From an uncultured Candidatus Saccharibacteria bacterium (GTDB lineage Bacteria; Patescibacteriota; Doudnabacteria; UBA920), in NCBI GenBank assembly GCA_964600695.1, contig CAZRKK010000002.1, forward strand, positions 5,354 through 69,353: a DNA stretch of 64,000 nucleotides. Reading direction: 5' to 3'. Position 1 is the first letter of the stretch. Each line of letters opens with the position of its first letter. Made by a program: the position numbers and the translations under genes. This document shows positions 1 to 64,000 of this stretch, piece by piece. The notes beneath the pieces are model-generated. The model did no database searches. It was not told the DNA's origin and saw only the letters and a program-made list of their open reading frames with translations.

Positions 1-1
1 T

Positions 2-184
2 CGAAGAAACCCAGATTACATAGGTAATATGAATGGTCCAGCGGGGAGTAGTTCAGTCTACGATATCTGTATCGATACAGATGGGAATATGTATTGGAAT
101 GAATGGCTTATTCGTGGGCAGATGTTTAATGATCCAAATTATCCTAATTTCCATCCAGGCTGGTTTTTCCCAGCAAATCAATAA
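2..184 (+). CDS. 3' end of an upstream hypothetical gene (partial, start lies outside the window)
   Basis: Open frame from window edge to TAA at 182-184; host-like codon usage; no recognisable motif. Confidence 0.35.
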   Translation, partial: RRNPDYIGNMNGPAGSSSVYDICIDTDGNMYWNEWLIRGQMFNDPNYPNFHPGWFFPANQ

Positions 185-279
185 TGTCCAGATTTACTGA
201 TTTTGTTTGTGGATAACTTTTTTGGGAAATCTTAATAAACCACTATACTTATAGTAAGTAATTAAACTTTAGAAATAAA

Positions 280-564
280 ATGAAAATAGAGAAGCAGTCT
301 TTGTTTATTGGCTTAGCAATTGGAGCTGTTATGGGCGGGGCAATTATTGGTTATTTAGATGCCAATCGCCCAGAGCCGTTGTTTTCTTCGGCTGATGAAA
401 TGGGTAGTATTTGGATTCCATCTTTTGAATCATGCCCACAAGGATATTCACCAACAGGTGCTGTAAGAACGGTTAAGCGTGGTGGCATAGGTGGAAGTAA
501 TTTGACCCTAAAGGAATGCACAAACGAACCTCAAGAAGGTGGTGGACAACCCCTATTGGATTAG
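280..564 (+). CDS. Hypothetical small protein with N-terminal transmembrane/signal segment
   Basis: 94-aa ORF; hydrophobic N-terminus (FIGLAIGAVMGGAIIGYL); AT-rich upstream region; terminator-like hairpin at 581-618 downstream. Confidence 0.5.
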   Translation: MKIEKQSLFIGLAIGAVMGGAIIGYLDANRPEPLFSSADEMGSIWIPSFESCPQGYSPTGAVRTVKRGGIGGSNLTLKECTNEPQEGGGQPLLD

Positions 565-580
565 TCTAAATAGTTAACAA

Positions 581-618
581 AAACTCTCCTCTACACTTTA
601 AGTAAGGGGAGTTTTTGT
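581..618 (+). terminator. Intrinsic terminator-like hairpin + T-run
   Basis: actctcctc ... aaggggagt stem followed by TTTTTGT. Confidence 0.5.
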
Positions 619-622
619 ATTA

Positions 623-651
623 TTGACTAATTCTTAAATATATCGTAAAAT
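623..651 (+). promoter_or_regulatory. Sigma70-like promoter (TTGACT-N17-TAAAAT)
   Basis: TTGACT 623-628, 17-nt spacer, TAAAAT 646-651; GGAGG RBS at 669-674 precedes the ATG at 684. Confidence 0.55.
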
Positions 652-683
652 AAACGCATTGAAATTTTAGGAGGAATTTATCA

Positions 684-1406
684 ATGATCAGTAATGAAGT
701 TGTAGATGATTTGGAAGACCGGATCACCAGCGCTGTTGATATCCGAGAAAAGGGTAATCCATTGTTAGCAGCCGGCTTGTTAACCGAAATTATAAATTTT
801 TGTTATGACAATTGTCTTGATGTGATTTGTGCAAGCGCACTTGGTGAAAGAATTGTTTGTAGCAAGCACATGTTTCAAAAAGAAGGATTGCAAATATATC
901 TTAATCAGATGCTGGCTGATATCAAAAAAGGAAAGACTTTGAATATTTCCGAGTCAGATCATGCCGTATTCTACCTCCGTCATGGGGATGTTTGTGCGTC
1001 TCTTGGCGAGCATGCAGAAGCGGAGGGTCTGTACTATCAAGCACATTGTTTAGTTAACAAAGGTGGCAGGGAAGAGGCGGAATATCTTGGTCATTATGCC
1101 GAAGCTTTGGCTACCAACCCAGAAGCAACCGAAGAGAAATTAGAGAAAGCTATGGACTTGCTTCGCAAGGCCTTTTTGATTCTCGAGGATGTTCCAGAAG
1201 AGCAGCTCGATATTAAGTATCGTTTGATCATTCTTTCTGGATTACATGGACGCTTAGCAAAAGTTGCTGTTAAGTCACGGTGTTATATCTTAGCGTTTAG
1301 AGCATTAACTGAGTGTTGGCGAATGTCACGCGAGTTGGCTTATAAGCACAATTACCCAATGCGATTAGAGCAGTTTTGGCTTCGCGCGCGAGGTAGAGGA
1401 GCTTAG
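684..1406 (+). CDS. Hypothetical protein (240 aa, helical, no recognised domain)
   Basis: ORF with strong RBS (aggagg) and own promoter/terminator; no motif I can assign. Confidence 0.6.
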   Translation: MISNEVVDDLEDRITSAVDIREKGNPLLAAGLLTEIINFCYDNCLDVICASALGERIVCSKHMFQKEGLQIYLNQMLADIKKGKTLNISESDHAVFYLRHGDVCASLGEHAEAEGLYYQAHCLVNKGGREEAEYLGHYAEALATNPEATEEKLEKAMDLLRKAFLILEDVPEEQLDIKYRLIILSGLHGRLAKVAVKSRCYILAFRALTECWRMSRELAYKHNYPMRLEQFWLRARGRGA

Positions 1407-1412
1407 TTTTTA

Positions 1413-1441
1413 TCCCGGAACGTTGTTTCCGGGATTTTTTT
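1413..1441 (+). terminator. Intrinsic terminator
   Basis: TCCCGGA-acgttgtt-TCCGGGA hairpin followed by T7. Confidence 0.75.
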
Positions 1442-1516
1442 GTACTAAAATTTTTCCTTTGACGACAGAATATTATTGAGTTAAAATCAGCGTAGTTTGA
1501 ATGGAGGTTAGATAAA

Positions 1517-1966
1517 ATGACTCAACCACAATGGAAAAGCGTAGATTCTATTTCGCGCATGTTAAATTCGGCTTCCGTAGTCACTAATATAGTAAATCAT
1601 GTTGCAGAGGAGCTTGTTCAGATACCTCAAGAAAAACTGGTGGAATTATACAGGTTTAGATCTGCTACCATTCCAATTAAAAACCGTCATTTAGAAATTA
1701 ATTTTTCTCAACTGAGTGATAGGCAGAAAGAGGCTGTGATCGAAGGCGTTGGTGCGTTGGGAAGCGAACTAGGTTTTGAAATTGGTATCGAAGCCTGTGA
1801 ATTAGGCAATCCGAATGATTTGGAGTATTGTTTAATAATCTCAGAACCCATTGATGATGTTATTGATGGAGGTGGCGATGATGATAGTGATAGGCGAGTT
1901 GATCTGCCAATCACATCTTCGCAAGATGAAATCCATGCCCCAAAAGTAATGGCAGCTCATGGTTGA
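1517..1966 (+). CDS. Hypothetical acidic protein (149 aa, Asp/Gly-rich C-terminus)
   Basis: ORF; C-terminus DDVIDGGGDDDSDRR; terminator at 1999-2027 follows. Confidence 0.5.
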   Translation: MTQPQWKSVDSISRMLNSASVVTNIVNHVAEELVQIPQEKLVELYRFRSATIPIKNRHLEINFSQLSDRQKEAVIEGVGALGSELGFEIGIEACELGNPNDLEYCLIISEPIDDVIDGGGDDDSDRRVDLPITSSQDEIHAPKVMAAHG

Positions 1967-1998
1967 CGCATAGTTCAATTCAAAAACTGTATATTAAA

Positions 1999-2027
1999 AG
2001 AAGCGTAATCTCGCTTCTTTTTATTTT
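1999..2027 (+). terminator. Intrinsic terminator
   Basis: AGAAGCG-taatct-CGCTTCT hairpin + T-run. Confidence 0.7.
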
Positions 2028-2156
2028 TGTAAACAATAATGCGAATGATGCAATACAATTAATTAACTTATGAGAAATATATTAGTCTAGCATTATGGAA
2101 TATATTGGCTAATATGTCAACAATAGGGAAAAACCCAAAATTTCCTCAATAAAAAC

Positions 2157-2185
2157 TTGACACTAACCAGAATATGGGATAAAAT
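2157..2185 (+). promoter_or_regulatory. S10 operon promoter (TTGACA-N17-TAAAAT) with ~80-nt leader
   Basis: TTGACA 2157-2162, 17-nt spacer, TAAAAT 2180-2185. Confidence 0.6.
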
Positions 2186-2263
2186 TTTGATTAAGTTCTA
2201 CTAGCAATAAAGCTAGTGGTTTTAATTGCTGTAAAGTCCCTTAAATAAGACAAAAACAGCATA

Positions 2264-2602
2264 TTGTCAATCTATTTTATGGAAAAGGCCGAACACAAGC
2301 CAAAAATTCGCATCAAGATTCGCGCATACGATCACAAGTTAATTGATCAAAGTGCAAAGCAAATCGTTGATACTGCCAAGAGAACTGGTGCCAGCGTTTC
2401 TGGTCCAGTACCTTTGCCTACCGCAAAGCGAAAGTACACAGTGCTTCGTTCTACTTTTGTACATAAAGATAGCCGAGAACAGTTCGAAATGCGTACTCAT
2501 AAGCGTATGATCGATATCCTCGACCCAACCCCTAAAACCATCGATTCTCTCACTAACTTGGCTTTACCAGCTGGAGTAGATGTAGAGATCAAAATGAGTT
2601 AA
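2264..2602 (+). CDS. rpsJ: 30S ribosomal protein S10
   Basis: [28 protein letters not shown] matches the S10 signature; first gene of the cluster. Confidence 0.95.
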
Positions 2603-2732
2603 AGGCGTGCCGCAAAATATAGCGGCCGCTCGGTGTGAATCTGTTCTGAAATTTTAGAGTCCAAACAGCTCAAAACTTCAGATAACTATTCGCCAAATAC
2701 AAGCAAAGCATCCTAGATGATGAATTGTTTAT

Positions 2733-2757
2733 ATGTGGTGATTAGCCACATTTTTTT
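2733..2757 (+). promoter_or_regulatory. Terminator-like hairpin + U7 between rpsJ and rplC (candidate attenuator)
   Basis: atgtggt-gatta-gccacat stem followed by TTTTTTT, inside an operon. Confidence 0.4.
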
Positions 2758-2806
2758 ATTTAATAAGACGTGATGTCCACCACTTAAGTGGACCAATCAA
2801 AACCGT

Positions 2807-3478
2807 ATGAAATTTATTGTTGGAAAAAAGTTAAATATGACAACCTACTTCGCAGAAAATGGCGAAGTTATTCCTGCTACCGTAGTCAAAGCCCCAAACA
2901 TGGTGGTTACTCAGATTAAGACTGCAGACAGTAAAGATGGTTATAACGCTATTCAAGTTGGTATTAGCGCAGTTGTAGCTGGAAGTAAGAATTCAAACAA
3001 AGCAAAGACAGGTCACTCTAAAGATCTTGGTAAATTTGGAAAATTTGTTGAATTTCGTGTAGACAACCCTCAAGATTTTACTCTTGGTCAGAAGGTGGAA
3101 GTTTCTCAATTCGAAATTGGTGAAATGGTAGATGTAATTGGTGTGATGAAGGGACGCGGTTTCGCAGGTGCGATGAAGCGTCACGGTTTCCATGGATTCC
3201 CAATGAGTCACGGTCATAACCGTCCTCGTAGTGTAGGATCTATTGGTTCTCGTTACCCACAGCACGTTAACAAAGGCCGTCGTATGGCTGGTCATATGGG
3301 AACTCAACACGTTACTGTAAAAAATCTTCAAGTTGTTGATGTTGATGGTGGAAACGGTTTAATTTTAATCAAAGGTGCGGTTCCAGGAACTCGTAATGGC
3401 ATGGTTCGCATTTCTACAACTGGAGTAAAGAAGCCTTTGTTTGTAGCTGTTGTTGAAGATACTAAGAAAAAGAAATAG
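2807..3478 (+). CDS. rplC: 50S ribosomal protein L3
   Basis: GRGFAGAMKRHGF motif; position after S10. Confidence 0.95.
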   Translation: MKFIVGKKLNMTTYFAENGEVIPATVVKAPNMVVTQIKTADSKDGYNAIQVGISAVVAGSKNSNKAKTGHSKDLGKFGKFVEFRVDNPQDFTLGQKVEVSQFEIGEMVDVIGVMKGRGFAGAMKRHGFHGFPMSHGHNRPRSVGSIGSRYPQHVNKGRRMAGHMGTQHVTVKNLQVVDVDGGNGLILIKGAVPGTRNGMVRISTTGVKKPLFVAVVEDTKKKK

Positions 3479-3490
3479 TCTAATATCTAT

Positions 3491-4240
3491 ATGAAGATTC
3501 AAGTTTACAATCAGAACGCCGAAGCCGTAGGTGAAATGGAAGTTAGCGACAGCATCTTTGCTGTTAAGCCATCTTTGCATTTAATGGCCGAAAGTGTCCG
3601 TGCTCAAGCTAACAACGCTCGTAAAGGTTTAGCTAATACCAAAACTCGTGGTGAAGTTAGTGGTGGCGGTAAGAAGCCTTGGAAGCAAAAGGGAACTGGT
3701 CGCGCTCGCGCAGGTTCTACTCGTAGTCCAATTTGGCGTCATGGTGGAGTAACCTTTGGTCCAACTTCTGATCGTAACTGGAGTGTGAAGATCAACAAGA
3801 AAGCCAAGACTAAAGCTTTATTCATGTCTTTGTCCGACAAAGCTCGTGATGGCAAATTTATTATCATCGAAGGTATCAACCTAGAAACTCCAAAGACTAA
3901 AGAATTCATCAAGGTTATGGAAGCTTTCCATTCTAAGCTTACTGTTTTAGGCAACAAGCAGATGATGGTTCTACCAAAGAAAGATGATTCCTTAATCCGT
4001 GCTTCTCGTAACCTTCAAGAAATTAACACAGCTTTTGCAACTAGTTTAAATATCACAGATATCCTAAAAGCAGATTCCATGCTTGTCATGAAAGACAGCT
4101 TGAAAGTTATCGAACGAACTTATTTAAAAGAAGCAGGCAAAGCAGTTAAAGAAGAAAAGGCAGTCAAAGAAGTTAAAGCAGAAGATAAAGAAAAAGCTCC
4201 TGCAAAATCTGAAGCTAAGAAAGAAGTAACTAAAGAATAA
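3491..4240 (+). CDS. rplD: 50S ribosomal protein L4 (with ~45-aa K/E/A-rich C-terminal extension)
   Basis: KKPWKQKGTGRARAGS motif; C-terminus KEAGKAVKEEKAVKEVKAEDKEKAPAKSEAKK. Confidence 0.95.
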   Translation: MKIQVYNQNAEAVGEMEVSDSIFAVKPSLHLMAESVRAQANNARKGLANTKTRGEVSGGGKKPWKQKGTGRARAGSTRSPIWRHGGVTFGPTSDRNWSVKINKKAKTKALFMSLSDKARDGKFIIIEGINLETPKTKEFIKVMEAFHSKLTVLGNKQMMVLPKKDDSLIRASRNLQEINTAFATSLNITDILKADSMLVMKDSLKVIERTYLKEAGKAVKEEKAVKEVKAEDKEKAPAKSEAKKEVTKE

Positions 4241-4263
4241 TTATTCCCCCTAACACTAATTAA

Positions 4264-4692
4264 ATGGCAATTTTTTCTAAAAAAGAGAATACTGACGAAG
4301 TTGTAGTTGATGCTCCTGTAGCAGATCAACCAACATCTTCTAAAGATACAGCTGTAACAGCTGACTCTGAATCCCCAAAAGCAATGGCGGATGTTGTTAA
4401 TAGTGGAATCGGCACTAAGGGTTTAATTGTTCCTCGAATTTCCGAAAAGGCTGGATTTGTAGCTCGCTTTAACCAATACATTTTTACCATTCACGGTAAG
4501 CTTAATAAAATTGAAGTTAAGAATGCTGTGCAAAAAATGTATGGAGTTAAAATCGCTAACATTAATATGATCCAAGTTGCTGGCAAGGGCCGTCGTTTTG
4601 GTACTAAAAAAGGAATGCGCAGCGGTTTTAAAAAGGCAGTAATTACCTTAACCCCAGATAGTAAGAAAATTGATATAGTAGAACCTAACTAA
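4264..4692 (+). CDS. rplW: 50S ribosomal protein L23 (with ~45-aa acidic N-terminal extension)
   Basis: C-terminal L23 core ([18 protein letters not shown]); synteny L4-L23-L2. Confidence 0.9.
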
Positions 4693-4696
4693 ATTT

Positions 4697-5542
4697 ATGG
4701 CAGTTAAAATTTACAAACCAACTACACCAGGCCGTCGTCAGACTAGCGTTATAGACTACGCTAAAGTCCTCAATAAAACCGAGAAAACTCCGAAGTTTTT
4801 GATTATGAGCAAGGCTAAGCAAGCTGGTCGTAATAATTCTGGAAAAATCACAGTTCGTCACCGTGGTGGTGGTGCACTTAAGAAAGTTCGTATCGTAGAT
4901 TTTATTCGTGCGGACCGAAAAGATATTCCTGGAACAGTTAAGACCATCGAATATGATCCAACTCGTACTTCATTTATTTCTCTAATCGATTACAATGATG
5001 GAGTAAAGCGTTTAATCATCACTCCGATTGGTTTAAAAGTTGGCGATAAAGTCATTTACAGCGAAACAGCAGAAATTCATCCTGGTAACCGATTGTCTAT
5101 TTCTAATATCCCAGTTGGTAGCTTAATCCACGATGTAGAATTAGTTCCTGGTCGCGGTGGTAAGCTTGCTCGAAGTGCTGGAAATAGCGTATTGTTACAG
5201 AACATCGAAGCTGGTTATGCCTTTCTAAAATTACCATCAGGTGAAATTCGTAAGGTTCGCGAAACATGTACCGCTAGCATTGGCCAAGTTTCTAATAATG
5301 ATTGGATGAATGTCCGAATCGGTAAAGCTGGTCGTAAGCGTCACATGGGTTGGAGACCTCAAGTCCGTGGTAAAGTTATGAACCCGGTAGATCACCCTCA
5401 TGGTGGTGGAGAAGGTAGTAACTCGATCGGTATGAAATATCCTAAGACTCCTTGGGGTAAGCATGCTCTCGGTGTAAAGACTCGTGATAAGAAAAAAGGC
5501 TCTTCCAAGTTTATTGTGAAGCGTCGAACTAAGAAGCGTTAA
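4697..5542 (+). CDS. rplB: 50S ribosomal protein L2
   Basis: [10 protein letters not shown] motif. Confidence 0.95.
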
Positions 5543-5554
5543 TTAATATAATTT

Positions 5555-5842
5555 ATGTCTAGAAGTTTAAAAAAAGGTCCATTTATAGATCCTCGAGTGA
5601 TGAAGAAAGTTATCGCTGGTAAGCCTGGTGATAAAATCAAGACTTGGGCTCGCGATTGTGCTATCTCTCCAGAGATGGTTGGTTATACTTTTATGGTACA
5701 CAATGGCAAAACTCATCTCGAAGTATTCGTTACAGAGAACATGGTTGGACACAAACTTGGTGAATTTTCACCAACACGTAAATTTATTGGTCACGGTGGT
5801 AAACTTGCTAAAGAGCAAAAAGCCGAAGCTTCATCTAAATAA
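5555..5842 (+). CDS. rpsS: 30S ribosomal protein S19
   Basis: [12 protein letters not shown] ... [16 protein letters not shown]. Confidence 0.95.
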
Positions 5843-5870
5843 TAATTTCCCGATATTTTAATCCCATTAT

Positions 5871-6524
5871 ATGGCAGAAAAAACTGTACAAAAGAATAAG
5901 AAGACCCCAGCGGCTAAGCCGTCTGTTAAGGCTGGATCTAAAACAGCAACTGCTGTTGTAGAAGCACCTAAGCAATTGGTACGTGCTCATGCTCGTAATC
6001 TTCGAATTTCCCCACGTAAATTACGCTTAGTTACAAACATGGTTAAGAACATGCGTGTTGGTGATGCTTTGGTACAGTTGCAATTTACCAATAAAAAAGG
6101 TGCACCGATGATCGCGAAGTTATTACAATCTGCTGTTGCTAACGCTGAACATAATTTTTCTTTAAATCGTGATGGGTTAATAATTAAGAGCATTACCTGC
6201 GACATGGGGCCAGTTCTCCAACGTGCCTTTCCGCGTGCCCGTGGTAGTGCTTTTGTAATCCGCCGTAAGATGAGCCATGTCAACGTCATCTTAGAAGAAA
6301 AGGCGATTAAGAAAACTGCTGGCGGCAAAAAGAAGCCAGCGGCAGCAAAAGTACCAAAGACTACTAAAGCAGATAAACCAGTACAAACAGTAGAAGGTTC
6401 AGCTGGCTTACCGGTCGAAAAAGTAACCAAGTTACCTAAAGAACAGAAAGTCAAAGAAGTTCATCACGAGAACGAAGGCAATCTAGTTGACCAAAAGACA
6501 GAACCAGAAAACTTAATAAAATAA
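5871..6524 (+). CDS. rplV: 50S ribosomal protein L22 (with N- and C-terminal K/A/P-rich extensions, 217 aa)
   Basis: ARNLRISPRKLRLV core; synteny S19-L22-S3. Confidence 0.9.
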   Translation: MAEKTVQKNKKTPAAKPSVKAGSKTATAVVEAPKQLVRAHARNLRISPRKLRLVTNMVKNMRVGDALVQLQFTNKKGAPMIAKLLQSAVANAEHNFSLNRDGLIIKSITCDMGPVLQRAFPRARGSAFVIRRKMSHVNVILEEKAIKKTAGGKKKPAAAKVPKTTKADKPVQTVEGSAGLPVEKVTKLPKEQKVKEVHHENEGNLVDQKTEPENLIK

Positions 6525-6525
6525 T

Positions 6526-7182
6526 ATGGGAAATAAGATCAATCCAACTTCATTTAGACTTAAGATTACCGATACTTGGAAGTCCAAGTGGTACTCTAAA
6601 GGCAATTACGTAGAACAGCTTAAAGAAGATGTTGCTATTCGTGAATATCTCGAAAAGCATTTACGTAAGGCCGGTCTTGCTCGAATCGATATCGAACGTC
6701 TTAACGACGGTACTATCACTATCGTAATTCGTACTACTAAACCAGGTTTAATTATTGGTAAAGGTGGTGCGGGGATCGAAGAACTTAAGAAGCGCGTTAA
6801 GAAGCAACTTAAGATCAAGAGCGAACTCAAAGTTAACATCGAAGAAATTCGTGACGTTAACATGCATGCTCAAGTGATCGCTAACGGCATCGCCGAACAG
6901 ATCGAACGCCGTGTTGCATTCCGTCGTCTAATGAAGCAATCTCTAGAACAAATTATGCAGGCTGGTGCTAAGGGTGTAAAAGTAGCAATTGGTGGCCGTT
7001 TGAATGGAGCAGAAATTGCTCGTTCCGAACATTTGTCTAGTGGTAAGATTCCTCTTCATACACTTCGCGCAGATATTGATTACGCTAAAGCTACTGCTCA
7101 CACTACATATGGAACAATTGGTATTAAAGTGTGGATCTATCGAGGCGATGTGTTCTCCGAGAAAGCTAAAGAGATTAAGTAG
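6526..7182 (+). CDS. rpsC: 30S ribosomal protein S3
   Basis: KINPTSFRL, KH domain, GGRLNGAEIARSE. Confidence 0.95.
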   Translation: MGNKINPTSFRLKITDTWKSKWYSKGNYVEQLKEDVAIREYLEKHLRKAGLARIDIERLNDGTITIVIRTTKPGLIIGKGGAGIEELKKRVKKQLKIKSELKVNIEEIRDVNMHAQVIANGIAEQIERRVAFRRLMKQSLEQIMQAGAKGVKVAIGGRLNGAEIARSEHLSSGKIPLHTLRADIDYAKATAHTTYGTIGIKVWIYRGDVFSEKAKEIK

Positions 7183-7221
7183 TTAAATAAATTAAGTAAC
7201 GTTTAGTTTTATACAAAGATT

Positions 7222-7629
7222 ATGTTAATTCCAAAAAAGGTCAAACACCGCAAACACCATCGCGGTCATAACAAAGGTAAAGCAACTTCTGGTAATTTTA
7301 TTGCTTTTGGAAGCTTCGCTCTTAAGGCTATGGAAGGCAGTTTCGTAACTGCTCGCCAAATCGAAGCCGCTCGTCGAGCTATGACTCGTAGTGTTCAACG
7401 TGGTGGTAAAATCTGGATTCGTATTTTCCCAGACAAGCCAATGACTGATCACGGTAACGAATCTGTAATGGGTAGCGGTAAAGGTGCCGTATCTCACTTC
7501 GTAGCTGTAGTCAAATCTGGTCGCATCCTATTCGAAATGGATGGTGTCCCAGAAGTTGCTGCTCGCGAAGCGATGAGACTCGCTGCACACAAACTGCCTG
7601 TGAAGACTAAATTCCTAATCAAGCAATAA
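7222..7629 (+). CDS. rplP: 50S ribosomal protein L16
   Basis: [15 protein letters not shown] ... [12 protein letters not shown]. Confidence 0.95.
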
Positions 7630-7630
7630 G

Positions 7631-7825
7631 ATGAAATATACAGAAATCACCTCACAATCTATAGAGGCGTTACGCAAAGAGCTAACGACTTTACAAGAAA
7701 AACGCGAGAACCTCAAGATGAAAACTAAGCTTGGTCAGGTTAAGAACACCAACCAATTGTCTATGGTTAAAAAAGACATTGCTCGCATTATGACCTTTCT
7801 AAGATCTAGCCAAGGGGCTAAATAG
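7631..7825 (+). CDS. rpmC: 50S ribosomal protein L29
   Basis: 64-aa coiled [18 protein letters not shown]; synteny L16-L29-S17. Confidence 0.85.
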
Positions 7826-7845
7826 AGCTAACTAATTATATTTAT

Positions 7846-8088
7846 ATGGAAAAGCAAGTTACAAAACAACAAATGTCCGGCACTGTAGTGTCAAATAAGA
7901 TGGATAAAACCGTTGTGGTTAAGGTTGATATTTTAAAACGTCACCCTAAGTATCACAAGAGTTACACAAAATCTTATCGCTACAAAGCACATGACGAAGA
8001 CAACAGTTGCCAGATTGGCGATAAGGTTGTAATCGAAGCTATTCGTCCTATGAGCCGCGACAAGAAGTTTACAGTTTTAAAGAGCTAA
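7846..8088 (+). CDS. rpsQ: 30S ribosomal protein S17
   Basis: [17 protein letters not shown] signature. Confidence 0.9.
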
Positions 8089-8139
8089 GTCGCGGACAGC
8101 TAGTCGCAAATTACTCGTTACTAAATACTTAATAAATTT

Positions 8140-8511
8140 ATGTTACAAATAAGATCTTACATTAAAATCGCAGATAACACTGGCGCTAAAGTCGTCAACT
8201 TGTTCGCAGTGAACGGAAAAAACAAACGTCGCTTTGCACGAGTTGGGGATATTGTCGCTGGTTCAGTTCGCCAAGCTGCTCCTAATGGGCAGGTTAAGAA
8301 AGGTGATAAGATCTATGCAGTTATCGTTCGTACTAAAAAGGAAATTCGTCGTAAAGACGGTTCATACATCCGATTTGATGAGAACGCTGGCGTATTGGTA
8401 GATAAAGAAAAAGGTGAACCACGTGGTACTCGTATCTTTGGTCCAATCCCAAGAGAAGTCCGTGATGCTGGTTTTTCTAAAATCGCTTCATTGGCTCCAG
8501 AGGTTATCTAA
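8140..8511 (+). CDS. rplN: 50S ribosomal protein L14
   Basis: [19 protein letters not shown]. Confidence 0.95.
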
Positions 8512-8534
8512 CGCGACAAGTAATTTATTTATAT

Positions 8535-8858
8535 ATGACACAGATCAAGTTAAAAATTAAGAAAGGCGATACCGTTAAAGTATTGTCCGGTAAAGACAAG
8601 GGTAAGACTGGTAAAGTATTACGTGTTCTTCCAACTATCCAAAAAGTAGTTGTAGAAAACGTTAATATGCACACTAAGTTCGAGCGTAGCCGCCGAGCTG
8701 GTCAGCCAGGTCAGAAGATTGTATTTGCTGGAGTAATGGCTTCCTCTAAGGTTCAATTAATTGACCCTCATTCTGGTAAACCAACTCGGGTTAGCTTCCA
8801 GACCTTAGAAAATGGCACTAAGCAACGAATAGCTAAGCAGAGCGGAAAGGCCATCTAA
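8535..8858 (+). CDS. rplX: 50S ribosomal protein L24
   Basis: KOW motif KIKKGDTVKVLSGKDKGKTGKV. Confidence 0.9.
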   Translation: MTQIKLKIKKGDTVKVLSGKDKGKTGKVLRVLPTIQKVVVENVNMHTKFERSRRAGQPGQKIVFAGVMASSKVQLIDPHSGKPTRVSFQTLENGTKQRIAKQSGKAI

Positions 8859-8862
8859 TTAT

Positions 8863-9402
8863 ATGAACAGATTACAAACACAATATAATAAAGAGATTGT
8901 CCCTGCGCTTAAAGAAAAGTTTGGTTACACAAATGTAATGGCAGTACCAAAGATTAAGCAAGTTAACCTCAACATTGGTGTCGGACGTTTCCTTAAAGAC
9001 AACAAGTTTATGGAATCAATTAAAAAAGATTTCACAAAGTTGGCTGGTCAAGCTCCGGTAGAAACCATGGCTCGTAAGTCTGTCGCTGGATTCAAAGTTC
9101 GTGAAGGCCAACAAGTCGGTCTAACAGTAACTATCCGCGGTAACCGCATGTACGAATTTCTAGATAAGTTGATCAGTGTGGCTATGCCTCGTGTCAAAGA
9201 TTTCCGTGGTGTGTCTCGTAAAGGTTTCGACGGACGTGGTAACTATAACCTTGGACTTAAAGAACATCTCGTATTCCCAGAAATTTCCCAAGAAGCTCTC
9301 GAACACATCTTCGGTCTTCAAGTAACGATAGTAACAAGCGCAGGTAAAGATGAACCTGCATATGAATTATTAAAGCAGATGAAGTTTCCCTTCAAAGATT
9401 AA
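8863..9402 (+). CDS. rplE: 50S ribosomal protein L5
   Basis: YTNVMAVPKIKQVNLNIGVG; synteny. Confidence 0.95.
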   Translation: MNRLQTQYNKEIVPALKEKFGYTNVMAVPKIKQVNLNIGVGRFLKDNKFMESIKKDFTKLAGQAPVETMARKSVAGFKVREGQQVGLTVTIRGNRMYEFLDKLISVAMPRVKDFRGVSRKGFDGRGNYNLGLKEHLVFPEISQEALEHIFGLQVTIVTSAGKDEPAYELLKQMKFPFKD

Positions 9403-9411
9403 TTAATAACA

Positions 9412-9606
9412 ATGGCTAAAAAATCTCTAATCGCAAAAGCTAATAGAAGTTTGATCAAACCGAAGTTTTCTACTCGGGTGATTCGTCGTTGTTTTAAGTG
9501 TGGTCGAAAAGCTGCTTTTATGAGAGATTTCTCTCTATGCCGTATTTGTTTCCGAGAACTAGCCAGCCGTGGAGAAATCCCTGGTGTATCTAAAGCCTCC
9601 TGGTAA
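9412..9606 (+). CDS. rpsN: 30S ribosomal protein S14, zinc-binding short (type Z) form
   Basis: 64 aa with CxxC...CxxC (CFKCGRK ... CRICFRE). Confidence 0.9.
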
Positions 9607-9623
9607 GAACTAATTAAACTACT

Positions 9624-10016
9624 ATGTACACAGATCCAATTTCAGACATGTTAACAAGAATCCGAAACGCGCTTGGGGCTTCCAAGCAGGATTTAGTTAT
9701 GCCTTACTCTAAGTTTAAACACAGCTTGGCTCAGGTTCTTTTAGAAGAAGGCTTTATTGCTGGCGTTAATGAACTTCCAGGTCGCATCAAGATGCTTCAA
9801 ATTAATTTAAAATATGATCAAACCGGTAATCCAGTAATCTCAGGTGTTAAGCGTGTTAGCACCCCAGGTCAAAGAATTTATATGCCTGTGACTAAAATTC
9901 CTCGTACTAATGGTGGATTTGGAATCACAATCGTATCAACTTCTAAAGGCTTAGTTACAGATAAGCGCGCACGTAAGGATCGTATTGGTGGAGAAGTAAT
10001 TTGCCAAGTCTGGTAA
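9624..10016 (+). CDS. rpsH: 30S ribosomal protein S8
   Basis: MYTDPISDMLTRIRNA. Confidence 0.95.
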   Translation: MYTDPISDMLTRIRNALGASKQDLVMPYSKFKHSLAQVLLEEGFIAGVNELPGRIKMLQINLKYDQTGNPVISGVKRVSTPGQRIYMPVTKIPRTNGGFGITIVSTSKGLVTDKRARKDRIGGEVICQVW

Positions 10017-10034
10017 TTTTTAAAGAATAAATAT

Positions 10035-10616
10035 ATGAGCAGAATAGGAAAAAAACCAGTAATCTTAACTCAAGGCATCACCGCTGAGCTTAAGGATAAG
10101 CACCTCACTATCAAAGGTAGTAAAGGTACTTTAGAGTTGGATATTCACCCAAAAGTTTTAGTTGAAGTAAAAGATGGGGAAATCACTGTTGATGTTGCCA
10201 AGAAGGAAGACAAGCGCGAAAAAGCTCTTTGGGGCCTGTCTCGAGCTTTGGTACAGAATATGGTAGATGGATTAACAACTGGTTTTTCTAAGCAGTTAGA
10301 TATTGTTGGAGTTGGTTTTAAAGCAGAAATGCGTGGTCAAACTTTAGTTCTGAACTTAGGTTTTTCTCATGCTATTGATTTTGAAATTCCTGCCGGAATC
10401 GAAGTTAAAGTAGAAAAAGATCCTTCTAAAGTAACTATTGCTCAGTATCAAACAACTGTATCTCTTTCTGGAATCGATAAGCATTTAGTTGGTCAAGTTG
10501 CTGCTAATATCCGTGAGCTTAAAAAGCCAGAACCTTACAAAGGTAAAGGGATTCGTTATAGCGATGAAAATATCTTGCGTAAGGCAGGTAAGGTTGTTAA
10601 AGCAGTAGGAAAGTAA
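10035..10616 (+). CDS. rplF: 50S ribosomal protein L6
   Basis: MSRIGKKPVIL; two L6 repeats. Confidence 0.95.
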   Translation: MSRIGKKPVILTQGITAELKDKHLTIKGSKGTLELDIHPKVLVEVKDGEITVDVAKKEDKREKALWGLSRALVQNMVDGLTTGFSKQLDIVGVGFKAEMRGQTLVLNLGFSHAIDFEIPAGIEVKVEKDPSKVTIAQYQTTVSLSGIDKHLVGQVAANIRELKKPEPYKGKGIRYSDENILRKAGKVVKAVGK

Positions 10617-10638
10617 CCTCTAATAGAGAAATAATTAT

Positions 10639-10992
10639 ATGAACAAACAAGAGCATAAAATTTTAAAGCACAAATTACGTAAGGGTCGTGTTCGAAGCCG
10701 CGTCAGCGGTACCGAAGCGAGACCTCGTTTAAGCGTGTTTCGTTCTAATTCTCAAATCTACGCTCAAGTAATAGATGATATTTCTGGTAAGACTGTAGCT
10801 GCTACTTCTAGCATCAATATCAAATCAGCAGGTAAGAAAGTTGATCAAGCCACAGCTGTTGGTAAAGAAATTGCTGCTAAGGCAATCGCCAAAGGTGTTA
10901 AAGCAGTAGTGTTCGATAGAGGCGGTTATAAGTATCATGGTCGTGTAAAAGCATTAGCAGAAAGCGCTCGTGAAGCTGGGTTACAATTCTAA
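10639..10992 (+). CDS. rplR: 50S ribosomal protein L18
   Basis: [20 protein letters not shown]. Confidence 0.95.
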
Positions 10993-11005
10993 CTAATTTA
11001 AATAT

Positions 11006-11509
11006 ATGGAAAAAAGAACTCGTAGAAACAATTCAAGAGACGGCGGAGAAGCCCGTGAATTCGACCAAAAAGTGGTTGAGATTAAGCGTGTAACCCGTGT
11101 AGTTGCTGGTGGAAAACGTATGCGTTTTCGTGCACTTGTTGTAATTGGTGACCACAAAGGTAAAATCGGTATCGGTTTAAAGAAGGGGATGGATGTAACC
11201 GAAGCTGTAAACAAAGCTGTTAATGCTGCAAAGAAAAGCATGATCGTAGTACCAATTGTTAACGATACAGTTCCTCATCAAGTTAACATTAAGTATAAGT
11301 CTAGTAAGTTGTTAATGATGCCTGCTCGTCCTGGTACTGGTGTAATTGCTGGTGGTGCAGTTCGTAGCGTACTCGACCTTGCTGGTGTTAAGAATGTAAT
11401 CAGTAAAATGATTGGTTCTAACAACAAAACTAATAATGTCCGAGCCGCTTTCGAAGCTTTTAAAATGATGCGTAGTAAAGAAGAAATTTTAAAGAGCCGC
11501 GCAAAATAG
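11006..11509 (+). CDS. rpsE: 30S ribosomal protein S5
   Basis: KRVTRVVAGGKRMRFRALVVIGD. Confidence 0.95.
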   Translation: MEKRTRRNNSRDGGEAREFDQKVVEIKRVTRVVAGGKRMRFRALVVIGDHKGKIGIGLKKGMDVTEAVNKAVNAAKKSMIVVPIVNDTVPHQVNIKYKSSKLLMMPARPGTGVIAGGAVRSVLDLAGVKNVISKMIGSNNKTNNVRAAFEAFKMMRSKEEILKSRAK

Positions 11510-11536
11510 TTCTCAGTTAAATTTAATTTCAATTAT

Positions 11537-11971
11537 ATGATCAAACTTCATCAATTAAAACGTCATCCAAAAGCTACAAAGCGCCGCAAAGTTGTCGGTC
11601 GTGGTATTGGTAGTGGTCACGGTACTTACTCTACTCGTGGTGCTAAGGGACAAAAGTCTCGTACAGGTCACTCTAAGTCTCCGGCACGTTTTGAAGGTGG
11701 TCGCCAACCATTGATTCGTCAAATTGGTAAACTTCGTGGATTCAAGAGCTTAGCTCCGAATGCATTTGCAGTTAAGTTGGATTTGTTAAACTCATTACCT
11801 GATGGTACAGAGGTTACATTAAATAGCTTAAAGGCACACGGCATCATTGATACTGGTGTTAAGAAGGTAAAGATTCTAAAAGGCGAACTTAAGCGAAAGC
11901 TAGTGGTTGCTGTTCCTGTTTCTGCTACTGCTAAGGCTTCTATTGAAGCTGCAGGCGGTAGTATCAAATAA
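11537..11971 (+). CDS. rplO: 50S ribosomal protein L15 (follows S5 directly; no L30 gene)
   Basis: MIKLHQLKRHPKATKRRKVVGRGIGSGHGTYSTRGAKGQKSR. Confidence 0.95.
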   Translation: MIKLHQLKRHPKATKRRKVVGRGIGSGHGTYSTRGAKGQKSRTGHSKSPARFEGGRQPLIRQIGKLRGFKSLAPNAFAVKLDLLNSLPDGTEVTLNSLKAHGIIDTGVKKVKILKGELKRKLVVAVPVSATAKASIEAAGGSIK

Positions 11972-11981
11972 ACTTATTAAG

Positions 11982-12095
11982 AGCCTATGGCAATTATTAA
12001 TTCCTGTCGCTAAACTGCTACGTCTGCTAAAAATTTCTTCGAAACTTTTGCATACTGGGCAGTGATGCTCCTTGAATCAACAATTGCCATAGGCT
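11982..12095 (+). promoter_or_regulatory. Long-range 14-bp perfect inverted repeat enclosing ~85 nt between rplO and secY (structured RNA or operator candidate)
   Basis: AGCCTATGGCAATT at 11982-11995 pairs with AATTGCCATAGGCT at ~12081-12094. Confidence 0.35.
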
Positions 12096-12142
12096 TTAAA
12101 GTTTAATTAGACCTGATTTGAGGATTAAAGTATAATACAAAT

Positions 12143-13420
12143 ATGAATAAATTAAGCTTAATTTGGAAAACTAAAGATTTGCGTTGGAAGATCTTCATGG
12201 TCATGATGTTGCTTTTAGTGACTCGTGTTTTGGCTCATGTCCCAATTCCTGGGATTAGCGTCACTGGCTTGAAGGCTTTCTTCGAAAGCAATCAATTTTT
12301 AAACTTATTGAACGTTTTTTCTGGTGGTGGACTAAGTAACTTTTCTATCGCTATGCTTGGTGTTGGACCATACATCACAGCATCTATTATTATGCAGTTG
12401 TTGGTCATGATTGTTCCTTCACTTACAGAACTACAGAAAGAAAGTGGAGAAGCTGGTCGAGTTAAAATCAACCAGTACACTCGTTTTTTGACTTTGCCAT
12501 TAGCAGTTTTGTCTGGTTTCGGAACTATTCGATTATTACAAAGCCAAGGTGGGGCAGAGTTACTTGGAACTTTCTCTCCTTTCCAGTGGTTCCTAACTTT
12601 GTTAACAGTTACCGCTGGTACAATGTTGGTTATGTGGATCGGTGAAATCATTTCCGAATACGGAATTGGTAATGGTGTATCTTTAGTAATTTTCGCCGGT
12701 ATCGTTTCTCAGTTACCTAAGAGCGTTGGTTCGTTGGTTCAGTTATATGATCCAAGCCAATTACCAACCATTATTGGATTTGCTATTGTCGCTTTGATCG
12801 TTATCGCCAGTGTAGTATTTGTGACTGAAGCTCAGCGCAATGTCCCGGTTACGTATGCAAAGCGGGTGAGTGGAGATAAACAAGTTGGTGGAGTTAACTC
12901 ATTCTTACCGTTACGTCTTAACCAAGCAGGTGTTATTCCAATCATCTTCGCAATTTCATTATTGTTGTTCCCAGCGATTATTGCTCAGTTCTTCTTAAAT
13001 GCCAAGACTCCTTTGATTGCTGAATATGCCCAAAAAGCTATTGATTTTACAAATAATCAAGGCGTTTGGTATGGCGTATCTTACTTCCTATTAGTTGTTA
13101 TATTCACTTATTTCTACACTAATATTGTTGTAAATCCAGATGAAGTTTCCGAAAACATGCAACGCAGTGGTGGCTTTGTTCCTGGTATTCGCCCCGGGAA
13201 GCAGACTGCTGATTACTTATACAAAGTTTTGAACCGCATCACTTTGCCTGGATCCTTATTCCTTGGTTTAATCGCTATCCTGCCTTTCATCTTACAAACA
13301 TGGACAGGAACCCGAGCATTAACATTTGGTGGTACTGGATTGCTGATTGTAGTAGCGGTAGTAATTGAAAGTATCAAGCAAGTCGAGGCTCAGCTAACTA
13401 TGCACGACTATCAAAAATAA
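12143..13420 (+). CDS. secY: Preprotein translocase subunit SecY
   Basis: 425 aa, ~10 TM helices, typical SecY profile and position after L15. Confidence 0.95.
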   Translation: MNKLSLIWKTKDLRWKIFMVMMLLLVTRVLAHVPIPGISVTGLKAFFESNQFLNLLNVFSGGGLSNFSIAMLGVGPYITASIIMQLLVMIVPSLTELQKESGEAGRVKINQYTRFLTLPLAVLSGFGTIRLLQSQGGAELLGTFSPFQWFLTLLTVTAGTMLVMWIGEIISEYGIGNGVSLVIFAGIVSQLPKSVGSLVQLYDPSQLPTIIGFAIVALIVIASVVFVTEAQRNVPVTYAKRVSGDKQVGGVNSFLPLRLNQAGVIPIIFAISLLLFPAIIAQFFLNAKTPLIAEYAQKAIDFTNNQGVWYGVSYFLLVVIFTYFYTNIVVNPDEVSENMQRSGGFVPGIRPGKQTADYLYKVLNRITLPGSLFLGLIAILPFILQTWTGTRALTFGGTGLLIVVAVVIESIKQVEAQLTMHDYQK

Positions 13421-13426
13421 ATTATT

Positions 13427-13460
13427 AACTCCCTCTAGTAATTAGGGGGAGTTTTTTTAT
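13427..13460 (+). terminator. Intrinsic terminator closing the ribosomal/secY operon
   Basis: aactccctct ... agggggagtt hairpin + T7. Confidence 0.75.
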
Positions 13461-13480
13461 TGGTATTTATTAGGAGTTTT

Positions 13481-13489
13481 GTGGTATAA
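13481..13489 (+). promoter_or_regulatory. Extended -10 promoter (TGgTATAAT) giving a (near-)leaderless transcript for the ORF starting at 13500
   Basis: tgtggtataat; same motif recurs at 18166, 22150, 23637, 48965, 52065. Confidence 0.5.
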
Positions 13490-13499
13490 TATTCATATT

Positions 13500-13874
13500 A
13501 TGGCAGAAGAAATAAGAAAAATTCCTGGATTCGAATCAGAGCAATCTGCGGAACCAAATAGCAACGAGTCCCCAGAATCAGAACAGACTGAATCTCTAGA
13601 AGCATCGTCTTCGGAAACTCTGAGTGATAATAACTTAGACCAGCAGGATTTGAACGAGACACCAATTGAAGAAGAAGTCGATACATCTAACTTATCGATC
13701 GAATCAGCTTTAGAGCCCAAATCAGGAGTGACTGCTTCTGATTCTATTGCTTCCGAAAGTAACGATGAAGTTCTTTCTGAAAGATTGTTAGCCGACAGTA
13801 AAGAATTAGAGACTGCCACCGAAGCCCGTAAACTTTTAAATGATATCTTAGGCACAACCGAAACTAAAAACTAG
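13500..13874 (+). CDS. Highly acidic Ser/Glu/Asp-rich, probably disordered protein (124 aa from ATG 13500; ORF track start 13479 would lie inside the promoter)
   Basis: MAEEIRKIPGFESEQSAEPNSNESPESEQTESLEASSSE...; 36 nt upstream of the ATPase gene. Confidence 0.5.
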   Translation: MAEEIRKIPGFESEQSAEPNSNESPESEQTESLEASSSETLSDNNLDQQDLNETPIEEEVDTSNLSIESALEPKSGVTASDSIASESNDEVLSERLLADSKELETATEARKLLNDILGTTETKN

Positions 13875-13909
13875 GTTTGTAAAATAAAAGCAAAAAATAA
13901 AAATTATCA

Positions 13910-16468
13910 ATGCCTTTTGGATTTGAACTCAATACTGTAATTTATGCATCACTACTACTAGGAATTTTAGTAGTAGTGTTTTTGCTTGTCGCTGCTTATT
14001 ATATTCACAGGCATTGGTATTACAGTCATGTCATTTTACCCCGCACTAAAGAGTGGGTGTTTTTGGAAATTCAAATGCCAAAAGACAACAGCGAGGATAA
14101 AGAAAAATATCAACGCGATGAAGAAAAAAAATTACTAATTGGTATTGCCGAGCAATTATTCACAACTTTATCAGGAATTAGTCACACTAATTGGTTTTGG
14201 CAACCTAAAGAATATATAAGTTTTGAAATTGCGTGTACAGACAAAAAGATTTCCTTTTATATCAATTGTCCGCGTAAGCTTCAGGAGCTAATAGAAAAAC
14301 AAGTTCAAGCTCAGTACCCTCACGCTTTTATCGAGGAGATTAAAGGCTATAATCCCTTTCCAGAAACTGGGGAGATCGAAGCTACCGAGTTAAGATTGAC
14401 CAAGCCTTATATGTATCCTTTTCGTACTTACAAGAGTATGGAAACAGATCCATTGAATGCGTTAACAAACGCTATGTCAAAACTGAGCGATGGTGATGGG
14501 GCGGTTATTCAAATGATTTTGTATCCAGCAGGGGATCACTGGCAGCATCGTCCGCGGCACATGGCTTTAGAAATTCAGCAAGGTAAAAATCCGAACATTG
14601 TTGCCAAGAGTGCGTTTGGAAGATTTGCGCGCGAGGTAGGAAGCACAGCTAAGGATGGTGTCTTAGGTGGAACTCAGTTAAGTAAAGATCAAATGCAACA
14701 ACGTACCGATTTGTCGGGACGTTATTCGGCCATCAACTTAACTCCGATGCAACAAGACATGGTTAAGCGTTTCGAAGAAAAAGCTAGCCGCCCAGGCTTC
14801 TATACCAACATTCGTATTGTCACAGCATCACCAACTCCTGGAACAGCTAAAGTGAATATGCATAATTTAGTGTCTTCATTTTTGCAGTACAACATGCCGC
14901 CGTTTAATGGTTTTAGAGTTAAGCGTCGTGCTAAGAAGCGTATTATTAAAGATTATATTTTTAGAATTTATCGCCGCTACGGACGTAAGTCTATTTTAAA
15001 TACCGAAGAATTAACTAGTATTTGGCATCTTCCGACTCCATTTTTGGAAACACCTAATATTAAATGGTTGTTATCTAAAAAAGCTCCACCACCTATAAAC
15101 TTGCAACCAGAAGGAATATTACTAGGCCGAAATATATATCGTGGGCAGGAGACACCAATTCATATGGCACGTGATGATCGTCGTCGTCACATGTATATTT
15201 TGGGACGTACTGGTGTGGGTAAAACCGAAATCATGAAATACATGTCCGTTCAAGATATCAAGAACGGTGATGGAATTTGTATTATCGATCCTCATGGTGA
15301 TTTTATTGAAGATGTTTTACCTCACATTCCAAAAGAACGAGCCGAAGATGTAATCTTATTTGACCCATTCGATACCGACAGGCCGATGGGTTTGAACATG
15401 CTCGAAGTCACTAGTGAAGGTCAAAAAGATTTTGCTGTTCAAGAAATGATCTCTATCTTTTATAAATTAGTTACAGATCCTGCGATGCTTGGACCTATGT
15501 TCGAGCACAACATGCGTAATGCCATGCTAACCTTAATGGCTGACGAAGAAAATCCTGGAACTATTGTTGAAGTCCCACGTATATTTACGGACACTGAATT
15601 CCAAAAGTATAAAGTCTCTAAATTAAATGATCCTGTGGTAAGAGCATTTTGGGAGAAAGAAATGGCCAAGACTTCCGATTTTCATAAGTCGGAAATGTTA
15701 GGTTACTTAGTTTCTAAAGTAGGCCGCTTTGTAGAAAATTCCATGATGCGAAATATTGTTGGTCAACCAAAGAGTTCTTTTAACTTCCGTGATATCATGG
15801 ATAACAAAAAAATTCTTTTGGTGAATTTAGCAAAGGGTAAAGTAGGGGAGGTGAACGCAAAATTAATTGGCTTAATTTTAGTGAGTAAAATTCAAATGGC
15901 GGCATTGTCCCGTGCAGATATTCCAGAAAGCGAACGCCAAGATTTCTATTTATATGTTGATGAATTCCAAAACTTTATTACCGATGCTTTTTCTTCTATT
16001 TTGAGCGAAGCCCGTAAGTATCGATTGAATTTGATTATTGGTCATCAGTTCTTAGCTCAGTTGGGGCAAGCAGCTGGTGCGCAAGGTGCAGCTAGTAACG
16101 ATTTACGTGATGCTGTGTTTGGTAATGCTGGTAGTATGGTAACTTTCCGTATTGGTGTAGAAGATAGTGAAGTTATGGCAAAGGAGTTTGCACCAACTTT
16201 TAATGAGTTTGATTTATTAAATGTCGATAGATTTAATGCTTTTGTAAAGTTGATGATTAATGGAACAGCCAGCAAACCATTTAACATGGCCACATACCCC
16301 TTAGCTAAACCAACTGAAGATCAAAAGAAGACAGGGGATGCTATTCGACAGTTATCAAGGTTAAAATTTGGTCGTCCACGGGCCGAAGTTGAAGCAGAAA
16401 TCCTAGAAGCCAGCCAAGTTGCTGATATGATGGCGGCTGGTCCAGGGAGTATCGAGAAAACGGTTTAA
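13910..16468 (+). CDS. Membrane-anchored P-loop ATPase of the VirD4/TraG/TraD type IV coupling-protein family, with a ~380-aa N-terminal domain of unknown function
   Basis: Single N-terminal TM helix; Walker A ILGRTGVGKTE; Walker B LYVDEFQNF; C-terminal ARKYRLNLIIGHQFLAQL resembles the coupling-protein R-x-x-G...Q...QL motif. Confidence 0.6.
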   Translation: MPFGFELNTVIYASLLLGILVVVFLLVAAYYIHRHWYYSHVILPRTKEWVFLEIQMPKDNSEDKEKYQRDEEKKLLIGIAEQLFTTLSGISHTNWFWQPKEYISFEIACTDKKISFYINCPRKLQELIEKQVQAQYPHAFIEEIKGYNPFPETGEIEATELRLTKPYMYPFRTYKSMETDPLNALTNAMSKLSDGDGAVIQMILYPAGDHWQHRPRHMALEIQQGKNPNIVAKSAFGRFAREVGSTAKDGVLGGTQLSKDQMQQRTDLSGRYSAINLTPMQQDMVKRFEEKASRPGFYTNIRIVTASPTPGTAKVNMHNLVSSFLQYNMPPFNGFRVKRRAKKRIIKDYIFRIYRRYGRKSILNTEELTSIWHLPTPFLETPNIKWLLSKKAPPPINLQPEGILLGRNIYRGQETPIHMARDDRRRHMYILGRTGVGKTEIMKYMSVQDIKNGDGICIIDPHGDFIEDVLPHIPKERAEDVILFDPFDTDRPMGLNMLEVTSEGQKDFAVQEMISIFYKLVTDPAMLGPMFEHNMRNAMLTLMADEENPGTIVEVPRIFTDTEFQKYKVSKLNDPVVRAFWEKEMAKTSDFHKSEMLGYLVSKVGRFVENSMMRNIVGQPKSSFNFRDIMDNKKILLVNLAKGKVGEVNAKLIGLILVSKIQMAALSRADIPESERQDFYLYVDEFQNFITDAFSSILSEARKYRLNLIIGHQFLAQLGQAAGAQGAASNDLRDAVFGNAGSMVTFRIGVEDSEVMAKEFAPTFNEFDLLNVDRFNAFVKLMINGTASKPFNMATYPLAKPTEDQKKTGDAIRQLSRLKFGRPRAEVEAEILEASQVADMMAAGPGSIEKTV

Positions 16469-16509
16469 GTAGCTGTAAGCAGCCATAATTAGTAATAAGT
16501 CAGTGGGTA

Positions 16510-16538
16510 TTGACAAAATCAACTATTTGTGATATTAT
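16510..16538 (+). promoter_or_regulatory. Perfect-consensus sigma70 promoter TTGACA-N17-TATTAT
   Basis: TTGACA 16510-16515, 17-nt spacer, TATTAT 16533-16538; GGAGG RBS at 16578-16582. Confidence 0.65.
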
Positions 16539-16593
16539 ATTCGCAGTAGTTTTTTTGTAGTTTAAATCAATTTAGTTGGAGGACTTTGTTAAT

Positions 16594-17064
16594 ATGTATA
16601 AAAACTCGTTGGTCATGAAGATGATCCTAACGTTTGCGGCCTTTAGCGCCGTCGTTGTATTCCTGAACTACGTGGTCGGCATGCCGACTACTAAGCGCAT
16701 GAACTTCGTCTTGATGAGCTATGGTGTTGGTTCGGCCACCATCTTGGCTCTCGCGGCCGTTTTTCCGAGCCGTCTGACATCGGCGCTGTGCCGTCTTGTG
16801 CAGATTGGTTGGGCAGTGGCCATCGTTCTCGGTGGTTTTGCTATGATTATTATCATTGTGGTTGGTTTGGGGCAGTTTAACCTGCCGTTCCTATCGCTAC
16901 AGTGGTATAGCCTGTTCATGGCTTTAGGAATCTTGGGGGCCAGCGTGTTCATGTTTGTCAACGACTCGTATTTTGAAGTCGTTAACGAATATGAAAGCAA
17001 AGCTGGGAAGCCTAAGGTGGTGACACCGCCGGCAAACAGCACTTCGTCGAGCGTTTCGGCATAG
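16594..17064 (+). CDS. GC-rich (compositionally foreign) small 4-TM membrane protein (ATG 16594; ORF track uses TTG at 16576)
   Basis: Four hydrophobic helices; codons strongly G/C-ending (TCG, GCC, CCG, GTC) unlike flanking genes; own promoter and terminator. Confidence 0.6.
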   Translation: MYKNSLVMKMILTFAAFSAVVVFLNYVVGMPTTKRMNFVLMSYGVGSATILALAAVFPSRLTSALCRLVQIGWAVAIVLGGFAMIIIIVVGLGQFNLPFLSLQWYSLFMALGILGASVFMFVNDSYFEVVNEYESKAGKPKVVTPPANSTSSSVSA

Positions 17065-17091
17065 AAACTCCGCACAAGGGTTAGAAGTATT

Positions 17092-17128
17092 GGGTAAGAG
17101 CGAAAATATTCGCTTTTACCCTTTTTTT
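17092..17128 (+). terminator. Intrinsic terminator
   Basis: GGGTAAGAGCGAA-aata-TTCGCTTTTACCC hairpin + T7. Confidence 0.75.
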
Positions 17129-17169
17129 ATTGCCTAAAATTGCCATTTTAAAATTTCTGTTATCAGCTA

Positions 17170-17198
17170 TTGACAAAACATCAAAAATAGTGTATACT
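17170..17198 (+). promoter_or_regulatory. Consensus sigma70 promoter TTGACA-N17-TATACT followed by a ~180-nt structured leader
   Basis: TTGACA 17170-17175, TATACT 17193-17198; 11-bp perfect hairpin at 17234-17277; GGTCA/TGACC palindromes at 17276-17293 and 17331-17346; GGAGG RBS at 17371-17375. Confidence 0.6.
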
Positions 17199-17385
17199 GT
17201 TACTTAAACTAAATATTGGTTAGAAAGTGAATTACCTTCAGAAATTCAGATTTATCGAGATATGGTTTTCTGAAGGTCATGCACGTGTATGACTGTTGTA
17301 GCGCTGTAAATAAAAAAACAGCATTGTAACGGTCAATCACATGACCAAGTTTTCAAAAACAGCCTAAGGAGGGCTAATCAATACT

Positions 17386-18102
17386 ATGCAGAAATTCATT
17401 ATTTCGTTCGTTTTTGTCGCAATGTCACTTATGGCTGTTTCGTCGGCCTCGGCCCAGAATCCGGACTTGAACGTTCCGGTGCCTTCGGGAAAGACGCAGA
17501 CCACGAAGAGCCCGGACTTGAACGTTCCGGTGCCTAACAAGTCGGTTCAAAGTTCGGCTAACGTCTATAGGACGTACCGCAACACTACGGTCGTTAAGAA
17601 GTATTCCATGAACGGCGTCGACAAAGACGCTCGTGAAGTGAATGTCGCTCAGGACATTCGTATAAAAAAACTGGAAGACGGCAAGGCTAACTCGTCGGAC
17701 GTCGAAGCAGGATTTAAGTCGGTTGACGATCGTTTCGCGGCTAAGGATCAGGTGGATGCACGACAGGACCGAGAGCTCGGATATACTTTCTGGGCTTTCA
17801 TAATCATCCCGGTAGTCTTTCTGGTTCTGGCGTTGTTGTACTTCATGTTTGGAGGCAACAATAATAACGTTCAGGTTAACGGTGGTGGACATGCACCGGC
17901 ATACGTACCTCAGGCCCAGCCTGCAGTACAGCCGATACCATACTACCAGCCTATTCCTGCACAACCCGTTCCTGCGGCACAACCGGTTCCTGCAGCCAAC
18001 CAACAGCCAAGCGTAAATGTTCCGATCAATATTGCGGTCGAGCCGATTCAGATCGATCTCCGACCGTCGTTGCGTGGAACACCGCCGGCACCCGCTCAGT
18101 AG
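17386..18102 (+). CDS. GC-rich secreted/single-pass membrane protein with tandem PDLNVPVP repeats and a Pro/Gln-rich tail
   Basis: Signal peptide MQKFIISFVFVAMSLMAVSSASA; exact 24-nt direct repeat at 17461-17484 and 17512-17535; TM FWAFIIIPVVFLVLALLYFMF; tail PAVQPIPYYQPIPAQPVPAAQPVPA. Confidence 0.6.
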   Translation: MQKFIISFVFVAMSLMAVSSASAQNPDLNVPVPSGKTQTTKSPDLNVPVPNKSVQSSANVYRTYRNTTVVKKYSMNGVDKDAREVNVAQDIRIKKLEDGKANSSDVEAGFKSVDDRFAAKDQVDARQDRELGYTFWAFIIIPVVFLVLALLYFMFGGNNNNVQVNGGGHAPAYVPQAQPAVQPIPYYQPIPAQPVPAAQPVPAANQQPSVNVPINIAVEPIQIDLRPSLRGTPPAPAQ

Positions 18103-18109
18103 TGAGCAT

Positions 18110-18150
18110 CTCTCTTACAGAGAGCAAGGTAAAACTTGCTCTCTTTTTTC
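18110..18150 (+). terminator. Intrinsic terminator (two tandem hairpins + T-run)
   Basis: ctctcttacagagag and AGAGCAAG-gtaaaa-CTTGCTCT followed by TTTTTTC. Confidence 0.7.
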
Positions 18151-18212
18151 ATTTTTATAAAAAATAGTGGTATAATTAAAACAACTTTAAATTGTTAATT
18201 CGAAACAAAAAT

Positions 18213-21200
18213 ATGGCTAAAGCCGAAATGGCTCGTCAACCAGATCAAGGTCCAGAACCGGCAATTGACTTGTCGAAAACACTCAAAACCAGTGTAGATG
18301 ATGCTAAAAATAGAGCACGACCACGAGGCCGTGATGTTGATTTTGCTATCCAGCAGAATGATATGCGCGAAGCTAATTTAAGACAGGGTCATCCAGACAT
18401 ATCTGATAAAAAAGAGTTTATTCGACGGGAAAAGGCAAAGAACGAGGCGCGTAGTAAGTCTAAATCTGAAAAGGGACCTAAAAAGAATGAAGTAATTCTT
18501 CAACCTATAGCTCCGGCAGAAAAATTAAAAGCTGTAGTTAACCAAGAAAAAGCCGCGCAGAAACAAAAACCAGAGCAAAAGCCGGAAACACAGCCAGAAC
18601 AAAAGATAGCTCAACAAGAACAAAAAGCAGCCCAAGAAACCAGTAAAGTTGTAGAAAGTGTAGTTCAGGAAAGCACTAAAGAGATGTCCGCAGAAGTGGA
18701 CAAGGCACTTGCCGTACATGCAATTAGTCCAGAACATGCTCAGCAAGCCAAAGCAGTTATAAACAATGAACAGGTAAAGCAAGGAGTTTTTTCTAGAGCT
18801 TTTGGTGCTATAAAAGACAAAGCAGTGGGTGTTAAAGAGTGGTTTGCAGATAGTCCTAGGTTAACTTCACTTTTGGTTGGTGCGGGTACTGGTATGGGTG
18901 TTCGTTACGCTGTTAAGGCTGGGTTTATTGCTGCATTTGGAGCAAACTTACCTTGGTTGGTTGCCGCAGGTGCCACTGCAGGTGGTTTACTAGAAGGTGG
19001 GCGTTCATTTTGGCGTGAATCAAAATCCTATCAATCTAAAGAGATTATGGATCGGTTCAGAAGCGCGGATTATCTAGAAAAGGCAGCCATGCTTTCTAAG
19101 CTTGAGGAAGCATACAAAACCCAAAGATTTGATGCGTCTCCAGAAGGTTACCAAGAAATTGGTACAGCTTTGGCTCATGCTCGAACAGAAATGCAACTTG
19201 AATTAGACAAAAAGGATGGCAAGTTTGCTAATCATTCCGATCGAGATAAAATTCAATATATTTTAAATTTATCACAAGGTATTAAGGGTGAAATTCATAA
19301 AGATAATCGTGGTAAGGAAGCCAGAAAGCTTATTCGTGACATCGAAAAGAGCTTAGAGTACAAGCGTGATTTTAAAGGTGTCTTACAGAACAAAAAGATG
19401 GTAGTTGCCAAGGCAGCTCTTAAAGGTGCAGCTTATGGTGGGCTGGGTTCATTAATCGGTGGGGCAGTATCACACTATTTCTTCGAAAGTGGAACAACTC
19501 AAACTGTCAGCCATGTTGTCGAGAACAGACCTACTGTGGCAGATCATTTTACAAAACATTTAGATCATCGAGGTTTAACCGGTGGTGCTCGTGATTCATT
19601 GCATGATTTGATAGAAGAACAAAGAGGTATTGATCCTAATTTTGCCGAAGGAGTCACTGTAGAGCAACTAGTTTATGCAGAAGACACTCTCGCTAAAGAG
19701 GCTATTAAAAATGGCGTTAAGTCTGGCGTTTCGGAGCATACTTGGACTCATGATGAGTTGATGCGAGCCTTAGAAAAATCTGGAGCGGTTGGAGATAGTT
19801 CTACGCTTACTGAAGCAGGAGAAAGGAATATCGGACGATTGATTTCGCATCGACCTCATTTCTTGTCCGAAGCTACCAAAGAGAAAATGCTTGATTTTAC
19901 ACCTAAAGATTTTAATGTAGTTGTTGAGCAAATTACTTCTCAACCAGAAAATATCGTTCTCTCAAACGAAGATTATGCAGCTATTATTGGTGCACTAACC
20001 CTAGTAGCGGCTTCAGAAGTGGCTAGTGCCGCCGACAGAAGAATCGCTAAGAATCGGCTTGAACAAATGCAAGCGAATCCTCCAACTGGCCAGCCAGGGG
20101 ATGGTGTAGAAACAGCTCCAGCTAATAATGTTGTATGGCCTACAGAAGGTGTTCTTACTGCAGAAGAAGCACGTGTGGATAATAGAAAATTCCCTAATGG
20201 CCCACCACCGTCACCATTTGATGGTAATGTAGAAACTACTCCTACACCTAAACCAGAGGGTAGTCCTTTTGATGACGAAAAAAAGCAAAATGCAGAGTCG
20301 ACTACTAATAAAGCAGGTAAGGTTGAGGAAATTGACGAAGATGTTGAAGCTCAAGTGGATGTACAAGATTTGCCTGGTGTAGAAAAAATCAAAGACTCGG
20401 AAGTTACTCCCGATGCAATTAATCGAAAACTGAAGAGTGCAAAAGTTAATGCAGAAGTAGTACCATGGCCTTTAGAAAAGATTACCAACAAACAGAAAGG
20501 ACAAATTAACAGATTAACTGATTTATATATTTCTTCGGCACGCAAGTTAAACGCCTTAAATATTACAAATAAGGTTGTCTTGAATTTTTATCCAACAGGT
20601 TCAAGAGAGTTAGATTTTACAGATTCTGAATTTACCGCTGGTATTCCTCTTAGTGATAAAACTTATAATAAAAAGAGCTTCGAGAGCTTAGTAGATAGGA
20701 TGATTGAAACTAAGATTTCCGAAAAGTTTGCTGAAATACAAAATAACTATGCATTTCAAACAGAGATGCCTGTCATAGGAAATTCAGAGGATGATCAAGC
20801 TGTTGAACAGTATAAAGCTTTAGATAAATTCCAGCGAAACATGGAAGCAATCGACGCAAAAGAATTAAAACGACTAACTTCTGGACTTAAGAAAGTTACA
20901 ATTGGTGACTATTCATTTATAGGTACTGATGAGGTGGTTCTACCAATGTTTATTAGAGACAACAGGGGTTATCATTATAAATCTTTCAAGCCTAACCAAT
21001 TAAAGGGTATGTTGAAAGAGTATTCCAAAGATCGGTTTGCGTTAAAGCCGATGGATTTAAAAGAGCAGAATGATAAATATCCAAATATTGGAGCAGATAA
21101 AAACTTTTACGATAATATCGAGGAAGCTGAGAGGATAAAAGCAGAAGAATTAGTATACAGTGTTATTGAAAATGAATTCAAAGATGGTTTTCCACCAAAC

Positions 21201-21806
21201 GTAAAGGTATTGTTTTCGGATAGATTCCAGTCAAAGCCAGGTGTCTTATACCTCGACATGTCAAAGTTTGACCAAGCATATATTAGTCGTCAGCTTCACC
21301 AAGGATTGCGTCGTTCTGCGCCAGATCGTTTACAGCGCACTCCTGGTCCTGTTAAAGAGCGTTTAAAGCGGGTTTCTCCTGATTATGGGAATAAAAAGTC
21401 TGACCAAGACAAAGCCATTGAAGCAGCTGTTGATAGAATAATTCGACCCGAAGATTGGGAGAAAAAAGAAACTGGGCCAGCTAATTTAAACCATATTGAA
21501 GAACAGAACGGAGAAGATGAGCTCTATAGTTTACTTGGAGACATAGATAAGAAATATCCAGGGTCTATCTCCGAAAGCATGCAAAAAAAGATCTCTAGTT
21601 ACTTAAAAGACAATAATTTATCAGCAGAGGATTTACTAACCGCCGATAAATTACCTAAAATTACGAGTGTTCTTCCTAAAAAACTTGAGCAGTACATAGC
21701 CGAAGAGTCGTTTGCTAAACTAGAAAAACTGGCAATGGCCGACGAGGATTATACTGACGAAGGCATTAGATTAAAAAATCAGTTAGAAGAATTCATCAAA
21801 AAATAA
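18213..21806 (+). CDS. Giant hypothetical protein (~1197 aa): K/Q/E-rich disordered N-terminus, Gly-zipper hydrophobic hairpin, large C-terminal region without recognised catalytic motif
   Basis: Continuous 3.6-kb ORF; promoter atagTGgTATAAT at 18166-18176; hydrophobic LTSLLVGAGTGMGVRYAVKAGFIAAFGANLPWLVAAGATAGGLL; start ATG 18213 (ORF track 18192 is TTG). Confidence 0.6.
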   Translation: MAKAEMARQPDQGPEPAIDLSKTLKTSVDDAKNRARPRGRDVDFAIQQNDMREANLRQGHPDISDKKEFIRREKAKNEARSKSKSEKGPKKNEVILQPIAPAEKLKAVVNQEKAAQKQKPEQKPETQPEQKIAQQEQKAAQETSKVVESVVQESTKEMSAEVDKALAVHAISPEHAQQAKAVINNEQVKQGVFSRAFGAIKDKAVGVKEWFADSPRLTSLLVGAGTGMGVRYAVKAGFIAAFGANLPWLVAAGATAGGLLEGGRSFWRESKSYQSKEIMDRFRSADYLEKAAMLSKLEEAYKTQRFDASPEGYQEIGTALAHARTEMQLELDKKDGKFANHSDRDKIQYILNLSQGIKGEIHKDNRGKEARKLIRDIEKSLEYKRDFKGVLQNKKMVVAKAALKGAAYGGLGSLIGGAVSHYFFESGTTQTVSHVVENRPTVADHFTKHLDHRGLTGGARDSLHDLIEEQRGIDPNFAEGVTVEQLVYAEDTLAKEAIKNGVKSGVSEHTWTHDELMRALEKSGAVGDSSTLTEAGERNIGRLISHRPHFLSEATKEKMLDFTPKDFNVVVEQITSQPENIVLSNEDYAAIIGALTLVAASEVASAADRRIAKNRLEQMQANPPTGQPGDGVETAPANNVVWPTEGVLTAEEARVDNRKFPNGPPPSPFDGNVETTPTPKPEGSPFDDEKKQNAESTTNKAGKVEEIDEDVEAQVDVQDLPGVEKIKDSEVTPDAINRKLKSAKVNAEVVPWPLEKITNKQKGQINRLTDLYISSARKLNALNITNKVVLNFYPTGSRELDFTDSEFTAGIPLSDKTYNKKSFESLVDRMIETKISEKFAEIQNNYAFQTEMPVIGNSEDDQAVEQYKALDKFQRNMEAIDAKELKRLTSGLKKVTIGDYSFIGTDEVVLPMFIRDNRGYHYKSFKPNQLKGMLKEYSKDRFALKPMDLKEQNDKYPNIGADKNFYDNIEEAERIKAEELVYSVIENEFKDGFPPNVKVLFSDRFQSKPGVLYLDMSKFDQAYISRQLHQGLRRSAPDRLQRTPGPVKERLKRVSPDYGNKKSDQDKAIEAAVDRIIRPEDWEKKETGPANLNHIEEQNGEDELYSLLGDIDKKYPGSISESMQKKISSYLKDNNLSAEDLLTADKLPKITSVLPKKLEQYIAEESFAKLEKLAMADEDYTDEGIRLKNQLEEFIKK

Positions 21807-21809
21807 GCC

Positions 21810-22124
21810 ATGATTAAAGATACAATAGACAAGGTTCTTAAAGAGTTAAACGTCAACAATCTATCTGATGATGATAAGTTTGCGGTGATGGAGCAACTTA
21901 CAGAGCACTTTAACAAAATCATTCTAGACACAGTACTAGCTAATCTTAATGACGAGCAACTCCTCGAGTTTAAGAATATGGTTGATCTGGAGGATTTAGA
22001 TAAAATGGAAGAAGGAATTGCTCTTATTGTAGCCAAAATTCCCGCAATAAACTTTAAAATCGAAGAAGCCATTAATAATGAAATCGCTCATATTAAAGAA
22101 TCCAAAGCGATAATCGATCGATAG
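21810..22124 (+). CDS. Small acidic helical protein, translationally coupled (3-nt gap) to the giant protein; candidate chaperone/immunity-type partner
   Basis: 104 aa, Asp/Glu-rich (NLSDDDKFAVMEQLTEHF ... DLEDLDKMEEG). Confidence 0.5.
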   Translation: MIKDTIDKVLKELNVNNLSDDDKFAVMEQLTEHFNKIILDTVLANLNDEQLLEFKNMVDLEDLDKMEEGIALIVAKIPAINFKIEEAINNEIAHIKESKAIIDR

Positions 22125-22234
22125 TTACTTTCTTTTTAAACATAGTTGTGGTATAGTTCTGGTAACTGTCTAGGACTGAATTTATTGCGGAAACAGAAAT
22201 CAAAATTTAAAAATCAAAGAAAACCAAAAACAAA

Positions 22235-22882
22235 ATGGATAAATCAGCAAATTTTGCTTTGATCGTGCAAATGATCGAAGCTGCAGAAAAGAATATTCAA
22301 TCGGCTAAGCATTTATTGCGAGAAATGGCCGGTGGAACTGTATCTAAATCTTCCACTAACTTTTTAGAAAAGGCTAGTGGTCTTGATGTTAGTCAAGGTG
22401 GTAAAGTTGTCGAGGGTGTGTTTGATGGACAAAACATGATTGGTCCGGATAGCAAACAGTACCCAGTTCCAGCTAATTATGCATCCAAATCCAAATTAGT
22501 TGAAGGTGATGTGCTTAAATTAACAATCGCAGATGACGGCTCGTTTATTTATAAGCAGATTGGGCCAGTTGAGCGTCGCAAGTTGATTGGTGTGTTAATG
22601 CAGGACGAAAATGGTGATTATAAAGTTATCGCAGATGGCAAAACTTTTCGGGTTTTATTGGCTTCACTTACTTATTTTAAAGCTCAGGGTGGTGACGAAG
22701 TAACTATTGTTGTCCCTAGTGAAGGTGATACTCAATGGGCTGCAGTAGAAAATGTGATCAAGCATTTAGGTGGTGACGGAAGTTCCGACGGGGAATTTAG
22801 TGCATCCGCTGGGCTGCAAGACCAAAAAGATGAAGACATGGAAGCTGAGGGTTTAGCCTCTGGCGAGACAGAAGAATTTTAA
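22235..22882 (+). CDS. Hypothetical protein with acidic C-terminal tail
   Basis: 215-aa ORF; upstream ttgTGgTATAGT extended -10 at 22148-22158 and CA-rich SD-less leader. Confidence 0.55.
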   Translation: MDKSANFALIVQMIEAAEKNIQSAKHLLREMAGGTVSKSSTNFLEKASGLDVSQGGKVVEGVFDGQNMIGPDSKQYPVPANYASKSKLVEGDVLKLTIADDGSFIYKQIGPVERRKLIGVLMQDENGDYKVIADGKTFRVLLASLTYFKAQGGDEVTIVVPSEGDTQWAAVENVIKHLGGDGSSDGEFSASAGLQDQKDEDMEAEGLASGETEEF

Positions 22883-22909
22883 TTTTTAATCTTAATTAGG
22901 ATTAGTTTT

Positions 22910-23578
22910 ATGGAAGGTCAGTTGCTTACATTCAATCAAAAACTAACTCAATTGCTGGCAAATAAACCAGTTATTTTGCAAATTCTAAAATTTGCTGCTA
23001 TAGGTGCTCTTAACACAGCTTTAGATTTTATTATTCTCAATTATGTTACTAAAGCTTTTGGTGTGGAATCAGGACTTAATTTAGGCCTTTTAAATGTCAT
23101 TAGTTTTGGAGCAGCAATGATTCAGAGCTACTTATGGAATCGGGCATGGACCTTTGCAGCATCTAATTCTTCTCCTTTATCTAATCTATTTCGGTTGATA
23201 GTTGTTGGTGGTTTGGGGTTTGTTAGCTTTTTATTGGTGGTTATAGGTGGAATTTACAGCGTAGTCGATACCTATTACTTATTCATTTTAATAGTATTTT
23301 TAATTGCAGAAATCTTGATTTGGTATGGTTTTAACCTTAATTTAGGTAGTGATTCCAGTGTTGGTGTCGGTCATCAGTTTGGAATATTCATGATTGTTAG
23401 TTTAATTGGGTTATTGATAAATAGCGGAATTGTAGTAATTGCTTCTATGGCTCTAGCCCCGACATTATCTAATTTAATTAATGTGGATTCTGTAAAGAAT
23501 GTAGCTAAGATCCTGGCAACCATGGTTTCTTTGATCTGGAATTTTGTAGGTTATAAGCTATTTGTGTTCAAGAAATAA
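22910..23578 (+). CDS. GtrA-like polytopic membrane protein
   Basis: N-terminus ILKFAAIGALNTALDFIILNYVTKAFGV resembles the GtrA family; ~5 TM helices. Confidence 0.5.
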   Translation: MEGQLLTFNQKLTQLLANKPVILQILKFAAIGALNTALDFIILNYVTKAFGVESGLNLGLLNVISFGAAMIQSYLWNRAWTFAASNSSPLSNLFRLIVVGGLGFVSFLLVVIGGIYSVVDTYYLFILIVFLIAEILIWYGFNLNLGSDSSVGVGHQFGIFMIVSLIGLLINSGIVVIASMALAPTLSNLINVDSVKNVAKILATMVSLIWNFVGYKLFVFKK

Positions 23579-23612
23579 TTTTTAAAAAAGTAGCATAATT
23601 AAGCTAAATTTT

Positions 23613-23636
23613 ACTGGCGTATAGCCAGTTTTTTTA
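23613..23636 (+). terminator. Intrinsic terminator
   Basis: ACTGGC-gtata-GCCAGT + T7; followed immediately by tatggTATAAT promoter (23637-23645) for dnaX. Confidence 0.75.
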
Positions 23637-23722
23637 TGGTATAATATAAGGAGCAAAGACAGTGATTTACTCAGCAAAACACTAGCAAATCTGGTATCAA
23701 AATAAATTAGAAACAAATTTAA

Positions 23723-25273
23723 ATGGCAGTATTTTACCAAACATATCGACCACAAAATTTTTTGGAAGTCATTGGCCAAGAGGCGATTGTTAAAACCCTT
23801 CAACAAGCTGTTGCAAGCGGGAAGATTGGTCATGCTTATTTGTTTACCGGCAGTCGTGGTATAGGAAAAACTACACTAGCAAGGATACTGGCTAAGGCCG
23901 CTAACTGTAATACTCTTAAAGATGGTAACCCTTGTGGGATTTGTGATATTTGTTTAAATATCGCCAATGGTTCCTTCTTGGATGTAATAGAAATTGACGC
24001 TGCATCTCATACTGGTGTAGATAACATCCGCGAACTCATCGAACATATTAGATTTCAACCTTCACAGGGTAGAACTAAAGTTTTTGTAATAGACGAAGTA
24101 CATATGCTTTCCAAAGCAGCCTTTAATGCTTTACTCAAAACTTTAGAAGAACCACCATCACATGTCTTGTTCATTTTAGCTACTACTGACATAGAAAAAG
24201 TTCCGGATACGATTATTTCTCGAACTCAGCGATTTGATTTTAGAAAGATTACTACCGATCAAATTAAAAAAGCTTTGCAACAAATTGTTAAGGTAGAAAA
24301 ATTATCTTTGCCAGAAGAGGCTATTGATGTCATTGTCGAAAATAGTGAAGGTGGTTTACGAGATGCTTTATCTCAATTATCATTAGCTGCTCATTTAGAT
24401 AGCTCTGCAAAGGCAGAAGACATTCATTTGTTGTTGGGAACAACATCACGGTCATCAGTTTTGGAGTTGTTGAATTTAATTTCCGAAGGTAAGACTTATG
24501 AGTTAAACGCTTTTTTTAACAAATTAACTCAAGCTAATTTTGATGCTGTTTCTTTTGCCAGAAAGACTTTAGTTATTTTACAGGAGCATTTAGAGGCAAA
24601 TCTTTCTGCTTCGAGTGACGGTAAAAATGGCGCTAATGATTTGATTGCAAGTCTTAGCCTTGCTCAGTTACTTTACATTATTCGATTGTTTATGCGAGCT
24701 TACAAAGAGATTGATAAAGCCTTAACTCCAGAACTTCCCTTGCTAATGGCTAGTATCGAAGCGGCGTTATTTATTAAACCTAACTCGACAATTTCTGTGG
24801 AAAAAGGCCGAAGTGAGCAAAGTAGCTCCGCGGCTACAGCATCGATAATTTCTACAAGTGAATTAGTGGATATACCAATTCAAAAGCAACCAGTTTTTGC
24901 TACAGAAAATATCGAGCCCGAGCAGGATAGTGATTTAAATTTAACAGCTGAACAGGTTAAAGAGTGGTGGCCTGGTCTTGTAGCAGAAGTGAAGGCAGTG
25001 AACAGCCCTTTGTCTACTTTGTTAAAAAATTCTCCTATCCATGAGGTTTCCGGTAATCGAGTCAGTGTAATGGTTAGATACCTTTTCCATAAAGAACATT
25101 TAGAAAATGCCAAGATTCGCGTGATGATTTCCAATTATCTAGGCGAAAAAGCTGGTGGAAACGTAGAATTTAGAGTAGTGATCCAAAAAGATTCGGTTGG
25201 AGAACAAATCGTTGATACGGCCTCTGCTGTATCTGATGCAATAAAAATATTCGGTGGCGAATTGGTGGAGTAA
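23723..25273 (+). CDS. dnaX: DNA polymerase III subunit gamma/tau
   Basis: GHAYLFTGSRGIGKTTLARILAKAANC; clamp-loader AAA+ motifs. Confidence 0.9.
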   Translation: MAVFYQTYRPQNFLEVIGQEAIVKTLQQAVASGKIGHAYLFTGSRGIGKTTLARILAKAANCNTLKDGNPCGICDICLNIANGSFLDVIEIDAASHTGVDNIRELIEHIRFQPSQGRTKVFVIDEVHMLSKAAFNALLKTLEEPPSHVLFILATTDIEKVPDTIISRTQRFDFRKITTDQIKKALQQIVKVEKLSLPEEAIDVIVENSEGGLRDALSQLSLAAHLDSSAKAEDIHLLLGTTSRSSVLELLNLISEGKTYELNAFFNKLTQANFDAVSFARKTLVILQEHLEANLSASSDGKNGANDLIASLSLAQLLYIIRLFMRAYKEIDKALTPELPLLMASIEAALFIKPNSTISVEKGRSEQSSSAATASIISTSELVDIPIQKQPVFATENIEPEQDSDLNLTAEQVKEWWPGLVAEVKAVNSPLSTLLKNSPIHEVSGNRVSVMVRYLFHKEHLENAKIRVMISNYLGEKAGGNVEFRVVIQKDSVGEQIVDTASAVSDAIKIFGGELVE

Positions 25274-25360
25274 ATATTCTTCAAAATTCCAAGGCTCATA
25301 AGCAACTTAGATCAATCATAAAAATAAAGTTAAAATCTAAATTAAAATAAAAATATTAAA

Positions 25361-26995
25361 ATGTTTACTAACCCAGAACAAAAAAATAAAAAGATTACCT
25401 TTGCAGTAATAGCGATGGCGGTCGTTGCTTTGGCCGTGGTAACAATATGGCAACCAGGAGAGTTAAGCTTCACGGATAAAACAGATTACAATGCTGAGAC
25501 ACAAAGAGCTCAGGCTGAATTAGCACAATACAAAGCCTTTTTAGCGGAACTTGAACCAAATTACGAAGCTAGTCAACAGTTATTAAAAAAGATTGCTAGT
25601 GCAGATGTAGTTCGTGCAGAAGTTGAGCAGACTTTACAGACAAAGCAGAAAATTGTTATTCCACAAATCGCCAACTCCGAATTAAATATCAGCGATCGTA
25701 AGGATAAAGACTTTGTTTTAAATTATTTGAACACAGTTAGTTCCATGGTGGCTAATTACAAAAATGCAGTTCAACCCGGAACTAATGATTTATTTGTTGA
25801 TAATGCCAACTCTGCTAGTTTGGCTAGGGCTAAGTCGGAAACCGATAGATTTTTAGCAAATTTACGCGGTGTGTCTGTGCCTGCTAGTTTAGTTGAATTA
25901 CACAAAGCTAATATTGTTTCTTTTCAAAAGTACGGACAAATTTTTAATGATGCAGCAAGTTATAGCGAGGGAAGTAACATCGATCCATGGCCAAGTTTCT
26001 ACCAGAGTTACGCTGTGATCGATAATAGATTAGCTGTAGTAAGTAACGAATTAACAAAAGTTGGAAATCAGTTTGCTTTAGCCGAAGAGTTAGAGCGCGC
26101 AACAGGGCCACCATTTATTAAAGTAGCTCAAGCTCAATTAGGTGGTGTGGTAGTAGTTTCTACAGATTTAAAGCGTGATATTTTGGAAGGCATTAAAGAA
26201 GGTTTGGCTAAGTCTTTTGCAAACTTTTCCATGAAGATGCTAGATAAATTAGTCTCTCATATCGAAAAAAGTTTTGCTATTGCTAGTCAACTATATTATT
26301 CCAATGAGCTTGGTAGGTTCTATTCTGTTGAGTATATGAAGAAATTTGTTTCTGATCCACTGGACCAAAGTATTATCCAAAAGTTTTTACCCGAATACTT
26401 TTGTATCGCGCCAAACAAAAAAGATTTGAATAAAATCTTTGTAGCCAAGGCAGCCGAAAATGTGGGTAATGATATAACCATTAATCCGAATGATCCAGAC
26501 TTTGTAGAAAAACTAGCACGGTTGGGAAGTGATGAAAAAAATTATCCACAATGGTGGGAAGGTTACTATCAAGGTTTGGCAGCACAAACAAAGGCAGAGG
26601 CCGAAAGTGCTTCTACTAAAGAAGTTTTGAGCCCTGGAGTAAAAACCGGGAGAGACATAATTACTAACCAAGTTAACAAAACAGTTTCGGCAATTTTCAG
26701 TGTACAAGAAGCGGCAATTTCTGGAGCAATTAACTTAGGAACCAATAACACAGGTAGCCCTGTGAGTCAGTTAGTTTCTGGTGTGGTAGAAGGCTTGGTT
26801 AATAAATTTGTGTTTACCCCAATAAGTGGTGGAGCTTCTAGTGGCGGTGGGATTGGCGTTATCCAAGAAAAAAATGTTTGTCTACAAACTCAAGAGATTA
26901 AGCCTTTGATTCCATTACCTTCATCGGAATACGAAACACCTACAGGAACAACTACAGCTCCAGTTACATCACCACCGTTTGTACCACGTAATTAA
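25361..26995 (+). CDS. Hypothetical exported protein with N-terminal TM anchor and Gly/Ser/Thr/Pro-rich C-terminus
   Basis: 544 aa; TM ITFAVIAMAVVALAVVTIW; C-terminal SGGASSGGGIG ... TPTGTTTAPVTSPP. Confidence 0.55.
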   Translation: MFTNPEQKNKKITFAVIAMAVVALAVVTIWQPGELSFTDKTDYNAETQRAQAELAQYKAFLAELEPNYEASQQLLKKIASADVVRAEVEQTLQTKQKIVIPQIANSELNISDRKDKDFVLNYLNTVSSMVANYKNAVQPGTNDLFVDNANSASLARAKSETDRFLANLRGVSVPASLVELHKANIVSFQKYGQIFNDAASYSEGSNIDPWPSFYQSYAVIDNRLAVVSNELTKVGNQFALAEELERATGPPFIKVAQAQLGGVVVVSTDLKRDILEGIKEGLAKSFANFSMKMLDKLVSHIEKSFAIASQLYYSNELGRFYSVEYMKKFVSDPLDQSIIQKFLPEYFCIAPNKKDLNKIFVAKAAENVGNDITINPNDPDFVEKLARLGSDEKNYPQWWEGYYQGLAAQTKAEAESASTKEVLSPGVKTGRDIITNQVNKTVSAIFSVQEAAISGAINLGTNNTGSPVSQLVSGVVEGLVNKFVFTPISGGASSGGGIGVIQEKNVCLQTQEIKPLIPLPSSEYETPTGTTTAPVTSPPFVPRN

Positions 26996-28238
26996 GGAAT
27001 TAATTTTTAGTTTAACCATGAATGATTTAGAAACTCAACAATCAAATAATAATTCAGAAATCACCGGCCAAAAACTTGGTATCGTTGTGTTGGCTCTGGT
27101 GTTTGGTATTGTCGGAGGGTTATACGGATCATTAGATTTAGCTCGTCGACCATTTTTCCAAAAGATATTTGGTGGAAATAATTCAACCAATTCTGGATAC
27201 ACTCAAAATTTAGTTTTAAACGAACAATCAGCTACAACCGATGTTGTAAAAAAGGCTGGTCCAGCAGTGGTCTCGATAGTAGTTTCCAAAGATATTAGTC
27301 AATCACAGCAATTTAGGTTTGACCCATTTAACTTTTTTGGGCAGATGCCTAACCAAAATTTACCTAAAACACCAAATGTTCAAGAAGTGGGTGCTGGGAG
27401 TGGGTTTTTTGTTAGCAGTGATGGGATGATTATGACTAATAAGCATGTGGTCAGTGATACATCGGCAAAGTATTCTGTAATTACTAACGATGGAAAATCT
27501 TATGATGCCACGGTATTATCTTTAGACCCAACAAATGATATCGCCATTATAAAAATTGATATTAAAGACGCACCATTTTTGGAGTTAGCAGATTCTAGTC
27601 AATTGCAGTTAGGTCAACATGTTATAGCAATCGGAAATTCTTTAGGTCAATATCAAAACACTGTAACTACTGGAATTATCTCCGGTATTGGTAGAAGTAT
27701 TACCGCAGGTGGAGCAGGGGAATTGGAACAGCTAGATGGTGTTATCCAAACTGATGCTGCGATAAACTCTGGTAATTCTGGTGGGCCTTTACTTGATCTT
27801 GCTGGAAGAGTTGTGGGTATCAACACCGCTGTTGACCAACAGGGCCAATCTATTGGTTTTGCTTTACCTGCTAATGATGTAAAAATTGCTCTAGAGAGTT
27901 ATAAGAAAGACGGCAAGATTACTCGACCATATTTGGGAGTTAGATATTTTATGATCACTGATGCCATTGCGAAGACAGAAAAGTTACCTAAAGATTATGG
28001 TGCATTTATAGTCGGTGGTAATAATGCAGACGCCGCTGTTGTACCTGGTAGTCCAGCCGATCAAGCAGGTCTTAAAGAGAATGATATTATTTTAGAAATT
28101 GAAGGAAATAAGTTAACAGATAATTATTCATTATCTAGAGCAATGAAGAAGTATCGACCTAACGATCAGGTGAGTATAAAAATTTTTAGAGATGGTGAAG
28201 AAAAAAATGTAACAGTAACATTAGGCGAAACTAAATGA
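26979..28238 (+). CDS. htrA: HtrA/DegP-family serine protease with PDZ domain (true start possibly ATG 27018)
   Basis: GSGFFVSSDGMIMTNKHVV (His), GNSGGPLLD (Ser), C-terminal PDZ. Confidence 0.85.
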   Translation: MYHVIKELIFSLTMNDLETQQSNNNSEITGQKLGIVVLALVFGIVGGLYGSLDLARRPFFQKIFGGNNSTNSGYTQNLVLNEQSATTDVVKKAGPAVVSIVVSKDISQSQQFRFDPFNFFGQMPNQNLPKTPNVQEVGAGSGFFVSSDGMIMTNKHVVSDTSAKYSVITNDGKSYDATVLSLDPTNDIAIIKIDIKDAPFLELADSSQLQLGQHVIAIGNSLGQYQNTVTTGIISGIGRSITAGGAGELEQLDGVIQTDAAINSGNSGGPLLDLAGRVVGINTAVDQQGQSIGFALPANDVKIALESYKKDGKITRPYLGVRYFMITDAIAKTEKLPKDYGAFIVGGNNADAAVVPGSPADQAGLKENDIILEIEGNKLTDNYSLSRAMKKYRPNDQVSIKIFRDGEEKNVTVTLGETK

Positions 28239-28639
28239 AGATATTAGGAATGGATTATGGTACTAAACGAATTGGCTTAGCTATTTCGGACGAGACTCAT
28301 ACTTTGGCTAGGGAATATGCCATTTGGCCAGCAGTAGAAGTTGATGATGAGTTCTGGAAAAAACTTGCTGAGCTTATAGAAGCCGAAGATATAGAAAAAA
28401 TTGTTCTAGGGATGCCACTGAATATGTCTGGTGAGTCAACTCAAAAATCTGAAGAGGTCCAAAAGTTTAATCAAGTTTTACAAGAGCAAGTAAGTGTACC
28501 AGTGGAATTAGTTGATGAAAGACTCTCGAGTGTGATGGCCGAAAACTTATCTGGGCAAATGTCCGGCCAGCACCATCAAATAGATAGCTTAGCCGCTCAA
28601 ATCTTCTTACAAAATTATTTAAACCAAAATAAAAAATAA
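28235..28639 (+). CDS. ruvX: Putative pre-16S rRNA nuclease / Holliday-junction resolvase-like YqgF
   Basis: MKILGMDYGTKRIGLAISDE; ATGA overlap with htrA. Confidence 0.85.
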   Translation: MKILGMDYGTKRIGLAISDETHTLAREYAIWPAVEVDDEFWKKLAELIEAEDIEKIVLGMPLNMSGESTQKSEEVQKFNQVLQEQVSVPVELVDERLSSVMAENLSGQMSGQHHQIDSLAAQIFLQNYLNQNKK

Positions 28640-28641
28640 CA

Positions 28642-29664
28642 ATGTCACAATTTAGACGCAATCCAATCAATAAACAGTGGGTATTAATTGCCCCAGGTCG
28701 CGGCAAACGACCTGAGGATTTTCGAACATACAGTGTAAGTTATGGGCTTCCAGAGCTTGACCCGACTTGTATTTTTTGTCCAGGAAATGAAGGAAAAAAC
28801 CCAGACTTGTCAACTGATTCTAGTCGAATTCCAAATAATAAGGATTGGCAATTGCGTGTGATTCCTAATAAGTTCCGGTCGTTGGAGCAGACTAAAGTTT
28901 ATAGTAATAAGGATTTTTATGAATCTCGCTCTGGTTATGGTGATCACGAAGTAATTATTACTCGTAAACATAATGAACCACCGGCTTTGCAATCCGCAGT
29001 GCTTGTTCAACAAAGTTTGAAGTTATTCCAGGATCGGATTAAAGAAATTCAAAAAGACCCAGAGATAAATTATGTTCAAATATTCCACAATCATGGTCGT
29101 GATGCTGGGGCTTCGTTGGTTCATCCTCATTACCAAATTTTAGCGACTCCAATGGTGCCTCCTCATGTACATGAGGAACTTCGTGGTTGTTACCATCATT
29201 ATCAAGAGACTGGTAAGTGTTTGTATTGCGAGATAGTCAAAGAAGAGCTTAAGCATAAAGATCGAATCGTTTATGAAGATGATTATTTTGTAGTCATGTC
29301 TGCTTATGCATCTCGTAGTCCGTTTGAGACTTGGATTTTGCCAAAACGTCATCATTCCAGATTCGAAACAACTTCTGATGTGGAATTACTTCACTTAGCT
29401 CATGTCTTAAAAAAAGTACTCGGTACATTATATGTGAAGCTTGCTGACCCCCCTTTGAATTATTATATTCATACTATGCCTCGCTCGAGTGATAAGCATT
29501 TAGTGCACGAAGAGAAAAGTTACCACTGGCATTTAACAGTATTCCCACGTTTAACTATTTGGGCAGGCTTTGAATATGGAACAGGGATTCCTGTAAACCC
29601 AATGCCTCCAGAAGAGACAGCTAAGTTTTTAAGAGGGGATGCAAATCTTGGGAGGTCTAACTAA
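28642..29664 (+). CDS. galT: Galactose-1-phosphate uridylyltransferase family (GalT-type HIT) protein
   Basis: CIFCPGNEGKNPD and HPHYQILA (HxHxQ). Confidence 0.7.
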   Translation: MSQFRRNPINKQWVLIAPGRGKRPEDFRTYSVSYGLPELDPTCIFCPGNEGKNPDLSTDSSRIPNNKDWQLRVIPNKFRSLEQTKVYSNKDFYESRSGYGDHEVIITRKHNEPPALQSAVLVQQSLKLFQDRIKEIQKDPEINYVQIFHNHGRDAGASLVHPHYQILATPMVPPHVHEELRGCYHHYQETGKCLYCEIVKEELKHKDRIVYEDDYFVVMSAYASRSPFETWILPKRHHSRFETTSDVELLHLAHVLKKVLGTLYVKLADPPLNYYIHTMPRSSDKHLVHEEKSYHWHLTVFPRLTIWAGFEYGTGIPVNPMPPEETAKFLRGDANLGRSN

Positions 29665-30347
29665 TGTCAAAAATAATTATTGCTAACTGGAAGCTGAATC
29701 CTATGACTGCTCGCGAGGCTACAGATTTAGCAAGAAAAATTGATGTAGTTTCTAAATATGAAGTTGTGTTATGTCCACCAACTCCATTTTTGGGAGTGAT
29801 TGAATATATGCACAAAGGAGCTCAAGATGTCAGCTCTCAAATTAAAGGACCCTACACTGGTCAAATTTCGAGTGCCAACCTAGCAAGCCTTGGAGTGACT
29901 TATTGCATAGTTGGTCATAGTGAAAGAAGAGCTTTAGGCGAAACCGACACACAAATCAACGAAAAAATTCATGCTTTGCTAGATTATAAAATTACTCCAA
30001 TTTTGTGTGTTGGCTATGGCACAGCAGTGAATCAGGACGAACTAGAAGTTACAGATGTATTAGCTTCTCAACTCCGACAAGATTTAGATGAAGTTGATGT
30101 TAAAAAAGTTATTGTCGCTTACGAACCAGTATGGGCAATCGGTTCTGGAAGGCCAGCTACACCAGATCACGCCGAGCAAATTGCTTTGTATATCAGTACA
30201 AAGTTTGGAGTACGGTCTGTGATATATGGTGGTAGTGTAAATAGTACTAATAGCGCTAACTTTTTAAGTCAGCATAATGTTGGCGGTCTATTGGTTGGTG
30301 GAGCTTCATTGCTTGCCGACGATTTTAATAAAATTATTCAGTCATAA
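29664..30347 (+). CDS. tpiA: Triosephosphate isomerase
   Basis: IIANWKLN, GHSERR, AYEPVWAIGSG. Confidence 0.9.
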   Translation: MSKIIIANWKLNPMTAREATDLARKIDVVSKYEVVLCPPTPFLGVIEYMHKGAQDVSSQIKGPYTGQISSANLASLGVTYCIVGHSERRALGETDTQINEKIHALLDYKITPILCVGYGTAVNQDELEVTDVLASQLRQDLDEVDVKKVIVAYEPVWAIGSGRPATPDHAEQIALYISTKFGVRSVIYGGSVNSTNSANFLSQHNVGGLLVGGASLLADDFNKIIQS

Positions 30348-30370
30348 CGCGGCTCAGCCGCAATACAAAA

Positions 30371-30841
30371 ATGATTTACATTGGAGCCGATCACGGCGGA
30401 TACAAATTAAAGGAACATATTAAAAAGTTTTTAGTTAAAGAGTGGAACCGAGAGTCTGGTGGCCAACAGCTCGAACTAAAGGATCTTGGAGCAAGCAAGT
30501 TTAAAGATGGGGATGATTACCCTGATTATGCTGCCAGAGTAGCTAAGCAGGTTTCCGCAAATCCTTTAGCTAATTTAGGAATCTTGATTTGTCGCAGTGG
30601 GCAAGGTGTATGCATAGTGGCTAATAAGTTTAAAGGGGTTCGAGCAGTATTAGTATGGAACGAACTCGAAGCCAAAATGAGTAGAAATGACGATATGAGC
30701 AACGTGTTATGTTTGCCAAGTGATTATATAGATACAAAGATGGCAGAAAAGATTGTTAAGGCGTGGCTCGAGACGCCATTTTCGACGGAGCAGAGGCATA
30801 TGCGACGTGTGAAGAAGATCAGTGCTTTAGAAAATAATTAG
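30371..30841 (+). CDS. rpiB: Ribose-5-phosphate isomerase B
   Basis: MIYIGADHGGYKLKEHIKKFL ... ICRSGQGVCIVANKF. Confidence 0.85.
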   Translation: MIYIGADHGGYKLKEHIKKFLVKEWNRESGGQQLELKDLGASKFKDGDDYPDYAARVAKQVSANPLANLGILICRSGQGVCIVANKFKGVRAVLVWNELEAKMSRNDDMSNVLCLPSDYIDTKMAEKIVKAWLETPFSTEQRHMRRVKKISALENN

Positions 30842-30850
30842 AAAACATAA

Positions 30851-31489
30851 ATGCTTATTCCGGCAATATTAGAAAATAATAAAAAGAAATATTTAGAAAA
30901 TCTAAAAGCAGTTTTAGCATTGAAGAATATCAAGTCTATACAAATAGATTTTGCCGATGGGGAATTTGTGGCCACTAAAACTTTACCAATCGCCGAGATA
31001 GAACTTCCTGCAAGGTCTAAAATTTTGTTCGAAGCACATTTGATGGTTAAAGAACCCAAGGATTTTGTTTTGTATCAAAAGGCTGGGTTTAAAAAAATCA
31101 TCGTTCATTACGAAGCTTTTAAAAGTGAACTTGATTTAGAAGCAGCTATAGAAGAAATAAAAAAGTTAAAAATGATTCCTGCAATAGCCATTTCTCCAAC
31201 TAGTGAAATTTCTGTAATTCGTTATCATACTGATACAATCAAGGACTTCACTTTGTTGGCTGTGGTTCCGGGTAGGCAAGGACAAAAAATGTTACCAGAA
31301 ACTTTTGATCGACTTCGAGAATTAAGAGATCATGCCCCAGGTGCAAATATCGAGATAGATGGCGGAGTTGATGGTAAAAATATTGCTTCTTTAATAGACG
31401 CCGGCGCAACAGATTGCGTAGCAGGTTCAAGTTTACTAAGAGGTGATATTAAAGAGAATTATAAAGTGCTTATGGAGGCTTTAAAATAA
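30851..31489 (+). CDS. rpe: Ribulose-phosphate 3-epimerase-like TIM-barrel protein
   Basis: IQIDFADGEFV and EAHLMVKEP resemble Rpe metal-binding segments; position between rpiB and tkt. Confidence 0.65.
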   Translation: MLIPAILENNKKKYLENLKAVLALKNIKSIQIDFADGEFVATKTLPIAEIELPARSKILFEAHLMVKEPKDFVLYQKAGFKKIIVHYEAFKSELDLEAAIEEIKKLKMIPAIAISPTSEISVIRYHTDTIKDFTLLAVVPGRQGQKMLPETFDRLRELRDHAPGANIEIDGGVDGKNIASLIDAGATDCVAGSSLLRGDIKENYKVLMEALK

Positions 31490-32340
31490 TGTCAAAACTT
31501 TCATCAACAGATTTACAACTAACTGCTAATAAAATTCGAGAAGATATTATCAGTATGTTAGTGGAGGCGGGGAGTGGTCACAGCGCCGGACCTTTAGGTA
31601 TGGCTGATGTTTTCACTGCTTTGTATTTTGAAGTCATGAATATTAATCCTCATGACCCTAATTGGGAAGAACGTGATTGGTTAATTTTATCGTGTGGCCA
31701 TATTTGTCCAGTGTTGTACGCAACAATGTCTGAACGTGGCTATTTCCCAGCGTCAGAATTAAAATCGCTTCGCAAGCTTGGTACTCGTTTGCAAGGACAT
31801 CCTCATAACTTATCTTTACCTGGCATAGAAACAACTAGCGGACCCTTAGCACAGGGTGCTTCTCAGGCTGTGGGAGTAGCTTTAGCAATGCGGATGAGTG
31901 GTAAAAAGAATCGTGTTTATTTAGTGATGTCGGATGGTGAGCAAAATGAAGGTCAGATTTGGGAAGCTGTTATGTTGGCTGGCAAAGAAAAACTTCATAA
32001 TCTTACTGCCATTATAGACCGCAATAATATTCAAATTGATGGTTATACAGAAGATGTTATGCCTTTGGACAATTTGAAAGCAAAGTACGAAGCCTTTAAT
32101 TGGCACGTTATAGAAGTTGATGGACACAATATTCAGGCAGTGATTAATGCCTATCGTGAAGCAGAGGCGGTGTATGAAAAACCAACAGTCATTATTGCGC
32201 ATACCATTCCAGGGAAGGGCGTGGACTTTATGGAGGGTAAGTTTGAATGGCATGGTAAACCACCAAAAGCTGACGAAGCCAAATTAGCTCTGCAAGAGCT
32301 ACGTACATTGCAAGGAAAAATTAAAAGTGAACATGAATAA
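31489..32340 (+). CDS. Transketolase, N-terminal (TPP-binding) subunit
   Basis: GSGHSAGPLGMADV ... DGEQNEGQIWEA. Confidence 0.85.
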   Translation: MSKLSSTDLQLTANKIREDIISMLVEAGSGHSAGPLGMADVFTALYFEVMNINPHDPNWEERDWLILSCGHICPVLYATMSERGYFPASELKSLRKLGTRLQGHPHNLSLPGIETTSGPLAQGASQAVGVALAMRMSGKKNRVYLVMSDGEQNEGQIWEAVMLAGKEKLHNLTAIIDRNNIQIDGYTEDVMPLDNLKAKYEAFNWHVIEVDGHNIQAVINAYREAEAVYEKPTVIIAHTIPGKGVDFMEGKFEWHGKPPKADEAKLALQELRTLQGKIKSEHE

Positions 32341-32367
32341 TTTTATTAATATAATTAACCAAAAATC

Positions 32368-34125
32368 ATGACAATTCTAATAGGGCTTATTGTAATAATA
32401 TTTTTAATTACTTTAAGCAGAAGAGTTTCTAAAATTGAAGATGCTCTTAAAATCAATCCTGCATTAGGTCGGGCTGTACAACAGCCAGTACCACAGCCAC
32501 AAACCGCACAACCATTACAAGTTGCTCAAACAGCAAAGGTTGCCCAAAAAGCTAGTGCTACTCAACCGGTTGTTGTTGAAACTAATCATCTTGATTCAAA
32601 ATCTTTTGTTAATGCCTTGCCAAAAATTGGGGTCATTGCTCTAGTATTTGGTTTAGCATTTTTCCTAAAATATGCGATTGATCAAGGATGGATTAGTGAA
32701 TCTTTGCGTTTGGGTTTGGGTGCAGTGGTTGGTGGATTGTTATTGGTTCTATTTTATTTATGGAAAGAAAAATATGCTAAGTATGCCTTAGTCTTGGCTG
32801 GTGGAGGATTAGCTATTTGGTATTTAACAATTTTTGCAGCAGTAGAAATGTATGCCATGTTGAGCATGAATGGTGGATTAATCATTTTGTCGATAGTTAC
32901 TATAATCGGTTTATTGCTGGCATATAAAACAAAGTCTCCGAGTTTATCAGCTTTGGCTTGGGGAGGCGCATTTTTATCTCCAATCATATTGTCGTTTAAT
33001 TCCAGTTCTTATAGTTTAATGTTGATTTATATCAGCATCGTCGTGTTGGGATTACTAACATCTATTGTTTATACGAAGTCTTACAAATTATTTGCACTTA
33101 TAATTGCTGGAACTGCCGTTAACTTATTATTCGGGTTGTTCGCAGGATTGTTCACAGAAGAATATTATATTAGAACTCTAATCTTTTTAATAATCCATCT
33201 ATGTGCTAATACGTTTGTAATTACTAATCTTATTCGATCCGATAAAGCAGAGAATAAAGAAATAAATCAAACAGAGTTCGGGCTTTTATTAGTTTTGATA
33301 TTTGCAATTTTTGTGTTGCCAACAGCGTTGATTGCATACTTTAAGTTTAATGATTACTCTACACTTATCATGACTGCTTTGGCTGTTTGGACTTTCCTAA
33401 TTTATGCATTTATTGATCGATTAGAGCTCACTAAGCTTAATTATTTGTTGTCTGGGTTTGGCACATCTCTTTTAGTAATTAGTGTGATTTGGCAGTTTGG
33501 TGATAATTCTCAAGTAGTTATGTTTTATATTCTGGGTTTGGTGGGGATTATCGTTGGTTATATTCAAAAACGAGCGGAACTTCGAGCGTGGGGAGTTTCT
33601 ACAGTTATGGTTGGTCTAGTCTCAGCTTGTTTGGTTAGTTATGGTTCTGTTCCACAGTTGATTGTCACTCAAAAATTTGGTCTCGAAATGCTCGGGTTGG
33701 TAGCATTGGGTGTCGCATATATTTTCTTTAAGGAAGATCAACTCTCAGAATTCGAACATGATATTCATTTAGCAATTCAGTATCTCATAGCTGGATTTGC
33801 ATGGTTCTTTATTTCTTGGGACTTGTATAACTACTATTCTGCTTTCGACCAAGTTAATCAAAGAAATCTATCCTTAAGTTTGTGGTGGTTGGTTTATGCA
33901 ACACTCTTACTTGGAGCTTCTGTTACTCACGTTCTTAAACCTTTAAGAAAAGTAGGTTTGTTGCTATTTGGTTTAGTAATTATCAAAGTGTTTCTTTATG
34001 ACGTGCAGAGTCTAGATATGGTTTATAGAATAATTTCATTTATCAGTTTAGGTGTAATTCTGTTGGTGGTCTCATTTATCTATCAACACAACAAAGAAAA
34101 AATTATCAAATATATTGAATCTTAA
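32368..34125 (+). CDS. Polytopic integral membrane protein (585 aa, ~14 TM) encoded between the two transketolase halves
   Basis: Hydrophobic throughout; stop overlaps the next start (TAATG at 34123-34127). Confidence 0.7.
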   Translation: MTILIGLIVIIFLITLSRRVSKIEDALKINPALGRAVQQPVPQPQTAQPLQVAQTAKVAQKASATQPVVVETNHLDSKSFVNALPKIGVIALVFGLAFFLKYAIDQGWISESLRLGLGAVVGGLLLVLFYLWKEKYAKYALVLAGGGLAIWYLTIFAAVEMYAMLSMNGGLIILSIVTIIGLLLAYKTKSPSLSALAWGGAFLSPIILSFNSSSYSLMLIYISIVVLGLLTSIVYTKSYKLFALIIAGTAVNLLFGLFAGLFTEEYYIRTLIFLIIHLCANTFVITNLIRSDKAENKEINQTEFGLLLVLIFAIFVLPTALIAYFKFNDYSTLIMTALAVWTFLIYAFIDRLELTKLNYLLSGFGTSLLVISVIWQFGDNSQVVMFYILGLVGIIVGYIQKRAELRAWGVSTVMVGLVSACLVSYGSVPQLIVTQKFGLEMLGLVALGVAYIFFKEDQLSEFEHDIHLAIQYLIAGFAWFFISWDLYNYYSAFDQVNQRNLSLSLWWLVYATLLLGASVTHVLKPLRKVGLLLFGLVIIKVFLYDVQSLDMVYRIISFISLGVILLVVSFIYQHNKEKIIKYIES

Positions 34126-35135
34126 TGTTTAACCCAACGCAAAAACTTAATCCCAAACTTAGCGTGATGAGCGCAAGCGATCTGGACAACCTAATAGAGC
34201 AAAAACCGACTCGGGATGGTTTTGGCGAAGCTTTGTTGCGTCTAGGTGAGCAAGACGAACGAATTGTTGTTCTAACCGGCGACTTAAAAGAAAGTACGCG
34301 CGTGCAAGCTTTTGCAGATAAATTTCCTGATAGATTTGTAGAATGTGGGGTTGCAGAACAAAATATGATGGGTGTGGCGGCAGGACTAGCGCTTGCAGGA
34401 AAAATCCCTTTTGCTGCTAGTTACGCTACTTTTAGCCCTGGACGTAATTGGGATCAATTTCGAGTCTCGGTTTGTTATAGCAAGGCTAATGTGAAGGTAA
34501 TAGGTGCTCATACAGGGGTTTCTGTGGGCCCTGACGGTGCAACTCATCAAGCTCTAGAAGATATAGCTATTACCCGTGTGCTTCCAAATTTAACTGTACT
34601 GCAACCAATCGACGCCATCGAAGCCTCAAAAGCAGTGATCGCGATGAGTGATATAGATGGGCCAGTGTATATTCGATTAACTAGAGAAAAAAGTCCTGTT
34701 ATTACAACGCCGGATTCTCCATTCGAAATTGGGAAAGCAAATATATTAAGAGATGGTACGGATGTAGCGATAATAGGGTGTGGCCCAATACTGTATAATG
34801 CTATTAAGGCCGCAGTAGAGTTAGAGAAACAAAATATTAGTGTTTTGATAATCAACAACCATACTATCAAGCCAATCGATAAAAATACTATTCTGTGGGC
34901 AGCTAAGTTAACTAAGGCGGTTGTGACAGTAGAAGAGCACCAAATAGATGGTGGCTTGGGAAGCGCAGTGGCAGAAGTCTTAGCCAGAAATTACCCTGTG
35001 CCTGTCGAGATGGTGGGGATGCCAAATACTTTTGGTGAAAGTGGAACCCCAGAAGAATTATTCGAAAAATATGGCATGGGTGTACAGTCTATAGTTAAGT
35101 CAATAAAGAAAGCGATATCTAGAAAACAAAGTTAA
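34125..35135 (+). CDS. Transketolase, C-terminal subunit
   Basis: GVAEQNMMGVAAGLALAGKIPF. Confidence 0.85.
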   Translation: MFNPTQKLNPKLSVMSASDLDNLIEQKPTRDGFGEALLRLGEQDERIVVLTGDLKESTRVQAFADKFPDRFVECGVAEQNMMGVAAGLALAGKIPFAASYATFSPGRNWDQFRVSVCYSKANVKVIGAHTGVSVGPDGATHQALEDIAITRVLPNLTVLQPIDAIEASKAVIAMSDIDGPVYIRLTREKSPVITTPDSPFEIGKANILRDGTDVAIIGCGPILYNAIKAAVELEKQNISVLIINNHTIKPIDKNTILWAAKLTKAVVTVEEHQIDGGLGSAVAEVLARNYPVPVEMVGMPNTFGESGTPEELFEKYGMGVQSIVKSIKKAISRKQS

Positions 35136-35155
35136 AGAAATTATTAAAATAAATT

Positions 35156-36181
35156 ATGCCGAAAACCAAATTTGATTTAATCGCCATTGGTGATCCTACA
35201 ATAGATACTTTTTTGTTGGTCGATGATATTGAAGTAAAAAAAATTAACGGACAACTAAAAGCTATTATAAGCTGGGGTGATAAACTGCCAGTGCAAAAAT
35301 TTTATCGTACAGTTGCTGGGAATGCTGCTAATAATGCTGTTGGAAGTAGTCGATTGGGTCTTAAAACGGCTTTCTATACAGTTCTCGCTCATGATGCAGG
35401 TGGAAGAGAGATTATTCACAAAATGCAAAAAGAAAAAGTTGTTACAGATTATATTGTCATCGATGACAAGCACCCAACTAACGCATCTACAGTACTAAGC
35501 CATAACGGCGAACGGACTATCTTTGTATATCATGAGCATCGAAAATATGTTTTGCCAAAATTGGCACCAGCAAAATGGGTTTACTTAACAAGCTTGGGTG
35601 ATGGCTTCGAAAAAATTTATAAAGATTTGGCTAAGTATTTAGATAAGAATAAAGTCGAGCTAGCTTTTAATCCGGGAACATTTCAACTTCGTAAAGGCCC
35701 TAAGTTTAATAAATTAATGCTCGAAAGAACTTCTGTATTGTCATTAAATAAAGAGGAAGCGCAAAGCTGGGTAGGGAATAGTGAAGATATCGAAGTCTTG
35801 GCGAAAAAATTACAGAAACTTGGGCCAAAGTGTGTAGTAATTACAGATGGTCGTAAAGGTGCTTATAGTTATAGTAACGAAGGTTATTTTTATATCACAG
35901 AATTTCCTGGACCACGCATAGATGCAACAGGGGCAGGTGATAGTTTTACCACTGCGTATGTCGCAGCTTTGGCAAGTGGGCAATCTCATAAGGAGGCCTT
36001 ACGGTGGGGTCCTGTGAATGCTGCTAGTGTCGTTAATAAAATTGGTCCACAGGAAGGCCTGCTCACTAAGAAGGAACTAGCAGGAAAACTTTCTAGAAGT
36101 AAAAGTTATCAGGCCACAGAAATGAAAGACGAAAAAATTAAATCTAAGATTGCTGCTATGGTAGGAAAGATGAAGGATTAA
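35156..36181 (+). CDS. PfkB-family sugar/sugar-phosphate kinase
   Basis: C-terminal DATGAGDSF PfkB signature. Confidence 0.75.
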   Translation: MPKTKFDLIAIGDPTIDTFLLVDDIEVKKINGQLKAIISWGDKLPVQKFYRTVAGNAANNAVGSSRLGLKTAFYTVLAHDAGGREIIHKMQKEKVVTDYIVIDDKHPTNASTVLSHNGERTIFVYHEHRKYVLPKLAPAKWVYLTSLGDGFEKIYKDLAKYLDKNKVELAFNPGTFQLRKGPKFNKLMLERTSVLSLNKEEAQSWVGNSEDIEVLAKKLQKLGPKCVVITDGRKGAYSYSNEGYFYITEFPGPRIDATGAGDSFTTAYVAALASGQSHKEALRWGPVNAASVVNKIGPQEGLLTKKELAGKLSRSKSYQATEMKDEKIKSKIAAMVGKMKD

Positions 36182-36182
36182 A

Positions 36183-37049
36183 ATGTTAGTTCATATCAAA
36201 GAACTTTTCAACTCAGAAGTTAGGGGAAAGTTTGCTTACCCAGCCTTCAATACTATGAATCTCGAAATAACTCGAGGTATTATTGAAGCTGCCGAGGAAT
36301 TAAATACTCCAATTATTATAGAGACAAGTGAAGGAGCCATTAAGTATGCTGGGCTTGAGCCTATGTTCGAAATAATTGCTAGCCTTGCAATTAAAGCCAA
36401 GATTCCAGTAGCTTTGCATATGGATCATGGTAAAGATATGGAACAGTTGCAGAGAGGTATTGAACTCGGATATTCTTCAGTGATGATTGATCATTCTTCT
36501 TTACCTATTAATGAGAATATAAAGAACACCAAAGCAATGGTTGAATTTGCACATAAGGAAGGCGCTTGGGTTCAGGGTGAAGTGGGCCGTATCCGTGGAA
36601 GTGAAGACTGGGTGTCTGTATCTGAGAGTGAAAGTTTGCTGACTGAGCCCCAAGAAGCTTTAAAATTTTGGCAGGACACCAATGTTGATAGTTTAGCTTG
36701 TTCTTTTGGTACAATTCACGGTATTATTAAGATGAGTGGAAAGGCTGAAGCTAATGTAGACATCGACCGCATTAAACAGGTGTCTGAACTAGTTCCAGTT
36801 CCTTTAGTGTTACATGGTGCAAGCGGTGTACCTGATGATGTGATCGCCAATGCAATTAAAGCCGGCATCAGTATTATTAATATTGATACGGAGTTAAGGA
36901 TAGGGTTCACTAAAAATTTAAGACAGGCGTTATTAGAGCATCCTGATGAAGTTGACCCAAGAAAATATTTAACACCGGCAATTGAAGGTGTTAAGGATGC
37001 AGCAAAAAAGAAGTTATTAGCATTTAAAACAATTAATCAACTTAATTAA
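36183..37049 (+). CDS. fba: Class II fructose-bisphosphate aldolase
   Basis: ALHMDHGKD, LVLHGASGVPDD. Confidence 0.85.
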   Translation: MLVHIKELFNSEVRGKFAYPAFNTMNLEITRGIIEAAEELNTPIIIETSEGAIKYAGLEPMFEIIASLAIKAKIPVALHMDHGKDMEQLQRGIELGYSSVMIDHSSLPINENIKNTKAMVEFAHKEGAWVQGEVGRIRGSEDWVSVSESESLLTEPQEALKFWQDTNVDSLACSFGTIHGIIKMSGKAEANVDIDRIKQVSELVPVPLVLHGASGVPDDVIANAIKAGISIINIDTELRIGFTKNLRQALLEHPDEVDPRKYLTPAIEGVKDAAKKKLLAFKTINQLN

Positions 37050-37050
37050 T

Positions 37051-37284
37051 ATGGGAATGGCTGGTTCCGGTTTATCGGACAAAAATGTAAGGTTACGTTT
37101 TTTAATCTATATTTTCATGGGGGTAATTGCTCTCGGTTCTGTGATGTATTGGAAAGTTAAACTTTTTGAGAATTCAGAATATGTAGAACTGACTTTCGGT
37201 ACTCATAAAGAAAAAGATCCATCACTCTTACAATCAGAAAATTATCAAATCGAAACATTCGAGACTTCACCAAGTGTAAAGTAG
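37051..37284 (+). CDS. Small hypothetical single-TM protein
   Basis: 77-aa ORF tightly packed between fba and gap; TM FLIYIFMGVIALGSVMYW. Confidence 0.3.
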   Translation: MGMAGSGLSDKNVRLRFLIYIFMGVIALGSVMYWKVKLFENSEYVELTFGTHKEKDPSLLQSENYQIETFETSPSVK

Positions 37285-37334
37285 TTATACGTAGCAACGC
37301 AAATAGACCGTAGTATTGAAATAAAAATAATAAA

Positions 37335-38366
37335 ATGCAAAATAAAATTAAAATTGGTATCAATGGATTTGGTCGTATAGGGCGACAGGCTTTTAAAATT
37401 GCTTTAGATAAACCAGAAATCGAGATTGTGGCGATAAATGATTTAACTAGCCCAGCAAGTTTGGCTCATCTTTTAAAATACGATAGTAACTATGGGAAGT
37501 TTGATCATACTATAGAGTCAAACGAAACTCATTTAATTGTAAATGGTAAAAGTTATTTAGTGACTGCAGAAAAAGATCCCGCTAACTTGCCTTGGGGCAA
37601 GCTTGGTGTAGATGTAGTTATCGAAAGTACAGGTAGATTTACAAGTGGAGAAAAGGCTAGTGGTCATTTAGCTGCGGGCGCGAAGAGGGTAATTATTTCT
37701 GCTCCAGCTAAAGATGAAGGTATTACTAAGACATATGTTTTAGGGGTAAACGAAGATGCTTATACCGACGAGGCTATCATTAGCAATGCCTCTTGCACCA
37801 CAAACTGTATTGCTCCTGTAGCGGCTGTTATGCATGCAAAGTTTGGAATCGAGAAAGCTATGATGACTACCATTCATAGTTACACAGCCGAACAAAACTT
37901 AGTAGATGGTCCTCCTCCAGGAGGGCACTCCGAAGATTTTCGTAGAGCACGAGCAGCAGCGGTAAATATTGTACCAACTACCACTGGGGCAGCTATTTCT
38001 GCCACAGAAACAATTCCAGAATTAAAAGGTTTGTTTGATGGTATGGCTATTCGCGTGCCTACTCCTGTTGGAAGTTTAACCGATTTTACCATGTTGTTAA
38101 AAAAAGATGTTACGGTCGAGGAAGTTAATCAAGCGTTTATAGATGCAACTACTCATCCTTTATACAAAGGCGTGTTAGTAGTAACAGATGAACAATTGGT
38201 TTCTTCTGATATCGTTGGTAACCCTGCTTCGGCTATTGTAGATTTATCTTTAACTAAAGTTACTGCCGGTAATTTTGTAAAAGTAATTGCTTGGTATGAT
38301 AATGAATTTGGTTATTCCAATAGACTTGTCGAACAAGTAATTTTAGTTGGCCAGAGTATTAAGTAG
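37335..38366 (+). CDS. gap: Glyceraldehyde-3-phosphate dehydrogenase
   Basis: KIGINGFGRIGR ... ASCTTNCIAPV. Confidence 0.95.
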   Translation: MQNKIKIGINGFGRIGRQAFKIALDKPEIEIVAINDLTSPASLAHLLKYDSNYGKFDHTIESNETHLIVNGKSYLVTAEKDPANLPWGKLGVDVVIESTGRFTSGEKASGHLAAGAKRVIISAPAKDEGITKTYVLGVNEDAYTDEAIISNASCTTNCIAPVAAVMHAKFGIEKAMMTTIHSYTAEQNLVDGPPPGGHSEDFRRARAAAVNIVPTTTGAAISATETIPELKGLFDGMAIRVPTPVGSLTDFTMLLKKDVTVEEVNQAFIDATTHPLYKGVLVVTDEQLVSSDIVGNPASAIVDLSLTKVTAGNFVKVIAWYDNEFGYSNRLVEQVILVGQSIK

Positions 38367-38374
38367 GTAAAGTG

Positions 38375-38407
38375 TAAAAAAAAAGAGCAGAAATTTCTGC
38401 TCTGGAT
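38375..38407. terminator. Perfect 10-bp hairpin AGAGCAGAAA/TTTCTGCTCT preceded by A9 (reads as hairpin + U9 on the minus strand)
   Basis: Seen directly; serves the minus-strand micro-ORF and possibly gap. Confidence 0.6.
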
Positions 38408-38422
38408 GAGGTGTAATTTGTT

Positions 38423-38509
38423 TTAGTTAGGGAGAAAGCTTATCCCTACGGCAAGAATTACAATCCCAAATAAGTAAGCGATGATTAAAATTTTAATATC
38501 TTTTCTCAT
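38423..38509 (-). CDS. Candidate 28-aa hydrophobic micro-protein MRKDIKILIIAYLFGIVILAVGISFLPN
   Basis: Minus-strand ATG with GGAGG RBS (rc of ctcctcc at 38513-38518) and downstream hairpin + U-run; below the ORF-track length cutoff; coordinates +/- 3 nt. Confidence 0.4.
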   Translation of the reverse strand: MRKDIKILIIAYLFGIVILAVGISFLPN

Positions 38510-38574
38510 TTGTCCTCCAGTCGATCGATGTAATAATTGATGTAGCACTAGTATTAAATCATAAATTATCAATT

Positions 38575-39822
38575 TTGTCAATAGAAAGCTTAACAAATAT
38601 TCTTAAAAAAGATGCAAAATCTCTCAAAAATAAGAGAGTTTTGTTAAGATTAGATTTAAACGAAGAGATATCCACAACTGGTAAGTTGCTAGATAATTTT
38701 AGGATTCAGTCGGCAATACCTACAATAAAAATTTTGCGTTCTGCTGGTGCAAAAATCATTATCGTCTCTCATTTGGGTCGGCCAGAAGGGAAGTGGGGTA
38801 CTAGCTTGTCCTTAAAACCAATCGCTAATTGTTTAGCAGAGATGTTGGATTATAAGTACGTAGAGACTGATGGTAAGTTACCGACATATTCAATTCCACA
38901 TCTCGTACTTTTTAAAAATGATATTACCAAGCCTGAGTCTTTAGAATTTCTAAATGATCAGTCAGCTCAGGATATTGTGATGTTAGAAAATATTCGCTTT
39001 TACGAAGGCGAAGATCTAAACTCAGATATTTTTTCGGAACAACTTTCTAAGACAGCTGATTTATTTGTTAATGATGCGTTTAGTGTTTGTCATAGAGCAG
39101 CTGCTTCTGTAGTTGGGGTTACTAAATACCTACCTAGTAGTGCAGGGCCCTTACTAGAAAAAGAAATTAAAGCACTAGAGTTCATGCTTTCTAATAAAGT
39201 TGCAAAACCATTTGTTCTTATGATGGGCGGAATTAAGATTGCCGACAAAGAACAAACTTTGCGTAACCTTGGTAAGCGAGCCGACAAGATTTTACTTGCC
39301 GGTGGTTTGGCTAATTTGTTTTTAAAAGCTCAGGGTTATGATGTTGGTGTTGATGTTGCAGATAAAAAAAGCCTGGCTTTAGCCAAAGAGTTATTACTAA
39401 ATTTTAAATCAAAACTAGTATTACCTTCTGATGTTGCAGTTAAAACTATCAAAGCCCCAAATCAGGCACAAGCTAAACAGTTATCAGAAATTGTGGCTAC
39501 AGATAAACTTTATGATATTGGTCCGCAATCAATTTTGGCTTTTAGCAAGATATTAAAAACTGCTGGAACAATTTGTTGGAATGGCCCACTAGGGTATTTT
39601 GAGGATAAGTCTTTTCGGGCGGGGACAATGGCTATCTCCAATGTTATAGGTGGTTTAGGTAAACGCAAAGCTTACGTATTGGTAGGTGGTGGTGAAACCG
39701 TTGCCTCTGTTAGGTTGGCTGGCCAGTTAGAACACATTGACCATGTGTCTACAGGTGGTGGTGCTATGCTAGAATTTTTAGCCGGTGCTAAACTTCCTGG
39801 AATTGAAGCCTTAAGAAAATAA
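38575..39822 (+). CDS. pgk: Phosphoglycerate kinase (TTG start)
   Basis: LKNKRVLLRLDLNEEI N-terminal PGK motif; STGGGAMLEFLAGAKLPG C-terminal motif. Confidence 0.9.
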   Translation: MSIESLTNILKKDAKSLKNKRVLLRLDLNEEISTTGKLLDNFRIQSAIPTIKILRSAGAKIIIVSHLGRPEGKWGTSLSLKPIANCLAEMLDYKYVETDGKLPTYSIPHLVLFKNDITKPESLEFLNDQSAQDIVMLENIRFYEGEDLNSDIFSEQLSKTADLFVNDAFSVCHRAAASVVGVTKYLPSSAGPLLEKEIKALEFMLSNKVAKPFVLMMGGIKIADKEQTLRNLGKRADKILLAGGLANLFLKAQGYDVGVDVADKKSLALAKELLLNFKSKLVLPSDVAVKTIKAPNQAQAKQLSEIVATDKLYDIGPQSILAFSKILKTAGTICWNGPLGYFEDKSFRAGTMAISNVIGGLGKRKAYVLVGGGETVASVRLAGQLEHIDHVSTGGGAMLEFLAGAKLPGIEALRK

Positions 39823-39833
39823 TTTTTCTCTAT

Positions 39834-41087
39834 ATGATTTCCAAAATTAGCAAAATTACTGCTCGCCAAATTTTAGATAGCAGAGGCAATCCAACCTTAG
39901 AGGTTAGTGTGTATGCCGGTAAATCTTTTGCTGTGGCGTCTGTACCAAGTGGAGCCTCGACAGGAAGTCACGAGGCAGTAGAATTACGCGATGGCGGCAA
40001 AGCTTGGCGCGGTTTAGGGGTGCAAAAAGCAGTAAAAAACGTCGAGAAAATCATCACTCCCTTATTAAAAAATATTTCGGTTTTTGACCAAATGGAAATT
40101 GATAGACTAATGTTGGCTAAAGATAATACACCCGACAAGCGACGCTTAGGAGCCAATGCAATATTAGGAGTATCGTTGGCGGTATCACGCTTAGCTGCGC
40201 AATTAAAAAATCAAACTTTATATAATTATTTAGCTAAGACCTATCAGTTTAAAAAACCTTCCTCTCTACCAACACCTTTACTAAATGTTTTAAATGGAGG
40301 ACTTCATGCTGATTCTGGCACAGACGTGCAGGAGTTCTTCTTTATTCCAAAGCGGGGAAAATTTGCCCAAAAGTTAGAAATTGGTAGCCAAGCTATATCT
40401 GCATTAAAACAACTAATAAAAAAGAAAAAACTTTCTGTTGGTTTAGGTGACGAAGGTGGATTTGCTCCTAAGGTTCATTCTAACGAGAAGGCTTTACGTT
40501 TATTACTGGCTGCTGTGCATAAAGCTAAGTTTCGTTTAGGGAAAGATATCGCCTTAGGTATCGATGCTGCTGCCAGTGAATTTTTTGATGCCGAGAGAGA
40601 AGTCTATAATTTTAGTTCTGATAACAAACATTACAAACCTGCAAGTGTTTATAAGTTATATGCAAGTTGGGTAAAACGATTTGGTTTAGAAATAATCGAA
40701 GACGGATGCGCCGAGGATGATTTTGCGGGTTGGCAAAAGTTAACTTCAGCTTTAGGGGATAATATAACTCTGGTAGGTGATGATTTGTTTGTAACAAACC
40801 CTGCACGACTACAGGCTGGAATAATTTCTGGAATAGCTAACAGTGTACTAATTAAACCAAACCAAATTGGATCGGTGTCGGAAACAATGGCAACGATTAA
40901 GTTGGCCAAAAAGTTTAATTATAAAGTTGTCATTTCACATCGAAGCGGGGAAACGGCCGATGATTTTATTGCCGATTTAGCAGTTGCGGTTGGCGCGGAT
41001 TATATCAAGGCAGGTAGCTTAGCTCGAGGGGAGCGTTTAGCAAAGTATAATCGATTATTAAAAATTGCCGACGAACTTAAGCAGTAG
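39834..41087 (+). CDS. eno: Enolase
   Basis: SHRSGETADDFIADLAVA, IKPNQIGSVSET. Confidence 0.95.
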   Translation: MISKISKITARQILDSRGNPTLEVSVYAGKSFAVASVPSGASTGSHEAVELRDGGKAWRGLGVQKAVKNVEKIITPLLKNISVFDQMEIDRLMLAKDNTPDKRRLGANAILGVSLAVSRLAAQLKNQTLYNYLAKTYQFKKPSSLPTPLLNVLNGGLHADSGTDVQEFFFIPKRGKFAQKLEIGSQAISALKQLIKKKKLSVGLGDEGGFAPKVHSNEKALRLLLAAVHKAKFRLGKDIALGIDAAASEFFDAEREVYNFSSDNKHYKPASVYKLYASWVKRFGLEIIEDGCAEDDFAGWQKLTSALGDNITLVGDDLFVTNPARLQAGIISGIANSVLIKPNQIGSVSETMATIKLAKKFNYKVVISHRSGETADDFIADLAVAVGADYIKAGSLARGERLAKYNRLLKIADELKQ

Positions 41088-41115
41088 AGCTTAGTTACGG
41101 GAACTTAATTTATAA

Positions 41116-42735
41116 ATGAAAAGAGTTTACAAAAAAATTGTCTTGGTGGTCTTAGATGGATTTGGTGTGGCTACATACAGTCACGGTAATGCCATTGCTT
41201 TGGCTAATCCAGAGGCGATGAACGATCTCATTGCTCACTATCCATCGTTAACTTTATTGGCTTCTGGTCCAGTGGTTGGTTTGCCGTGGGGTGAAGTAGG
41301 TAACTCTGAAGTTGGTCATTTGAATATGGGAGCTGGTAGGGTTGTTGGCCAAGATTTGCCGCGTATTAATGCGGCAATTTCGGACCATTCATTTTTAAGC
41401 AACCCAGTCTTTTTAGAAGCAATTGAGCATGCTCGAAAAAATAACTCAAAACTACATTTAGTTGGGTTGGTGAGTGACGGTGGTGTTCACAGTAGTTGTG
41501 AGCATTTATACGCGCTATTGGGTGTGGCAGCCGAGCAACAGTTTAATGAGGTTTATATCCATATGTTTACTGATGGACGTGATACAGGGCCAAAAGTCGC
41601 CTTAGAAAGCATTGCTAAACTCAAAGACACAATTGCGAAATTAGGTGTAGGGAAAATTGCTACAATCGCTGGGCGATTTTATGGCATGGACCGTGGTAAG
41701 CATTGGGATCAAACTGAAGCTATGTATAGAGCAATGGTTAAAGGCGCAGGTGCTGCTGCGGACTCTGCAGAAGATGCAATTTTAAATAACTATAATCAAA
41801 ATATTTTTGATGAAATGATTCCACCTACGGTAATTGTTTCTAGGGGTGAAGATGGAAGTATTAAACCTACTGGTGTTGTTTCTAGTAATGATGCAATAAT
41901 ATTTTTTAATTTTCGATCTGATCGAGCTATTCAGTTAACTAAAGCATTTGTGGTCCCACAGGATATGGATATCGAAAAAAAGCACCCTCCTTTGGATAAT
42001 TTATATTTTGCCACTATGACTGAGTATCTTAGTAACTTGCCGGTTCATGTGGCTTTTGCTCAACAGAATCTAAAAAATAATTTGGCCGAAGCTTTATCTA
42101 CCAGAGGAATTCGTCAGTATCACATTGCGGAAAGCGAAAAATTTGCTCACGTCACTTCATTCTTCAATGGGGGAGTAAGTGAGCCGTTTGCGGGTGAGGA
42201 GCGTACTATTGTGCAAAGCCCTATCAATGATAAGAATTATGTGGATCGACCTCAGATGTCGGGAATCGAAGTTGCAGACAAGTTAGTTCATAAGATTATG
42301 GAAGAAGACTTTCAATTCTATTTAGCTAACTTTGCAAACTCAGATATGGTTGGTCATACAGGGAATATTACTGCTGGGATTAAGGCTGTGCAGTATCTAG
42401 ATCGTTTCTTAGAACAAATTCGTAAGGCTGTGCTAAGTGTTGATGGTTTATTAATCATTAGTGCCGACCATGGTAACATCGAAGAAATGATCGACCGTAA
42501 GACTGGTGATATAAACACAGAGCATAGTACTAGCCCAGTTCCATTTATTGCCATGGCTAAAGACTTAGCTTTTCCTGTAGCTAAGAATCGTAACTATTTA
42601 TCATTATCCAGTATGATGCCTTCTGGGGTAGTTTCTGATATTGCGCCAACCATCCTAGAATTTTTTGGTATTCCTAAGCCAGCAGAGATGACTTCTGTAA
42701 GTTTAGTGGATCAAATCGAGGCCCAGCTAAAATAG
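41116..42735 (+). CDS. gpmI: 2,3-bisphosphoglycerate-independent phosphoglycerate mutase
   Basis: LVGLVSDGGVHS, ISADHGN. Confidence 0.9.
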   Translation: MKRVYKKIVLVVLDGFGVATYSHGNAIALANPEAMNDLIAHYPSLTLLASGPVVGLPWGEVGNSEVGHLNMGAGRVVGQDLPRINAAISDHSFLSNPVFLEAIEHARKNNSKLHLVGLVSDGGVHSSCEHLYALLGVAAEQQFNEVYIHMFTDGRDTGPKVALESIAKLKDTIAKLGVGKIATIAGRFYGMDRGKHWDQTEAMYRAMVKGAGAAADSAEDAILNNYNQNIFDEMIPPTVIVSRGEDGSIKPTGVVSSNDAIIFFNFRSDRAIQLTKAFVVPQDMDIEKKHPPLDNLYFATMTEYLSNLPVHVAFAQQNLKNNLAEALSTRGIRQYHIAESEKFAHVTSFFNGGVSEPFAGEERTIVQSPINDKNYVDRPQMSGIEVADKLVHKIMEEDFQFYLANFANSDMVGHTGNITAGIKAVQYLDRFLEQIRKAVLSVDGLLIISADHGNIEEMIDRKTGDINTEHSTSPVPFIAMAKDLAFPVAKNRNYLSLSSMMPSGVVSDIAPTILEFFGIPKPAEMTSVSLVDQIEAQLK

Positions 42736-42753
42736 TGTTGTCGAGTTGGGAGG

Positions 42754-44667
42754 TTGTGTTATGATGCCTATATGGCAAAATACTGGCAATTAAAACAACC
42801 TGTTCCACCGGCAATTTTGGAACAATTTCCAGAAATTTCTACACTGCAAGTGCAGTTGCTTTATAATTTGGGCTTATCCGATCCAGATCGTGTGGATTGG
42901 TTTTTAAATCCTGATTATCATAATCTATACGACCCATTTTTATTCGGACAAATGCAGACTGCAGTCGACAGGACTTGGGAGGCTATAGAAAAAGGCGAAA
43001 AAATCCTAATTTATGGAGATTATGACGCCGACGCTGTGACTGCCAATGCCGTTCTTCAACAAACTTTTCGATATTTAGGTATAAATGATGTAGAAAGTTA
43101 TATCCCAGACCGTTTTTCTGAAGGATATGGGCTTAACTTAGAGGCTTTTCAAAAAATTAAGGACATGGGGGTAAAGTTAGTAATTACGGTTGATTGTGGG
43201 ACAAACTCTGTTGAAGAAGCCAAATTTTGCAAAGCTAATGGCATTGATTTAATTATCACCGATCATCACGAAATTACTGGGGATATCCCGGACAGTTTTG
43301 CTTTGGTTAATCCAAAAAACCCAGAAGAACTTTATCCAGATAAACAGGTAACTGGTGTGGGGGTGGCCTATAAATTTGCTAAGGCTCTATTAAGTAATCA
43401 TGAAAAAGTTATTGCTCAAAAGAAAATTGAACCAGACCAACATAATCCGGAATGGGATAAATGGTTATTAGATTTAGTTGCTATTGGTACCGTTGCAGAT
43501 TGTCATTCTTTACTTGGAGAAAATAGAATCTTAGTAAAGTTTGGATTAAAGGTTTTACAAAAGACTCGCTGGTTAGGCCTTCGTTTATTAATAGAGAATG
43601 CAGGCTTAGATTTTCGTAAGAAAACTCCCGACTCAATCACAATTGGTTTTAATATTGCACCGCGTATCAATGCCGCAGGACGTTTAGAACATGCCGACAT
43701 TGCGTTAAAATTACTTACCACTACCGATTATGCAGAGGGTATTGATCTTGCCAATCGTATCGAAGAAATTAACCGTCGACGTCAAGATATTACCGCGCGG
43801 ATAGTTTCTGAGGCAAAAGAAAAAGCGGCATTAATATCTGATCGAAAAATTTTAGTGTTAGCCGATGAGGCTTGGCCAAAAGGAGTTGTAGGGATTGTTG
43901 CCGGAAAATTAGCCGACCATTATAAGAAACCAGTTATTGTAATGCAAAAGGGCGAAACTGAATCTACAGGATCCGCTCGCACAGCTCGCGGGTTTGATAT
44001 TGTTTCGGCTCTTATTGCTTGTCGAGAAAAGATTAAAAAATTTGGTGGTCACAAGGAGGCCGCTGGTCTGACAGTGGAGAACGATAAGATGGATGAGTTT
44101 TACATGGAGCTGCTTAAATATACAGAACTTCATTGGCCAGAAGAATTACCTCCAGCTATTTTAGAACTAGATGCTGAATTATCAGAAACAGATTTATCTT
44201 TTGATCGATATGCTGAAATCGAAGCCTTAGAACCCTATGGAGCAGGAAACCCTAAACCAAAGTTTATTTTGGCAGAAAGCACTGTAATTTCTCATCGATT
44301 GGTTGGGGCTACTAGTCAGCATTTGCAGTTACAAGTATTATGCGGCGAAACTTTACTAGAAACTATTGGTTTTAGTATGGCGTACGCGGCAATTGGTTTA
44401 GAAGCTGGGAAGGAAGTCTCTCTTGCTGGAGAGCTAATGGTCGACAGTTGGAATGGAACAAAAAAGTTAAAAATGCGCCTAATTGATGTTAAACTTAAAG
44501 AGGCTCTGGAAGAGGCAGAAGCCATTGCAGTGCCGGACGTAGAAGTAGTCTCGGGCGTAGAAGTAGCCTCGGAAGCAGTTGAAGCGCCGATCGCCGTAGC
44601 GCCGGCAGCGTCAGAGTCAAATTTAGAAACAATAACCTTAAAACAAAATGAAGAAATTACAGCTTAG
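42754..44667 (+). CDS. recJ: Single-stranded-DNA-specific exonuclease RecJ-like (DHH/DHHA1)
   Basis: ILIYGDYDADAVTANAV, ITDHHE; C-terminal Ala/Val/Glu-rich tail. Confidence 0.8.
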   Translation: MCYDAYMAKYWQLKQPVPPAILEQFPEISTLQVQLLYNLGLSDPDRVDWFLNPDYHNLYDPFLFGQMQTAVDRTWEAIEKGEKILIYGDYDADAVTANAVLQQTFRYLGINDVESYIPDRFSEGYGLNLEAFQKIKDMGVKLVITVDCGTNSVEEAKFCKANGIDLIITDHHEITGDIPDSFALVNPKNPEELYPDKQVTGVGVAYKFAKALLSNHEKVIAQKKIEPDQHNPEWDKWLLDLVAIGTVADCHSLLGENRILVKFGLKVLQKTRWLGLRLLIENAGLDFRKKTPDSITIGFNIAPRINAAGRLEHADIALKLLTTTDYAEGIDLANRIEEINRRRQDITARIVSEAKEKAALISDRKILVLADEAWPKGVVGIVAGKLADHYKKPVIVMQKGETESTGSARTARGFDIVSALIACREKIKKFGGHKEAAGLTVENDKMDEFYMELLKYTELHWPEELPPAILELDAELSETDLSFDRYAEIEALEPYGAGNPKPKFILAESTVISHRLVGATSQHLQLQVLCGETLLETIGFSMAYAAIGLEAGKEVSLAGELMVDSWNGTKKLKMRLIDVKLKEALEEAEAIAVPDVEVVSGVEVASEAVEAPIAVAPAASESNLETITLKQNEEITA

Positions 44668-45058
44668 TACAGATGGTGGAGCAAGGGGTAACCCTGGTCC
44701 GGCAGGTGCTGGTTTAGTTATAAAAGATGAGAATGGCAATATACTTCTTGAGCACGGTCAGTACTTAGGAGAGACTACTAATAATGTAGCCGAGTATTCT
44801 GCGCTAATAGAGGCTCTGAAGTTTGCAAAAACACTAGGCGGCACCGACTTGGAAATTTTTATGGATTCCGAGTTGATTGTTAAGCAAATGTTGGGTCAGT
44901 ATAAAATAAAACAGCCTCATCTGCAGGAATTGGCTGTTAAGGTTAAAGCTTTGCTAGCGGAATTTGATAGCTATACTTTTAAACATATTTTGCGTGAGTA
45001 TAACAAGGAAGCCGATCGAATGGTTAATCAAGCTATCGATCAAGCATTGGGGCTCTGA
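44648..45058 (+). CDS. rnhA: Ribonuclease HI
   Basis: LSTDGGARGNPGPAGAG ... EYSALIEAL. Confidence 0.85.
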   Translation: MKKLQLSTDGGARGNPGPAGAGLVIKDENGNILLEHGQYLGETTNNVAEYSALIEALKFAKTLGGTDLEIFMDSELIVKQMLGQYKIKQPHLQELAVKVKALLAEFDSYTFKHILREYNKEADRMVNQAIDQALGL

Positions 45059-45061
45059 GTT

Positions 45062-46360
45062 TTAATTAACAATAATTGAATACAATTTTTGGCCAGCTAG
45101 AACAACTAGCTGGTTTTCATTTCCAGAAAGTTGCATCATTGAAGGGGTGTTGTTTTCGAGTAGGGAGTATCTGTTCTGTCCATTGCGGTTGTCTATTTCT
45201 ACTGCTGTAACGTCTTTTGTAGTCGACACAAAGCCGTAACCCAACTCCGGTACAACTACTGCTTGAGTTAATGTTTGGCTGTTGCGATAGAATAATTCGG
45301 TTTTGCTAGAAATAAAATTATAGAAATAAATTTCTGTAGGAGTGGTAAATGTGAGTTCCTGCCGTGTTGAATTAAAATTAACTAATTGAACCTGGTTGTT
45401 TAGTAATTCTGGTTGGCTGTTGATTCTAAATAAAGAAGAATCTACTAACAGAAACAATTCTTTATGGTCTGTTAAGAATAATTGAGTGGACTTTCCCTTT
45501 AATATTTCTCCAGAGAATAGAACACCTTGCTTGGTTAAGGTTTTGCCATCCCAGTAGTAAGTTTGTAAACTGTCTGTTCCAGACTTTGCAGCATAGATAA
45601 TATTATCGCTAAGAGTAAACCCTCTCACATCATCTAGAATAACTTTGGCTGTTCCCTTGGTTTTTAAATTATACGAATAAATGGAGTTATCTTTTAAGGC
45701 AACAATAATATTTTCGGAAATTATATTAATATTGGAGCTATCTTTAAATTGAGTTGGCAAGTCGATTAGTTTTAAATTGCCAACATCTAGTAAGGATAAT
45801 TTTCCAGAGCTAGAAGTTGTTATAACAAAATTGTTAGATTGCGTCTCTTTAAACTTAATAATTTCTTCTGGTAAGGCATTGCTTTGATTAACAACTTTTT
45901 TCTGGCTTAAGTCGTAGAGTGTTATGGTTTTATCAGCACTGCTAAATAAAACTTGGTTGTTAATTACCAAAGCACTGCTTACGATCTTGTCAGTAAAGTT
46001 AATAGGGGTCGAATCTGGTAACAAAATGATTGCCTCGTCGAGACTACCCGCATAGGTTACTTTACCAGCTTCAATAAATAAACTTTTGGACCAGCTTCGA
46101 TAACCGTCTTTTTTTATTTCAATTTGATAGGTACCCTGTTTAACAAAACGCATTGTAGCTGGGGTGGTATCGGATTTCTTTCCATTTAAGTATACTTGAG
46201 CGCTGCTAGGGTCTGTCTGCACATCTAAGATACCAGTGCCATTAGTAGAGTCACTAAAGTTGAGTCCTTTACCGCTCACATAAATTACAATCAGTGGAGC
46301 TAAAGCAAAGAACACTATACAGATAAATAAGAGAATTAAATAACGAGTAATTTTGTCCAT
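45062..46360 (-). CDS. Hypothetical membrane-anchored protein with PEGA-like domain and beta-rich repeats
   Basis: N-terminal TM; QGTYQIEIKKDGYRSWSKSLFIEAGKVT resembles PEGA; convergent with rnhA, stop codons 3 nt apart. Confidence 0.55.
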   Translation of the reverse strand: MDKITRYLILLFICIVFFALAPLIVIYVSGKGLNFSDSTNGTGILDVQTDPSSAQVYLNGKKSDTTPATMRFVKQGTYQIEIKKDGYRSWSKSLFIEAGKVTYAGSLDEAIILLPDSTPINFTDKIVSSALVINNQVLFSSADKTITLYDLSQKKVVNQSNALPEEIIKFKETQSNNFVITTSSSGKLSLLDVGNLKLIDLPTQFKDSSNINIISENIIVALKDNSIYSYNLKTKGTAKVILDDVRGFTLSDNIIYAAKSGTDSLQTYYWDGKTLTKQGVLFSGEILKGKSTQLFLTDHKELFLLVDSSLFRINSQPELLNNQVQLVNFNSTRQELTFTTPTEIYFYNFISSKTELFYRNSQTLTQAVVVPELGYGFVSTTKDVTAVEIDNRNGQNRYSLLENNTPSMMQLSGNENQLVVLAGQKLYSIIVN

Positions 46361-46462
46361 TTGTCTATTAATTATACCAAATTTAGCTTAGTTAATAAAT
46401 CAATTTAGTCACTAGTTTTACTGATTGATGATTTTGGTCGAAACAGCTAGAATATAAGGACT

Positions 46463-47785
46463 ATGTCGGATCAAAAACAAACCCACGGCTCTTCTGATAA
46501 TGACAAGTTTATCATTACCGGAGGACAAAAATTAGAAGGAAATATCTCGGTTCGAGGTGCAAAAAACGCTGCTTTAAAGGCTTTAGCAGTGAGTTTAATT
46601 TTAGACGAACCTTCAAAGATTTTAAATGTTCCAGAAATCGAAGATATTAGTCGGTTGGTAGAAATTATGGAAGATCTTGGAGTAGAAATTAATAAACTCG
46701 ATCAAGGCACAGCCCTTGAACGTGGTTACGAAATAAAAAATCCTCGTATTCAGAAAAATAGTATTGCTCCTCATCTGCATCAGAAGACTCGGTCATCAAT
46801 GATGTTAGCTGCACCAATTTTGCTTCAGCACGGCGAAGTAACTTTTGCTTATCCAGGTGGTTGTGTTATTGGGAATCGACCCATAGATTTTTTCTTACAA
46901 GGTTTTAAGGAATTTGGAATCGAAGTTGAAGATCATGATAATGGTTATACTTTGCGAACTGGTGGTAAATTGCATCCAGCTAAAATTGTTTTTTCTCGTA
47001 TAAGTGTCACAGGAACAGAAGCCATGATGATGGTTGCTTGCAAAGTTGCTGGTCGTAGTGAAATTATAAACGCCGCCATGGAACCAGAAGTAGTTGCATT
47101 AGCAGAATTTTTGAATTCATGTGGTGCAAAAATTTCTGGAATTGGTTCGCCTCATTTAGTAATCGAAGGAGTGGAAAAATTAAGAGGGGGAGTTTACACC
47201 ACTATTTCAGATCGAATTGAAGCTGGTACTTTTGCAATTATGGCAGCAGCAACGAATTCTAATCTTACAGTGATGGGGATTGTCCCAGAGCATTTAGAGG
47301 TCTTATGGCAGTTCTTTAACCAGATTGGTGTTAACTATGAGCTAGGCGAAAATAGTGTTACGATAAAGCCATCAGGACAGTCGCTAAAAGCTGTAGCAAA
47401 AGATATAATTACGCATGAATATCCGGGTTTTCCGACAGACCTTCAGGCTCCAATGACAATTCTGATGACTCAAGCTCACGGTTCGTCCCTAATTTTTGAG
47501 ACCATTTATGAAGGCCGATTATTCTATATCGACAAGTTAAACTCGATGGGAGCAAATATATTTATGGCTGATCCACATCGGGTAATGGTAAATGGTCCAA
47601 CAAAATTAGTCGGTAAAAAAATTGCTTCACCAGATATTCGAGCAGGTATGGCGATGGTTATCGCTGGGTTAATAGCAGAAGGCGAGACAGAAATAGACAA
47701 TATTTATCAGATTGACCGAGGTTACGAACGAATCGAAGAACGTTTACAAGCTATCGGTGCAAAAATTAAAAGGGTGCAAGATTAA
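46463..47785 (+). CDS. murA: UDP-N-acetylglucosamine 1-carboxyvinyltransferase
   Basis: ITGGQKLEGNISVRGAKNAALK; 440 aa. Confidence 0.9.
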   Translation: MSDQKQTHGSSDNDKFIITGGQKLEGNISVRGAKNAALKALAVSLILDEPSKILNVPEIEDISRLVEIMEDLGVEINKLDQGTALERGYEIKNPRIQKNSIAPHLHQKTRSSMMLAAPILLQHGEVTFAYPGGCVIGNRPIDFFLQGFKEFGIEVEDHDNGYTLRTGGKLHPAKIVFSRISVTGTEAMMMVACKVAGRSEIINAAMEPEVVALAEFLNSCGAKISGIGSPHLVIEGVEKLRGGVYTTISDRIEAGTFAIMAAATNSNLTVMGIVPEHLEVLWQFFNQIGVNYELGENSVTIKPSGQSLKAVAKDIITHEYPGFPTDLQAPMTILMTQAHGSSLIFETIYEGRLFYIDKLNSMGANIFMADPHRVMVNGPTKLVGKKIASPDIRAGMAMVIAGLIAEGETEIDNIYQIDRGYERIEERLQAIGAKIKRVQD

Positions 47786-47811
47786 GGTTACACAGCATTA
47801 AGTTTAAGTTT

Positions 47812-48819
47812 ATGTTTCAAAGTAAAATTGGTATCGATTTGGGAACTGCAAATGTATTAGTTCATGTTCCTAAGCGAGGTATTATCATAAATGAACCAAC
47901 AGTAGTTGCTATCTCTGTGGATGACAATCGCGTTTTAGCGGTTGGTCAAGAAGCTAAAGAGATGTTGGGTCGCACTCCCGAAACTATTATTGCTAATCGG
48001 CCGATGCGAGATGGAGTAATTGCAGACTACAGAGTTACAGAGGCTATGCTTCGTTATTTTATTAACAAAGCTTTAGGTAAGGTTCGCTTTTTTCGTCCAG
48101 AAGTAATGATTAGTGTTCCTGGTGGGATCACTTCAACAGAAAGACGTGCGGTTATCGATGCGGCTCGTAGTGCTGGTGCAAAAACTGCCTTTGTAATTAA
48201 AGAAACCGTTGCGGCGGCGATTGGGGCAGGTATTCCTATTTCTTCGGCAAGCGGAAATTTGATTATTGATATGGGTGGTGGCACAACCGATGTGGCAGTA
48301 CTGTCGCTTGGTGGAATTGTAAATTCAACTTCAGTGCGTGTTGCAGGAAATAAAATTGACGCAGCCATCATTGAATACATTCGCAAGAAACATAGTTTAG
48401 CTGTAGGGGAGAGAACTGCCGAAGAAATAAAGATTAATATTGGCAGTGCTTTAGCTTTACCAGAAGAAGAAGTCATGGAAATTAAAGGCCGCGACAACAT
48501 TAGTGGTCTTCCAAAAACTGTAACAATTTCTACTAACGAAGTAGTAGAAGCTATTCAAGAAGAAATTAAAGAAATTGTGAAAGCTGTTAAAACTGTATTA
48601 CAAGATACTCCACCAGAACTAGCCAGTGATATTATTGATAAAGGCATGATTATGACCGGTGGTACTGCGATGCTTCGAAACCTGGATCAGTATATTTCTA
48701 AAGCTGTGGGAGTGCCGTGTTATGTAGCCGAAGAACCTTTGTTGTGTGTGGCTAAGGGCACAGCTATTGCGCTTGAACATCTAGACAGTTACAAGAAGAG
48801 TATTTTGAGTATAAAATAA
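47812..48819 (+). CDS. mreB: Rod-shape determining protein MreB
   Basis: IGIDLGTANVLV ... actin-fold ATPase. Confidence 0.9.
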   Translation: MFQSKIGIDLGTANVLVHVPKRGIIINEPTVVAISVDDNRVLAVGQEAKEMLGRTPETIIANRPMRDGVIADYRVTEAMLRYFINKALGKVRFFRPEVMISVPGGITSTERRAVIDAARSAGAKTAFVIKETVAAAIGAGIPISSASGNLIIDMGGGTTDVAVLSLGGIVNSTSVRVAGNKIDAAIIEYIRKKHSLAVGERTAEEIKINIGSALALPEEEVMEIKGRDNISGLPKTVTISTNEVVEAIQEEIKEIVKAVKTVLQDTPPELASDIIDKGMIMTGGTAMLRNLDQYISKAVGVPCYVAEEPLLCVAKGTAIALEHLDSYKKSILSIK

Positions 48820-48828
48820 TTTCAAAAA

Positions 48829-48892
48829 TAAAAACGGTTGCGGCCGTTTTTTAGGTAAAAAAGAGACGACCGAATTCGGTCGTCTTTATTTT
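48829..48892 (+). terminator. Two tandem intrinsic terminators
   Basis: aacggttgcggccgtt + T6, then AGACGACCGAATTCGGTCGTCT perfect palindrome + TTTATTTT. Confidence 0.8.
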
Positions 48893-49062
48893 CAGGTAAA
48901 CAGAATGTTCTTTAGAAATTTTTTACACTTATTAAAAAGTATAGGAATATAACCCTAAGTATGGTATAATTTATTTAAAGAAAGCTCTGTGAGTTGAAGC
49001 TCTGTCTTAGATATAGACTCAGGCTCAGCAAGCAAACACAGAAGAAATAAATACAAAAAATT

Positions 49063-49632
49063 ATGACTAATGCAAAACGTAAGGCGTTATATTTGTTTTT
49101 GACATCACTGTTAGGGATTTTATTATTACTGATGTTCCATAGATCTCTATTTGTAATCTATGATATCCTCGGTGGATTTTTCCCAACAAACCCATTTTTT
49201 AATGTTCGTTCGGAAGTGGTATTCACTTTAGATTTCTTCACTATGATAATAGCTATGTTTTTGGGTGGATGGTACGGAGTGTGGCTTGGTTTAGATTGGT
49301 ATAAGATGATTTATGAAGAACGTGAAAGCCGAGAATGGTTCCATGGTTTCTTACCTCATCATTGGAGAGGTTATCATGCTCGCAAGCACAAAACACAAAA
49401 AAATTCTGAACCAGAGTTCGAAAAGTTAGATGCAATGTCTAGCCCAAAACGTATTGTGGTAAAAGGACCTGTGGCTGCTTCTCGCCGAGTAGAAAGCTTT
49501 GCCTCTTTTAAAACTGCGCCAGCAGACACCGCTTGGAGCTTTGACGATGTAGCTGCTCCTTCGGAAACTGCTAAGCCAAAACGCAAAGCCGTTGCTAAAA
49601 AACGAGTTGTCAAAAAGAAGGTTGCTAAATAG
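49063..49632 (+). CDS. Hypothetical membrane protein with histone-like K/R/A/V-rich C-terminal tail
   Basis: 3 TM helices; C-terminus AKPKRKAVAKKRVVKKKVAK; promoter gtatgGTATAAT at 48963-48973. Confidence 0.55.
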   Translation: MTNAKRKALYLFLTSLLGILLLLMFHRSLFVIYDILGGFFPTNPFFNVRSEVVFTLDFFTMIIAMFLGGWYGVWLGLDWYKMIYEERESREWFHGFLPHHWRGYHARKHKTQKNSEPEFEKLDAMSSPKRIVVKGPVAASRRVESFASFKTAPADTAWSFDDVAAPSETAKPKRKAVAKKRVVKKKVAK

Positions 49633-49650
49633 TATATCTAAAATATTCGT

Positions 49651-50025
49651 ATGAAGTTAGATCAGTTAATACTCAAGACAATCATTGTTCAAGTTTTATT
49701 AATGATCACAAAGGTCATATTTTTTAGGTTTCTAAATACAGACTTGTTGCCAATATTGATTTTGTATTATTTAATTCTGGCCGCGATTTCGATTGCAATA
49801 GTCAGAAGGATGGGTGTTTTAAATTATTTTGAAGGTATTCTAGTTACCATAATTTGGTTAGTCTTGAATATTTTAATTGATTTACTAATTACTCAAGCTA
49901 TAATCGATAATGGTGTATTCTCCAATGGTCATTTCTGGATATCTTATTTAGTTTTACCTTTAGCTGTTTTAATTTTCCATAAGAAGGCCCATGTTGAAAC
50001 TAGAAAAGCCTTAAGAAATAGCTAG
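49651..50025 (+). CDS. Hypothetical small membrane protein (4 TM)
   Basis: 124-aa hydrophobic ORF. Confidence 0.5.
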   Translation: MKLDQLILKTIIVQVLLMITKVIFFRFLNTDLLPILILYYLILAAISIAIVRRMGVLNYFEGILVTIIWLVLNILIDLLITQAIIDNGVFSNGHFWISYLVLPLAVLIFHKKAHVETRKALRNS

Positions 50026-50114
50026 GACCAACGAACGTAGTTAAAACTTCACCTTTAAATAAGGTGATTTTTATTTAAATTGACTTTAGGTGAACGATTG
50101 TATACCATAACAAT

Positions 50115-51431
50115 ATGCAACCAATCATCGCTCATATTGATATGAATTCGTATTTCGCCACAGTGGAACAGCAGGATAACCCTGCTTGGCGTGGTCATCC
50201 TGTGGCAGTGTGTGAGCACTTGGGTGGAATTATTATTGCCGCCAGTGTAGAAGCCAAAAGATGGGGGATTAAAACCGGTACTCCTGTATGGAAAGCTCGC
50301 CGCATTTATCCAAAAATTATTTTAACTAAAACTAGCCCAGAGAGGTATAGATTTTATACGGCAAGGTTTTTAAAAGTATTTGAAGATTATACAGATAGAG
50401 TCGAAAAATATAGTATTGATGAAGCTTTTTTAGATTTAACTAAGTCTTGTAATATCCGTGGTTACAAAGATGGGATTTTACAAAAGTTGGACCCATGGCA
50501 AGAAGCCGCGCGAGTGATTAATGAAATTAAAACTCGCATGAAGACCGAAGTCGGAGATTGGATTACTTGCAGTGCCGGTGTCTCTTATTCAAAGTTAGTT
50601 GCTAAAATTGCTTCGGATTTGCAAAAGCCAGACGGCTTAGTAATTGTTCGTTCCGAGGACAAAGCCGCTCTGTATGATCGCCTTGCCTTAACAGATATTC
50701 CAGGTATTGGATCTCGCATGGAGATTCGTTTAAATAAGTTGGGTGTTAAAACTTTGTCGGAGTTGCGCGATTTTCCACTAACAAAGTTAGTAAGCTATTT
50801 TGGAATTCAAGGTTATCATTTACATAGCATGGGTCAATTAGAGGGGAGTTGGAAAGAAGAATTTGCAGATAACGATGACCAACCAGAAACTGCTTCCATG
50901 AAGTCTATTGGTCATATGTATACTATTCCGCAAGAGTTCCGTAAACAAAAAATTATGAAGCCGGTGTTGTATAAGTTATCAGAGATGGTTGGGGCTCGAT
51001 TGCGGGTTAATGGTTTAGCCGGTGGTGTTGTACATGTTCACGTGCACGACCCAGAGCGGTTGTGTGCCAATCGTGGTGGTAAAATTGGTTATTCCGTGCA
51101 AGATGGCCGCGATATATATTTAGAATGCCTAGCATTGTTAAAGCAAACCGGTATTAGTATGGAGGAGTTAGAAAGTAAGAGTTACTTAGTTGGTGTAACT
51201 GTGGCAGGTTTACAGCCCGTTATAGAGCAACCAAGCTTATTTAAAACTAAGCGCCATACCGGTAAATTAATGGAAGCACTCGATATTATAAACCAAAAAT
51301 ATGAAGATTTTACCATCGCTCGCGTACCAGCGTTCTTAGCCCGCGACATTATCCGTGACTCAATTGGTTTTGGCCGAATGAAAGAATTTAAAACCACTTT
51401 TATGCGAGGTGGGCAAGGCGGTTTTAAATAA
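50115..51431 (+). CDS. dinB: Y-family DNA polymerase (DNA polymerase IV-like)
   Basis: IAHIDMNSYFATVEQ, SIDEAFLD catalytic motifs. Confidence 0.85.
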   Translation: MQPIIAHIDMNSYFATVEQQDNPAWRGHPVAVCEHLGGIIIAASVEAKRWGIKTGTPVWKARRIYPKIILTKTSPERYRFYTARFLKVFEDYTDRVEKYSIDEAFLDLTKSCNIRGYKDGILQKLDPWQEAARVINEIKTRMKTEVGDWITCSAGVSYSKLVAKIASDLQKPDGLVIVRSEDKAALYDRLALTDIPGIGSRMEIRLNKLGVKTLSELRDFPLTKLVSYFGIQGYHLHSMGQLEGSWKEEFADNDDQPETASMKSIGHMYTIPQEFRKQKIMKPVLYKLSEMVGARLRVNGLAGGVVHVHVHDPERLCANRGGKIGYSVQDGRDIYLECLALLKQTGISMEELESKSYLVGVTVAGLQPVIEQPSLFKTKRHTGKLMEALDIINQKYEDFTIARVPAFLARDIIRDSIGFGRMKEFKTTFMRGGQGGFK

Positions 51432-51472
51432 AATAAAAAACGCTTCATTCAAGGAACAAAGCGTTGGGAATT

Positions 51473-52006
51473 TTAACTACTTGCTGTAACTGCATGAGTT
51501 TCTTTAACTGCAAAAAAGTTTTCAGCCCACTTTTTTATACGGCTCTTTTGCGGTGGCAATGGGGTGCAGGCTAGTAAGATCCAAAATAAAGTATAGGCAA
51601 TATGTTCGACTAATCTTGCTGCACTGACGGGGGTAATAATCCTTGTTAGATATTCATAAATTACAGAATAAGCAAAGTATAATGTCATTCCGTAAAGGAA
51701 AATCCTAACAAATTTATGAAATGAATCGATGCGGTTAGGGTTACAGGTGTTGCTTACTGGTTTTATAGTTTCATCGACTTTATCCGCCCACCATACCAGA
51801 ATTAAAGGGAATAAGAAGATAAATATCGTAAAAATTCCTGTCGAAAGGTCTAAGCCTTTGATCATTATCTTATCTACTGCAACGACACAGGATGCAACTG
51901 CATAAACTAAGATTGCCGCATATTTAATTAACTTTAGACTGATTCCAAAGTTTCTTTGTAATCGATGGCAGGTTTTTTCGACTTTATCACAAATCCAGTC
52001 ATCCAT
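51473..52006 (-). CDS. Hypothetical membrane protein
   Basis: 177-aa ORF, 4 TM; RBS rc of ctcctcc immediately upstream. Confidence 0.5.
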   Translation of the reverse strand: MDDWICDKVEKTCHRLQRNFGISLKLIKYAAILVYAVASCVVAVDKIMIKGLDLSTGIFTIFIFLFPLILVWWADKVDETIKPVSNTCNPNRIDSFHKFVRIFLYGMTLYFAYSVIYEYLTRIITPVSAARLVEHIAYTLFWILLACTPLPPQKSRIKKWAENFFAVKETHAVTASS

Positions 52007-52181
52007 ATTAATTCCTCCTTTTGAAAAATAAGATTACCTCAAAATTTGGGTTTTGTCAATGGTTTGTGGTATAATTAGCTTACAAAATATAGTAAATGAA
52101 AGTGTGGAAGGTGATTTTTTCGCACCTTCTTCCTAGCATTCTGAAATCAAAATTCAAACTAAAAATAGATAACAAAACAAA

Positions 52182-52505
52182 ATGGTTGCGATTCAATTTT
52201 ATAGAAAGTTTATAACCGAATTTGTTCGAGAACAGATGATTGTTCTCGGTCCAAATTTAGCTGTCGACACAGCGAACCGTGCCGAAGGTATAACGATTAA
52301 TAATCGTGGACAGGTTGTAGAAATCGTAGGTGATGGGAGCCAGGTTTTGTATTTGGTCGTGCAGGAGTATTTAAAACTTTCACCACAGCTAACTAACCAT
52401 TCAATCCATTCATTATTCGTTAAATATCCAGACATTGCAGAAGAATATCCAGAACATTTTACAAAAGTTAGCTTAATTTGTCCGTTAATGATTCCTGAAG
52501 CATGA
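52182..52505 (+). CDS. Hypothetical small protein, ATGA-overlapped with the histidine kinase gene
   Basis: 107-aa ORF; promoter tttgTGgTATAAT at 52063-52073. Confidence 0.5.
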   Translation: MVAIQFYRKFITEFVREQMIVLGPNLAVDTANRAEGITINNRGQVVEIVGDGSQVLYLVVQEYLKLSPQLTNHSIHSLFVKYPDIAEEYPEHFTKVSLICPLMIPEA

Positions 52506-54169
52506 TCATAGAATTATTATTACTTGCTGATTTTGCGGTTTTAGGAGTAGTCTTAGCTATCTATTTAAGACGTATTTATCGTGAGCGAAATAAGTTGGTT
52601 GGAGAAGCTAGCCGAACTTTAGAGCTACAGCAGAGAATGTATCAGATTCAGGTGCTTCAGGAGATCAGCGAAAGAATCGGTTACTCATTAGAAGGTAGTA
52701 AGATAATTGAAATCATTACCAACAGTATCGGGAACTTGCTCGAATATGAAACAGTATCATTCATGCTGTACAGCAAGAGTGATTCTGTAGTATTTAAGTG
52801 CCATGTTCATAAAGAAGTTAATCATCGGTTCATTCTTCAGGTCAAAGACCATATGATGGCCGCCACTAACGCTTTGTGTCGTCCTAAAAATCTAAATATA
52901 AAATTGGATGAAAGAATCGGCGGGGCAATTTTAGATGATCAACTTCAAGTTGATGTTAAATCATTTGTAAACATTCCTGTAATTATCGGAACGGAATTAC
53001 TTGGTTTGATAAATATTTCGTCATCTAAACCTGGTTTGTTCGGTTGGCAGCAAGCAGCAGTTTTGTTTACGATTACAAACCAAGCAGCGGTTGCAGTGTC
53101 TCAACTGCAAACCATGTTGGAAAGCGAAAAGGGAAAACTCACAGGGGTAATTTCTGCTATGACAGACGGGGTTTTGATGCTCGATTTAAATAATCAACTT
53201 CAGATTTATAATCCCGCAGTTGTGGATTTACTCGATTTGCCGGTGGGTAGAAAAATTACCATGTTTGATATAGTCGATAGCTTAGCCGGAAAAGTAGATT
53301 TGCGAACTAAAATTGACGAGTCATTAGTTAAGGGAATCCCTATTGAAATAAAAGAATTGTTTGTTCATGATAAAGCTTTAGAGATTACTATCACACCAGT
53401 GCGGGATCATTCCGGGGAGCATCGAGGAGTAGCTGTAATTTTGCATGATGTCACTTCTGATAAAGCTTTAGATAAACTCAGGCAGGAATTTACCGCCATG
53501 ATGGTCCATGAATTACGAGCTCCTCTTACAGCGGTTAGATGGTCAAGCGAAGCGTTGCTTAAAAACTTATCTGGTGCACAACAACAGTTGGAAGCAGTAA
53601 AAGTAAAGGACAGTGTTACCAATATTGATATTGCAGCAACCAACATGCTAGAGCTGGTAAATGATTTGTTAGATGTTGCAAAGATTGAAGCTGGGAAGTT
53701 TGATTTAAATATTCAGGAGTATGATTTGTCGGATGTTATCAATCAAGAGATTCAAACTTTTACACCTCAAGCAGAAGGCAAACACTTAGCTTTGAATTTT
53801 ATTACACCTGGGGTAACGAAAGTAAAGTTTGATAAAGTTCGCATCGGACAAGTATTAGGTAACTTGTTGAGTAATGCTATCAAATATACTGACAGTGGGC
53901 AGATAGATGTAAATTTAACCGTAGATTCTTCTAAAGATGAAGTCGTGATTGCGATAAAAGATACAGGTTTGGGTGTAAGTAGAGAAGATCTCTCTGTATT
54001 GTTTTCTAAATTTAAACAACTGAAAACCTTTGACCGCTCACGCAAAGGCACAGGATTAGGCTTGGTAGTTTCGAGGGGAATTATTGAAGCTCATAAAGGT
54101 AGAATTTGGGCAGAGAGTGCTGGTGAGAACTTAGGGTCCACTTTTTCGTTCAGCTTGCCGATGAAGTAA
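52502..54169 (+). CDS. Sensor histidine kinase (TM, GAF/PAS-like region, HisKA, HATPase_c)
   Basis: H-box MVHELRAPLTAV; G-boxes DTGLGV, GTGLGLVVSRGIIEAHKGRIWAES. Confidence 0.85.
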   Translation: MIIELLLLADFAVLGVVLAIYLRRIYRERNKLVGEASRTLELQQRMYQIQVLQEISERIGYSLEGSKIIEIITNSIGNLLEYETVSFMLYSKSDSVVFKCHVHKEVNHRFILQVKDHMMAATNALCRPKNLNIKLDERIGGAILDDQLQVDVKSFVNIPVIIGTELLGLINISSSKPGLFGWQQAAVLFTITNQAAVAVSQLQTMLESEKGKLTGVISAMTDGVLMLDLNNQLQIYNPAVVDLLDLPVGRKITMFDIVDSLAGKVDLRTKIDESLVKGIPIEIKELFVHDKALEITITPVRDHSGEHRGVAVILHDVTSDKALDKLRQEFTAMMVHELRAPLTAVRWSSEALLKNLSGAQQQLEAVKVKDSVTNIDIAATNMLELVNDLLDVAKIEAGKFDLNIQEYDLSDVINQEIQTFTPQAEGKHLALNFITPGVTKVKFDKVRIGQVLGNLLSNAIKYTDSGQIDVNLTVDSSKDEVVIAIKDTGLGVSREDLSVLFSKFKQLKTFDRSRKGTGLGLVVSRGIIEAHKGRIWAESAGENLGSTFSFSLPMK

Positions 54170-54239
54170 TTAGTATTTCTGTGGATAACTTTTTTTTGCT
54201 CAGAGAGGTATAATATATTTATATTAGTAACTTAAAAAA

Positions 54240-54614
54240 ATGCTGAAAATTGTTTGTGCGGAAGATGACAAAATGATAGCAACTTCTTTGACAGAAGGCT
54301 TTAAAACCGGGGGTTTCGAAGTAACTCCAGCTTATGACGGAGAAGAAGCTTTAGCCAAGATTAAACAAGTTAAGCCTGATGTGGTGCTTTTAGATATTAT
54401 GATGCCAAAGCTTGACGGTATAGGTGTAGTTTGGGAAATGAAGGCAGATTCAGAAATAGCCGACATCCCAGTTGTAATGCTTACTAACTTAAGTGATCCT
54501 GCTACTGTTAGTAAAATTTTAGAAGCCGGTGTTACTGATTATCTTTTGAAGAGTGAACAGACTATAGATCAGATTGTAGAGAAGGTTCATGAAGTAATGA
54601 ACCGCGGGAAATAA
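54240..54614 (+). CDS. Single-domain response regulator (receiver only, CheY-like)
   Basis: 124 aa; DDK...D(VVLLDIMMP)...K receiver residues; no output domain. Confidence 0.8.
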   Translation: MLKIVCAEDDKMIATSLTEGFKTGGFEVTPAYDGEEALAKIKQVKPDVVLLDIMMPKLDGIGVVWEMKADSEIADIPVVMLTNLSDPATVSKILEAGVTDYLLKSEQTIDQIVEKVHEVMNRGK

Positions 54615-54625
54615 ATATTATCTAA

Positions 54626-55249
54626 ATGGATGTAATAGCCCATACACTGTGGACAAACGCAGTTTTTCATTTTAAGTATAAGAATCAACGCAGAATGCGG
54701 TATCTTGCCGCTTTTTTTGGTGTTGCTCCGGACTTAGTAGGCTTTACGCCACTCTTTATTTACTTAATTATTTCCGGACGAGTCTTTAATGGAGAAAGAC
54801 TTTCGTTTTTGTATCAAACTCATTGGACTTTCCGATTTGCAGAGGAGGCTTATAACTACACTCATAGCTTAGTTATTTTCGGAATTTGTTTTTTATCAGT
54901 TTTAATACTAGGTAATTTATACAAACATTTAAAGCGTGGTTCTTTGCAAAGCTTTTCTTGGCGGAAGGCATGGTTTTTTTGGCCAATGTTAGGCTGGGCT
55001 TTGCATATCTTGATTGACATACCAACTCATCCAGATTTTTACTCTACGCCTTTCTTGTACCCAATTTCTAGTTTTGAGAATCATCATGGTATGCCCTGGA
55101 GTCATCCAGTATTTATGGTAGTAAATTACACTTTGCTGGCAATGGCTTACGCAGCAATTTCTGTTTACCATCGCCGTCGCCGCAATGCAAAAATCTTAAG
55201 TAAAAGTTTAAATAAAGATGGCAAAAAAAATCACTCGAACAATAAATAA
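54626..55249 (+). CDS. Hypothetical membrane protein, possibly metal-dependent membrane hydrolase-like
   Basis: 207 aa, His-rich loops, 4-5 TM; overlaps the next gene by 32 nt. Confidence 0.4.
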   Translation: MDVIAHTLWTNAVFHFKYKNQRRMRYLAAFFGVAPDLVGFTPLFIYLIISGRVFNGERLSFLYQTHWTFRFAEEAYNYTHSLVIFGICFLSVLILGNLYKHLKRGSLQSFSWRKAWFFWPMLGWALHILIDIPTHPDFYSTPFLYPISSFENHHGMPWSHPVFMVVNYTLLAMAYAAISVYHRRRRNAKILSKSLNKDGKKNHSNNK

Positions 55250-55745
55250 TCGACCAATAAATAACCAGCCCACAAATAATCACCTGTATGTAATTGCTCA
55301 TAACATTCGGTCTTTGCATAATGTGGGATCGATTTTTCGTACAGCAGATAGTTTTGGGGTAGATAAAGTCTATCTAACTGGTTACACTGGAGCACCAGTT
55401 GATAAAAATGCAGACAAAATTTCGAAAGTTGCACTTGGGGCAGAAAAGTTTGTGCCGTGGGAGCAATCTAAATCTTTGTTAAGAGTGGTAAAAAAGCTTA
55501 AATTAGCCGGAGTCAGGATTATAGCTTTAGAGAATAATGTAAAGTTTAAGACCACTGCTTTAAATAAATATAAACCGCAGTTTCCGTCGGCTTTGATCTT
55601 AGGTGAAGAAACCAAAGGTCATACTAAAAAAACCTTAGAATTAGTTGATGATATTGTGGAAATTCCCATGCATGGCCAAAAAGAAAGCTTGAATGTCTCT
55701 GTGGCTTGTGGTGTTGCATTGTATGGTTTGCGGTCAAACGATTAG
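55218..55745 (+). CDS. SpoU/TrmH-family RNA 2'-O-methyltransferase
   Basis: HNVGSIFRTADSFGVDKVYLTG ... LGEETKGH ... IPMHGQKESLNVSVACGVALY. Confidence 0.75.
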   Translation: MAKKITRTINNRPINNQPTNNHLYVIAHNIRSLHNVGSIFRTADSFGVDKVYLTGYTGAPVDKNADKISKVALGAEKFVPWEQSKSLLRVVKKLKLAGVRIIALENNVKFKTTALNKYKPQFPSALILGEETKGHTKKTLELVDDIVEIPMHGQKESLNVSVACGVALYGLRSND

Positions 55746-55755
55746 TAAAATAAAA

Positions 55756-55793
55756 AATACCGAACCCAAATAAAAATAGGTTTCGGTATTTTA
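55756..55793. terminator. Bidirectional terminator between convergent genes
   Basis: ataccgaaccc ... gggtttcggtat hairpin flanked by A/T runs. Confidence 0.6.
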
Positions 55794-55795
55794 AT

Positions 55796-56602
55796 TTAGC
55801 TACGAGCTAAATTAATAGTATCTGTGGCAGCTTTTAGATAGTTTTTACATCTGTTTAAGCTTAGCTCACCGGTTTCTGGATCGTGCAGATTTCCTTCCGC
55901 ATCAAAGCTGAATGGCTTGTATGATCGATTCCATTTAAGGAAGGGAAGTAATTCTGGGAAGTTATTTGCCGACAATCCTCCTGCGAACCCAAGTCCAAAC
56001 AGTGTCGGTAAATGCAGTTCGTCGAAGGCGGAGATGTATTCGTTTGCTTCATCTGTGTTCAACAATTTTCCTTGACCAGCCGATTTATCAAATAGTAAGT
56101 AATTGGTTATCCCAGCATATTGCCGTAGTCTTTTGGCCAATGATGTAGGGGTTTTAAATCTGTTGATTACTTTGCTATTCAACTGAATGACGATCTTTAA
56201 GTCTGGATTTGAATCTCTGATCTCAAATAAGTCTTCTGGATCTGGGAGATTCATATTGAGTTGAAAACCATCCAGTCTAACATTGGCCTCGCGACAAATT
56301 TGAATGTAGTTATAGATTAGAACGTACATATCACTCGCGTGGTTGGCATTGTCAGGGACATGAAGATGGATTAAATTCAAACATCTCTCGTCATCAATAA
56401 AGATTTTCGGTAGGTCTATTGTTTTAGGATGCCGGGGTGGTTTTTTATCTTCACCTCGGCCATCTTTGTCAAAATAATGGCCGCCGTGGGCTAGGCCTCC
56501 TACCATTAGTTTATAACCTGGTGGTAATGATAAATCCATGAGCACGGATTCAACTTGTTCTCGTTTCATAAACCCTGTAATCCCGATATAAGGTGTTTCC
56601 AT
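55796..56602 (-). CDS. Hypothetical protein, possibly TIM-barrel fold; function unassigned
   Basis: 268-aa ORF with GGAGG RBS (rc of cctccg at 56609-56614). Confidence 0.55.
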   Translation of the reverse strand: METPYIGITGFMKREQVESVLMDLSLPPGYKLMVGGLAHGGHYFDKDGRGEDKKPPRHPKTIDLPKIFIDDERCLNLIHLHVPDNANHASDMYVLIYNYIQICREANVRLDGFQLNMNLPDPEDLFEIRDSNPDLKIVIQLNSKVINRFKTPTSLAKRLRQYAGITNYLLFDKSAGQGKLLNTDEANEYISAFDELHLPTLFGLGFAGGLSANNFPELLPFLKWNRSYKPFSFDAEGNLHDPETGELSLNRCKNYLKAATDTINLARS

Positions 56603-56684
56603 AATTCCTCCGTATTAACTTGGTAGAATAACAGCTGTGCAGGGAAGAGTCAAAAAAAAGAGGCACGGCCTCTTTTAATTAGAC

Positions 56685-56912
56685 TTAATTGAAGAATGAT
56701 AAAACTTTGTCCAACATTGTTCTAAGCTTTTTCTTGAGATTATTTCTCAGCTTCATTTCCTCCGGAATATGATAGTACTTACTATTTTTAACTGCTCGAT
56801 CAAACGCAACCTTGAAGGGGATCCCTTCTTCTTTTGCTTTGTCGAAGATAGAGCGGGTATCGGCAGCTTTTCTAAGTGGTTCTTGCGAAAAAATATTCCC
56901 TAGATCTGACAT
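56685..56912 (-). CDS. Small hypothetical basic protein (75 aa from second Met)
   Basis: AAAGGAGGAGATATA-ATG RBS supports start MSDLGNIF; ORF-track upstream Met at 56933 lies inside the RBS. Confidence 0.45.
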   Translation of the reverse strand: MSDLGNIFSQEPLRKAADTRSIFDKAKEEGIPFKVAFDRAVKNSKYYHIPEEMKLRNNLKKKLRTMLDKVLSFFN

Positions 56913-57064
56913 TATATCTCCTCCTTTTCTCATTAGTATTATACCAAAACCTACTTAACTTAACAAAAGATAACTAGTATTTTGCTGTACTGTGGATAGC
57001 TGGGAAACATCCTTGCGAAACATTTAAATCTCCTTTAAATACAAGGAGTTTTTTAATTTTTTAT

Positions 57065-57161
57065 GTTTGTGGAACCTTTGCTAGATGGGGGAATGTGGGT
57101 TATAATGAATTCAAGTGGTGAGGAGTGGGGACAAGTGGGGACAAGTGGGTGGATAAGTGGA
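57065..57161 (+). promoter_or_regulatory. mraZ promoter (TTGCTA-N18-TATAAT, -10 at 57101-57106) overlapped by phased GTGGG/GTGGN direct repeats (candidate MraZ operator array)
   Basis: GTGGN pentamers at 57085 (ATGGG), 57095, 57115, 57125, 57135, 57145 on exact 10-bp phasing, plus 57149 and 57157. Confidence 0.6.
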
Positions 57162-57289
57162 TAACTCAAAACCATGAATTGCGAATTTCCTAACAAATAT
57201 TAAAATTTGGCTACTAGAATGTGAGTTGGTGTTTACTGCTAAGGAATCACAAACTAACGTTCTACTAGCTCAAGCTGGTAACGTACATT

Positions 57290-57721
57290 ATGTTCATTGG
57301 AGAATACAACGCATCAATCGATGATAAAGCTCGGGTAATTATCCCGGCTAAGTTTCGATCTGATTTAAAAAATAAAGTTGTAGTTACTCGTGGTTTAGAT
57401 AATTCGTTGGTTCTGTATACATTAGACGAATGGAAGAAGCTTGCAGAAAAATTGGCTAGTCTCCCAATTTCTACTGCCAACACACGTGCTTTTTCTCGTC
57501 TAATGCTTGCAGGAGCAATGGACTGCGAAATCGATAAGCAGGGCCGAATCATCTTGCCGGGGTACTTAAAACAGTATGCCAAGATCAACAAAAAAATGGT
57601 CTTCGCTGGTCTTTATTCCCGCATTGAATTGTGGAGTGAAGAACTCTGGACTAAGTACAAGACACAAACAGAAAAACAAAGTAATCAAATTGCAGAACAG
57701 TTAGGTGACTTAGGGGTATAA
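57290..57721 (+). CDS. mraZ: Transcriptional regulator MraZ
   Basis: MFIGEYNASIDDKARVIIPAKFR; two MraZ repeats (DxxGR). Confidence 0.9.
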   Translation: MFIGEYNASIDDKARVIIPAKFRSDLKNKVVVTRGLDNSLVLYTLDEWKKLAEKLASLPISTANTRAFSRLMLAGAMDCEIDKQGRIILPGYLKQYAKINKKMVFAGLYSRIELWSEELWTKYKTQTEKQSNQIAEQLGDLGV

Positions 57722-57723
57722 AC

Positions 57724-58698
57724 ATGACACCTAAGAAATACACCCATATCCCAGTTCTTTTAAATGAAGTACTCGAGCTATTAGATCCTAAACAAAATAA
57801 AAATTATGTGGATTCAACTTTGGGCGGCGGCGGTTACACAGAGAAGTTACTTGAAGCTAATGCCCCGAATGGCAAAGTACTATCGATTGACCTTGACCAA
57901 GCGGCGCTAGACAATGCTAAAGAAAGATTTTCTAAAGCAGGGGATAGGCTGACATTGGTTCATGGAAACTTTAGAGATTTTGATAAGTTGATCAATCATC
58001 ACGAATTTAGCGGGATTGCAGGAATAGTAGCCGACATAGGATTATCTAGCTATCAGTTAGATGAATCCGAGCGGGGGATATCTTTCCAAAAGAAAGAATT
58101 ACTCGATATGCGGTTTGATAGTTCTAGTGATCAACCAGATGCTAGATTTTTACTTCACCATCGTTCTGTAGAAGAGTTAACCAAAATATTCCGAGATTAT
58201 AGCGAAGAAAAGCATAGCTACAAGATTGCTCAGAATATAGCAAAAGCCTTGGATAAAGCTCGAAGCGAGCATGGAAATACTAACGAAGTTCTAAAGTATA
58301 CAACTGACTTAGTAGAAATTATTCAAGATTCGCTCCCAAAGCCAGAAAAACATCGATGGACAGATACCGCTCGCAGAATTTTTCAGGCCTTAAGGATAGA
58401 AGTTAATCATGAGCTGGTTAACCTCGAGACATTTCTCCCCAAAGCTTTCGCTTTATTAGAACCAGAGGGTAGGCTGGCAGTAGTAACCTTTCATTCCTTA
58501 GAAGATAGAATAGTAAAAAAGTATTTTAAAGAATTAGCCACTGGATGTATTTGTCCGCCAGAATTTCCAATTTGCAAATGTGGATTAACTCCTCAAGGAA
58601 AAATATTAACCAAAAAAGCAGTTACAGCAACCGAGGAAGAACTAGAGCATAATCCACGGGCTAAATCTGCCAAGCTCCGAGTAGTCCAAAAATTGTAA
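57724..58698 (+). CDS. rsmH: 16S rRNA (cytosine1402-N4)-methyltransferase
   Basis: HIPVLLNEVLELL ... VDSTLGGGGYT ... FHSLEDRIVKK. Confidence 0.9.
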   Translation: MTPKKYTHIPVLLNEVLELLDPKQNKNYVDSTLGGGGYTEKLLEANAPNGKVLSIDLDQAALDNAKERFSKAGDRLTLVHGNFRDFDKLINHHEFSGIAGIVADIGLSSYQLDESERGISFQKKELLDMRFDSSSDQPDARFLLHHRSVEELTKIFRDYSEEKHSYKIAQNIAKALDKARSEHGNTNEVLKYTTDLVEIIQDSLPKPEKHRWTDTARRIFQALRIEVNHELVNLETFLPKAFALLEPEGRLAVVTFHSLEDRIVKKYFKELATGCICPPEFPICKCGLTPQGKILTKKAVTATEEELEHNPRAKSAKLRVVQKL

Positions 58699-58739
58699 AC
58701 AAAAATCTAAAACCTAAATAAAAATTTAAATCAAAACAA

Positions 58740-59159
58740 ATGTTCAAATCCGCAGCCTTATCTTTTATAGCCCCCCGCGTTAGTTCAAAAATAAAAACTC
58801 AAACCACACCTACTGTTAAAGCCGCAACCATTACTTGGGCAGGTACACGTACTAAGTCCAAATCTGTGGATGTTTTGTCTGGTAATGTAGTTCCTTTAAC
58901 CGCGGTCTTGTTAGTTGTTGCTATTGGTGGAATGATGGCTCTGCATTTATTTTGGATCAACACTTATTCATCTAAAGGTGCTCAATTGAAAAAAGTTCAG
59001 ACTTCCATAGCCGAACAGACAGAAATTCAAAAGAAATTACTAGTTAAGCAATCCTTATTAAACTCTACTGTAAGTTTGAGTGATTTAGAAAATACCGGTT
59101 TGGTTCCTGTAACCGAAGCGGAAAATTTAGTTAGTAATACTTTTGCACAGGCCAAATAA
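58740..59159 (+). CDS. FtsL-like single-TM cell-division protein
   Basis: 139 aa, one TM (LTAVLLVVAIGGMMALHLFWI), coiled region; position between rsmH and ftsI. Confidence 0.45.
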   Translation: MFKSAALSFIAPRVSSKIKTQTTPTVKAATITWAGTRTKSKSVDVLSGNVVPLTAVLLVVAIGGMMALHLFWINTYSSKGAQLKKVQTSIAEQTEIQKKLLVKQSLLNSTVSLSDLENTGLVPVTEAENLVSNTFAQAK

Positions 59160-59186
59160 TAGGCCATATCACTAAAATAATTTATC

Positions 59187-60917
59187 ATGGTTGCAGCGCA
59201 AGCTTCATTTGAAAAAGTTTTTAAAAAGAGAATAGTCTTCCTGGCTGTTTTTTTCATTTTCTGCTTGTTACTGATAATTGCGCGATTAGCTTACATGCAA
59301 CTTTTCCGCCAATCATACTACAAGGCGATGGCGAATAATCAGCATTTAGGTGAACAGACCATTTTACCAACTAGGGGTGAGATTTTAATACAAGACAGTT
59401 TCACTGGCCAACCATACACAGTCGCGACATCAGACGAAAAAATTCTAGTGTATGGCAATCCGAGTGAGATTACAGACATGGGAGCGGTTCTCGATAAGCT
59501 TTCGCAGATTTTAAAAATTGATCGAGCTGTATTAGAAGAAAAATTAAAAGATTCTGAAAAACACTACATTGTTCTAAAGAAAGATTTGAGCGAAGAGGAA
59601 GAACAGCAGATTAAAGATGCCAAGCTTGCAGGTGTAAATTTTGATAAAGAAACTTCACGCTTATATCCAGAAAGTACGATGTTGGCCCAATTGTTAGGAT
59701 TCGTAGGTTATAAGGGTGATCAGAAACAAGGTGTTTATGGCTTAGAGTCCGCCTACGATAAAGAATTGGCTGGATCGGCTGGGACTTTGTTGCAAGAAAA
59801 AGATAATAGCGGCAGTTGGATTTTTGGAGGGAAGAGAGATCGGATCCCTGCTAAAGATGGGGATTCACTCCTTTTGACAATTGATAAATCTATTCAGTTA
59901 AAGGTGGAGGCTGTTCTTAAAGAGACTGTCGAAAAACATGGAGCAGATAGTGGAAGTGTGGTAGTTATGGATCCTAAGACAGGCGCGATTCTGGGAATGG
60001 CTACATATCCAACCTTTGATCTAAACACTTTTTCTAAGGTCAGTGACCCAGAGATTTATAACAATCAAGTTGCTTTGGGAGCTTATGAGCCAGGTTCAAT
60101 TTTTAAACCATTAACAATGGCTGCTGGAGTTAATGAAGGGTTGGTTTCGGCTAGTACCACTTTCGTTGATACTGGTGAGGTTAATGTTGATGGCTACACA
60201 ATTAAAAACTCTGACGAAAAAGCCCATGGTACTCAGACAATGAGTCAGGTTTTGGAGGAGTCATTGAACACAGGTACTGTGTTTGTTCAAGATAAAGTTG
60301 GAAACAAAAAGTTTTTAGAATATATTAACAATTTTGGATTTGGAAAGAAGACTGGCTTTGAAACTCCAGAAAGCGCTGGAGACTTAGGAAATTTAAAAGG
60401 TAATATCCAAGTCAACTATGATACCGCTAGTTTTGGACAGGGGATTAGTGTAACTCCACTGCAGTTAGTTCAAGCTTTTTCTAGTTTAGCTAATGGCGGT
60501 GTTATGACTAAGCCTTATGTTGTTAAGCAAATTATCAGAGAGAATGGAAAAGTGGAAGACGTTGCAAAGACCGAAAAGAAACAAGTTATTTCTGCTAAAG
60601 CGGCTAGTGAAGTTGCGGCAATGATGGTCAATGTGGTAGAAAAAGGCCATGGTAAAAAAGCCGCCGTATCTGGGTATTATGTAGCAGGAAAAACTGGAAC
60701 AGCTCAAGTGCCATTGAAGAATGGAAAAGGTTATGACCCAAATAATAATATTGGTTCCTTTATTGGATTTGCTCCTGTAGAAGATCCTAAATTTGTAATG
60801 TTAGTTAGGGTCAATCATCCGCGCAGTGTTAAATTCGCAGAGAGTACAGCCGCACCAGCGTGGGGTTCTATCGGTGCATTTTTACTCCAGTATTTTAAAG
60901 TGCCACCAACTCGTTAA
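59187..60917 (+). CDS. ftsI: Class B penicillin-binding protein (FtsI/PBP2-type transpeptidase)
   Basis: SIFKP (SxxK), SLN, KTGTAQ. Confidence 0.85.
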   Translation: MVAAQASFEKVFKKRIVFLAVFFIFCLLLIIARLAYMQLFRQSYYKAMANNQHLGEQTILPTRGEILIQDSFTGQPYTVATSDEKILVYGNPSEITDMGAVLDKLSQILKIDRAVLEEKLKDSEKHYIVLKKDLSEEEEQQIKDAKLAGVNFDKETSRLYPESTMLAQLLGFVGYKGDQKQGVYGLESAYDKELAGSAGTLLQEKDNSGSWIFGGKRDRIPAKDGDSLLLTIDKSIQLKVEAVLKETVEKHGADSGSVVVMDPKTGAILGMATYPTFDLNTFSKVSDPEIYNNQVALGAYEPGSIFKPLTMAAGVNEGLVSASTTFVDTGEVNVDGYTIKNSDEKAHGTQTMSQVLEESLNTGTVFVQDKVGNKKFLEYINNFGFGKKTGFETPESAGDLGNLKGNIQVNYDTASFGQGISVTPLQLVQAFSSLANGGVMTKPYVVKQIIRENGKVEDVAKTEKKQVISAKAASEVAAMMVNVVEKGHGKKAAVSGYYVAGKTGTAQVPLKNGKGYDPNNNIGSFIGFAPVEDPKFVMLVRVNHPRSVKFAESTAAPAWGSIGAFLLQYFKVPPTR

Positions 60918-60995
60918 AGTTAAGCATTCTTCCTATTTGACAATATTGCTAGATTCGATACAGTATAGGCGTCAGACTATTCTAAAATAAGGAGG

Positions 60996-61319
60996 TTGAT
61001 TATGAATAGTACCGAAATTGCTAGGGTCAAAAGGCGTTTTGATAAGAAGAGAGTAAGACATCACAAACCTTTGTTGATGGTAACCAGGGAAGATTTGAGG
61101 TCTGTGAGGATCATTGGTAACGAAGTTATTCATCTAACTGATTTACCCGAAGGTGTTTACGAGGTTAGGGTTATAGCCAATCCAGATCGTTCTAAGCGTC
61201 GCAGAGGAACGAGTTGGGTGGTTACTCTCAGAAATAAACGGCTAATCGGAGCCGCAAAAAGCTACTTTAAGAGTTTAGTTCGAGATGGGGTAATCGAATT
61301 TTATGTCGAGAAGCGGTGA
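60996..61319 (+). CDS. Small basic Arg/Lys-rich hypothetical protein with atypical AGG/AGA codon usage
   Basis: 107 aa; strong RBS aaggaggttgattATG; terminator hairpin at 61319-61352. Confidence 0.5.
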   Translation: MIMNSTEIARVKRRFDKKRVRHHKPLLMVTREDLRSVRIIGNEVIHLTDLPEGVYEVRVIANPDRSKRRRGTSWVVTLRNKRLIGAAKSYFKSLVRDGVIEFYVEKR

Positions 61320-61352
61320 GCATGAAGGAATTATAAACTTCATGCTTTTTCT
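61319..61352 (+). terminator. Intrinsic terminator
   Basis: gagcatgaag-gaattataaa-cttcatgctt + T-run. Confidence 0.65.
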
Positions 61353-61394
61353 ATTTCCACAAGTTGAGTTTTTAAGCTAAAATGGAGTAAAGAG

Positions 61395-63521
61395 ATGAAC
61401 TTCAAAAATATTTTTTACTGGGTCAGAAAATCAACTTTGCTGTTAGTTGTAACAGTGATTTTTGGATTTGGTTCGGTGTTCTTAGTTATCGGCTTAGCCT
61501 CTGGTGCCTACCTGATTGCTGTGAATTCATCTTTGCCAAACTATCAAGAAATCGAAAATCGTAACGTACCAGAATCAAGTAAATTATATTCACGTGACGG
61601 AACTTTATTGTATGAGTTTTACGGTGAGTACAAACGTTCTAAAGTTTCTTTGGATAAAATTTCCCCAACACTAAAAAATGCTACCATCGCTATAGAAGAT
61701 AAAGATTTTTACAATCATGGAGCTATTTCTTTACCATCGATTGCCAGAGCCATGCTTGCGAACTCTAAGTCCGGTGCTGTTTCTCAAGGGGGAAGCACTA
61801 TCACTCAACAGTTTGCTAAGAATGCTTTATTAGATAGGCAAAAACTATACAGTCGCAAAGTCCGCGAAGTTTTACTTGCCTATAAAATTGAATCACATTT
61901 TAGTAAAGATGCTATTTTAGAATTATATTTAAATGAAATTCCTTACGGGCGTAATAGCTATGGCGCCGAAGCTGCAAGTAAAACTTATTTTGGAAAATCT
62001 GCCACCGAGTTAAGCTTAGCCGAAAGTGCTTACTTAGCTGCATTACCTCAAGCTCCAAGTTTCTATAGTCCAACCGGTGCGAACACAGAAGCATTGGATA
62101 ATCGTAAGGATTTGGTTTTACAAAAAATGTTTGAGCAGGGCTATATCTCCGAACAAGATATGTATCAAGCTAAAACAGCTCAAGTGGCTTTCTTGCCAGC
62201 AACTAATAAAATGATTGCCCCATATTATGTGTCTTGGGTTCGTAACTATTTAGTAGATAAGTATGGAACAGAATTCTTAAAAGAAGGTGGTCTAAAAGTA
62301 TATAGTTCCTTAGATTTAAATTTACAAAAATTAGCCGAACAAGTTGTTAAAGAAGGAGCAGAAATCAACAAAACTAAATATCGAGCTTACAATGCTGCTA
62401 TCGTTGCCGTTGATCCTGTCACTAACAAGGTCGTGGCTATGGCCGGTGGAAAAGATTATTTTGGTGAAGCCGAACCTAGTGGTTGTAAAGTAGGGAAGAA
62501 TTGTAAATTTGAACCTAATGTTAACGTTGCATCGAGTATGCGTCAGCCGGGGAGTAGTTTTAAGCCTTACGCTTATTTAACTGCTTTCAAACCAGAATTT
62601 GGTTACACACCACTATCAAAAGTTTTGGATGTACCAACATCTTTTGGAACAGCTGGTGGACGACCATATATTCCACGAAACTATGATGGTTCTTCTCATG
62701 GTTTGATTACAATTCGAAAAGCATTGGCTGGGAGTTTGAATGTTCCTGCTGTTCGTACGTTGGCTGCTGTGGGAGTAGAAAATGTTGTGGCTACCGCAAA
62801 AAGTCTAGGCATCACATCACCCTTAAAGAATTGTGGATTGTCTTTGGTTTTGGGTGGATGCGAGGTTCAACTAGTTGATCATGTCACAGCATTCTCTGTG
62901 TTAGCTAATGGTGGAAAAGGGGATCTTAGTAGTCCATTTATCAGAATCGAAGACAAACACGGCAAAACTTTAGAGTCATCAAGTGGTAATCCAGAGCAGA
63001 TTGTAAATCCAGAAGCAGTATATGAATTAATAAGTATTATGACGGATGATCTATCACGTCAATATGTTTTTGGAAAGAAAAACCCTTTAACTTTACCAGA
63101 TCGAGTTGTTGCGGCTAAGACTGGAACTACTCAAAATTGGAAAGATGGATGGACATTAGGTTTTACTCCTCAATTAGCAGTTGGTGTTTGGACTGGTAAC
63201 AACGATAGTTCCTTAATGCGCGCTGGGGCTGATGGGGTATTTACTGCAGCACCTATTTGGCATAAATTTATGGAAGCTGCTATGGCTGGTCAGCCTGTGA
63301 AGGATTTTGAAGTTCCTGCTGGAGTTATTCAAGTAGCGTATGATATTTATTCTAATAAACCAGTTTCGAAGGATTCAAAAAATGTACGCATGGAGCCAGT
63401 GCCTTGGTACGCTTTACCAAAGGATATTCAAATTTCTGCTGCTCCAAAGAATTTACAGAAATCTTTAATAGGCCCAATTGGTCAAGTTGCAGGTGCAGTT
63501 ACTACCGAGCCTTCTCAGTAA
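61395..63521 (+). CDS. Class A penicillin-binding protein (glycosyltransferase GT51 + transpeptidase)
   Basis: GSTITQQFAKN (GT51), SSFKP (SxxK), KTGTTQ. Confidence 0.85.
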   Translation: MNFKNIFYWVRKSTLLLVVTVIFGFGSVFLVIGLASGAYLIAVNSSLPNYQEIENRNVPESSKLYSRDGTLLYEFYGEYKRSKVSLDKISPTLKNATIAIEDKDFYNHGAISLPSIARAMLANSKSGAVSQGGSTITQQFAKNALLDRQKLYSRKVREVLLAYKIESHFSKDAILELYLNEIPYGRNSYGAEAASKTYFGKSATELSLAESAYLAALPQAPSFYSPTGANTEALDNRKDLVLQKMFEQGYISEQDMYQAKTAQVAFLPATNKMIAPYYVSWVRNYLVDKYGTEFLKEGGLKVYSSLDLNLQKLAEQVVKEGAEINKTKYRAYNAAIVAVDPVTNKVVAMAGGKDYFGEAEPSGCKVGKNCKFEPNVNVASSMRQPGSSFKPYAYLTAFKPEFGYTPLSKVLDVPTSFGTAGGRPYIPRNYDGSSHGLITIRKALAGSLNVPAVRTLAAVGVENVVATAKSLGITSPLKNCGLSLVLGGCEVQLVDHVTAFSVLANGGKGDLSSPFIRIEDKHGKTLESSSGNPEQIVNPEAVYELISIMTDDLSRQYVFGKKNPLTLPDRVVAAKTGTTQNWKDGWTLGFTPQLAVGVWTGNNDSSLMRAGADGVFTAAPIWHKFMEAAMAGQPVKDFEVPAGVIQVAYDIYSNKPVSKDSKNVRMEPVPWYALPKDIQISAAPKNLQKSLIGPIGQVAGAVTTEPSQ

Positions 63522-63524
63522 ATT

Positions 63525-63560
63525 TTTTAAAAACCACCGTATTGAGCGGTGGTTTTTTGT
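63525..63560. terminator. Bidirectional intrinsic terminator
   Basis: A-run, ACCACCG-tattgag-CGGTGGT, T-run. Confidence 0.75.
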
Positions 63561-64000
63561 TTAAACTGATTTACGATATAGATAAACTGCCAAAGGCACA
63601 AAGACTACCAGAATTGCATCAATCCAAATAATTGAGTACCAGATATCCGGTGTAGATGGTAAGCCTAATGTTAGGTTGCGCACAGCATTTACGGTTACTG
63701 TGATAGGGCTGATTTTAGCAAAAGTTTGTAGCCAGTTTGGCATCGAGCTAATTGGCACAAAAATAGAACTTGCAAAAACTAAAGGAAACACCCAAATGAA
63801 TCCTGCTACTTGGGCAGTTTCAACATTTTTTACTAATAAGCCAATTGTGGCCGAGATCCAAGAAAAAGCGAATCCAAAAGCTAAAGTTAAACCAATTGCT
63901 GCTAAGGCTGCGCCAATTCCTTGGTTAAATCGATAGCCAATTAATAGTCCCACACCAACCATTAAGAACATGGTAAATAGATTGCGAGCCGTGTCAGATA
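63561..64000 (-). CDS. ABC-2 type transporter permease, C-terminal part (gene continues beyond window end)
   Basis: Hydrophobic helices; ABC-2 permease-like SPITVTVNAVRNLTLG; frame remains open to the window edge. Confidence 0.5.
   Translation of the reverse strand, partial: SDTARNLFTMFLMVGVGLLIGYRFNQGIGAALAAIGLTLAFGFAFSWISATIGLLVKNVETAQVAGFIWVFPLVFASSIFVPISSMPNWLQTFAKISPITVTVNAVRNLTLGLPSTPDIWYSIIWIDAILVVFVPLAVYLYRKSV

Follow-up and report, generated by a model that had tools for sequence, protein, structure and literature searches.

The window analysed here, a 64,000-nucleotide stretch of DNA, contains a gene for a predicted membrane-anchored P-loop ATPase of the group that we call type A, preceded by a small ORF on the same strand (Table 1). 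The gene lies in core chromosome, between a ribosomal-protein/secY operon and dnaX, and its GC content equals that of its flanks. The initial annotation had described this ORF as encoding a type IV coupling protein (T4CP)-like ATPase, and the motifs that it named (Walker A, Walker B and ARKYRLNLIIGHQFLAQL) are all located in the translation. Across 44 diverse aligned homologues, residues G432, G437, K438, D684, E685, K703, Q713 and Q717 do not vary and, judging by the conserved motifs, the nucleotide-binding domain of the type A ATPase is catalytically intact. The single transmembrane helix that had been proposed is likewise present, since both the sequence and the structure model have one N-terminal hydrophobic helix, which spans residues 9-47 in the model. 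Because basic residues follow this helix, the positive-inside rule predicts that the bulk of the protein is cytoplasmic, and the N-terminus should lie outside.

Table 1. Features of the ATPase locus, with positions in the window
Feature	Position	Strand	Detail or basis
Terminator-like hairpin and T-run just 3' of secY	13427..13453	+	12-pair stem, then TTTTTATT
Extended -10-like element TGgTATAAT	13482..13490	+	Read from sequence; ends 9 nt before ATG 13500
Small acidic, polar partner ORF	13500..13874	+	124 aa from ATG; 131 aa from TTG 13479
Type A DUF8128/T4CP-like ATPase gene	13910..16468	+	ATG start, 852 aa
Single N-terminal transmembrane helix, residues ~9-31	13934..14002	+	Sequence; basic residues after helix
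DUF8128 (PF26449) domain, residues ~48-400	14051..15109	+	VirB4 N-terminal-domain-like fold
T4CP-like nucleotide-binding domain, residues ~403-800	15116..16309	+	PF10412, PF02534, TrwB, Foldseek
Walker A GRTGVGKT, residues 432-439	15203..15226	+	Sequence and homologue alignment
All-helical insertion in nucleotide-binding domain, residues ~503-631	15416..15802	+	Secondary structure of the model
Walker B LYVDEFQNF, residues 681-689	15950..15976	+	Sequence and homologue alignment
ARKYRLNLIIGHQFLAQL motif, residues 701-718	16010..16063	+	Arginine/sensor region, VirD4/TraG type
Strong promoter-like site TTGACA-17 nt-TATTAT with TG	16510..16538	+	Sequence scan
Giant ORF, 1204 aa (1197 aa from first ATG)	18192-21806		Downstream of ATPase
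p215, conserved uncharacterised protein	22235..22882	+	Directly upstream of dnaX

The C-terminal half of the protein groups with T4CPs by sequence, as first proposed, with TrwB, DotL, TraD and VirD4-like profiles ranking top. The Pfam profiles PF10412 (TrwB_AAD_bind; 41.3 bits against a cut-off of 20.5, residues 419-729) and PF02534 (T4SS-DNA_transf; 27.7 bits against 20.1, residues 426-729) both match above their cut-offs, and TraG-D_C matches weakly at residues 680-746. TrwB and DotL are the best matches in PDB sequence searches, whether a single sequence or a family profile is used; TrwB is found with E=5e-8, and its structure 1e9r aligns to residues 417-727. Because the two Pfam profiles exceed their cut-offs and TrwB is recovered at this E-value, the sequence assignment to T4CPs is far beyond chance. 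Foldseek comparison of the model with TrwB gives target-normalised TM-scores of 0.62-0.65. In the model, the helical insertion sits between core strands, within the TrwB_AAD_bind match and at the position of the all-alpha domain of T4CPs.

Placement in the HerA, FtsK or KAP clades, which would have argued against the initial annotation, is not what the profile searches indicate. No FtsK_SpoIIIE or KAP profile matches the ATPase, and matches to DUF87/HerA are limited to the ~55-residue P-loop region. The NCBIfam HerA model scores 16 bits against a cut-off of 970, and HerA chains rank beneath TrwB and DotL in PDB sequence searches. The NCBIfam equivalog or subfamily cut-offs for TraD and VirD4 are also missed widely, by SXT_TraD (50.9 bits against 366), the CD1115 VirD4-like model (32.4 against 250) and TraD_Ftype (21.1 against 521). 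Assignment to the VirD4/TraG/TraD branch holds for the ATPase half by sequence, but does not extend to the whole protein, which is not a canonical member of that branch because its N-terminal domain is DUF8128, with a VirB4-like fold.

In common with T4CPs (TrwB of R388, VirD4, TraD/TraG, DotL and Cagbeta), the window protein has a P-loop domain with a helical insertion, the Walker A, Walker B and RKY...HQ motifs, and N-terminal membrane anchoring. However, in T4CPs a short N-terminal membrane domain, typically with two transmembrane helices, leads directly into the nucleotide-binding domain, whereas the window ATPase has one transmembrane helix and a folded VirB4-like domain of ~350 residues. 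It also differs from T4CPs in being a phylum-wide chromosomal core gene with no relaxase or T4SS genes nearby.

The ~380 residues that follow the transmembrane helix had been left unassigned, and they have no match in the Pfam-A and NCBIfam copies searched. The region can nevertheless be assigned, as precomputed annotation places PF26449 (DUF8128) on the identical protein (P0001) and on 239 of the 240 listed homologues. The structure model of this domain is confident (pLDDT 90) and folds like the N-terminal domain of VirB4, and the full-length ATPase model aligns with VirB4 over about 940 columns. This modelled likeness is structural only. The VirB4 Pfam profiles (CagE_TrbE_VirB and AAA_10) do not match the ATPase at E<=0.01, NCBIfam VirB4_plasma reaches just 16 bits, with its match on the P-loop, and VirB4 chains are absent among the PDB sequence matches, including those obtained with the family profile. 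Compared with VirB4 (TrwK of R388; 7o42, 7o43 and 8rtd), the window protein has no sequence-profile similarity to either the N- or the C-terminal domain, its ATPase half is nearer to T4CPs by sequence, and its gene is not beside virB3, virB6 or virB8 homologues. Literature searches on PF26449 and DUF8128 found no papers, and the VirB4-like head domain, which is common to both paralogue groups of the family, appears to be undescribed.

The N-terminal domain is found in 2,130 clusters at 50% identity, always at the N-terminus, and a scan of species-representative genomes detected at least 599 relatives, with labels that include ABY1, Paceibacteria, Microgenomatia, Gracilibacteria, Berkelbacteria and Saccharimonadia. 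The family reaches all major classes of Patescibacteria and comprises two paralogues, types A and B, which have the same DUF8128 plus T4CP-like architecture, are 35-39% identical, and can be found together in one genome, at times within a few kb of each other. The window protein scores about 715 bits to type A versus about 515 bits to type B and a neighbour-joining tree places it outside the type B clade, and on these sequence comparisons it is type A. Type B genes have a sigma-70 region 4 / HARE-HTH gene directly upstream, rather than a small polar ORF, in four of the six cases seen, and at L087 and L088, where gene calls exist, their products are longer (1038-1140 aa). Type A orthologues retain their partner and synteny across classes at 40-90% identity, and type A is a core gene that is apparently inherited vertically.

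The conserved partner of the type A ATPase is the small upstream ORF. In the window, the ORF directly upstream of the ATPase (13479/13500-13874, according to the start codon) is acidic and of low complexity, in keeping with the acidic disordered neighbour of the initial annotation. Its product is probably disordered, and at its C-terminal end the short motif ARKLLNDIL resembles a helix. Of the 79 loci with enough upstream sequence, 60 have an ORF of 80-260 aa ahead of the ATPase gene and on the same strand; the median length of these ORFs is 153 aa, and the median gap to the ATPase is 11 nt. The small ORFs are homologous within lineages (for example, family 3 in 21 loci and family 5 in 12), and have no match in Pfam, NCBIfam or PDB sequences.

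The operon-like layout suggests that the ATPase is cotranscribed with the small partner, as it appears to be from sequence. The extended -10-like element upstream of the partner is missing from the promoter scan because it has no -35 match; if this element is used, the mRNA of the small ORF would be leaderless or nearly so. The terminator-like hairpin downstream of secY is the putative upstream boundary of a two-gene module, and the promoter-like site that follows the ATPase gene would start a separate unit and mark the downstream boundary. Small proteins are also encoded or act with the coupling ATPases of the Cagbeta-CagZ system and of DotL with IcmS/IcmW/LvgA, and fold matches for the ATPase half of the window protein include the structure of Cagbeta-CagZ (8dol). 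In contrast to those systems, the window partner has no detectable homology to CagZ or IcmS/IcmW/LvgA, and its role as a partner is putative.

No Pfam families for VirB4, VirB6, VirB8-10, relaxase or pilin were found in the scanned ORFs of at least 100 aa in the 64-kb window, and the genes that recur in about 90 related loci, drawn from many classes, include none for a T4SS. The earlier observation that T4SS genes are not nearby is therefore correct for the window and extends to these related loci. That the ATPase is an orphan without the rest of a T4SS is, however, not a conclusion that 64 kb allows, as most Patescibacteria carry a T4SS at another locus, and T4CP homologues rarely lie near virB4 in this group (only 148 of 5,713; PMC12102498).

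Genes that recur near type A have housekeeping functions or are linked to such genes, and comprise p215-dnaX, gyrBA, ribonucleotide reductase, Xer-type recombinase, RmuC and tRNA synthetases. gyrB-gyrA neighbours are found in a Saccharimonadia-type clade of type A, and ribonucleotide reductase and Xer-type recombinase neighbours in loci that include Levy- and Woesebacteria records. The usual downstream neighbour is p215, which is found downstream of the type A gene in 28 loci and has no match in Pfam, NCBIfam or PDB sequences; it is regarded as context, and its adjacency does not imply membership of the system.

The giant protein encoded downstream had been put forward as a possible partner. 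Among 83 loci searched with tblastn, it is detectable only in that of the closest relative (L001; 27% identity over part of its length), and it is rejected as a conserved partner. It is encoded within a lineage-specific insertion that carries promoter-like and terminator-like sites of its own. In the same 83 loci, a 162-aa and a 238-aa membrane protein have no tblastn match and a 104-aa ORF has one, in L001, and these too are rejected as partners. Linkage to the SecY/ribosomal operon is found only in the two closest relatives, and is not a general feature.

Counterparts of the two-gene module can be proposed in S. epibionticum. The Tn-seq table for this species scores both SEML1_0141 (139 aa; GD/ES/ES) and SEML1_0142 (1019 aa; ES/ES/ES) as essential. 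These genes are separated by a gap of 12 nt and followed by gyrB-gyrA, and the P-loop domain of SEML1_0142 begins near residue 380. A small ORF, a DUF8128 ATPase of 941-1116 aa, gyrB and gyrA is also the layout of one type A subclade, whose members come from Saccharibacteria/Saccharimonadales records and share with SEML1_0142 the NCBI name "TraM recognition domain-containing protein". SEML1_0141 and SEML1_0142 are probably a type A pair, on the basis of synteny, name, length and taxon rather than alignment; protein searches seeded with other clades returned no protein labelled ML1 among their matches. SEML1_0142 differs from the window ATPase in being longer, with a C-terminal tail, and in having gyrBA downstream, whereas p215-dnaX is downstream in the lineage of the window. 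SEML1_0293 ("t4cp"), which is non-essential in S. epibionticum, lies behind the sigma gene SEML1_0294 and looks like type B. Literature searches on SEML1_0141, SEML1_0142 and SEML1_0293 found no papers. Type A is probably essential.

The T4SS of Patescibacteria is widespread and is essential in S. epibionticum, and its gene cluster has no recognisable coupling protein (PMC10633639). VirB4 is found in 2,417 of 3,035 Patescibacteria assemblies, and T4CP homologues are found in 2,918 of 3,035 genomes (PMC12102498). We favour, with a little less than even confidence, the reading in which type A supplies the second ATPase that is missing from this chromosomal T4SS. We infer that the type A ATPase would oligomerise into a membrane-attached ring, like TrwB and VirB4, and would work as a second, coupling-type ATPase of a T4SS encoded elsewhere on the chromosome. 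Its VirB4-like N-terminal domain would stand in for the two-helix membrane domain of ordinary T4CPs, and could dock at the inner-membrane platform of the T4SS, either on VirB3/PrgI-type and VirB8-type partners or on VirB4 itself. The small partner might be an adaptor, a regulator or a substrate that acts via its conserved C-terminal helix, and SEML1_0141 and SEML1_0142 would be the equivalent pair in S. epibionticum. Counting against a role in the T4SS are the housekeeping character of the recurrent neighbours of type A, which include no T4SS gene, the purely structural nature of the likeness between its N-terminal domain and VirB4, and the presence of T4CP homologues in more genomes than VirB4 (2,918 and 2,417, respectively; PMC12102498).

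The wider distribution of T4CP homologues than of VirB4 (PMC12102498) would also fit a stand-alone translocase, an idea near to that of the initial annotation, in which the ATPase works with its small partner as a membrane motor complete in itself and independent of any VirB4-based T4SS. Such a motor would export or recruit its own substrate, possibly the disordered partner, and the giant protein would have no part in it. This reading is consistent with the conservation of the two-gene module without any T4SS neighbour, and with the presence in the family of both a membrane anchor and a scaffold domain that resembles VirB4. However, one transmembrane helix per subunit provides no obvious channel, and the membrane proteins encoded downstream, the giant protein among them, are lineage-specific. 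Known T4CPs and VirB4s, moreover, need channel partners of the VirB6/VirB8 type, which counts against a translocase that acts alone, and we consider this explanation unlikely.

The neighbouring genes raise a different candidate function, that of a housekeeping DNA motor. Type A would then form an ATPase ring attached to the membrane and work on the chromosome of its own cell rather than in secretion, with roles in replication-coupled segregation, decatenation or dimer resolution. T4CPs are related to FtsK, and type A is an apparently vertical, probably essential core gene with recurrent linkage to dnaX (28 loci), gyrB-gyrA, ribonucleotide reductase, a Xer-type recombinase and RmuC. This function is nevertheless distinctly improbable. 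A canonical FtsK, SEML1_0096, is present and essential in S. epibionticum, and the idea that type A replaces FtsK is weakened for this reason. The type A ATPase also lacks an FtsK gamma domain, or any other domain for DNA recognition, and does not match the FtsK_SpoIIIE profile. The linkage may only mirror clustering of highly expressed core genes, which has been proposed to explain the occurrence of virB4 near dnaA (PMC12102498).

A very doubtful possibility is that type A is a nucleic-acid import motor that pulls host DNA or RNA into the cell and so meets nucleotide auxotrophy, by analogy with the archaeal Ced/Ted DNA importers and their VirB4/HerA-like ATPases. Patescibacteria are without nucleotide synthesis, access to host material through T4SS-like pili has been proposed (10.64898/2026.06.21.733656), and T4SS loci in the ABY1 class are commonly found alongside competence genes (PMC12102498). 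Deletion of comEC abolished transformation and left viability unaffected (PMC12857230), and therefore DNA uptake by ComEC is not the essential function. Although weak NCBIfam matches to CedD and CedB are present around the P-loop, they span only about 60-80 residues and are far under cut-offs (27 bits versus 600).

T4CPs are usually encoded on mobile elements, and PADLOC mad8 matches the ATPase half (E=2.9e-16), as do HerA and DndH weakly, but a conjugative-element remnant or an anti-phage defence component (MADS mad8-like or HerA-like) is effectively refuted by context: the PADLOC matches are confined to the ATPase domain, the gene has a core-chromosome position with GC equal to its flanks and no integrase, relaxase, methyltransferase or defence partner, and type A orthologues hold their partner and core synteny across classes at 40-90% identity.

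Patescibacteria depend on hosts and may form a large share of bacterial diversity, and their T4SS is, to our knowledge, the first to be reported as essential to the bacterium that carries it. A survey paper regarded the scattered t4cp homologue as dispensable and perhaps exapted; these scattered homologues appear to be two paralogous groups. A broader proposal, which we regard as somewhat unlikely, is that type A ATPases and their small disordered partners constitute a phylum-wide, essential motor distinct from both classical VirB4 and classical VirD4. If so, the published dispensability of Patescibacteria t4cp would cover the type B paralogue only. In one version of this proposal, the motor would be an intermediate that has survived from between the VirB4 and VirD4 lineages of T4SS ATPases. 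As such, it would either heterodimerise with VirB4 via the shared N-terminal domain, as the sole coupling route of the Patescibacteria T4SS, or work alone, moving host-derived or self macromolecules across the membrane. The hybrid VirB4-like/T4CP architecture bears on the divergence of VirB4 and VirD4 and, if the reading of SEML1_0141 and SEML1_0142 holds, this pair would be a genetically testable candidate for the missing energising or coupling component of the T4SS.

The initial annotation's reading frame and ATPase motifs are all present in the sequence, and in an alignment of 44 homologues reaching down to 32% identity, residues G432, G437, K438, D684, E685, K703 and Q713 are invariant. 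Because these catalytic-motif residues are invariant, the ATPase looks catalytically competent. The single TM helix proposed earlier corresponds to one N-terminal hydrophobic helix (residues 9-47 in the model), a membrane anchor with basic residues after it; the positive-inside rule then predicts a cytoplasmic location for the remainder of the protein.

The placement of the C-terminal half among T4CPs also holds. Pfam models TrwB_AAD_bind (residues 419-729; 41.3 bits, cut-off 20.5) and T4SS-DNA_transf (27.7 bits, cut-off 20.1) match, TraG-D_C is slightly under threshold, and the DUF87 match is confined to the P-loop surroundings. NCBIfam matches are all sub-threshold: most are to models for TraD and VirD4-like proteins, and CedB/CedD, VirB4 and HerA match weakly at the P-loop. 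TrwB (E=5e-8, residues 417-727) and DotL are the top PDB sequence matches and HerA is next, a ranking unchanged with the family profile as query; neither search returned a VirB4 chain. In Foldseek, the ATPase half alone gave target-normalised TM-scores of 0.62-0.65 on TrwB. None of the Pfam, NCBIfam and PDB searches placed HerA, FtsK or a KAP NTPase first, and the ATPase is, judged by its sequence, of T4CP type.

The N-terminal half, previously considered unassignable, corresponds to PF26449 (DUF8128), which is precomputed on an identical database protein and on the homologues listed from the first search. When residues 36-405 were searched with phmmer against 1.84 billion cluster representatives, 2,130 clusters matched at E<=0.001; the matching proteins have the domain N-terminally without exception, and the longer ones are mostly about 800-1100 aa. 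AlphaFold models have pLDDT 85.8 for the whole protein and pLDDT 90 and pTM 0.87 for the N-domain only. The best 13 Foldseek matches are TrwK/VirB4 chains throughout (E 1.6e-5 to 5.8e-4), and the full-length model is collinear with VirB4 over about 940 columns, with the VirB4 N-terminal domain matched by the N-domain and its C-terminal domain by the ATPase. Because of these matches and this alignment, DUF8128 is assigned, from models, a VirB4-N-terminal-domain-like fold. No VirB4 sequence profile matches the DUF8128 protein, and the likeness is purely structural. The protein thus combines a TM helix with a VirB4-like N-domain and, after it, a nucleotide-binding domain that is T4CP-like and bears a helical insertion (residues ~503-631). 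Among known families the ATPase works most like T4CP and VirB4, but it differs from canonical T4CPs in N-terminal architecture, genetic context and equivalog cut-offs, and from VirB4 in genetic context and in having no sequence match. The literature searched contained no mention of DUF8128 or PF26449, nor of a VirB4-like fold for this domain.

The ATPase has core-gene status phylum-wide. Scanning a single genome for each species gave at least 599 relatives, and labels among the matches listed include Magasanik-, Uhr-, Falkow-, Komeili-, Berkel-, Staskawicz-, Curtiss-, Levy-, Woese-, Moran- and Peri-/Peregrinibacteria and Saccharibacteria; close relatives, at 70-92% identity, are in part labelled Doudnabacteria. 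Some MAG records with the gene (L004, L009, L012, L016, L052, L081 and others) are titled Gammaproteobacteria, Bdellovibrionales, Methylomirabilota or Bathyarchaeia, and some of these also carry adjoining p215 (a conserved protein gene) and dnaX. Such titles probably reflect wrong taxonomic labels or mis-binning of the contigs.

Two genomes (loci L087 and L088) each encode a pair of DUF8128 ATPases separated by a few kb. Type A (837-843 aa) follows a co-directional ORF that lacks a Pfam match and is small in L087 (170 aa) and larger in L088 (429 aa), where a p215 homologue lies downstream. Type B (1038-1140 aa) has a Sigma70_r4 and HARE-HTH gene directly upstream. This sigma-like gene precedes type B in four of the six cases seen (L023 and L030 also). 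The window ATPase shares 44-45% identity with type A (about 715 bits) and 35-37% with type B (about 515 bits), and it lies outside the single type B clade in a neighbour-joining tree; by these sequence comparisons it is type A, as is every one of the 80 loci that the window-derived query recovered. The split into two types with distinct conserved partners was not found in the literature searched.

Of the 79 type A loci whose upstream sequence is long enough, 60 have a small co-directional ORF of 80-260 aa directly ahead of the ATPase (medians: length 153 aa, gap 11 nt), often with overlapping stop and start codons. The products of this dedicated small partner gene are polar-rich, with a low-complexity N-terminus, homology within lineages and conserved C-terminal helices: WLKxIPGVNKFFLEQEAKIKTDKI in 21 loci (Magasanik-, Uhr-, Falkow- and Komeilibacteria records included), DPYILDxFHDxL in 12 (several from Staskawiczbacteria records) and RWLAEW-like motifs in further loci, including one Levyibacteriota record. 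The window's own, with a pI of 4.1, is acidic and has ARKLLNDIL at its end, and its closest relatives have similar end motifs. Given the flanking signals (see table), the most economical reading of 13500-16468 is a bicistronic module.

Coordinates of features (window positions unless another locus or the protein is named)
Feature	Position	Strand	Remarks
Terminator-like hairpin	13427-13453		after secY
Extended -10 element, TGgTATAAT	13482-13490		9 nt ahead of ATG at 13500
Small partner ORF	13500-13874	+	ends 35 nt before ATPase start
ATPase ORF	13910-16468	+	852 aa
Walker A, GRTGVGKT	ATPase residues 432-439
Walker B, LYVDEFQNF	ATPase residues 681-689
ARKYRLNLIIGHQFLAQL	ATPase residues 701-718
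Strong promoter-like site	16510-16538		opens next unit
162-aa protein	within 16576-22124		multi-TM
238-aa protein	within 16576-22124		signal peptide (secreted or TM); PDLNVPVP repeats, TM helix, Pro/Gln-rich tail
1204-aa protein	within 16576-22124		internal hydrophobic segments, Gly/Ala-rich
104-aa protein	within 16576-22124		acidic
p215	22235-22882
dnaX	23723-25273
Transketolase, N-terminal ORF	31489-32340
DUF2339 membrane protein	32368-34125		585 aa
Transketolase, pyrimidine-binding/C-terminal ORF	34125-35135
recJ	42754-44667
RVT_3-type RNase H	44648-45058
p215, example	L018 10558-11070		next from 11101
Sigma-like gene, type B ATPase	L087 7885-8910, 9001-12423
Sigma-like gene, type B ATPase	L088 7928-8950, 9001-12117

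The window as a whole is unremarkable core chromosome from an organism of Patescibacteria type. After the ribosomal-protein operon and secY come the module, dnaX, htrA, ruvX, pentose-phosphate and glycolysis genes and, further on, recJ, murA, mreB and PBPs; nearly all core genes from the ribosomal operon to the PBPs are on the + strand, and GC is steady at about 0.38-0.40. The spc operon normally continues from secY into adk, map, infA, rpmJ and so on. These genes are absent from 13421-13910, where the hairpin and module stand instead, an arrangement common only to the closest relatives (L001 and L002); SecY linkage, considered as a general feature, is limited to these two. Transketolase is split by the inserted DUF2339 gene, and the RNase H gene overlaps the recJ 3' end by about 20 nt.

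As first noted, T4SS genes are absent near the ATPase: the ORFs scanned in the 64-kb window gave no match to a T4SS, relaxase or pilin family, and no T4SS component recurs beside type A at related loci. The suggested partnership with the giant 1204-aa protein did not survive a co-occurrence check, since only the closest relative has a detectable counterpart, 27% identical along part of the length. It belongs to a 5.7-kb block (16576-22124) that separates the ATPase from p215, its usual downstream neighbour, and has its own promoter-like (16510 and 17170) and terminator-like (17092) sites. The block is lineage-specific, and none of its four proteins has a family match.

Type A is followed by p215 and then dnaX in 28 loci, which represent several Patescibacteria groups; dnaX often lies only a few tens of nt beyond p215. 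The p215 proteins (~165-215 aa) have an acidic tail and a conserved core, …GVFDGxxMxGxDGKxYxxPxNYASKSKLVxGDxLKLTI…, without a match in Pfam, NCBIfam or PDB sequence searches; p215 may be an uncharacterised replisome-associated or otherwise core protein. Downstream gyrB-gyrA mark one type A subclade that has relatives in Saccharibacteria records. Recurrent neighbours elsewhere are ribonucleotide reductase (RNR), a Xer-type recombinase, RmuC, CysRS and CorA.

T4CP homologues away from virB4 are already published for Patescibacteria: 5,713 of VirD4 type occur in 2,918 of 3,035 genomes, only 148 of them near virB4, and VirB4 is in 2,417 assemblies (Quinonero-Coronel et al., PMC12102498). The same survey describes the S. 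epibionticum ML1 t4cp homologue as not essential and perhaps exapted. The essential T4SS cluster of that organism, SEML1_0006-0019, was described as having no recognisable coupling and relaxase proteins (Wang et al., PMC10633639). In the supplementary Tn-seq tables of the latter study, SEML1_0293 (921 aa, PF10412 at 402-719) is non-essential at all three time points (NE/NE/NE) and directly follows SEML1_0294, an essential sigma factor with PF04545 and PF05066 (HARE-HTH), which is the type B layout. SEML1_0142 (1019 aa, "TraM recognition domain-containing protein", P-loop domain 381-800) is essential at all three (ES/ES/ES), and SEML1_0141 (139 aa, 12-nt gap ahead of it) shows a growth defect and is then essential (GD/ES/ES); gyrB-gyrA are two genes beyond SEML1_0142 (PMC10633639). 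This layout is identical to that of loci L089-L091, whose ATPases retrieve Saccharibacteria/Saccharimonadales proteins that bear the same NCBI name and carry DUF8128, often without a PF10412 match. From layout and shared name, we infer that SEML1_0141/0142 are an essential type A pair and that type B is where the published "non-essential t4cp" belongs. The survey's statement (PMC12102498) fits SEML1_0293; Table S1 of PMC10633639 lists SEML1_0142 and its upstream ORF as essential. Probable essentiality of the type A pair was not found in the literature searched.

Our tentative preference is that the chromosomal T4SS has in this protein its second ATPase, the one of coupling type. The protein would form a ring at the membrane, as with TrwB and VirB4, its VirB4-like N-domain would dock at VirB4's place, on VirB3/PrgI-type and VirB8-type partners or the VirB4 N-domain itself, and the small partner would be an adaptor, regulator or substrate. 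That ATPase and partner suffice as a stand-alone translocase seems unlikely. The recurrent neighbours dnaX, gyrBA, RNR and Xer could point to a housekeeping DNA motor, a rather improbable role that the canonical essential FtsK in S. epibionticum weakens, and a nucleic-acid importer analogous to Ced is very doubtful. A mobile-element or defence remnant is essentially excluded by context. A coupling-type ATPase would account for the lack of a coupling protein in the essential T4SS cluster, and for SEML1_0141/0142 being essential as well.

What the first reader, a model, noticed from the sequence alone, without database searches (positions are those of the whole stretch)
16501..18150. Two compositionally foreign GC-rich membrane-protein cassettes, each with a perfect consensus promoter and its own terminator
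Genes 16594-17064 and 17386-18102 use mostly G/C-ending codons (TCG, CCG, GCC, GTC, CTG), unlike every neighbouring gene in this AT-rich genome. Each is an independent monocistronic unit driven by a near-perfect sigma70 promoter (TTGACA-N17-TATTAT and TTGACA-N17-TATACT) with a GGAGG RBS and a clean rho-independent terminator. The two promoters share the context (g)tatTGACAAAA. Product 1 is a 4-TM protein. Product 2 has a signal peptide, two PDLNVPVP repeats encoded by an exact 24-nt direct repeat, one TM and a Pro/Gln-rich tail. Foreign codon usage combined with native-looking optimal expression signals suggests recently captured and highly expressed surface factors, or possibly engineered insertions.
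Basis: seen in the sequence. Interest (0 to 1): 0.8.

Follow-up and report, generated by a model that had tools for sequence, protein, structure and literature searches.

The report
Native GC-rich envelope gene pair
Two small membrane-protein genes in an AT-rich ultra-small bacterium really do use strikingly GC-rich codons, but they are old native genes, and the odd codons seem to be kept by selection for tightly folded messenger RNA rather than by recent foreign or engineered origin.

Summary
Genes A (16594-17064) and B (17386-18102) have GC3 of 0.64 and 0.56, against 0.31 ± 0.04 for 64 other genes. They also carry the two best sigma70-type promoters and two of the best terminators in 12 kb. 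The interpretation of recent capture or engineering fails.

- The same pair sits after the same T4SS-coupling-protein-like ATPase in at least 9 independent assemblies. Diverged copies (25-50% identity) occur in five further lineages.
- Both promoters, a ~190-nt structured leader in front of B and an RBS hairpin are conserved in those lineages.
- Synonymous sites have turned over (dS about 0.8-1.0) while GC3 stayed near 0.6. Polarised changes are about balanced (55 S>W against 39 W>S), not 4:1 as decay predicts.
- The bias is codon-specific (Ser TCG, Pro CCG). It recurs in B orthologues, differs from GC-rich relatives, and uses codons that ribosomal genes avoid.
- In 14 of 16 orthologues the native coding sequence folds better than synonymous shuffles (z -2.7 to -5.6). 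Six control genes do not.
- Close strains carry mosaic alleles, with recombination breakpoints inside A and B.

Best reading: a native, fast-evolving, recombining envelope-protein pair whose mRNAs are selected to be highly structured. Function is unknown and expression was not tested.

The parts
13910..16468 (+). Upstream anchor: an 852-aa T4SS coupling-protein-like ATPase (TrwB_AAD_bind, DUF87, T4SS-DNA_transf). It is an 'orphan': no VirB4 is in the window.
   Evidence: Pfam hits and NCBIfam hits. Full-length match to phrog_5156. 461 relatives found in genome contigs. GC3 0.33.
16510..16538 (+). Promoter of gene A: TTGACA-17-TATTAT with a TGTG -16 element and the -35 context TATTGACAAAA.
   Evidence: 11 of 12 consensus match. 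Conserved in L002, L021, L094, L001 and L092.
16521..16551 (+). Inverted repeat bracketing the -10 box of promoter A (AACTATTTG ... CAGTAGTT). It looks like an operator.
   Evidence: L021 has ACTATTTG/CAAATAGT and L094 has ACTATCTG/CAGATAGT, a symmetric compensatory change. Inference only.
16578..16582 (+). GGAGG ribosome-binding site of A, 11 nt before the ATG.
   Evidence: Read from the sequence.
16594..17064 (+). Gene A: a 156-aa four-helix membrane protein. Its loops GMPTTKRMNF and LPF-x-S-x-QWY are conserved. GC3 is 0.64.
   Evidence: The family has only 14 clusters at 50% identity among 1.84 billion proteins. No Pfam, NCBIfam, PADLOC, PHROG or PDB match.
17092..17128 (+). Intrinsic terminator of A: a 13-bp stem followed by T7.
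   Evidence: Conserved in the strains.
17170..17198 (+). Promoter of gene B: TTGACAAAA-N-AAAAATAGTGTATACT.
   Evidence: 11 of 12 match. Nearly identical in L002, L008, L012, L021, L093 and L094.
17199..17385 (+). Structured 5' leader of B, with its core at 17227-17376. It has two long hairpins plus a small hairpin that presents the GGAGG (17368-17372).
   Evidence: MFE -55.3 kcal/mol, z -5.8. Consensus of 37 pairs, 8 of them covarying. The covariance model hits only upstream of B orthologues, including the untrained L012. No Rfam family.
17386..18102 (+). Gene B: 238 aa. Signal peptide (ASA|Q), two PDLNVPVP repeats, a helical ectodomain, one TM, and a Pro/Gln-rich tail with a conserved C-terminal motif SVNVPINIAVEPIQIDLRP. 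GC3 is 0.56.
17461..17535 (+). Two exact 24-nt direct repeats (17461-17484 and 17512-17535) encoding PDLNVPVP.
17632..17685 (+). Hypervariable patch of B (aa 83-100, first ectodomain helix). Up to 22 differences per 60 nt between otherwise near-identical strains.
18119..18150 (+). Intrinsic terminator of B: a 10-bp stem followed by T6.
18160..18176 (+). Own promoter of the next gene: extended -10 TGGTATAAT preceded by the same AAAAATAGTG motif as promoter B.
   Evidence: repeat D11.
18213..21806 (+). Downstream anchor: a 1197-aa protein of unknown family with normal AT-rich codons (GC3 0.28).
22235..22882 (+). p215, the conserved partner of the ATPase across the family. The segment between the ATPase and p215 is the variable region that holds A and B.
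   Evidence: tblastn across 86 loci.

Best explanation
A and B are old, vertically inherited, lineage-specific envelope-protein genes. They are not foreign cassettes. They sit in the variable segment between a T4SS-coupling-protein-like ATPase and its conserved partner p215, in one subclade of Saccharibacteria-like Patescibacteria.

Each gene is its own transcription unit. Each has a near-consensus promoter, a GGAGG RBS and a hairpin terminator. B also has a conserved ~190-nt structured leader.

The coding sequences evolve fast. Close strains exchange pieces of them by homologous recombination, which the highly conserved regulatory flanks would facilitate. A patch of the B ectodomain is diversified.

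The GC-rich, TCG/CCG/CpG-rich synonymous codon usage is held at equilibrium. The most likely force is selection on the mRNA itself: GC-rich, self-complementary codons make the whole coding region fold tightly. Together with the 5' leader and the 3' hairpin this should give compact, long-lived messages for abundant, strain-variable surface proteins.

Shown here: the anatomy, synteny, conservation of the signals, mosaic alleles, stationarity of GC3, the codon-specific bias and the excess folding of the mRNA.

Inferred: high expression, mRNA longevity as the selected trait, surface exposure, and any functional link to the ATPase.
For: - Synteny. The same order ATPase-A-B-big protein is found in L001, L006 and L087-L093, which come from different SRA runs or NCBI assemblies. 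Diverged orthologues lie at the same place in L002, L008, L012, L021 and L094.
- Signals. Promoters A and B, the B leader and the RBS hairpin are conserved in those lineages. In close strains the intergenic parts are 96-100% identical while A and B are 87-98%.
- Mosaic alleles. Window against L089 shows almost no differences up to 16808, then 38 in 16809-17048. There are few differences across terminator A, promoter B and the leader, then 68 in 17409-17708, and almost none after. dS of A and B reaches 0.23-0.46 against 0.04-0.10 in the flanks.
- Stationarity. Window against L001 has flank dS of about 0.95, yet both keep GC3 at about 0.6. S/W-discordant synonymous sites are 0.31 observed, against 0.34 expected at equilibrium and 0.42 under decay. 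Polarised synonymous changes are S>W 55 and W>S 39, p = 0.12 against 1:1 and p = 2e-6 against 4:1.
- Codon-specific bias. TCG and CCG dominate in B of L001, L092, L093, L002, L021, L008, L094 and the B-like gene of L010, while Gly and Ala stay AT-ending. RSCU correlation with any relative is at most 0.40. Ribosomal-protein genes avoid TCG and ACG, at 1% each.
- mRNA folding. A is -0.38 and B -0.34 kcal/mol per nt, against -0.21 to -0.25 for the six controls. Native sequence against synonymous-codon shuffles gives z of -2.7 to -5.6 in 14 of 16 orthologues. This includes L012, which lacks the GC3 rise. Six control genes give +0.7 to -1.2.
- Covariation in A. The A coding-region consensus has 11 compensatory pairs, against 6.7 ± 1.6 in shuffles (3 of 500 reach it) and 2-6 in slid controls.
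- Boundaries. The GC rise starts at the start codon and ends at the stop codon.
Against: - No expression, half-life or structure-probing data were available, so 'abundant' and 'long-lived' are inferences.
- The B coding region has no well-conserved consensus fold: the covariation term is +7. The A covariation test uses six related sequences and a structure derived from them.
- L008 A and B show no folding excess.
- Synonymous shuffling changes codon-junction dinucleotides. With dinucleotide-preserving shuffles B reaches only z -1.65, from 20 shuffles.
- Selection for folding does not obviously explain why TCG and CCG in particular are favoured while GGC and GCC are not.
- B alone shows some excess of S>W changes, 32 against 17.
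- Other GC-rich membrane-protein genes occur in the same variable region of other lineages. That could instead point to frequent gene import there.
Confidence: 0.5

Rival explanations
1. Recent horizontal capture from a GC-richer donor (host actinobacterium, phage or other bacterium) into a native expression slot, followed by ongoing amelioration.
For: - GC3 is 6.5-8.5 sd above the genome.
- TCG and CCG preference resembles high-GC actinobacteria, the known hosts of cultivated Saccharibacteria (own knowledge; hosts per PMC10633639).
- A decaying relic would need an ancestral GC3 of about 0.86-0.90, which is possible for an actinobacterial donor.
- GC-rich islands are common in this variable region in other lineages.
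Against: - No homologue was found outside the clade in 5.8 billion proteins, in 1.84 billion representatives (gene A only), in viral contigs, or in JGI metagenome contigs (gene A only).
- The pair is syntenic and has co-diverged with its flanks (dS 0.8-1.0) across strains and lineages.
- The promoters and the leader are inherited together with the coding sequence.
- Substitution flux is near 1:1 rather than 4:1, p = 2e-6.
- Gly and Ala codons are not GGC or GCC.
- The boundaries fall exactly at the start and stop codons.
Confidence: 0.07
2. A recombination hot spot with GC-biased gene conversion or repeated allele import. A and B are diversifying-selection loci that recombine often. Biased repair, or import from a pool of GC-richer alleles in related lineages, raises their GC3.
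For: - Mosaic blocks and locally elevated dS show frequent recombination.
- Saccharibacteria are naturally competent and integrate DNA by homologous recombination (PMC10633639).
- Recombining bacterial genes tend to have higher GC3 (PMC4450053).
- Relatives span 34-54% GC.
- GC3 elevation differs between lineages: A is background-like in L002, L008 and L094, and B is background-like in L012.
Against: - The effect, GC3 0.31 to 0.6, is far larger than I recall being reported for bacterial gBGC (own recollection; the paper's text was not read here).
- The conserved but partly unconstrained intergenic pieces, loops and 3' UTRs stay AT-rich, and the boundary is at the codons.
- The bias is codon-specific (TCG, CCG) rather than uniform W to S.
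- The codon pattern does not match the GC-rich relatives sampled, r at most 0.40.
- None of the GC-rich relatives carries A or B.
- It does not explain the folding excess against synonymous shuffles.
Confidence: 0.2
3. Codon-level translational control. A and B deliberately use the genome's rarest codons (TCG, CCG, ACG, CTG). These draw on otherwise idle tRNAs (C34 isoacceptors). That would either avoid competition with bulk translation, or slow or condition translation of very strongly transcribed membrane proteins.
For: - TCG and CCG dominate in B across lineages even where overall GC3 is only 0.46.
- Ribosomal-protein genes avoid exactly these codons.
- The bias is confined to the coding sequence.
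- Both products are membrane proteins behind the best promoters in the region.
Against: - There are no tRNA genes in the window or in 55 related loci, so tRNA supply could not be examined.
- Other monocistronic membrane-protein genes with the same promoter style use normal codons, at 52006-51473 and 38509-38423.
- It does not predict the non-random arrangement of synonymous codons.
Confidence: 0.15
4. Engineered insertion, assembly chimera, or an overlapping antisense gene that forces the composition.
For: - The architecture looks like textbook expression cassettes.
- Long antisense ORFs overlap both genes, at 16719-17075 and 17425-18003.
Against: - At least 9 independent metagenome or MAG assemblies carry the pair, with natural divergence.
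- Published Saccharibacteria cassettes carry hph, GFP, mCherry or NanoLuc, codon-optimised to the AT-rich genome (PMC10633639).
- The antisense ORF of B is in the codon-aligned frame. It is open simply because TTA, CTA and TCA are avoided. No antisense ORF of 70 aa or more overlaps B in L008.
Confidence: 0.02

Closest known systems
Phage 'morons' (independent promoter-gene-terminator units of deviant composition inserted between conserved genes)
   Same: Each gene is a self-contained transcription unit. Its base composition differs sharply from its neighbours. It lies between conserved genes in a variable slot. The products are small membrane or surface proteins.
   Different: - The locus is core chromosome (ribosomal operon, SecY, DnaX), not a prophage.
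- The pair is vertically inherited with conserved signals across lineages.
- There are no viral homologues.
- The composition is stationary rather than imported.
Mosaic, recombining surface-protein loci under diversifying selection (for example pneumococcal pspA or pbp mosaics, neisserial opa or pilin genes)
   Same: Allele blocks are swapped between close strains with breakpoints inside the genes. The flanks are conserved. A localised hypervariable patch lies in an exposed domain.
   Different: There are no silent cassettes or repeats in the window. dN/dS is only 0.04-0.23 overall. The accompanying gene-specific synonymous codon bias is, as far as I know, not a feature of those systems.
Hypervariable extracellular repeat protein gene with atypical codon use in a Gracilibacterium (PMC6851277)
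   Same: It is a Patescibacteria surface-protein gene that is hypervariable in the population. It uses GC-ending codons (GAC) far above the genome norm.
   Different: That case is a tandem 9-mer repeat region within one gene. Here two whole non-repetitive coding sequences are affected, and the bias is conserved across lineages.
Stabilising structured 5' UTRs of abundant envelope-protein mRNAs (E. coli ompA-type leaders; own knowledge)
   Same: A long leader with stable hairpins close to the 5' end lies ahead of a strongly expressed envelope-protein gene, and the RBS follows the hairpins.
   Different: There is no sequence or Rfam relationship. A stabilising role is inferred, not tested. The leader could equally be a regulatory switch.
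Small inner-membrane T4SS subunits (VirB2, VirB3 or PrgI, VirB6, VirB8) of the Patescibacteria MPF-FATA-like system (PMC12102498)
   Same: Small polytopic or bitopic membrane proteins are encoded next to a T4SS-type ATPase.
   Different: There is no HMM or fold match. The neighbouring ATPase is an orphan coupling-protein homologue far from any virB4. That paper notes such homologues are common and possibly exapted.

Membership tests
Recently acquired horizontal-transfer island | Base composition or codon usage deviates from the host genome | tested here: met
   GC3 is 0.64 and 0.56 against 0.311 ± 0.039. RSCU correlation with the organism's own genome is -0.06.
Recently acquired horizontal-transfer island | Patchy presence: absent from close relatives, or homologues present in a plausible donor | tested here: not met
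   The pair is present in all close strains and in diverged lineages at the same site. There are no homologues outside the clade.
Recently acquired horizontal-transfer island | Mobility signatures: integrase or transposase, tRNA target, flanking direct repeats | tested here: not met
   No tRNA gene. No flanking repeats beyond chance. The neighbours are core genes.
Recently acquired horizontal-transfer island | Ongoing amelioration: an excess of GC>AT synonymous substitutions | tested here: not met
   S>W 55 against W>S 39, which rejects the 4:1 expectation at p = 2e-6. The site pattern fits stationarity.
Phage moron | Autonomous promoter-ORF-terminator unit | tested here: met
Phage moron | Located within a prophage or phage genome | tested here: not met
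   The context is core chromosome. There are no relatives in IMG/VR and no PHROG match for A or B.
T4SS membrane subunits (VirB2, VirB3, VirB6, VirB8 or PrgI, PrgH, PrgL) | Profile or fold similarity to a known subunit family | tested here: not met
   No Pfam or NCBIfam hit. Foldseek against PDB gives a best E of 0.79 for A. PDB sequence profiles give nothing meaningful. The model of B was too poor to search, pLDDT 48.9.
T4SS membrane subunits (VirB2, VirB3, VirB6, VirB8 or PrgI, PrgH, PrgL) | Encoded near virB4 | tested here: not met
   No VirB4 among the window ORFs searched, roughly 12-48 kb. The ORFs at 1-12 kb and after 48 kb were not run against Pfam.
Diversity-generating retroelement target | Reverse transcriptase plus a template repeat matching the variable region | tested here: not met
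   No second copy of any part of A or B in 64 kb. The only RVT_3 hit is an RNase H-like protein. The rest of the genome was not available.
Known cis-regulatory RNA family (Rfam) for the B leader | Match to a curated covariance model | tested here: not met
   The best hits are noise, E at least 0.37 and far below gathering scores. Nothing reaches gathering score in the whole window.
Translationally optimised highly expressed genes | Codon usage like that of ribosomal-protein genes | tested here: not met
   Ribosomal-protein genes use TCG at 1%, ACG at 1% and CCG at 10%. A and B use TCG at 50-69% and CCG at 52-83%.

The most novel reading that the evidence does not exclude
The cassettes are cargo rather than housekeeping. 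They lie next to a coupling-protein-like ATPase. They carry 'universal' consensus sigma70/GGAGG/terminator signals and TCG/CCG-rich, actinobacterium-like codons. On this reading they are built to be expressed in, or their very stable structured RNAs delivered to, the host bacterium on which the epibiont lives. This would be a bacterial analogue of T-DNA. Nothing here supports transfer: no oriT, no relaxase, no border repeats. Gly and Ala codons are not host-like. The evidence does not exclude it.

A milder version is that gene-specific selection for mRNA folding alone drives and maintains a twofold GC3 shift over speciation time. That version is my best explanation.
Probability: 0.03. Interest if true: 0.95.

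Novelty: new variant of a known kind. Interest (0 to 1): 0.55.

Why it matters
Atypical codon usage is routinely read as a mark of recent horizontal transfer. Here a twofold GC3 excess is old, stationary, codon-specific, and tied to excess mRNA folding. It sits in two native genes of a reduced, AT-rich Patescibacteria genome.

If selection on mRNA structure or stability can hold such a shift, compositional HGT detectors will mis-call genes of this type. It would also be a clean natural example of synonymous sites being shaped by RNA-level selection.

The locus further offers:
- two uncharacterised, clade-restricted envelope protein families next to an 'orphan' T4SS coupling-protein homologue;
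- a new conserved structured leader RNA;
- a strain-variable, recombining surface patch.

All three are candidates for host-contact biology in epibiotic bacteria that can now be manipulated genetically.

Tried and rejected
- Family assignment. Pfam, NCBIfam, PADLOC and PHROG scans of A, B and the unannotated neighbours gave nothing for A or B. PDB sequence profiles gave nothing or noise. Foldseek of the A model against PDB found only generic helical bundles, E at least 0.79. The afdb50 library was unavailable. The AlphaFold model of B was too poor for a fold search.
- Other collections. Viral contigs held no relatives. JGI metagenome contigs held none.
- RNA families. Rfam gave nothing.
- Discrete motifs. 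I looked for a DNA motif (uptake or methylation site) behind the CpG excess. Only compositional enrichment of CG-containing 4- and 5-mers appeared, with no repeated longer word.
- DGR. There is no template copy in the window.
- tRNA supply. No tRNA genes are in the window or in 55 loci.
- Donor among GC-rich relatives. Their codon usage (AGC/TCC, GGC, GCC) does not match, and they lack A and B.
- Translational optimisation. Rejected, because ribosomal genes avoid these codons.
- Antisense ORFs. Judged a by-product of avoiding TTA, CTA and TCA.
- Errors along the way. A first attempt at the synonymous-shuffle test timed out. The first dS table used truncated gene calls for B in L087 and L089, and was redone.
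Full report
**1. Context**

The window is 38.6% GC and is core chromosome of a Saccharibacteria-like member of the Patescibacteria. It holds the following genes:
- a ribosomal-protein operon;
- SecY (12143-13420);
- a 131-aa acidic protein;
- an 852-aa T4SS coupling-protein-like ATPase (13910-16468);
- genes A and B;
- a 1197-aa protein of unknown family;
- a 104-aa and a 215-aa protein (the latter called p215 here);
- GtrA, DnaX, HtrA and RuvX;
- glycolysis and pentose-phosphate genes.

No VirB4 was found among the ORFs searched (roughly 12-48 kb). No tRNA gene and no Rfam family at gathering score is present in the window. The closest ATPase homologues come from MAGs labelled Candidatus Saccharibacteria, Doudnabacteria or Patescibacteria. 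A survey of Patescibacteria T4SS genes reports thousands of such coupling-protein homologues that lie away from virB4 and may have been exapted (PMC12102498).

**2.

- A and B have GC3 of 0.64 and 0.56. The 64 other ORFs have mean 0.311, sd 0.039 and maximum 0.40, so z is 8.5 and 6.5.
- Ser is TCG in 19 of 32 codons (background 8%). Pro is CCG in 18 of 31 (11%). TCT and TTA are almost absent.
- CpG is enriched (observed/expected 1.18 and 1.34 against 0.89), mostly as NCG codons.
- The two promoters are the only 11-of-12 consensus matches in 12 kb and two of five in the 64 kb.
- The two terminators are among the three longest stems found in the 12 kb scanned.
- The 24-nt exact repeat, the GGAGG sites and the shared TATTGACAAAA context are as described.
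- The GC rise begins at each start codon and ends at each stop codon.

**3. Not a chimera, not engineered, not recent**

*Synteny.* The order ATPase-A-B-large protein recurs in nine other assemblies from different SRA runs or GenBank MAGs (L001, L006, L087-L093). An iterative profile search of all ORFs in 86 related loci finds diverged A and B at the same position in L002, L008, L021 and, for A only, L012. The B orthologue of L012 was recognised by its position, its domain architecture and a leader hit. A further locus, L094, was reached from the representative library.

*Family size.* The A family comprises only 14 clusters at 50% identity among 1.84 billion representatives. The 5.8-billion-protein search returns 7 hits for A and 6 for B, and every hit whose contig was retrieved lies in this same locus. 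Viral contigs and JGI metagenome contigs hold none.

*Signals.* The expression signals travel with the genes.
- Promoter B (TTGACAAAA ... AAAAATAGTGTATACT) is almost invariant in L002, L008, L012, L021, L093 and L094.
- Promoter A keeps its -35 context, its TGTG -16 element and an inverted repeat around the -10 box that changes symmetrically between L021 and L094.
- The RBS of B sits in a conserved small hairpin.

**4. A conserved structured leader**

The 187 nt between promoter B and its ATG fold to -55.3 kcal/mol, z -5.8. An alignment of ten lineages gives a 37-pair consensus with 8 covarying pairs. A covariance model built on the core finds only the sites upstream of B orthologues in 1.26 Mb. 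These include an untrained hit in L012, E 3e-4. Rfam has no match. This is a new B-specific leader motif. Whether it acts as a stabiliser or as a switch was not tested.

**5. Fast, mosaic evolution of the coding parts**

In close strains the intergenic parts are 96-100% identical but A and B only 87-98%.

| Comparison with the window | L006 | L089 | L087 |
|---|---|---|---|
| dS of A | 0.075 | 0.275 | 0.461 |
| dS of B | 0.352 | 0.270 | 0.231 |
| dS of the flanking genes | 0.04-0.10 across all three | | |

A 60-nt difference profile shows sharp blocks. Against L089 there are few differences up to 16808, then 38 in 16809-17048. Few differences follow through terminator A, promoter B and the leader. 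Then come 68 in 17409-17708, and almost none after. So allele segments are exchanged by recombination with breakpoints inside the genes. This is consistent with the natural competence and homologous recombination shown for Saccharibacteria (PMC10633639).

dN/dS is 0.04-0.23. Amino-acid change is concentrated in aa 83-100 of B, in TM3 of A and in the A tail. No template copy for a retroelement mechanism is present in the window.

**6. The GC-rich codons are maintained, not decaying**

Window and L001 differ by dS of about 0.95-1.0 in the flanks and 0.8-1.05 in A and B. They therefore co-diverged, yet both keep GC3 at about 0.6.

- *Two-state estimate.* The flanking genes give exp(-λT) of about 0.27-0.31. 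A neutral relic would therefore need an ancestral GC3 of about 0.86-0.90. It would also show 42% S/W-discordant synonymous sites. Observed is 31%, against 34% expected at stationarity.
- *Polarised changes.* Synonymous changes are S>W 55 and W>S 39. This is compatible with 1:1 (p = 0.12) and rejects the roughly 4:1 expected under decay (p = 2e-6). The first version of this count gave the same conclusion.

**7. The bias is codon-specific and family-specific**

- TCG and CCG dominate Ser and Pro in B of every lineage except L012. This includes the B-like gene of L010, which is too diverged for the profile search. Gly and Ala stay AT-ending.
- GC-rich relatives (GC3 0.60-0.67) prefer AGC/TCC, GGC and GCC. 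They correlate with A plus B at r of at most 0.40. None of them has A or B.
- The window's ribosomal-protein genes raise NNC codons, as highly expressed genes commonly do (own knowledge). They avoid TCG and ACG, at 1% each.
- A and B therefore combine the best promoters with the rarest codons.
- Two other monocistronic membrane-protein units with the same promoter style use normal codons.

**8. mRNA folding**

- The coding regions fold to -0.38 (A) and -0.34 (B) kcal/mol per nt, against -0.21 to -0.25 for the six controls.
- I shuffled synonymous codons within each gene, which leaves the protein and the codon counts unchanged. The native sequence is then more stable in 14 of 16 A and B orthologues, z -2.7 to -5.6. 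This includes L012 A and B, which lack the GC3 rise. Six control genes give +0.7 to -1.2, and L008 A and B are exceptions.
- Dinucleotide-preserving shuffles give z -4.9 for A and -1.65 for B, the latter from 20 shuffles.
- A six-strain consensus for the A coding region has 152 pairs, and 94.7% of cells are paired. It has 11 compensatory pairs against 6.7 ± 1.6 in shuffles (3 of 500 reach it) and 2-6 in slid controls.
- B has no well-conserved consensus: the covariation term is +7.

I read this as selection for generally compact, stable messages rather than for one specific fold. CpG-rich codons are self-complementary and would serve that end.

**9. Proteins**

*Gene A.* It is a four-helix membrane protein, mean pLDDT 71.6. 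Its two best-conserved segments are GMPTTKRMNF and LPF..S.QWY. These are the loops between TM1 and TM2 and between TM3 and TM4, so they lie on the same face of the membrane.

*Gene B.* It has a cleavable-looking signal peptide, short repeats, a helical ectodomain, a TM preceded by aromatic residues, and a Pro/Gln-rich tail ending in a conserved motif.

No known family or fold matches either protein. A link to the neighbouring ATPase rests on gene adjacency only.

**10. Verdict**

The finding is a real and striking compositional anomaly. It marks an old, native, rapidly evolving and recombining pair of envelope-protein genes. Their synonymous sites are under a coding-sequence-limited constraint.

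- The best-supported mechanism is selection for structured mRNA.
- Codon or tRNA-level control, and recombination-associated GC bias, remain live alternatives.
- Recent capture and engineering are rejected.
- Expression level, mRNA half-life and protein function remain untested.

Noticed in passing
window 17199-17385 (core 17227-17376); also L002 10611-10793, L008 11235-11363, L021 11326-11473, L094 1216-1338, L012 13277-13385: A conserved, strongly structured leader RNA of about 150-190 nt, specific to gene B. It has covarying stems and an RBS-presenting hairpin. It has no Rfam family, so it is a candidate new cis-regulatory or stabilising RNA motif.
   Followed up: yes
window 16521-16551; L021 about 10581-10620; L094 about 530-570: An inverted repeat brackets the -10 box of promoter A. 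L021 has ACTATTTG...CAAATAGT and L094 has ACTATCTG...CAGATAGT, a symmetric compensatory change. It looks like an operator for a dimeric regulator.
   Followed up: partly
window 18160-18176: The large downstream gene has its own extended -10 promoter (TGGTATAAT). It is preceded by the same AAAAATAGTG motif as promoter B. A, B and the big gene are therefore three separate units that may share a regulator.
   Followed up: partly
window 38581-38375, minus strand: A mini-cassette lies between the GAPDH and PGK genes on the opposite strand. It has a near-consensus promoter (TTGACAAAA-N-TTTAAT, 38581-38553), a GGAGG, and a 28-aa single-TM micro-ORF (38509-38423, MRKDIKILIIAYLFGIVILAVGISFLPN). A strong terminator follows. 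Its codons are normal and AT-rich.
   Followed up: partly
window 52059-51440, minus strand: Another monocistronic unit in the same style: ATTGACAAAA -35 context, GGAGG, a 177-aa multi-TM protein (52006-51473) and a terminator. Its codons are normal (GC3 0.33). The promoter style is therefore common, and only A and B carry the codon anomaly.
   Followed up: partly
window 13910-16468 and 22235-22882; loci L007-L086: The coupling-protein-like ATPase and the 215-aa protein form a conserved pair across hundreds of related genomes. The segment between them (0.1-7 kb) is highly variable. It often holds GC-rich genes for membrane or secreted proteins, for example L041 12033-13112 (GC 0.61 against 0.45) and L071 10903-12366. 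The ATPase matches phrog_5156 over its full length.
   Followed up: partly
L010 15537-16244 (minus) and L009 9617-10282 (minus): In lineages lacking A, a B-like gene lies inverted downstream of the giant protein. It has a signal peptide, Cys pairs, a coiled coil, an LWW-TM and a tail. It has a TTGACAAAA promoter, a GGGCCTAAGGAGGGCC RBS hairpin and, in L010, the same TCG/CCG bias (GC 0.53 against 0.40).
   Followed up: partly
window 18429-18490: There is a 33-45-nt indel polymorphism between strains in the Lys/Glu/Gln-rich N-terminal region of the 1197-aa protein. This gene diverges as fast as A and B at the protein level (dN/dS about 0.1) but keeps AT-rich codons.
   Followed up: no
window 31489-35135: Transketolase is split into an N-terminal gene (31489-32340) and a C-terminal gene (34125-35135). 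A 585-aa DUF2339 membrane-protein gene (32368-34125) lies between the two halves.
   Followed up: no
window 2092-2185: Two near-consensus promoters lie back to back: minus strand at 2120-2092 and plus strand at 2157-2185. They are just upstream of the ribosomal-protein operon.
   Followed up: no

Follow-up and report, generated by a model that had tools for sequence, protein, structure and literature searches.

The 5′ leader of a gene for a 238-aa protein, predicted to be exported, was found to hold one conserved domain of ~120 nt (17227-17346), which from its aligned sequences is predicted to fold as RNA into three helices, P1, P2 and P3. The gene lies in a 64-kb stretch of Patescibacteria (Candidate Phyla Radiation, CPR) DNA, referred to below as the window, which has a G+C content of ~38% and nearly all of its genes on the + strand. 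Conservation of the domain, the compensating changes in its helices, its + strand polarity and its absence from Rfam are all results of tests described below. As to function, we give an even chance to the reading that we prefer, in which the domain would be a cis-regulatory leader recognised by a specific trans-acting factor at an invariant junction. An earlier note on this DNA had proposed a cis-regulatory RNA at the same place. A conserved RNA structure between a conserved promoter and the RBS fits this proposal; the regulatory role is one that we infer.

The coordinates of the unit, of its helices and of its neighbours are collected in Table 1. The ORFs ahead of the SecY gene were taken as a ribosomal-protein operon, judged by position and size alone. 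The protein encoded under the leader contains the repeat PDLNVPVP twice and a TTVVKKYxMNGxDxxAR motif; it has a single transmembrane helix and a tail rich in Pro and Gln. It has no family match in Pfam, NCBIfam or PADLOC, and the neighbouring proteins gave no informative match in Pfam, NCBIfam, PADLOC or PDB sequences. Because the 238-aa gene has its own promoter and its own terminator, and the next gene is served by a separate promoter, it constitutes a single-gene unit.

Table 1. Features of the leader unit and of its surroundings, numbered from the first base of the window
Feature	Position	Strand	Description
SecY gene	12143-13420		Pfam match; last gene of putative ribosomal-protein operon
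131-aa ORF			Between SecY gene and VirD4-like gene
VirD4-like type IV coupling protein gene	13910-16468		Assigned by family scan (Pfam)
162-aa membrane-protein gene	16576-17064		Upstream neighbour of the leader unit
Intrinsic terminator of 162-aa gene	17092-17128	+	13-bp stem followed by T-run; upstream boundary of the unit
Promoter	17170-17198	+	TTGACA 17170-17175, 17-nt spacer, TATACT 17193-17198; 11/12 consensus positions
5′ tail	17204-17226	+	Predicted single-stranded; conserved AAACTAAATAT at 17206-17216
P1 domain (predicted)	17227-17284	+	11-bp stem, ACCTTCAGAAA (17234-17244) with TTTCTGAAGGT (17267-17277); apical part 17245-17266 variable
P2 5′ strand (predicted)	17275-17281	+	GGUCAUG; its GGU is common to the P1 base; partner 17340-17346
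P3 hairpin (predicted)	17290-17335	+	UGACUGUUGUAG with UUGUAACGGUCA; inner helix GCUGU/ACAGC; enclosed by P2
P2 3′ strand (predicted)	17340-17346	+	CAUGACC
Linker, RBS and spacer	17347-17385	+	A/U-rich linker UUUUCAAAAA; AAGGAGG 17366-17372; ATG 17386
Gene under the leader	17386-18102	+	238-aa protein; signal peptide predicted
Terminator closing the unit	18119-18150	+	
1204-aa protein gene			Next gene downstream; own promoter, TATAAT 18172-18177, leader of ~35 nt
Genes downstream of 1204-aa gene			104-aa protein, 215-aa protein, then GtrA-family protein

The promoter and the start codon are located where the earlier note had placed them, and the leader is unusually long, as had been stated there. 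With a transcription start at ~17204-17206, a position inferred from the promoter, the leader would measure ~181 nt, that is 4-8 times the 23-49 nt predicted at other promoter-like sites preceding ORFs in the window. No further promoter-like site was found within 17199-17385. The 29-mer of the promoter is nearly invariant in 13/13 homologous loci, which have a near-identical layout, TTGACAAAA...AAAAATAGTGTATACT, and in the homologues an equivalent terminator also lies ahead of it. The same promoter consensus is found before many other, unrelated genes of the clade, and leaders there are short. This promoter also resembles the oriT of pMV158; the resemblance was set aside as a coincidence, the same consensus fronting many unrelated genes.

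The predicted fold of the leader has an energy of -55.3 kcal/mol, with a z score of -5.8 on the + strand compared to -2.9 on the - strand. P1 by itself accounts for -20.0 kcal/mol (z -4.2) and P3 by itself for -22.2 kcal/mol (z -5.1). The 11-bp stem of P1, perfect and closed by a 22-nt loop, had been described in the earlier note and is present as described. A lone perfect hairpin of 11 bp is unremarkable in 64 kb, and its significance comes from conservation. When P1 is extended (17227-17251 / 17260-17284), it is the first-ranking local inverted repeat of the 64-kb window; in this extension GUG (17227-17229) pairs with CAC (17282-17284) across an invariant internal loop AAUU / UCAUG. The two palindromes pointed out previously are present as well, GTCATGCACGTGTATGAC at 17276-17293 and GGTCAatcacaTGACC at 17331-17346. 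Because GGTCA and TGACC form the 5′ and 3′ arms of nested helices, these palindromes correspond to strands of P2 and P3. The CACGTG around which the first one was said to be built is restricted to the window and one homologue (L143); CACGAG, CATGAG, CACAAG or CACTGC occupy this position in other homologues.

Homologous loci were obtained from three sources. Of 80 loci retrieved via the coupling protein, three (L002, L015 and L006) contain the module composed of the 162-aa gene, the leader, the 238-aa gene and the 1204-aa gene. Two others, L003 and L004, whose coupling protein is 88-92% identical, have different genes downstream of it and do not carry the element, so that the stretch downstream of the coupling protein is a variable island. 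Homologues of the 1204-aa protein gave nine further loci with the leader region, and a profile of the 238-aa family gave two more, L143 and L144, which were retrieved without reference to the RNA. These last two constituted a blind test: an RNA model built beforehand found the element in them at 97.8 and 113.2 bits, respectively.

The element is thereby known from ~13 loci in one Patescibacteria clade, and at all of them it is located upstream of the 238-aa protein family. The comparisons presented here are based on 12 distinct sequences from ~6 lineages, all of one narrow clade: (window, L132, L144, L134), (L143), (L002), (L135), (L015, L137) and (L140, L141, L142). An extra divergent variant, L006, has kept a hairpin at the position of P1 with an unrelated sequence and scores just 18 bits with the covariance model R1 when filters are off. 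L141 and L142 have a different upstream gene, on the opposite strand; promoter, leader and 238-aa gene are still found together there. Run on 93 sources (1.15 Mb, including the 80 coupling-protein loci), R1 detected only syntenic instances and no second copy. A metagenome scan with a pattern made of promoter and 5′ tail returned 14 stretches, the sole real one (L089) being a duplicate of L015, and searches of viral contigs with the DNA pattern and the 1204-aa protein as queries gave chance matches or none.

Across the homologues the leader has a common layout. A variable discriminator of ~7 nt follows the -10 box, after which conservation sets in with the tail UCAAAYUAAAUAU. P1 consists in all loci of GUGAAUUW, a hairpin with an invariant base CCU/AGG and a covarying body, and then UCAUGCAC; its apical part has received an insertion of ~24 nt in L140-L142 (24 additional alignment columns). 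P2 has the general form GGUCAU(G) with (C/U)AUGACC, where the seventh pair is G-C, G·U or A-U depending on the lineage, and P3 has the form (U)GACYGUUG... with ...RACGGUC(A). The base of the P3 helix is conserved. In L002, L135 and L006 a 6-nt loop makes up its distal part, which elsewhere is an imperfect helix of up to ~45 nt, the insertions being self-complementary. Downstream of the domain, a variable A/U-rich linker of ~15-45 nt (UUUCAAA) leads to the Shine-Dalgarno sequence and the AUG.

The predicted helices are in part mutually exclusive, P1 and P2 competing for UCAUG and for GG at the P1 base. When folds are forced into either extended P1 or P2, the difference is 0.1-5.5 kcal/mol in 10/10 homologues tested. 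In some minimum-energy folds the 5′ tail also forms a long-range helix with the 3′ UGACC or AAUUU, in a register that is inconsistent between lineages.

Pairing was assessed in two alignments. In a MAFFT alignment of 10 cores (A5), 94.7% of cells were paired, versus 32-46% after sliding the partners by 1-3 columns, and eleven pairs were changed on both sides, 8 of these being among the 14 pairs of P1. A model-based alignment of the 12 sequences (A8), which is biased towards the structure by having been fitted to the model, gave 94.4% of paired cells versus 29-45% in slid controls; 11 pairs and 34 cells were changed on both sides, which was matched by 0-4 of 500 shuffles. In the 12 sequences, 8/14 stem pairs of P1 had changes on both sides. 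Using full-length leaders, RNAalifold independently recovered P1 (including GUG/CAC) and P3, with 12 compensated pairs, and all 12 leaders tested had z scores from -2.7 to -7.2 on the + strand. P2 and GUG/CAC are nearly invariant; these putative pairings are supported by their conservation and by one compensating change. Of the 12 sequences, 11 have the decamer GGUCAUGCAC unaltered and one (L144) has a G to A change that faces a U; the sole change in the CAC of the P1 extension, to CAU (L132), keeps a G·U pair.

Several blocks of the leader are essentially invariant, namely GUGAAUU, AGGUCAUGCAC, GACYGUUG, ACGGUC and UGACC. Between the window and L002, L135, L015, L137 and L140-L142, the RNA core is 69-81% identical with the blocks at 100%. 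In the same loci the 162-aa and 238-aa proteins are 28-40% identical (50% for the 162-aa protein in L140) and the 1204-aa protein 40-44%. As judged from these identities, the leader is an island of constraint within a fast-evolving region. The earlier note had named a lack of conservation of the hairpin or palindromes in homologous loci as grounds for refutation; the fold is kept in the 12 distinct leaders.

Part of these features could be explained by a passive structural leader, whose hairpins would shield the mRNA of a highly expressed surface protein from 5′ decay or would insulate its RBS, without any sensing. We regard this as a possible, if doubtful, account. The mRNAs of abundant envelope proteins, such as those of E. 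coli ompA and of S-layer genes like Lactobacillus slpA, have stabilising 5′ UTRs that depend on a 5′-terminal hairpin and are under little sequence constraint. Like them, the leader measures 130-200 nt and has two stable hairpins, an A/U-rich segment that is single-stranded and a strong RBS, and the unit that it heads consists of one gene, for an exported or envelope protein. A consensus promoter, a Shine-Dalgarno sequence that is strong, predicted to be accessible and separated from the structured domain by an unstructured linker, and distal parts of P1 and P3 that vary freely are all compatible with such a role. In addition, this promoter and 5′ tail recur in the more distant relatives L010, L016, L018 and L035, where they are joined to long, unrelated hairpin leaders of other genes, which favours a generic stabilising or insulating function. 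However, a stabiliser needs structure and not sequence, yet the blocks listed above are essentially invariant while the adjacent proteins are ~30% identical. The leader also differs from the ompA and slpA type by its invariant junction sequence and by its ~20 predicted unpaired 5′ bases, counted up to P1 from an inferred start at ~17204, where known stabilisers have a terminal hairpin; some homologues would allow the tail to pair with the 3′ UGACC.

P3 contains four conserved G·U pairs (GU in 9/12, UG in 8/12, GU in 6/12 and GU in 9/12 sequences). This conservation fits only a single-stranded nucleic acid of + strand polarity, because the opposite strand would have A·C mismatches. It bears on the earlier suggestion that the repeated GGTCA/TGACC half-sites are the operator of a dimeric transcription factor, which would bind there as DNA and block transcription. 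Repeated, inverted pentamers are indeed reminiscent of palindromic operators; GGTCA and TGACC are conserved in sequence, beyond pairing alone, and the half-sites of the first pair stay 9-11 bp apart in 12 loci (6 in L006). In contrast, those of the second pair are separated by 3-6 bp and the arms of P3 by 6 to ~45 nt, with self-complementary insertions between the arms. Conservation of the flanks is one-sided, TGCAC being invariant on one side only, and the CACGTG core is not conserved. The sites would also lie ~70-140 nt downstream of the predicted start, far from the promoter. A search for GGTCA-N6-TGACC, recommended in the earlier note, yielded a single exact match in the window, the leader's own, and 3 matches versus 0.8 expected when one mismatch was allowed. 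The operator was rejected on half-site spacing, asymmetry and lack of other sites in the window, and we give it scarcely any credence.

At the gathering threshold, Rfam 15 gave no match in the 64-kb window or in 79 kb of six homologous loci. Only chance matches to microRNA, snoRNA and small-RNA models were obtained at E up to 10, with 10-21 bits against cut-offs of 40-160. We consider the leader domain as a new candidate RNA motif, probably a 5′-UTR element of a familiar kind with a narrow distribution. Comparative genomics has produced sets of such motifs, among them the 224 of Weinberg et al. 2017, now in Rfam (PMC5737381). In common with candidate motifs of this origin and with orphan riboswitch candidates, the domain has several helices within a 5′ UTR, covarying and variable-length stems and invariant junction bases. 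It differs from them in having no Rfam 15 match, in its occurrence at ~13 loci of one clade before a single gene family, and in lacking a recognisable expression platform.

The riboswitch suggested in the earlier note would be of a new class and would sense a metabolite or an ion. An aptamer-like fold is seen, with covarying helices (94% paired), stems of variable length and the invariant junction bases GUGAAUU, AGGUCAUGCAC, GACYGUUG and ACGGUC; near-isoenergetic alternative pairings are found, and the absence from Rfam, although it tells against the suggestion in its general form, is compatible with a new class. Against this reading, the domain was not found in several contexts of one pathway: the sole gene family associated is that of the 238-aa protein, with no metabolic or transport signature, in a very narrow clade and with one copy per locus. 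Moreover, no terminator-like site, intrinsic terminator or attenuator, was found on the + strand in 17199-17385, where P2 is followed just by AAGUUUUC. Masking of the Shine-Dalgarno sequence adjacent to the aptamer is not seen either, nor is any consistent masking: the sequence is predicted mostly unpaired, at 0.5-0.8 in 10/12 leaders. A riboswitch is thus unproven here and, in our estimation, quite unlikely.

The possibility that the element is an RNA thermometer, a small RNA, either separate or processed, or a structure in single-stranded DNA tied to the type IV coupling-protein gene was considered, and all three together appear very improbable. The leader has in common with the ROSE and fourU thermometers that the 5′ UTR is structured and that a small hairpin overlaps the Shine-Dalgarno sequence (AGCCU 17361-17365 / GGGCU 17371-17375, with GGAG in the loop); at -6 kcal/mol this hairpin is weak enough to be of interest in this respect. 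Unlike in these thermometers, the large conserved helices of the leader exclude the Shine-Dalgarno sequence and the AUG, and P1 and P3 (-20 and -22 kcal/mol) are far too stable for physiological melting. The thermosensor evoked in the earlier note is therefore unlikely, the stable 11-bp stem not holding the RBS. The mini-hairpin itself was rejected as a leader-specific regulator, similar hairpins around GGAGG being found at 5/6 control genes in the window. As for a small RNA, the lack of a terminator after the domain implies that it is not an independent one.

A single-stranded DNA structure would tolerate G·T pairs too, and the element is located ~760 bp downstream of the VirD4-like gene. Nevertheless, no relaxase was seen in the locus, and the element moves with the promoter and the 238-aa gene, L003 and L004 having the coupling protein without the element. 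VirD4-like coupling-protein genes are reported to be widespread in Patescibacteria, mostly apart from virB4 and mostly without a relaxase, and may serve other uses (PMC12102498).

A further candidate, an upstream ORF or leader peptide starting at the invariant AUG 17279 (12-20 or more codons), was rejected since its frame is not conserved. The frame is broken by a 1-nt deletion in L015 and L137 and by an insertion in L141, while the nucleotide blocks stay conserved.

In the reading that we prefer, a cis-regulatory leader bound by a trans-acting factor, the domain would act in cis and post-transcriptionally, on translation or on mRNA lifetime. Invariant unpaired bases lying between covarying stems of variable length argue for specific recognition, and what the factor reads would be the invariant bases of the junction and internal loop, that is GUGAAUU, AGGUCAUGCAC, GACYGUUG, ACGGUC and UGACC. 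A protein would be likelier than a metabolite because the element is attached to one gene family in a narrow clade and has no aptamer-coupled platform. Ribosomal-protein leaders are protein-binding autoregulatory mRNA leaders, and they resemble the domain in their irregular helices, conserved internal-loop bases, narrow to moderate range and control of translation without a terminator. They differ in that the gene here encodes a membrane or exported protein, which is not a known RNA binder, and in that the domain shows no mimicry of a known RNA target.

How binding could be transmitted to the RBS may be pictured as a switch. The GG of AGGUCAUG is common to the P1 base and to P2, so the two helices would compete. 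Formation of P2 would take this GG from the P1 base and free the invariant UUWCCU, whose complement is the AGGAGG of the Shine-Dalgarno sequence. Pairing of UUWCCU with AGGAGG is seen in several P2-constrained folds; the CCU/AGG complementarity is too short for significance, and the Shine-Dalgarno sequence being predicted mostly open weighs against a switch. A stronger version, which we hold to be unlikely, is that of a new class of Patescibacteria-specific, signal-responsive RNA switch (riboswitch or protein-RNA) in which toggling between P1 and P2 would expose or hide the RBS and thereby regulate host-interaction machinery. If this were true, the RBS would be that of a fast-evolving surface protein encoded in a hypervariable island beside the VirD4-like coupling protein, and the switch would control machinery that these epibionts use in interacting with their hosts.

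Both the structure and its conservation are solid, but the family has few members. To our knowledge, very few cis-regulatory RNAs are known in Patescibacteria, where gene regulation is almost unstudied. The element is a strongly conserved island in a region of fast-evolving proteins, next to a type IV coupling-protein gene. Should the RNA control the exported protein, it would offer a route to how ultra-small bacteria tune surface or host-contact proteins; if it is merely a stabilising leader, it would be ordinary. As a compact three-helix RNA, the element is also open to direct experimental testing. Among related metagenome-assembled genomes, the labels Ca. Doudnabacteria, Ca. Saccharibacteria and "Patescibacteria group" are found.

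A hypervariable gene island (16470–21806) lies immediately 3′ of the gene for the VirD4-like coupling protein. That protein is itself 82–100% identical across the loci compared (the window and L002, L003, L004, L015, L135, L137 and L140–L142 from related genomes), whereas the 162-aa, 238-aa and 1204-aa island proteins share merely 28–50% identity between loci. At L003 and L004, unrelated genes (encoding ~100 aa and ~1500 aa) take the place of this set.

The closest metagenome-assembled genome borders the island segment with a pair of contigs, L001 (CAYQJW010000052.1) and L133 (CAYQJW010000003.1). One of them stops precisely where the coupling-protein gene ends, and the other begins 143 nt 5′ of the 1204-aa gene; the assembly break therefore spans the leader together with the 162-aa and 238-aa genes. 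Such a break is as expected for strain-level variability of that segment. G+C content at 16001–18000, which takes in these same three elements, is 0.447, compared with 0.35–0.41 elsewhere in the window. The coupling-protein island lies directly 3′ of the SecY gene, itself preceded by an apparent ribosomal-protein operon. Since GC skew is positive in all 2-kb bins of the window (1–64000) and almost all long ORFs are on the + strand, a single replication arm is suggested to hold the entire window.

Within the leader, the 5′ arm of P1 (the 11-bp hairpin) includes a 10-mer, CAGAAATTCA (17239–17248), that has an exact second copy at 17389–17398, codons 2–5 of the 238-aa gene. The start region is therefore a possible alternative partner for the P1 3′ arm. 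This repeat is absent from the close relative L132, and is thus probably due to chance.

The small hairpin at the Shine-Dalgarno sequence of the 238-aa gene was compared with other sites in the window. Among genes with a GGAGG Shine-Dalgarno, 5 of 6 have flanks that can pair into a small hairpin, placing GGAG within the loop or beside it (see table). Ribosome-binding sites may carry such hairpins genome-wide, or the hairpins may be a folding artefact of short A/U-rich segments. On the minus strand (17360–17376), the reverse complement of the 238-aa gene's mini-hairpin followed by GTTTTTGAAAA gives a weak terminator-like score; no minus-strand gene lies near this site.

Long leaders were also found at four loci of the clade (L010, L016, L018 and L035). 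A strong promoter consensus, as in the promoter of the 238-aa gene, and a similar 5′ tail (UCAAAWUAAAUA) precede leaders of 126–253 nt there. Their long hairpins are unrelated to that of the window leader and the genes behind them differ; long leaders with hairpins may thus be in general use in the clade.

Possible Shine-Dalgarno hairpins in the window and long leader regions in related genomes
Feature	Locus	Position	Remark
Ribosome-binding site, possible small hairpin	window	684	
Ribosome-binding site, possible small hairpin	window	1517	
Ribosome-binding site, possible small hairpin	window	16594	
Ribosome-binding site, possible small hairpin	window	31489	
Ribosome-binding site, possible small hairpin	window	61002	
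Long leader region	L010	7266–7548	promoter consensus, similar 5′ tail
Long leader region	L016	10002–10157	promoter consensus, similar 5′ tail
Long leader region	L018	8638–8795	promoter consensus, similar 5′ tail
Long leader region	L035	9860–10033	promoter consensus, similar 5′ tail
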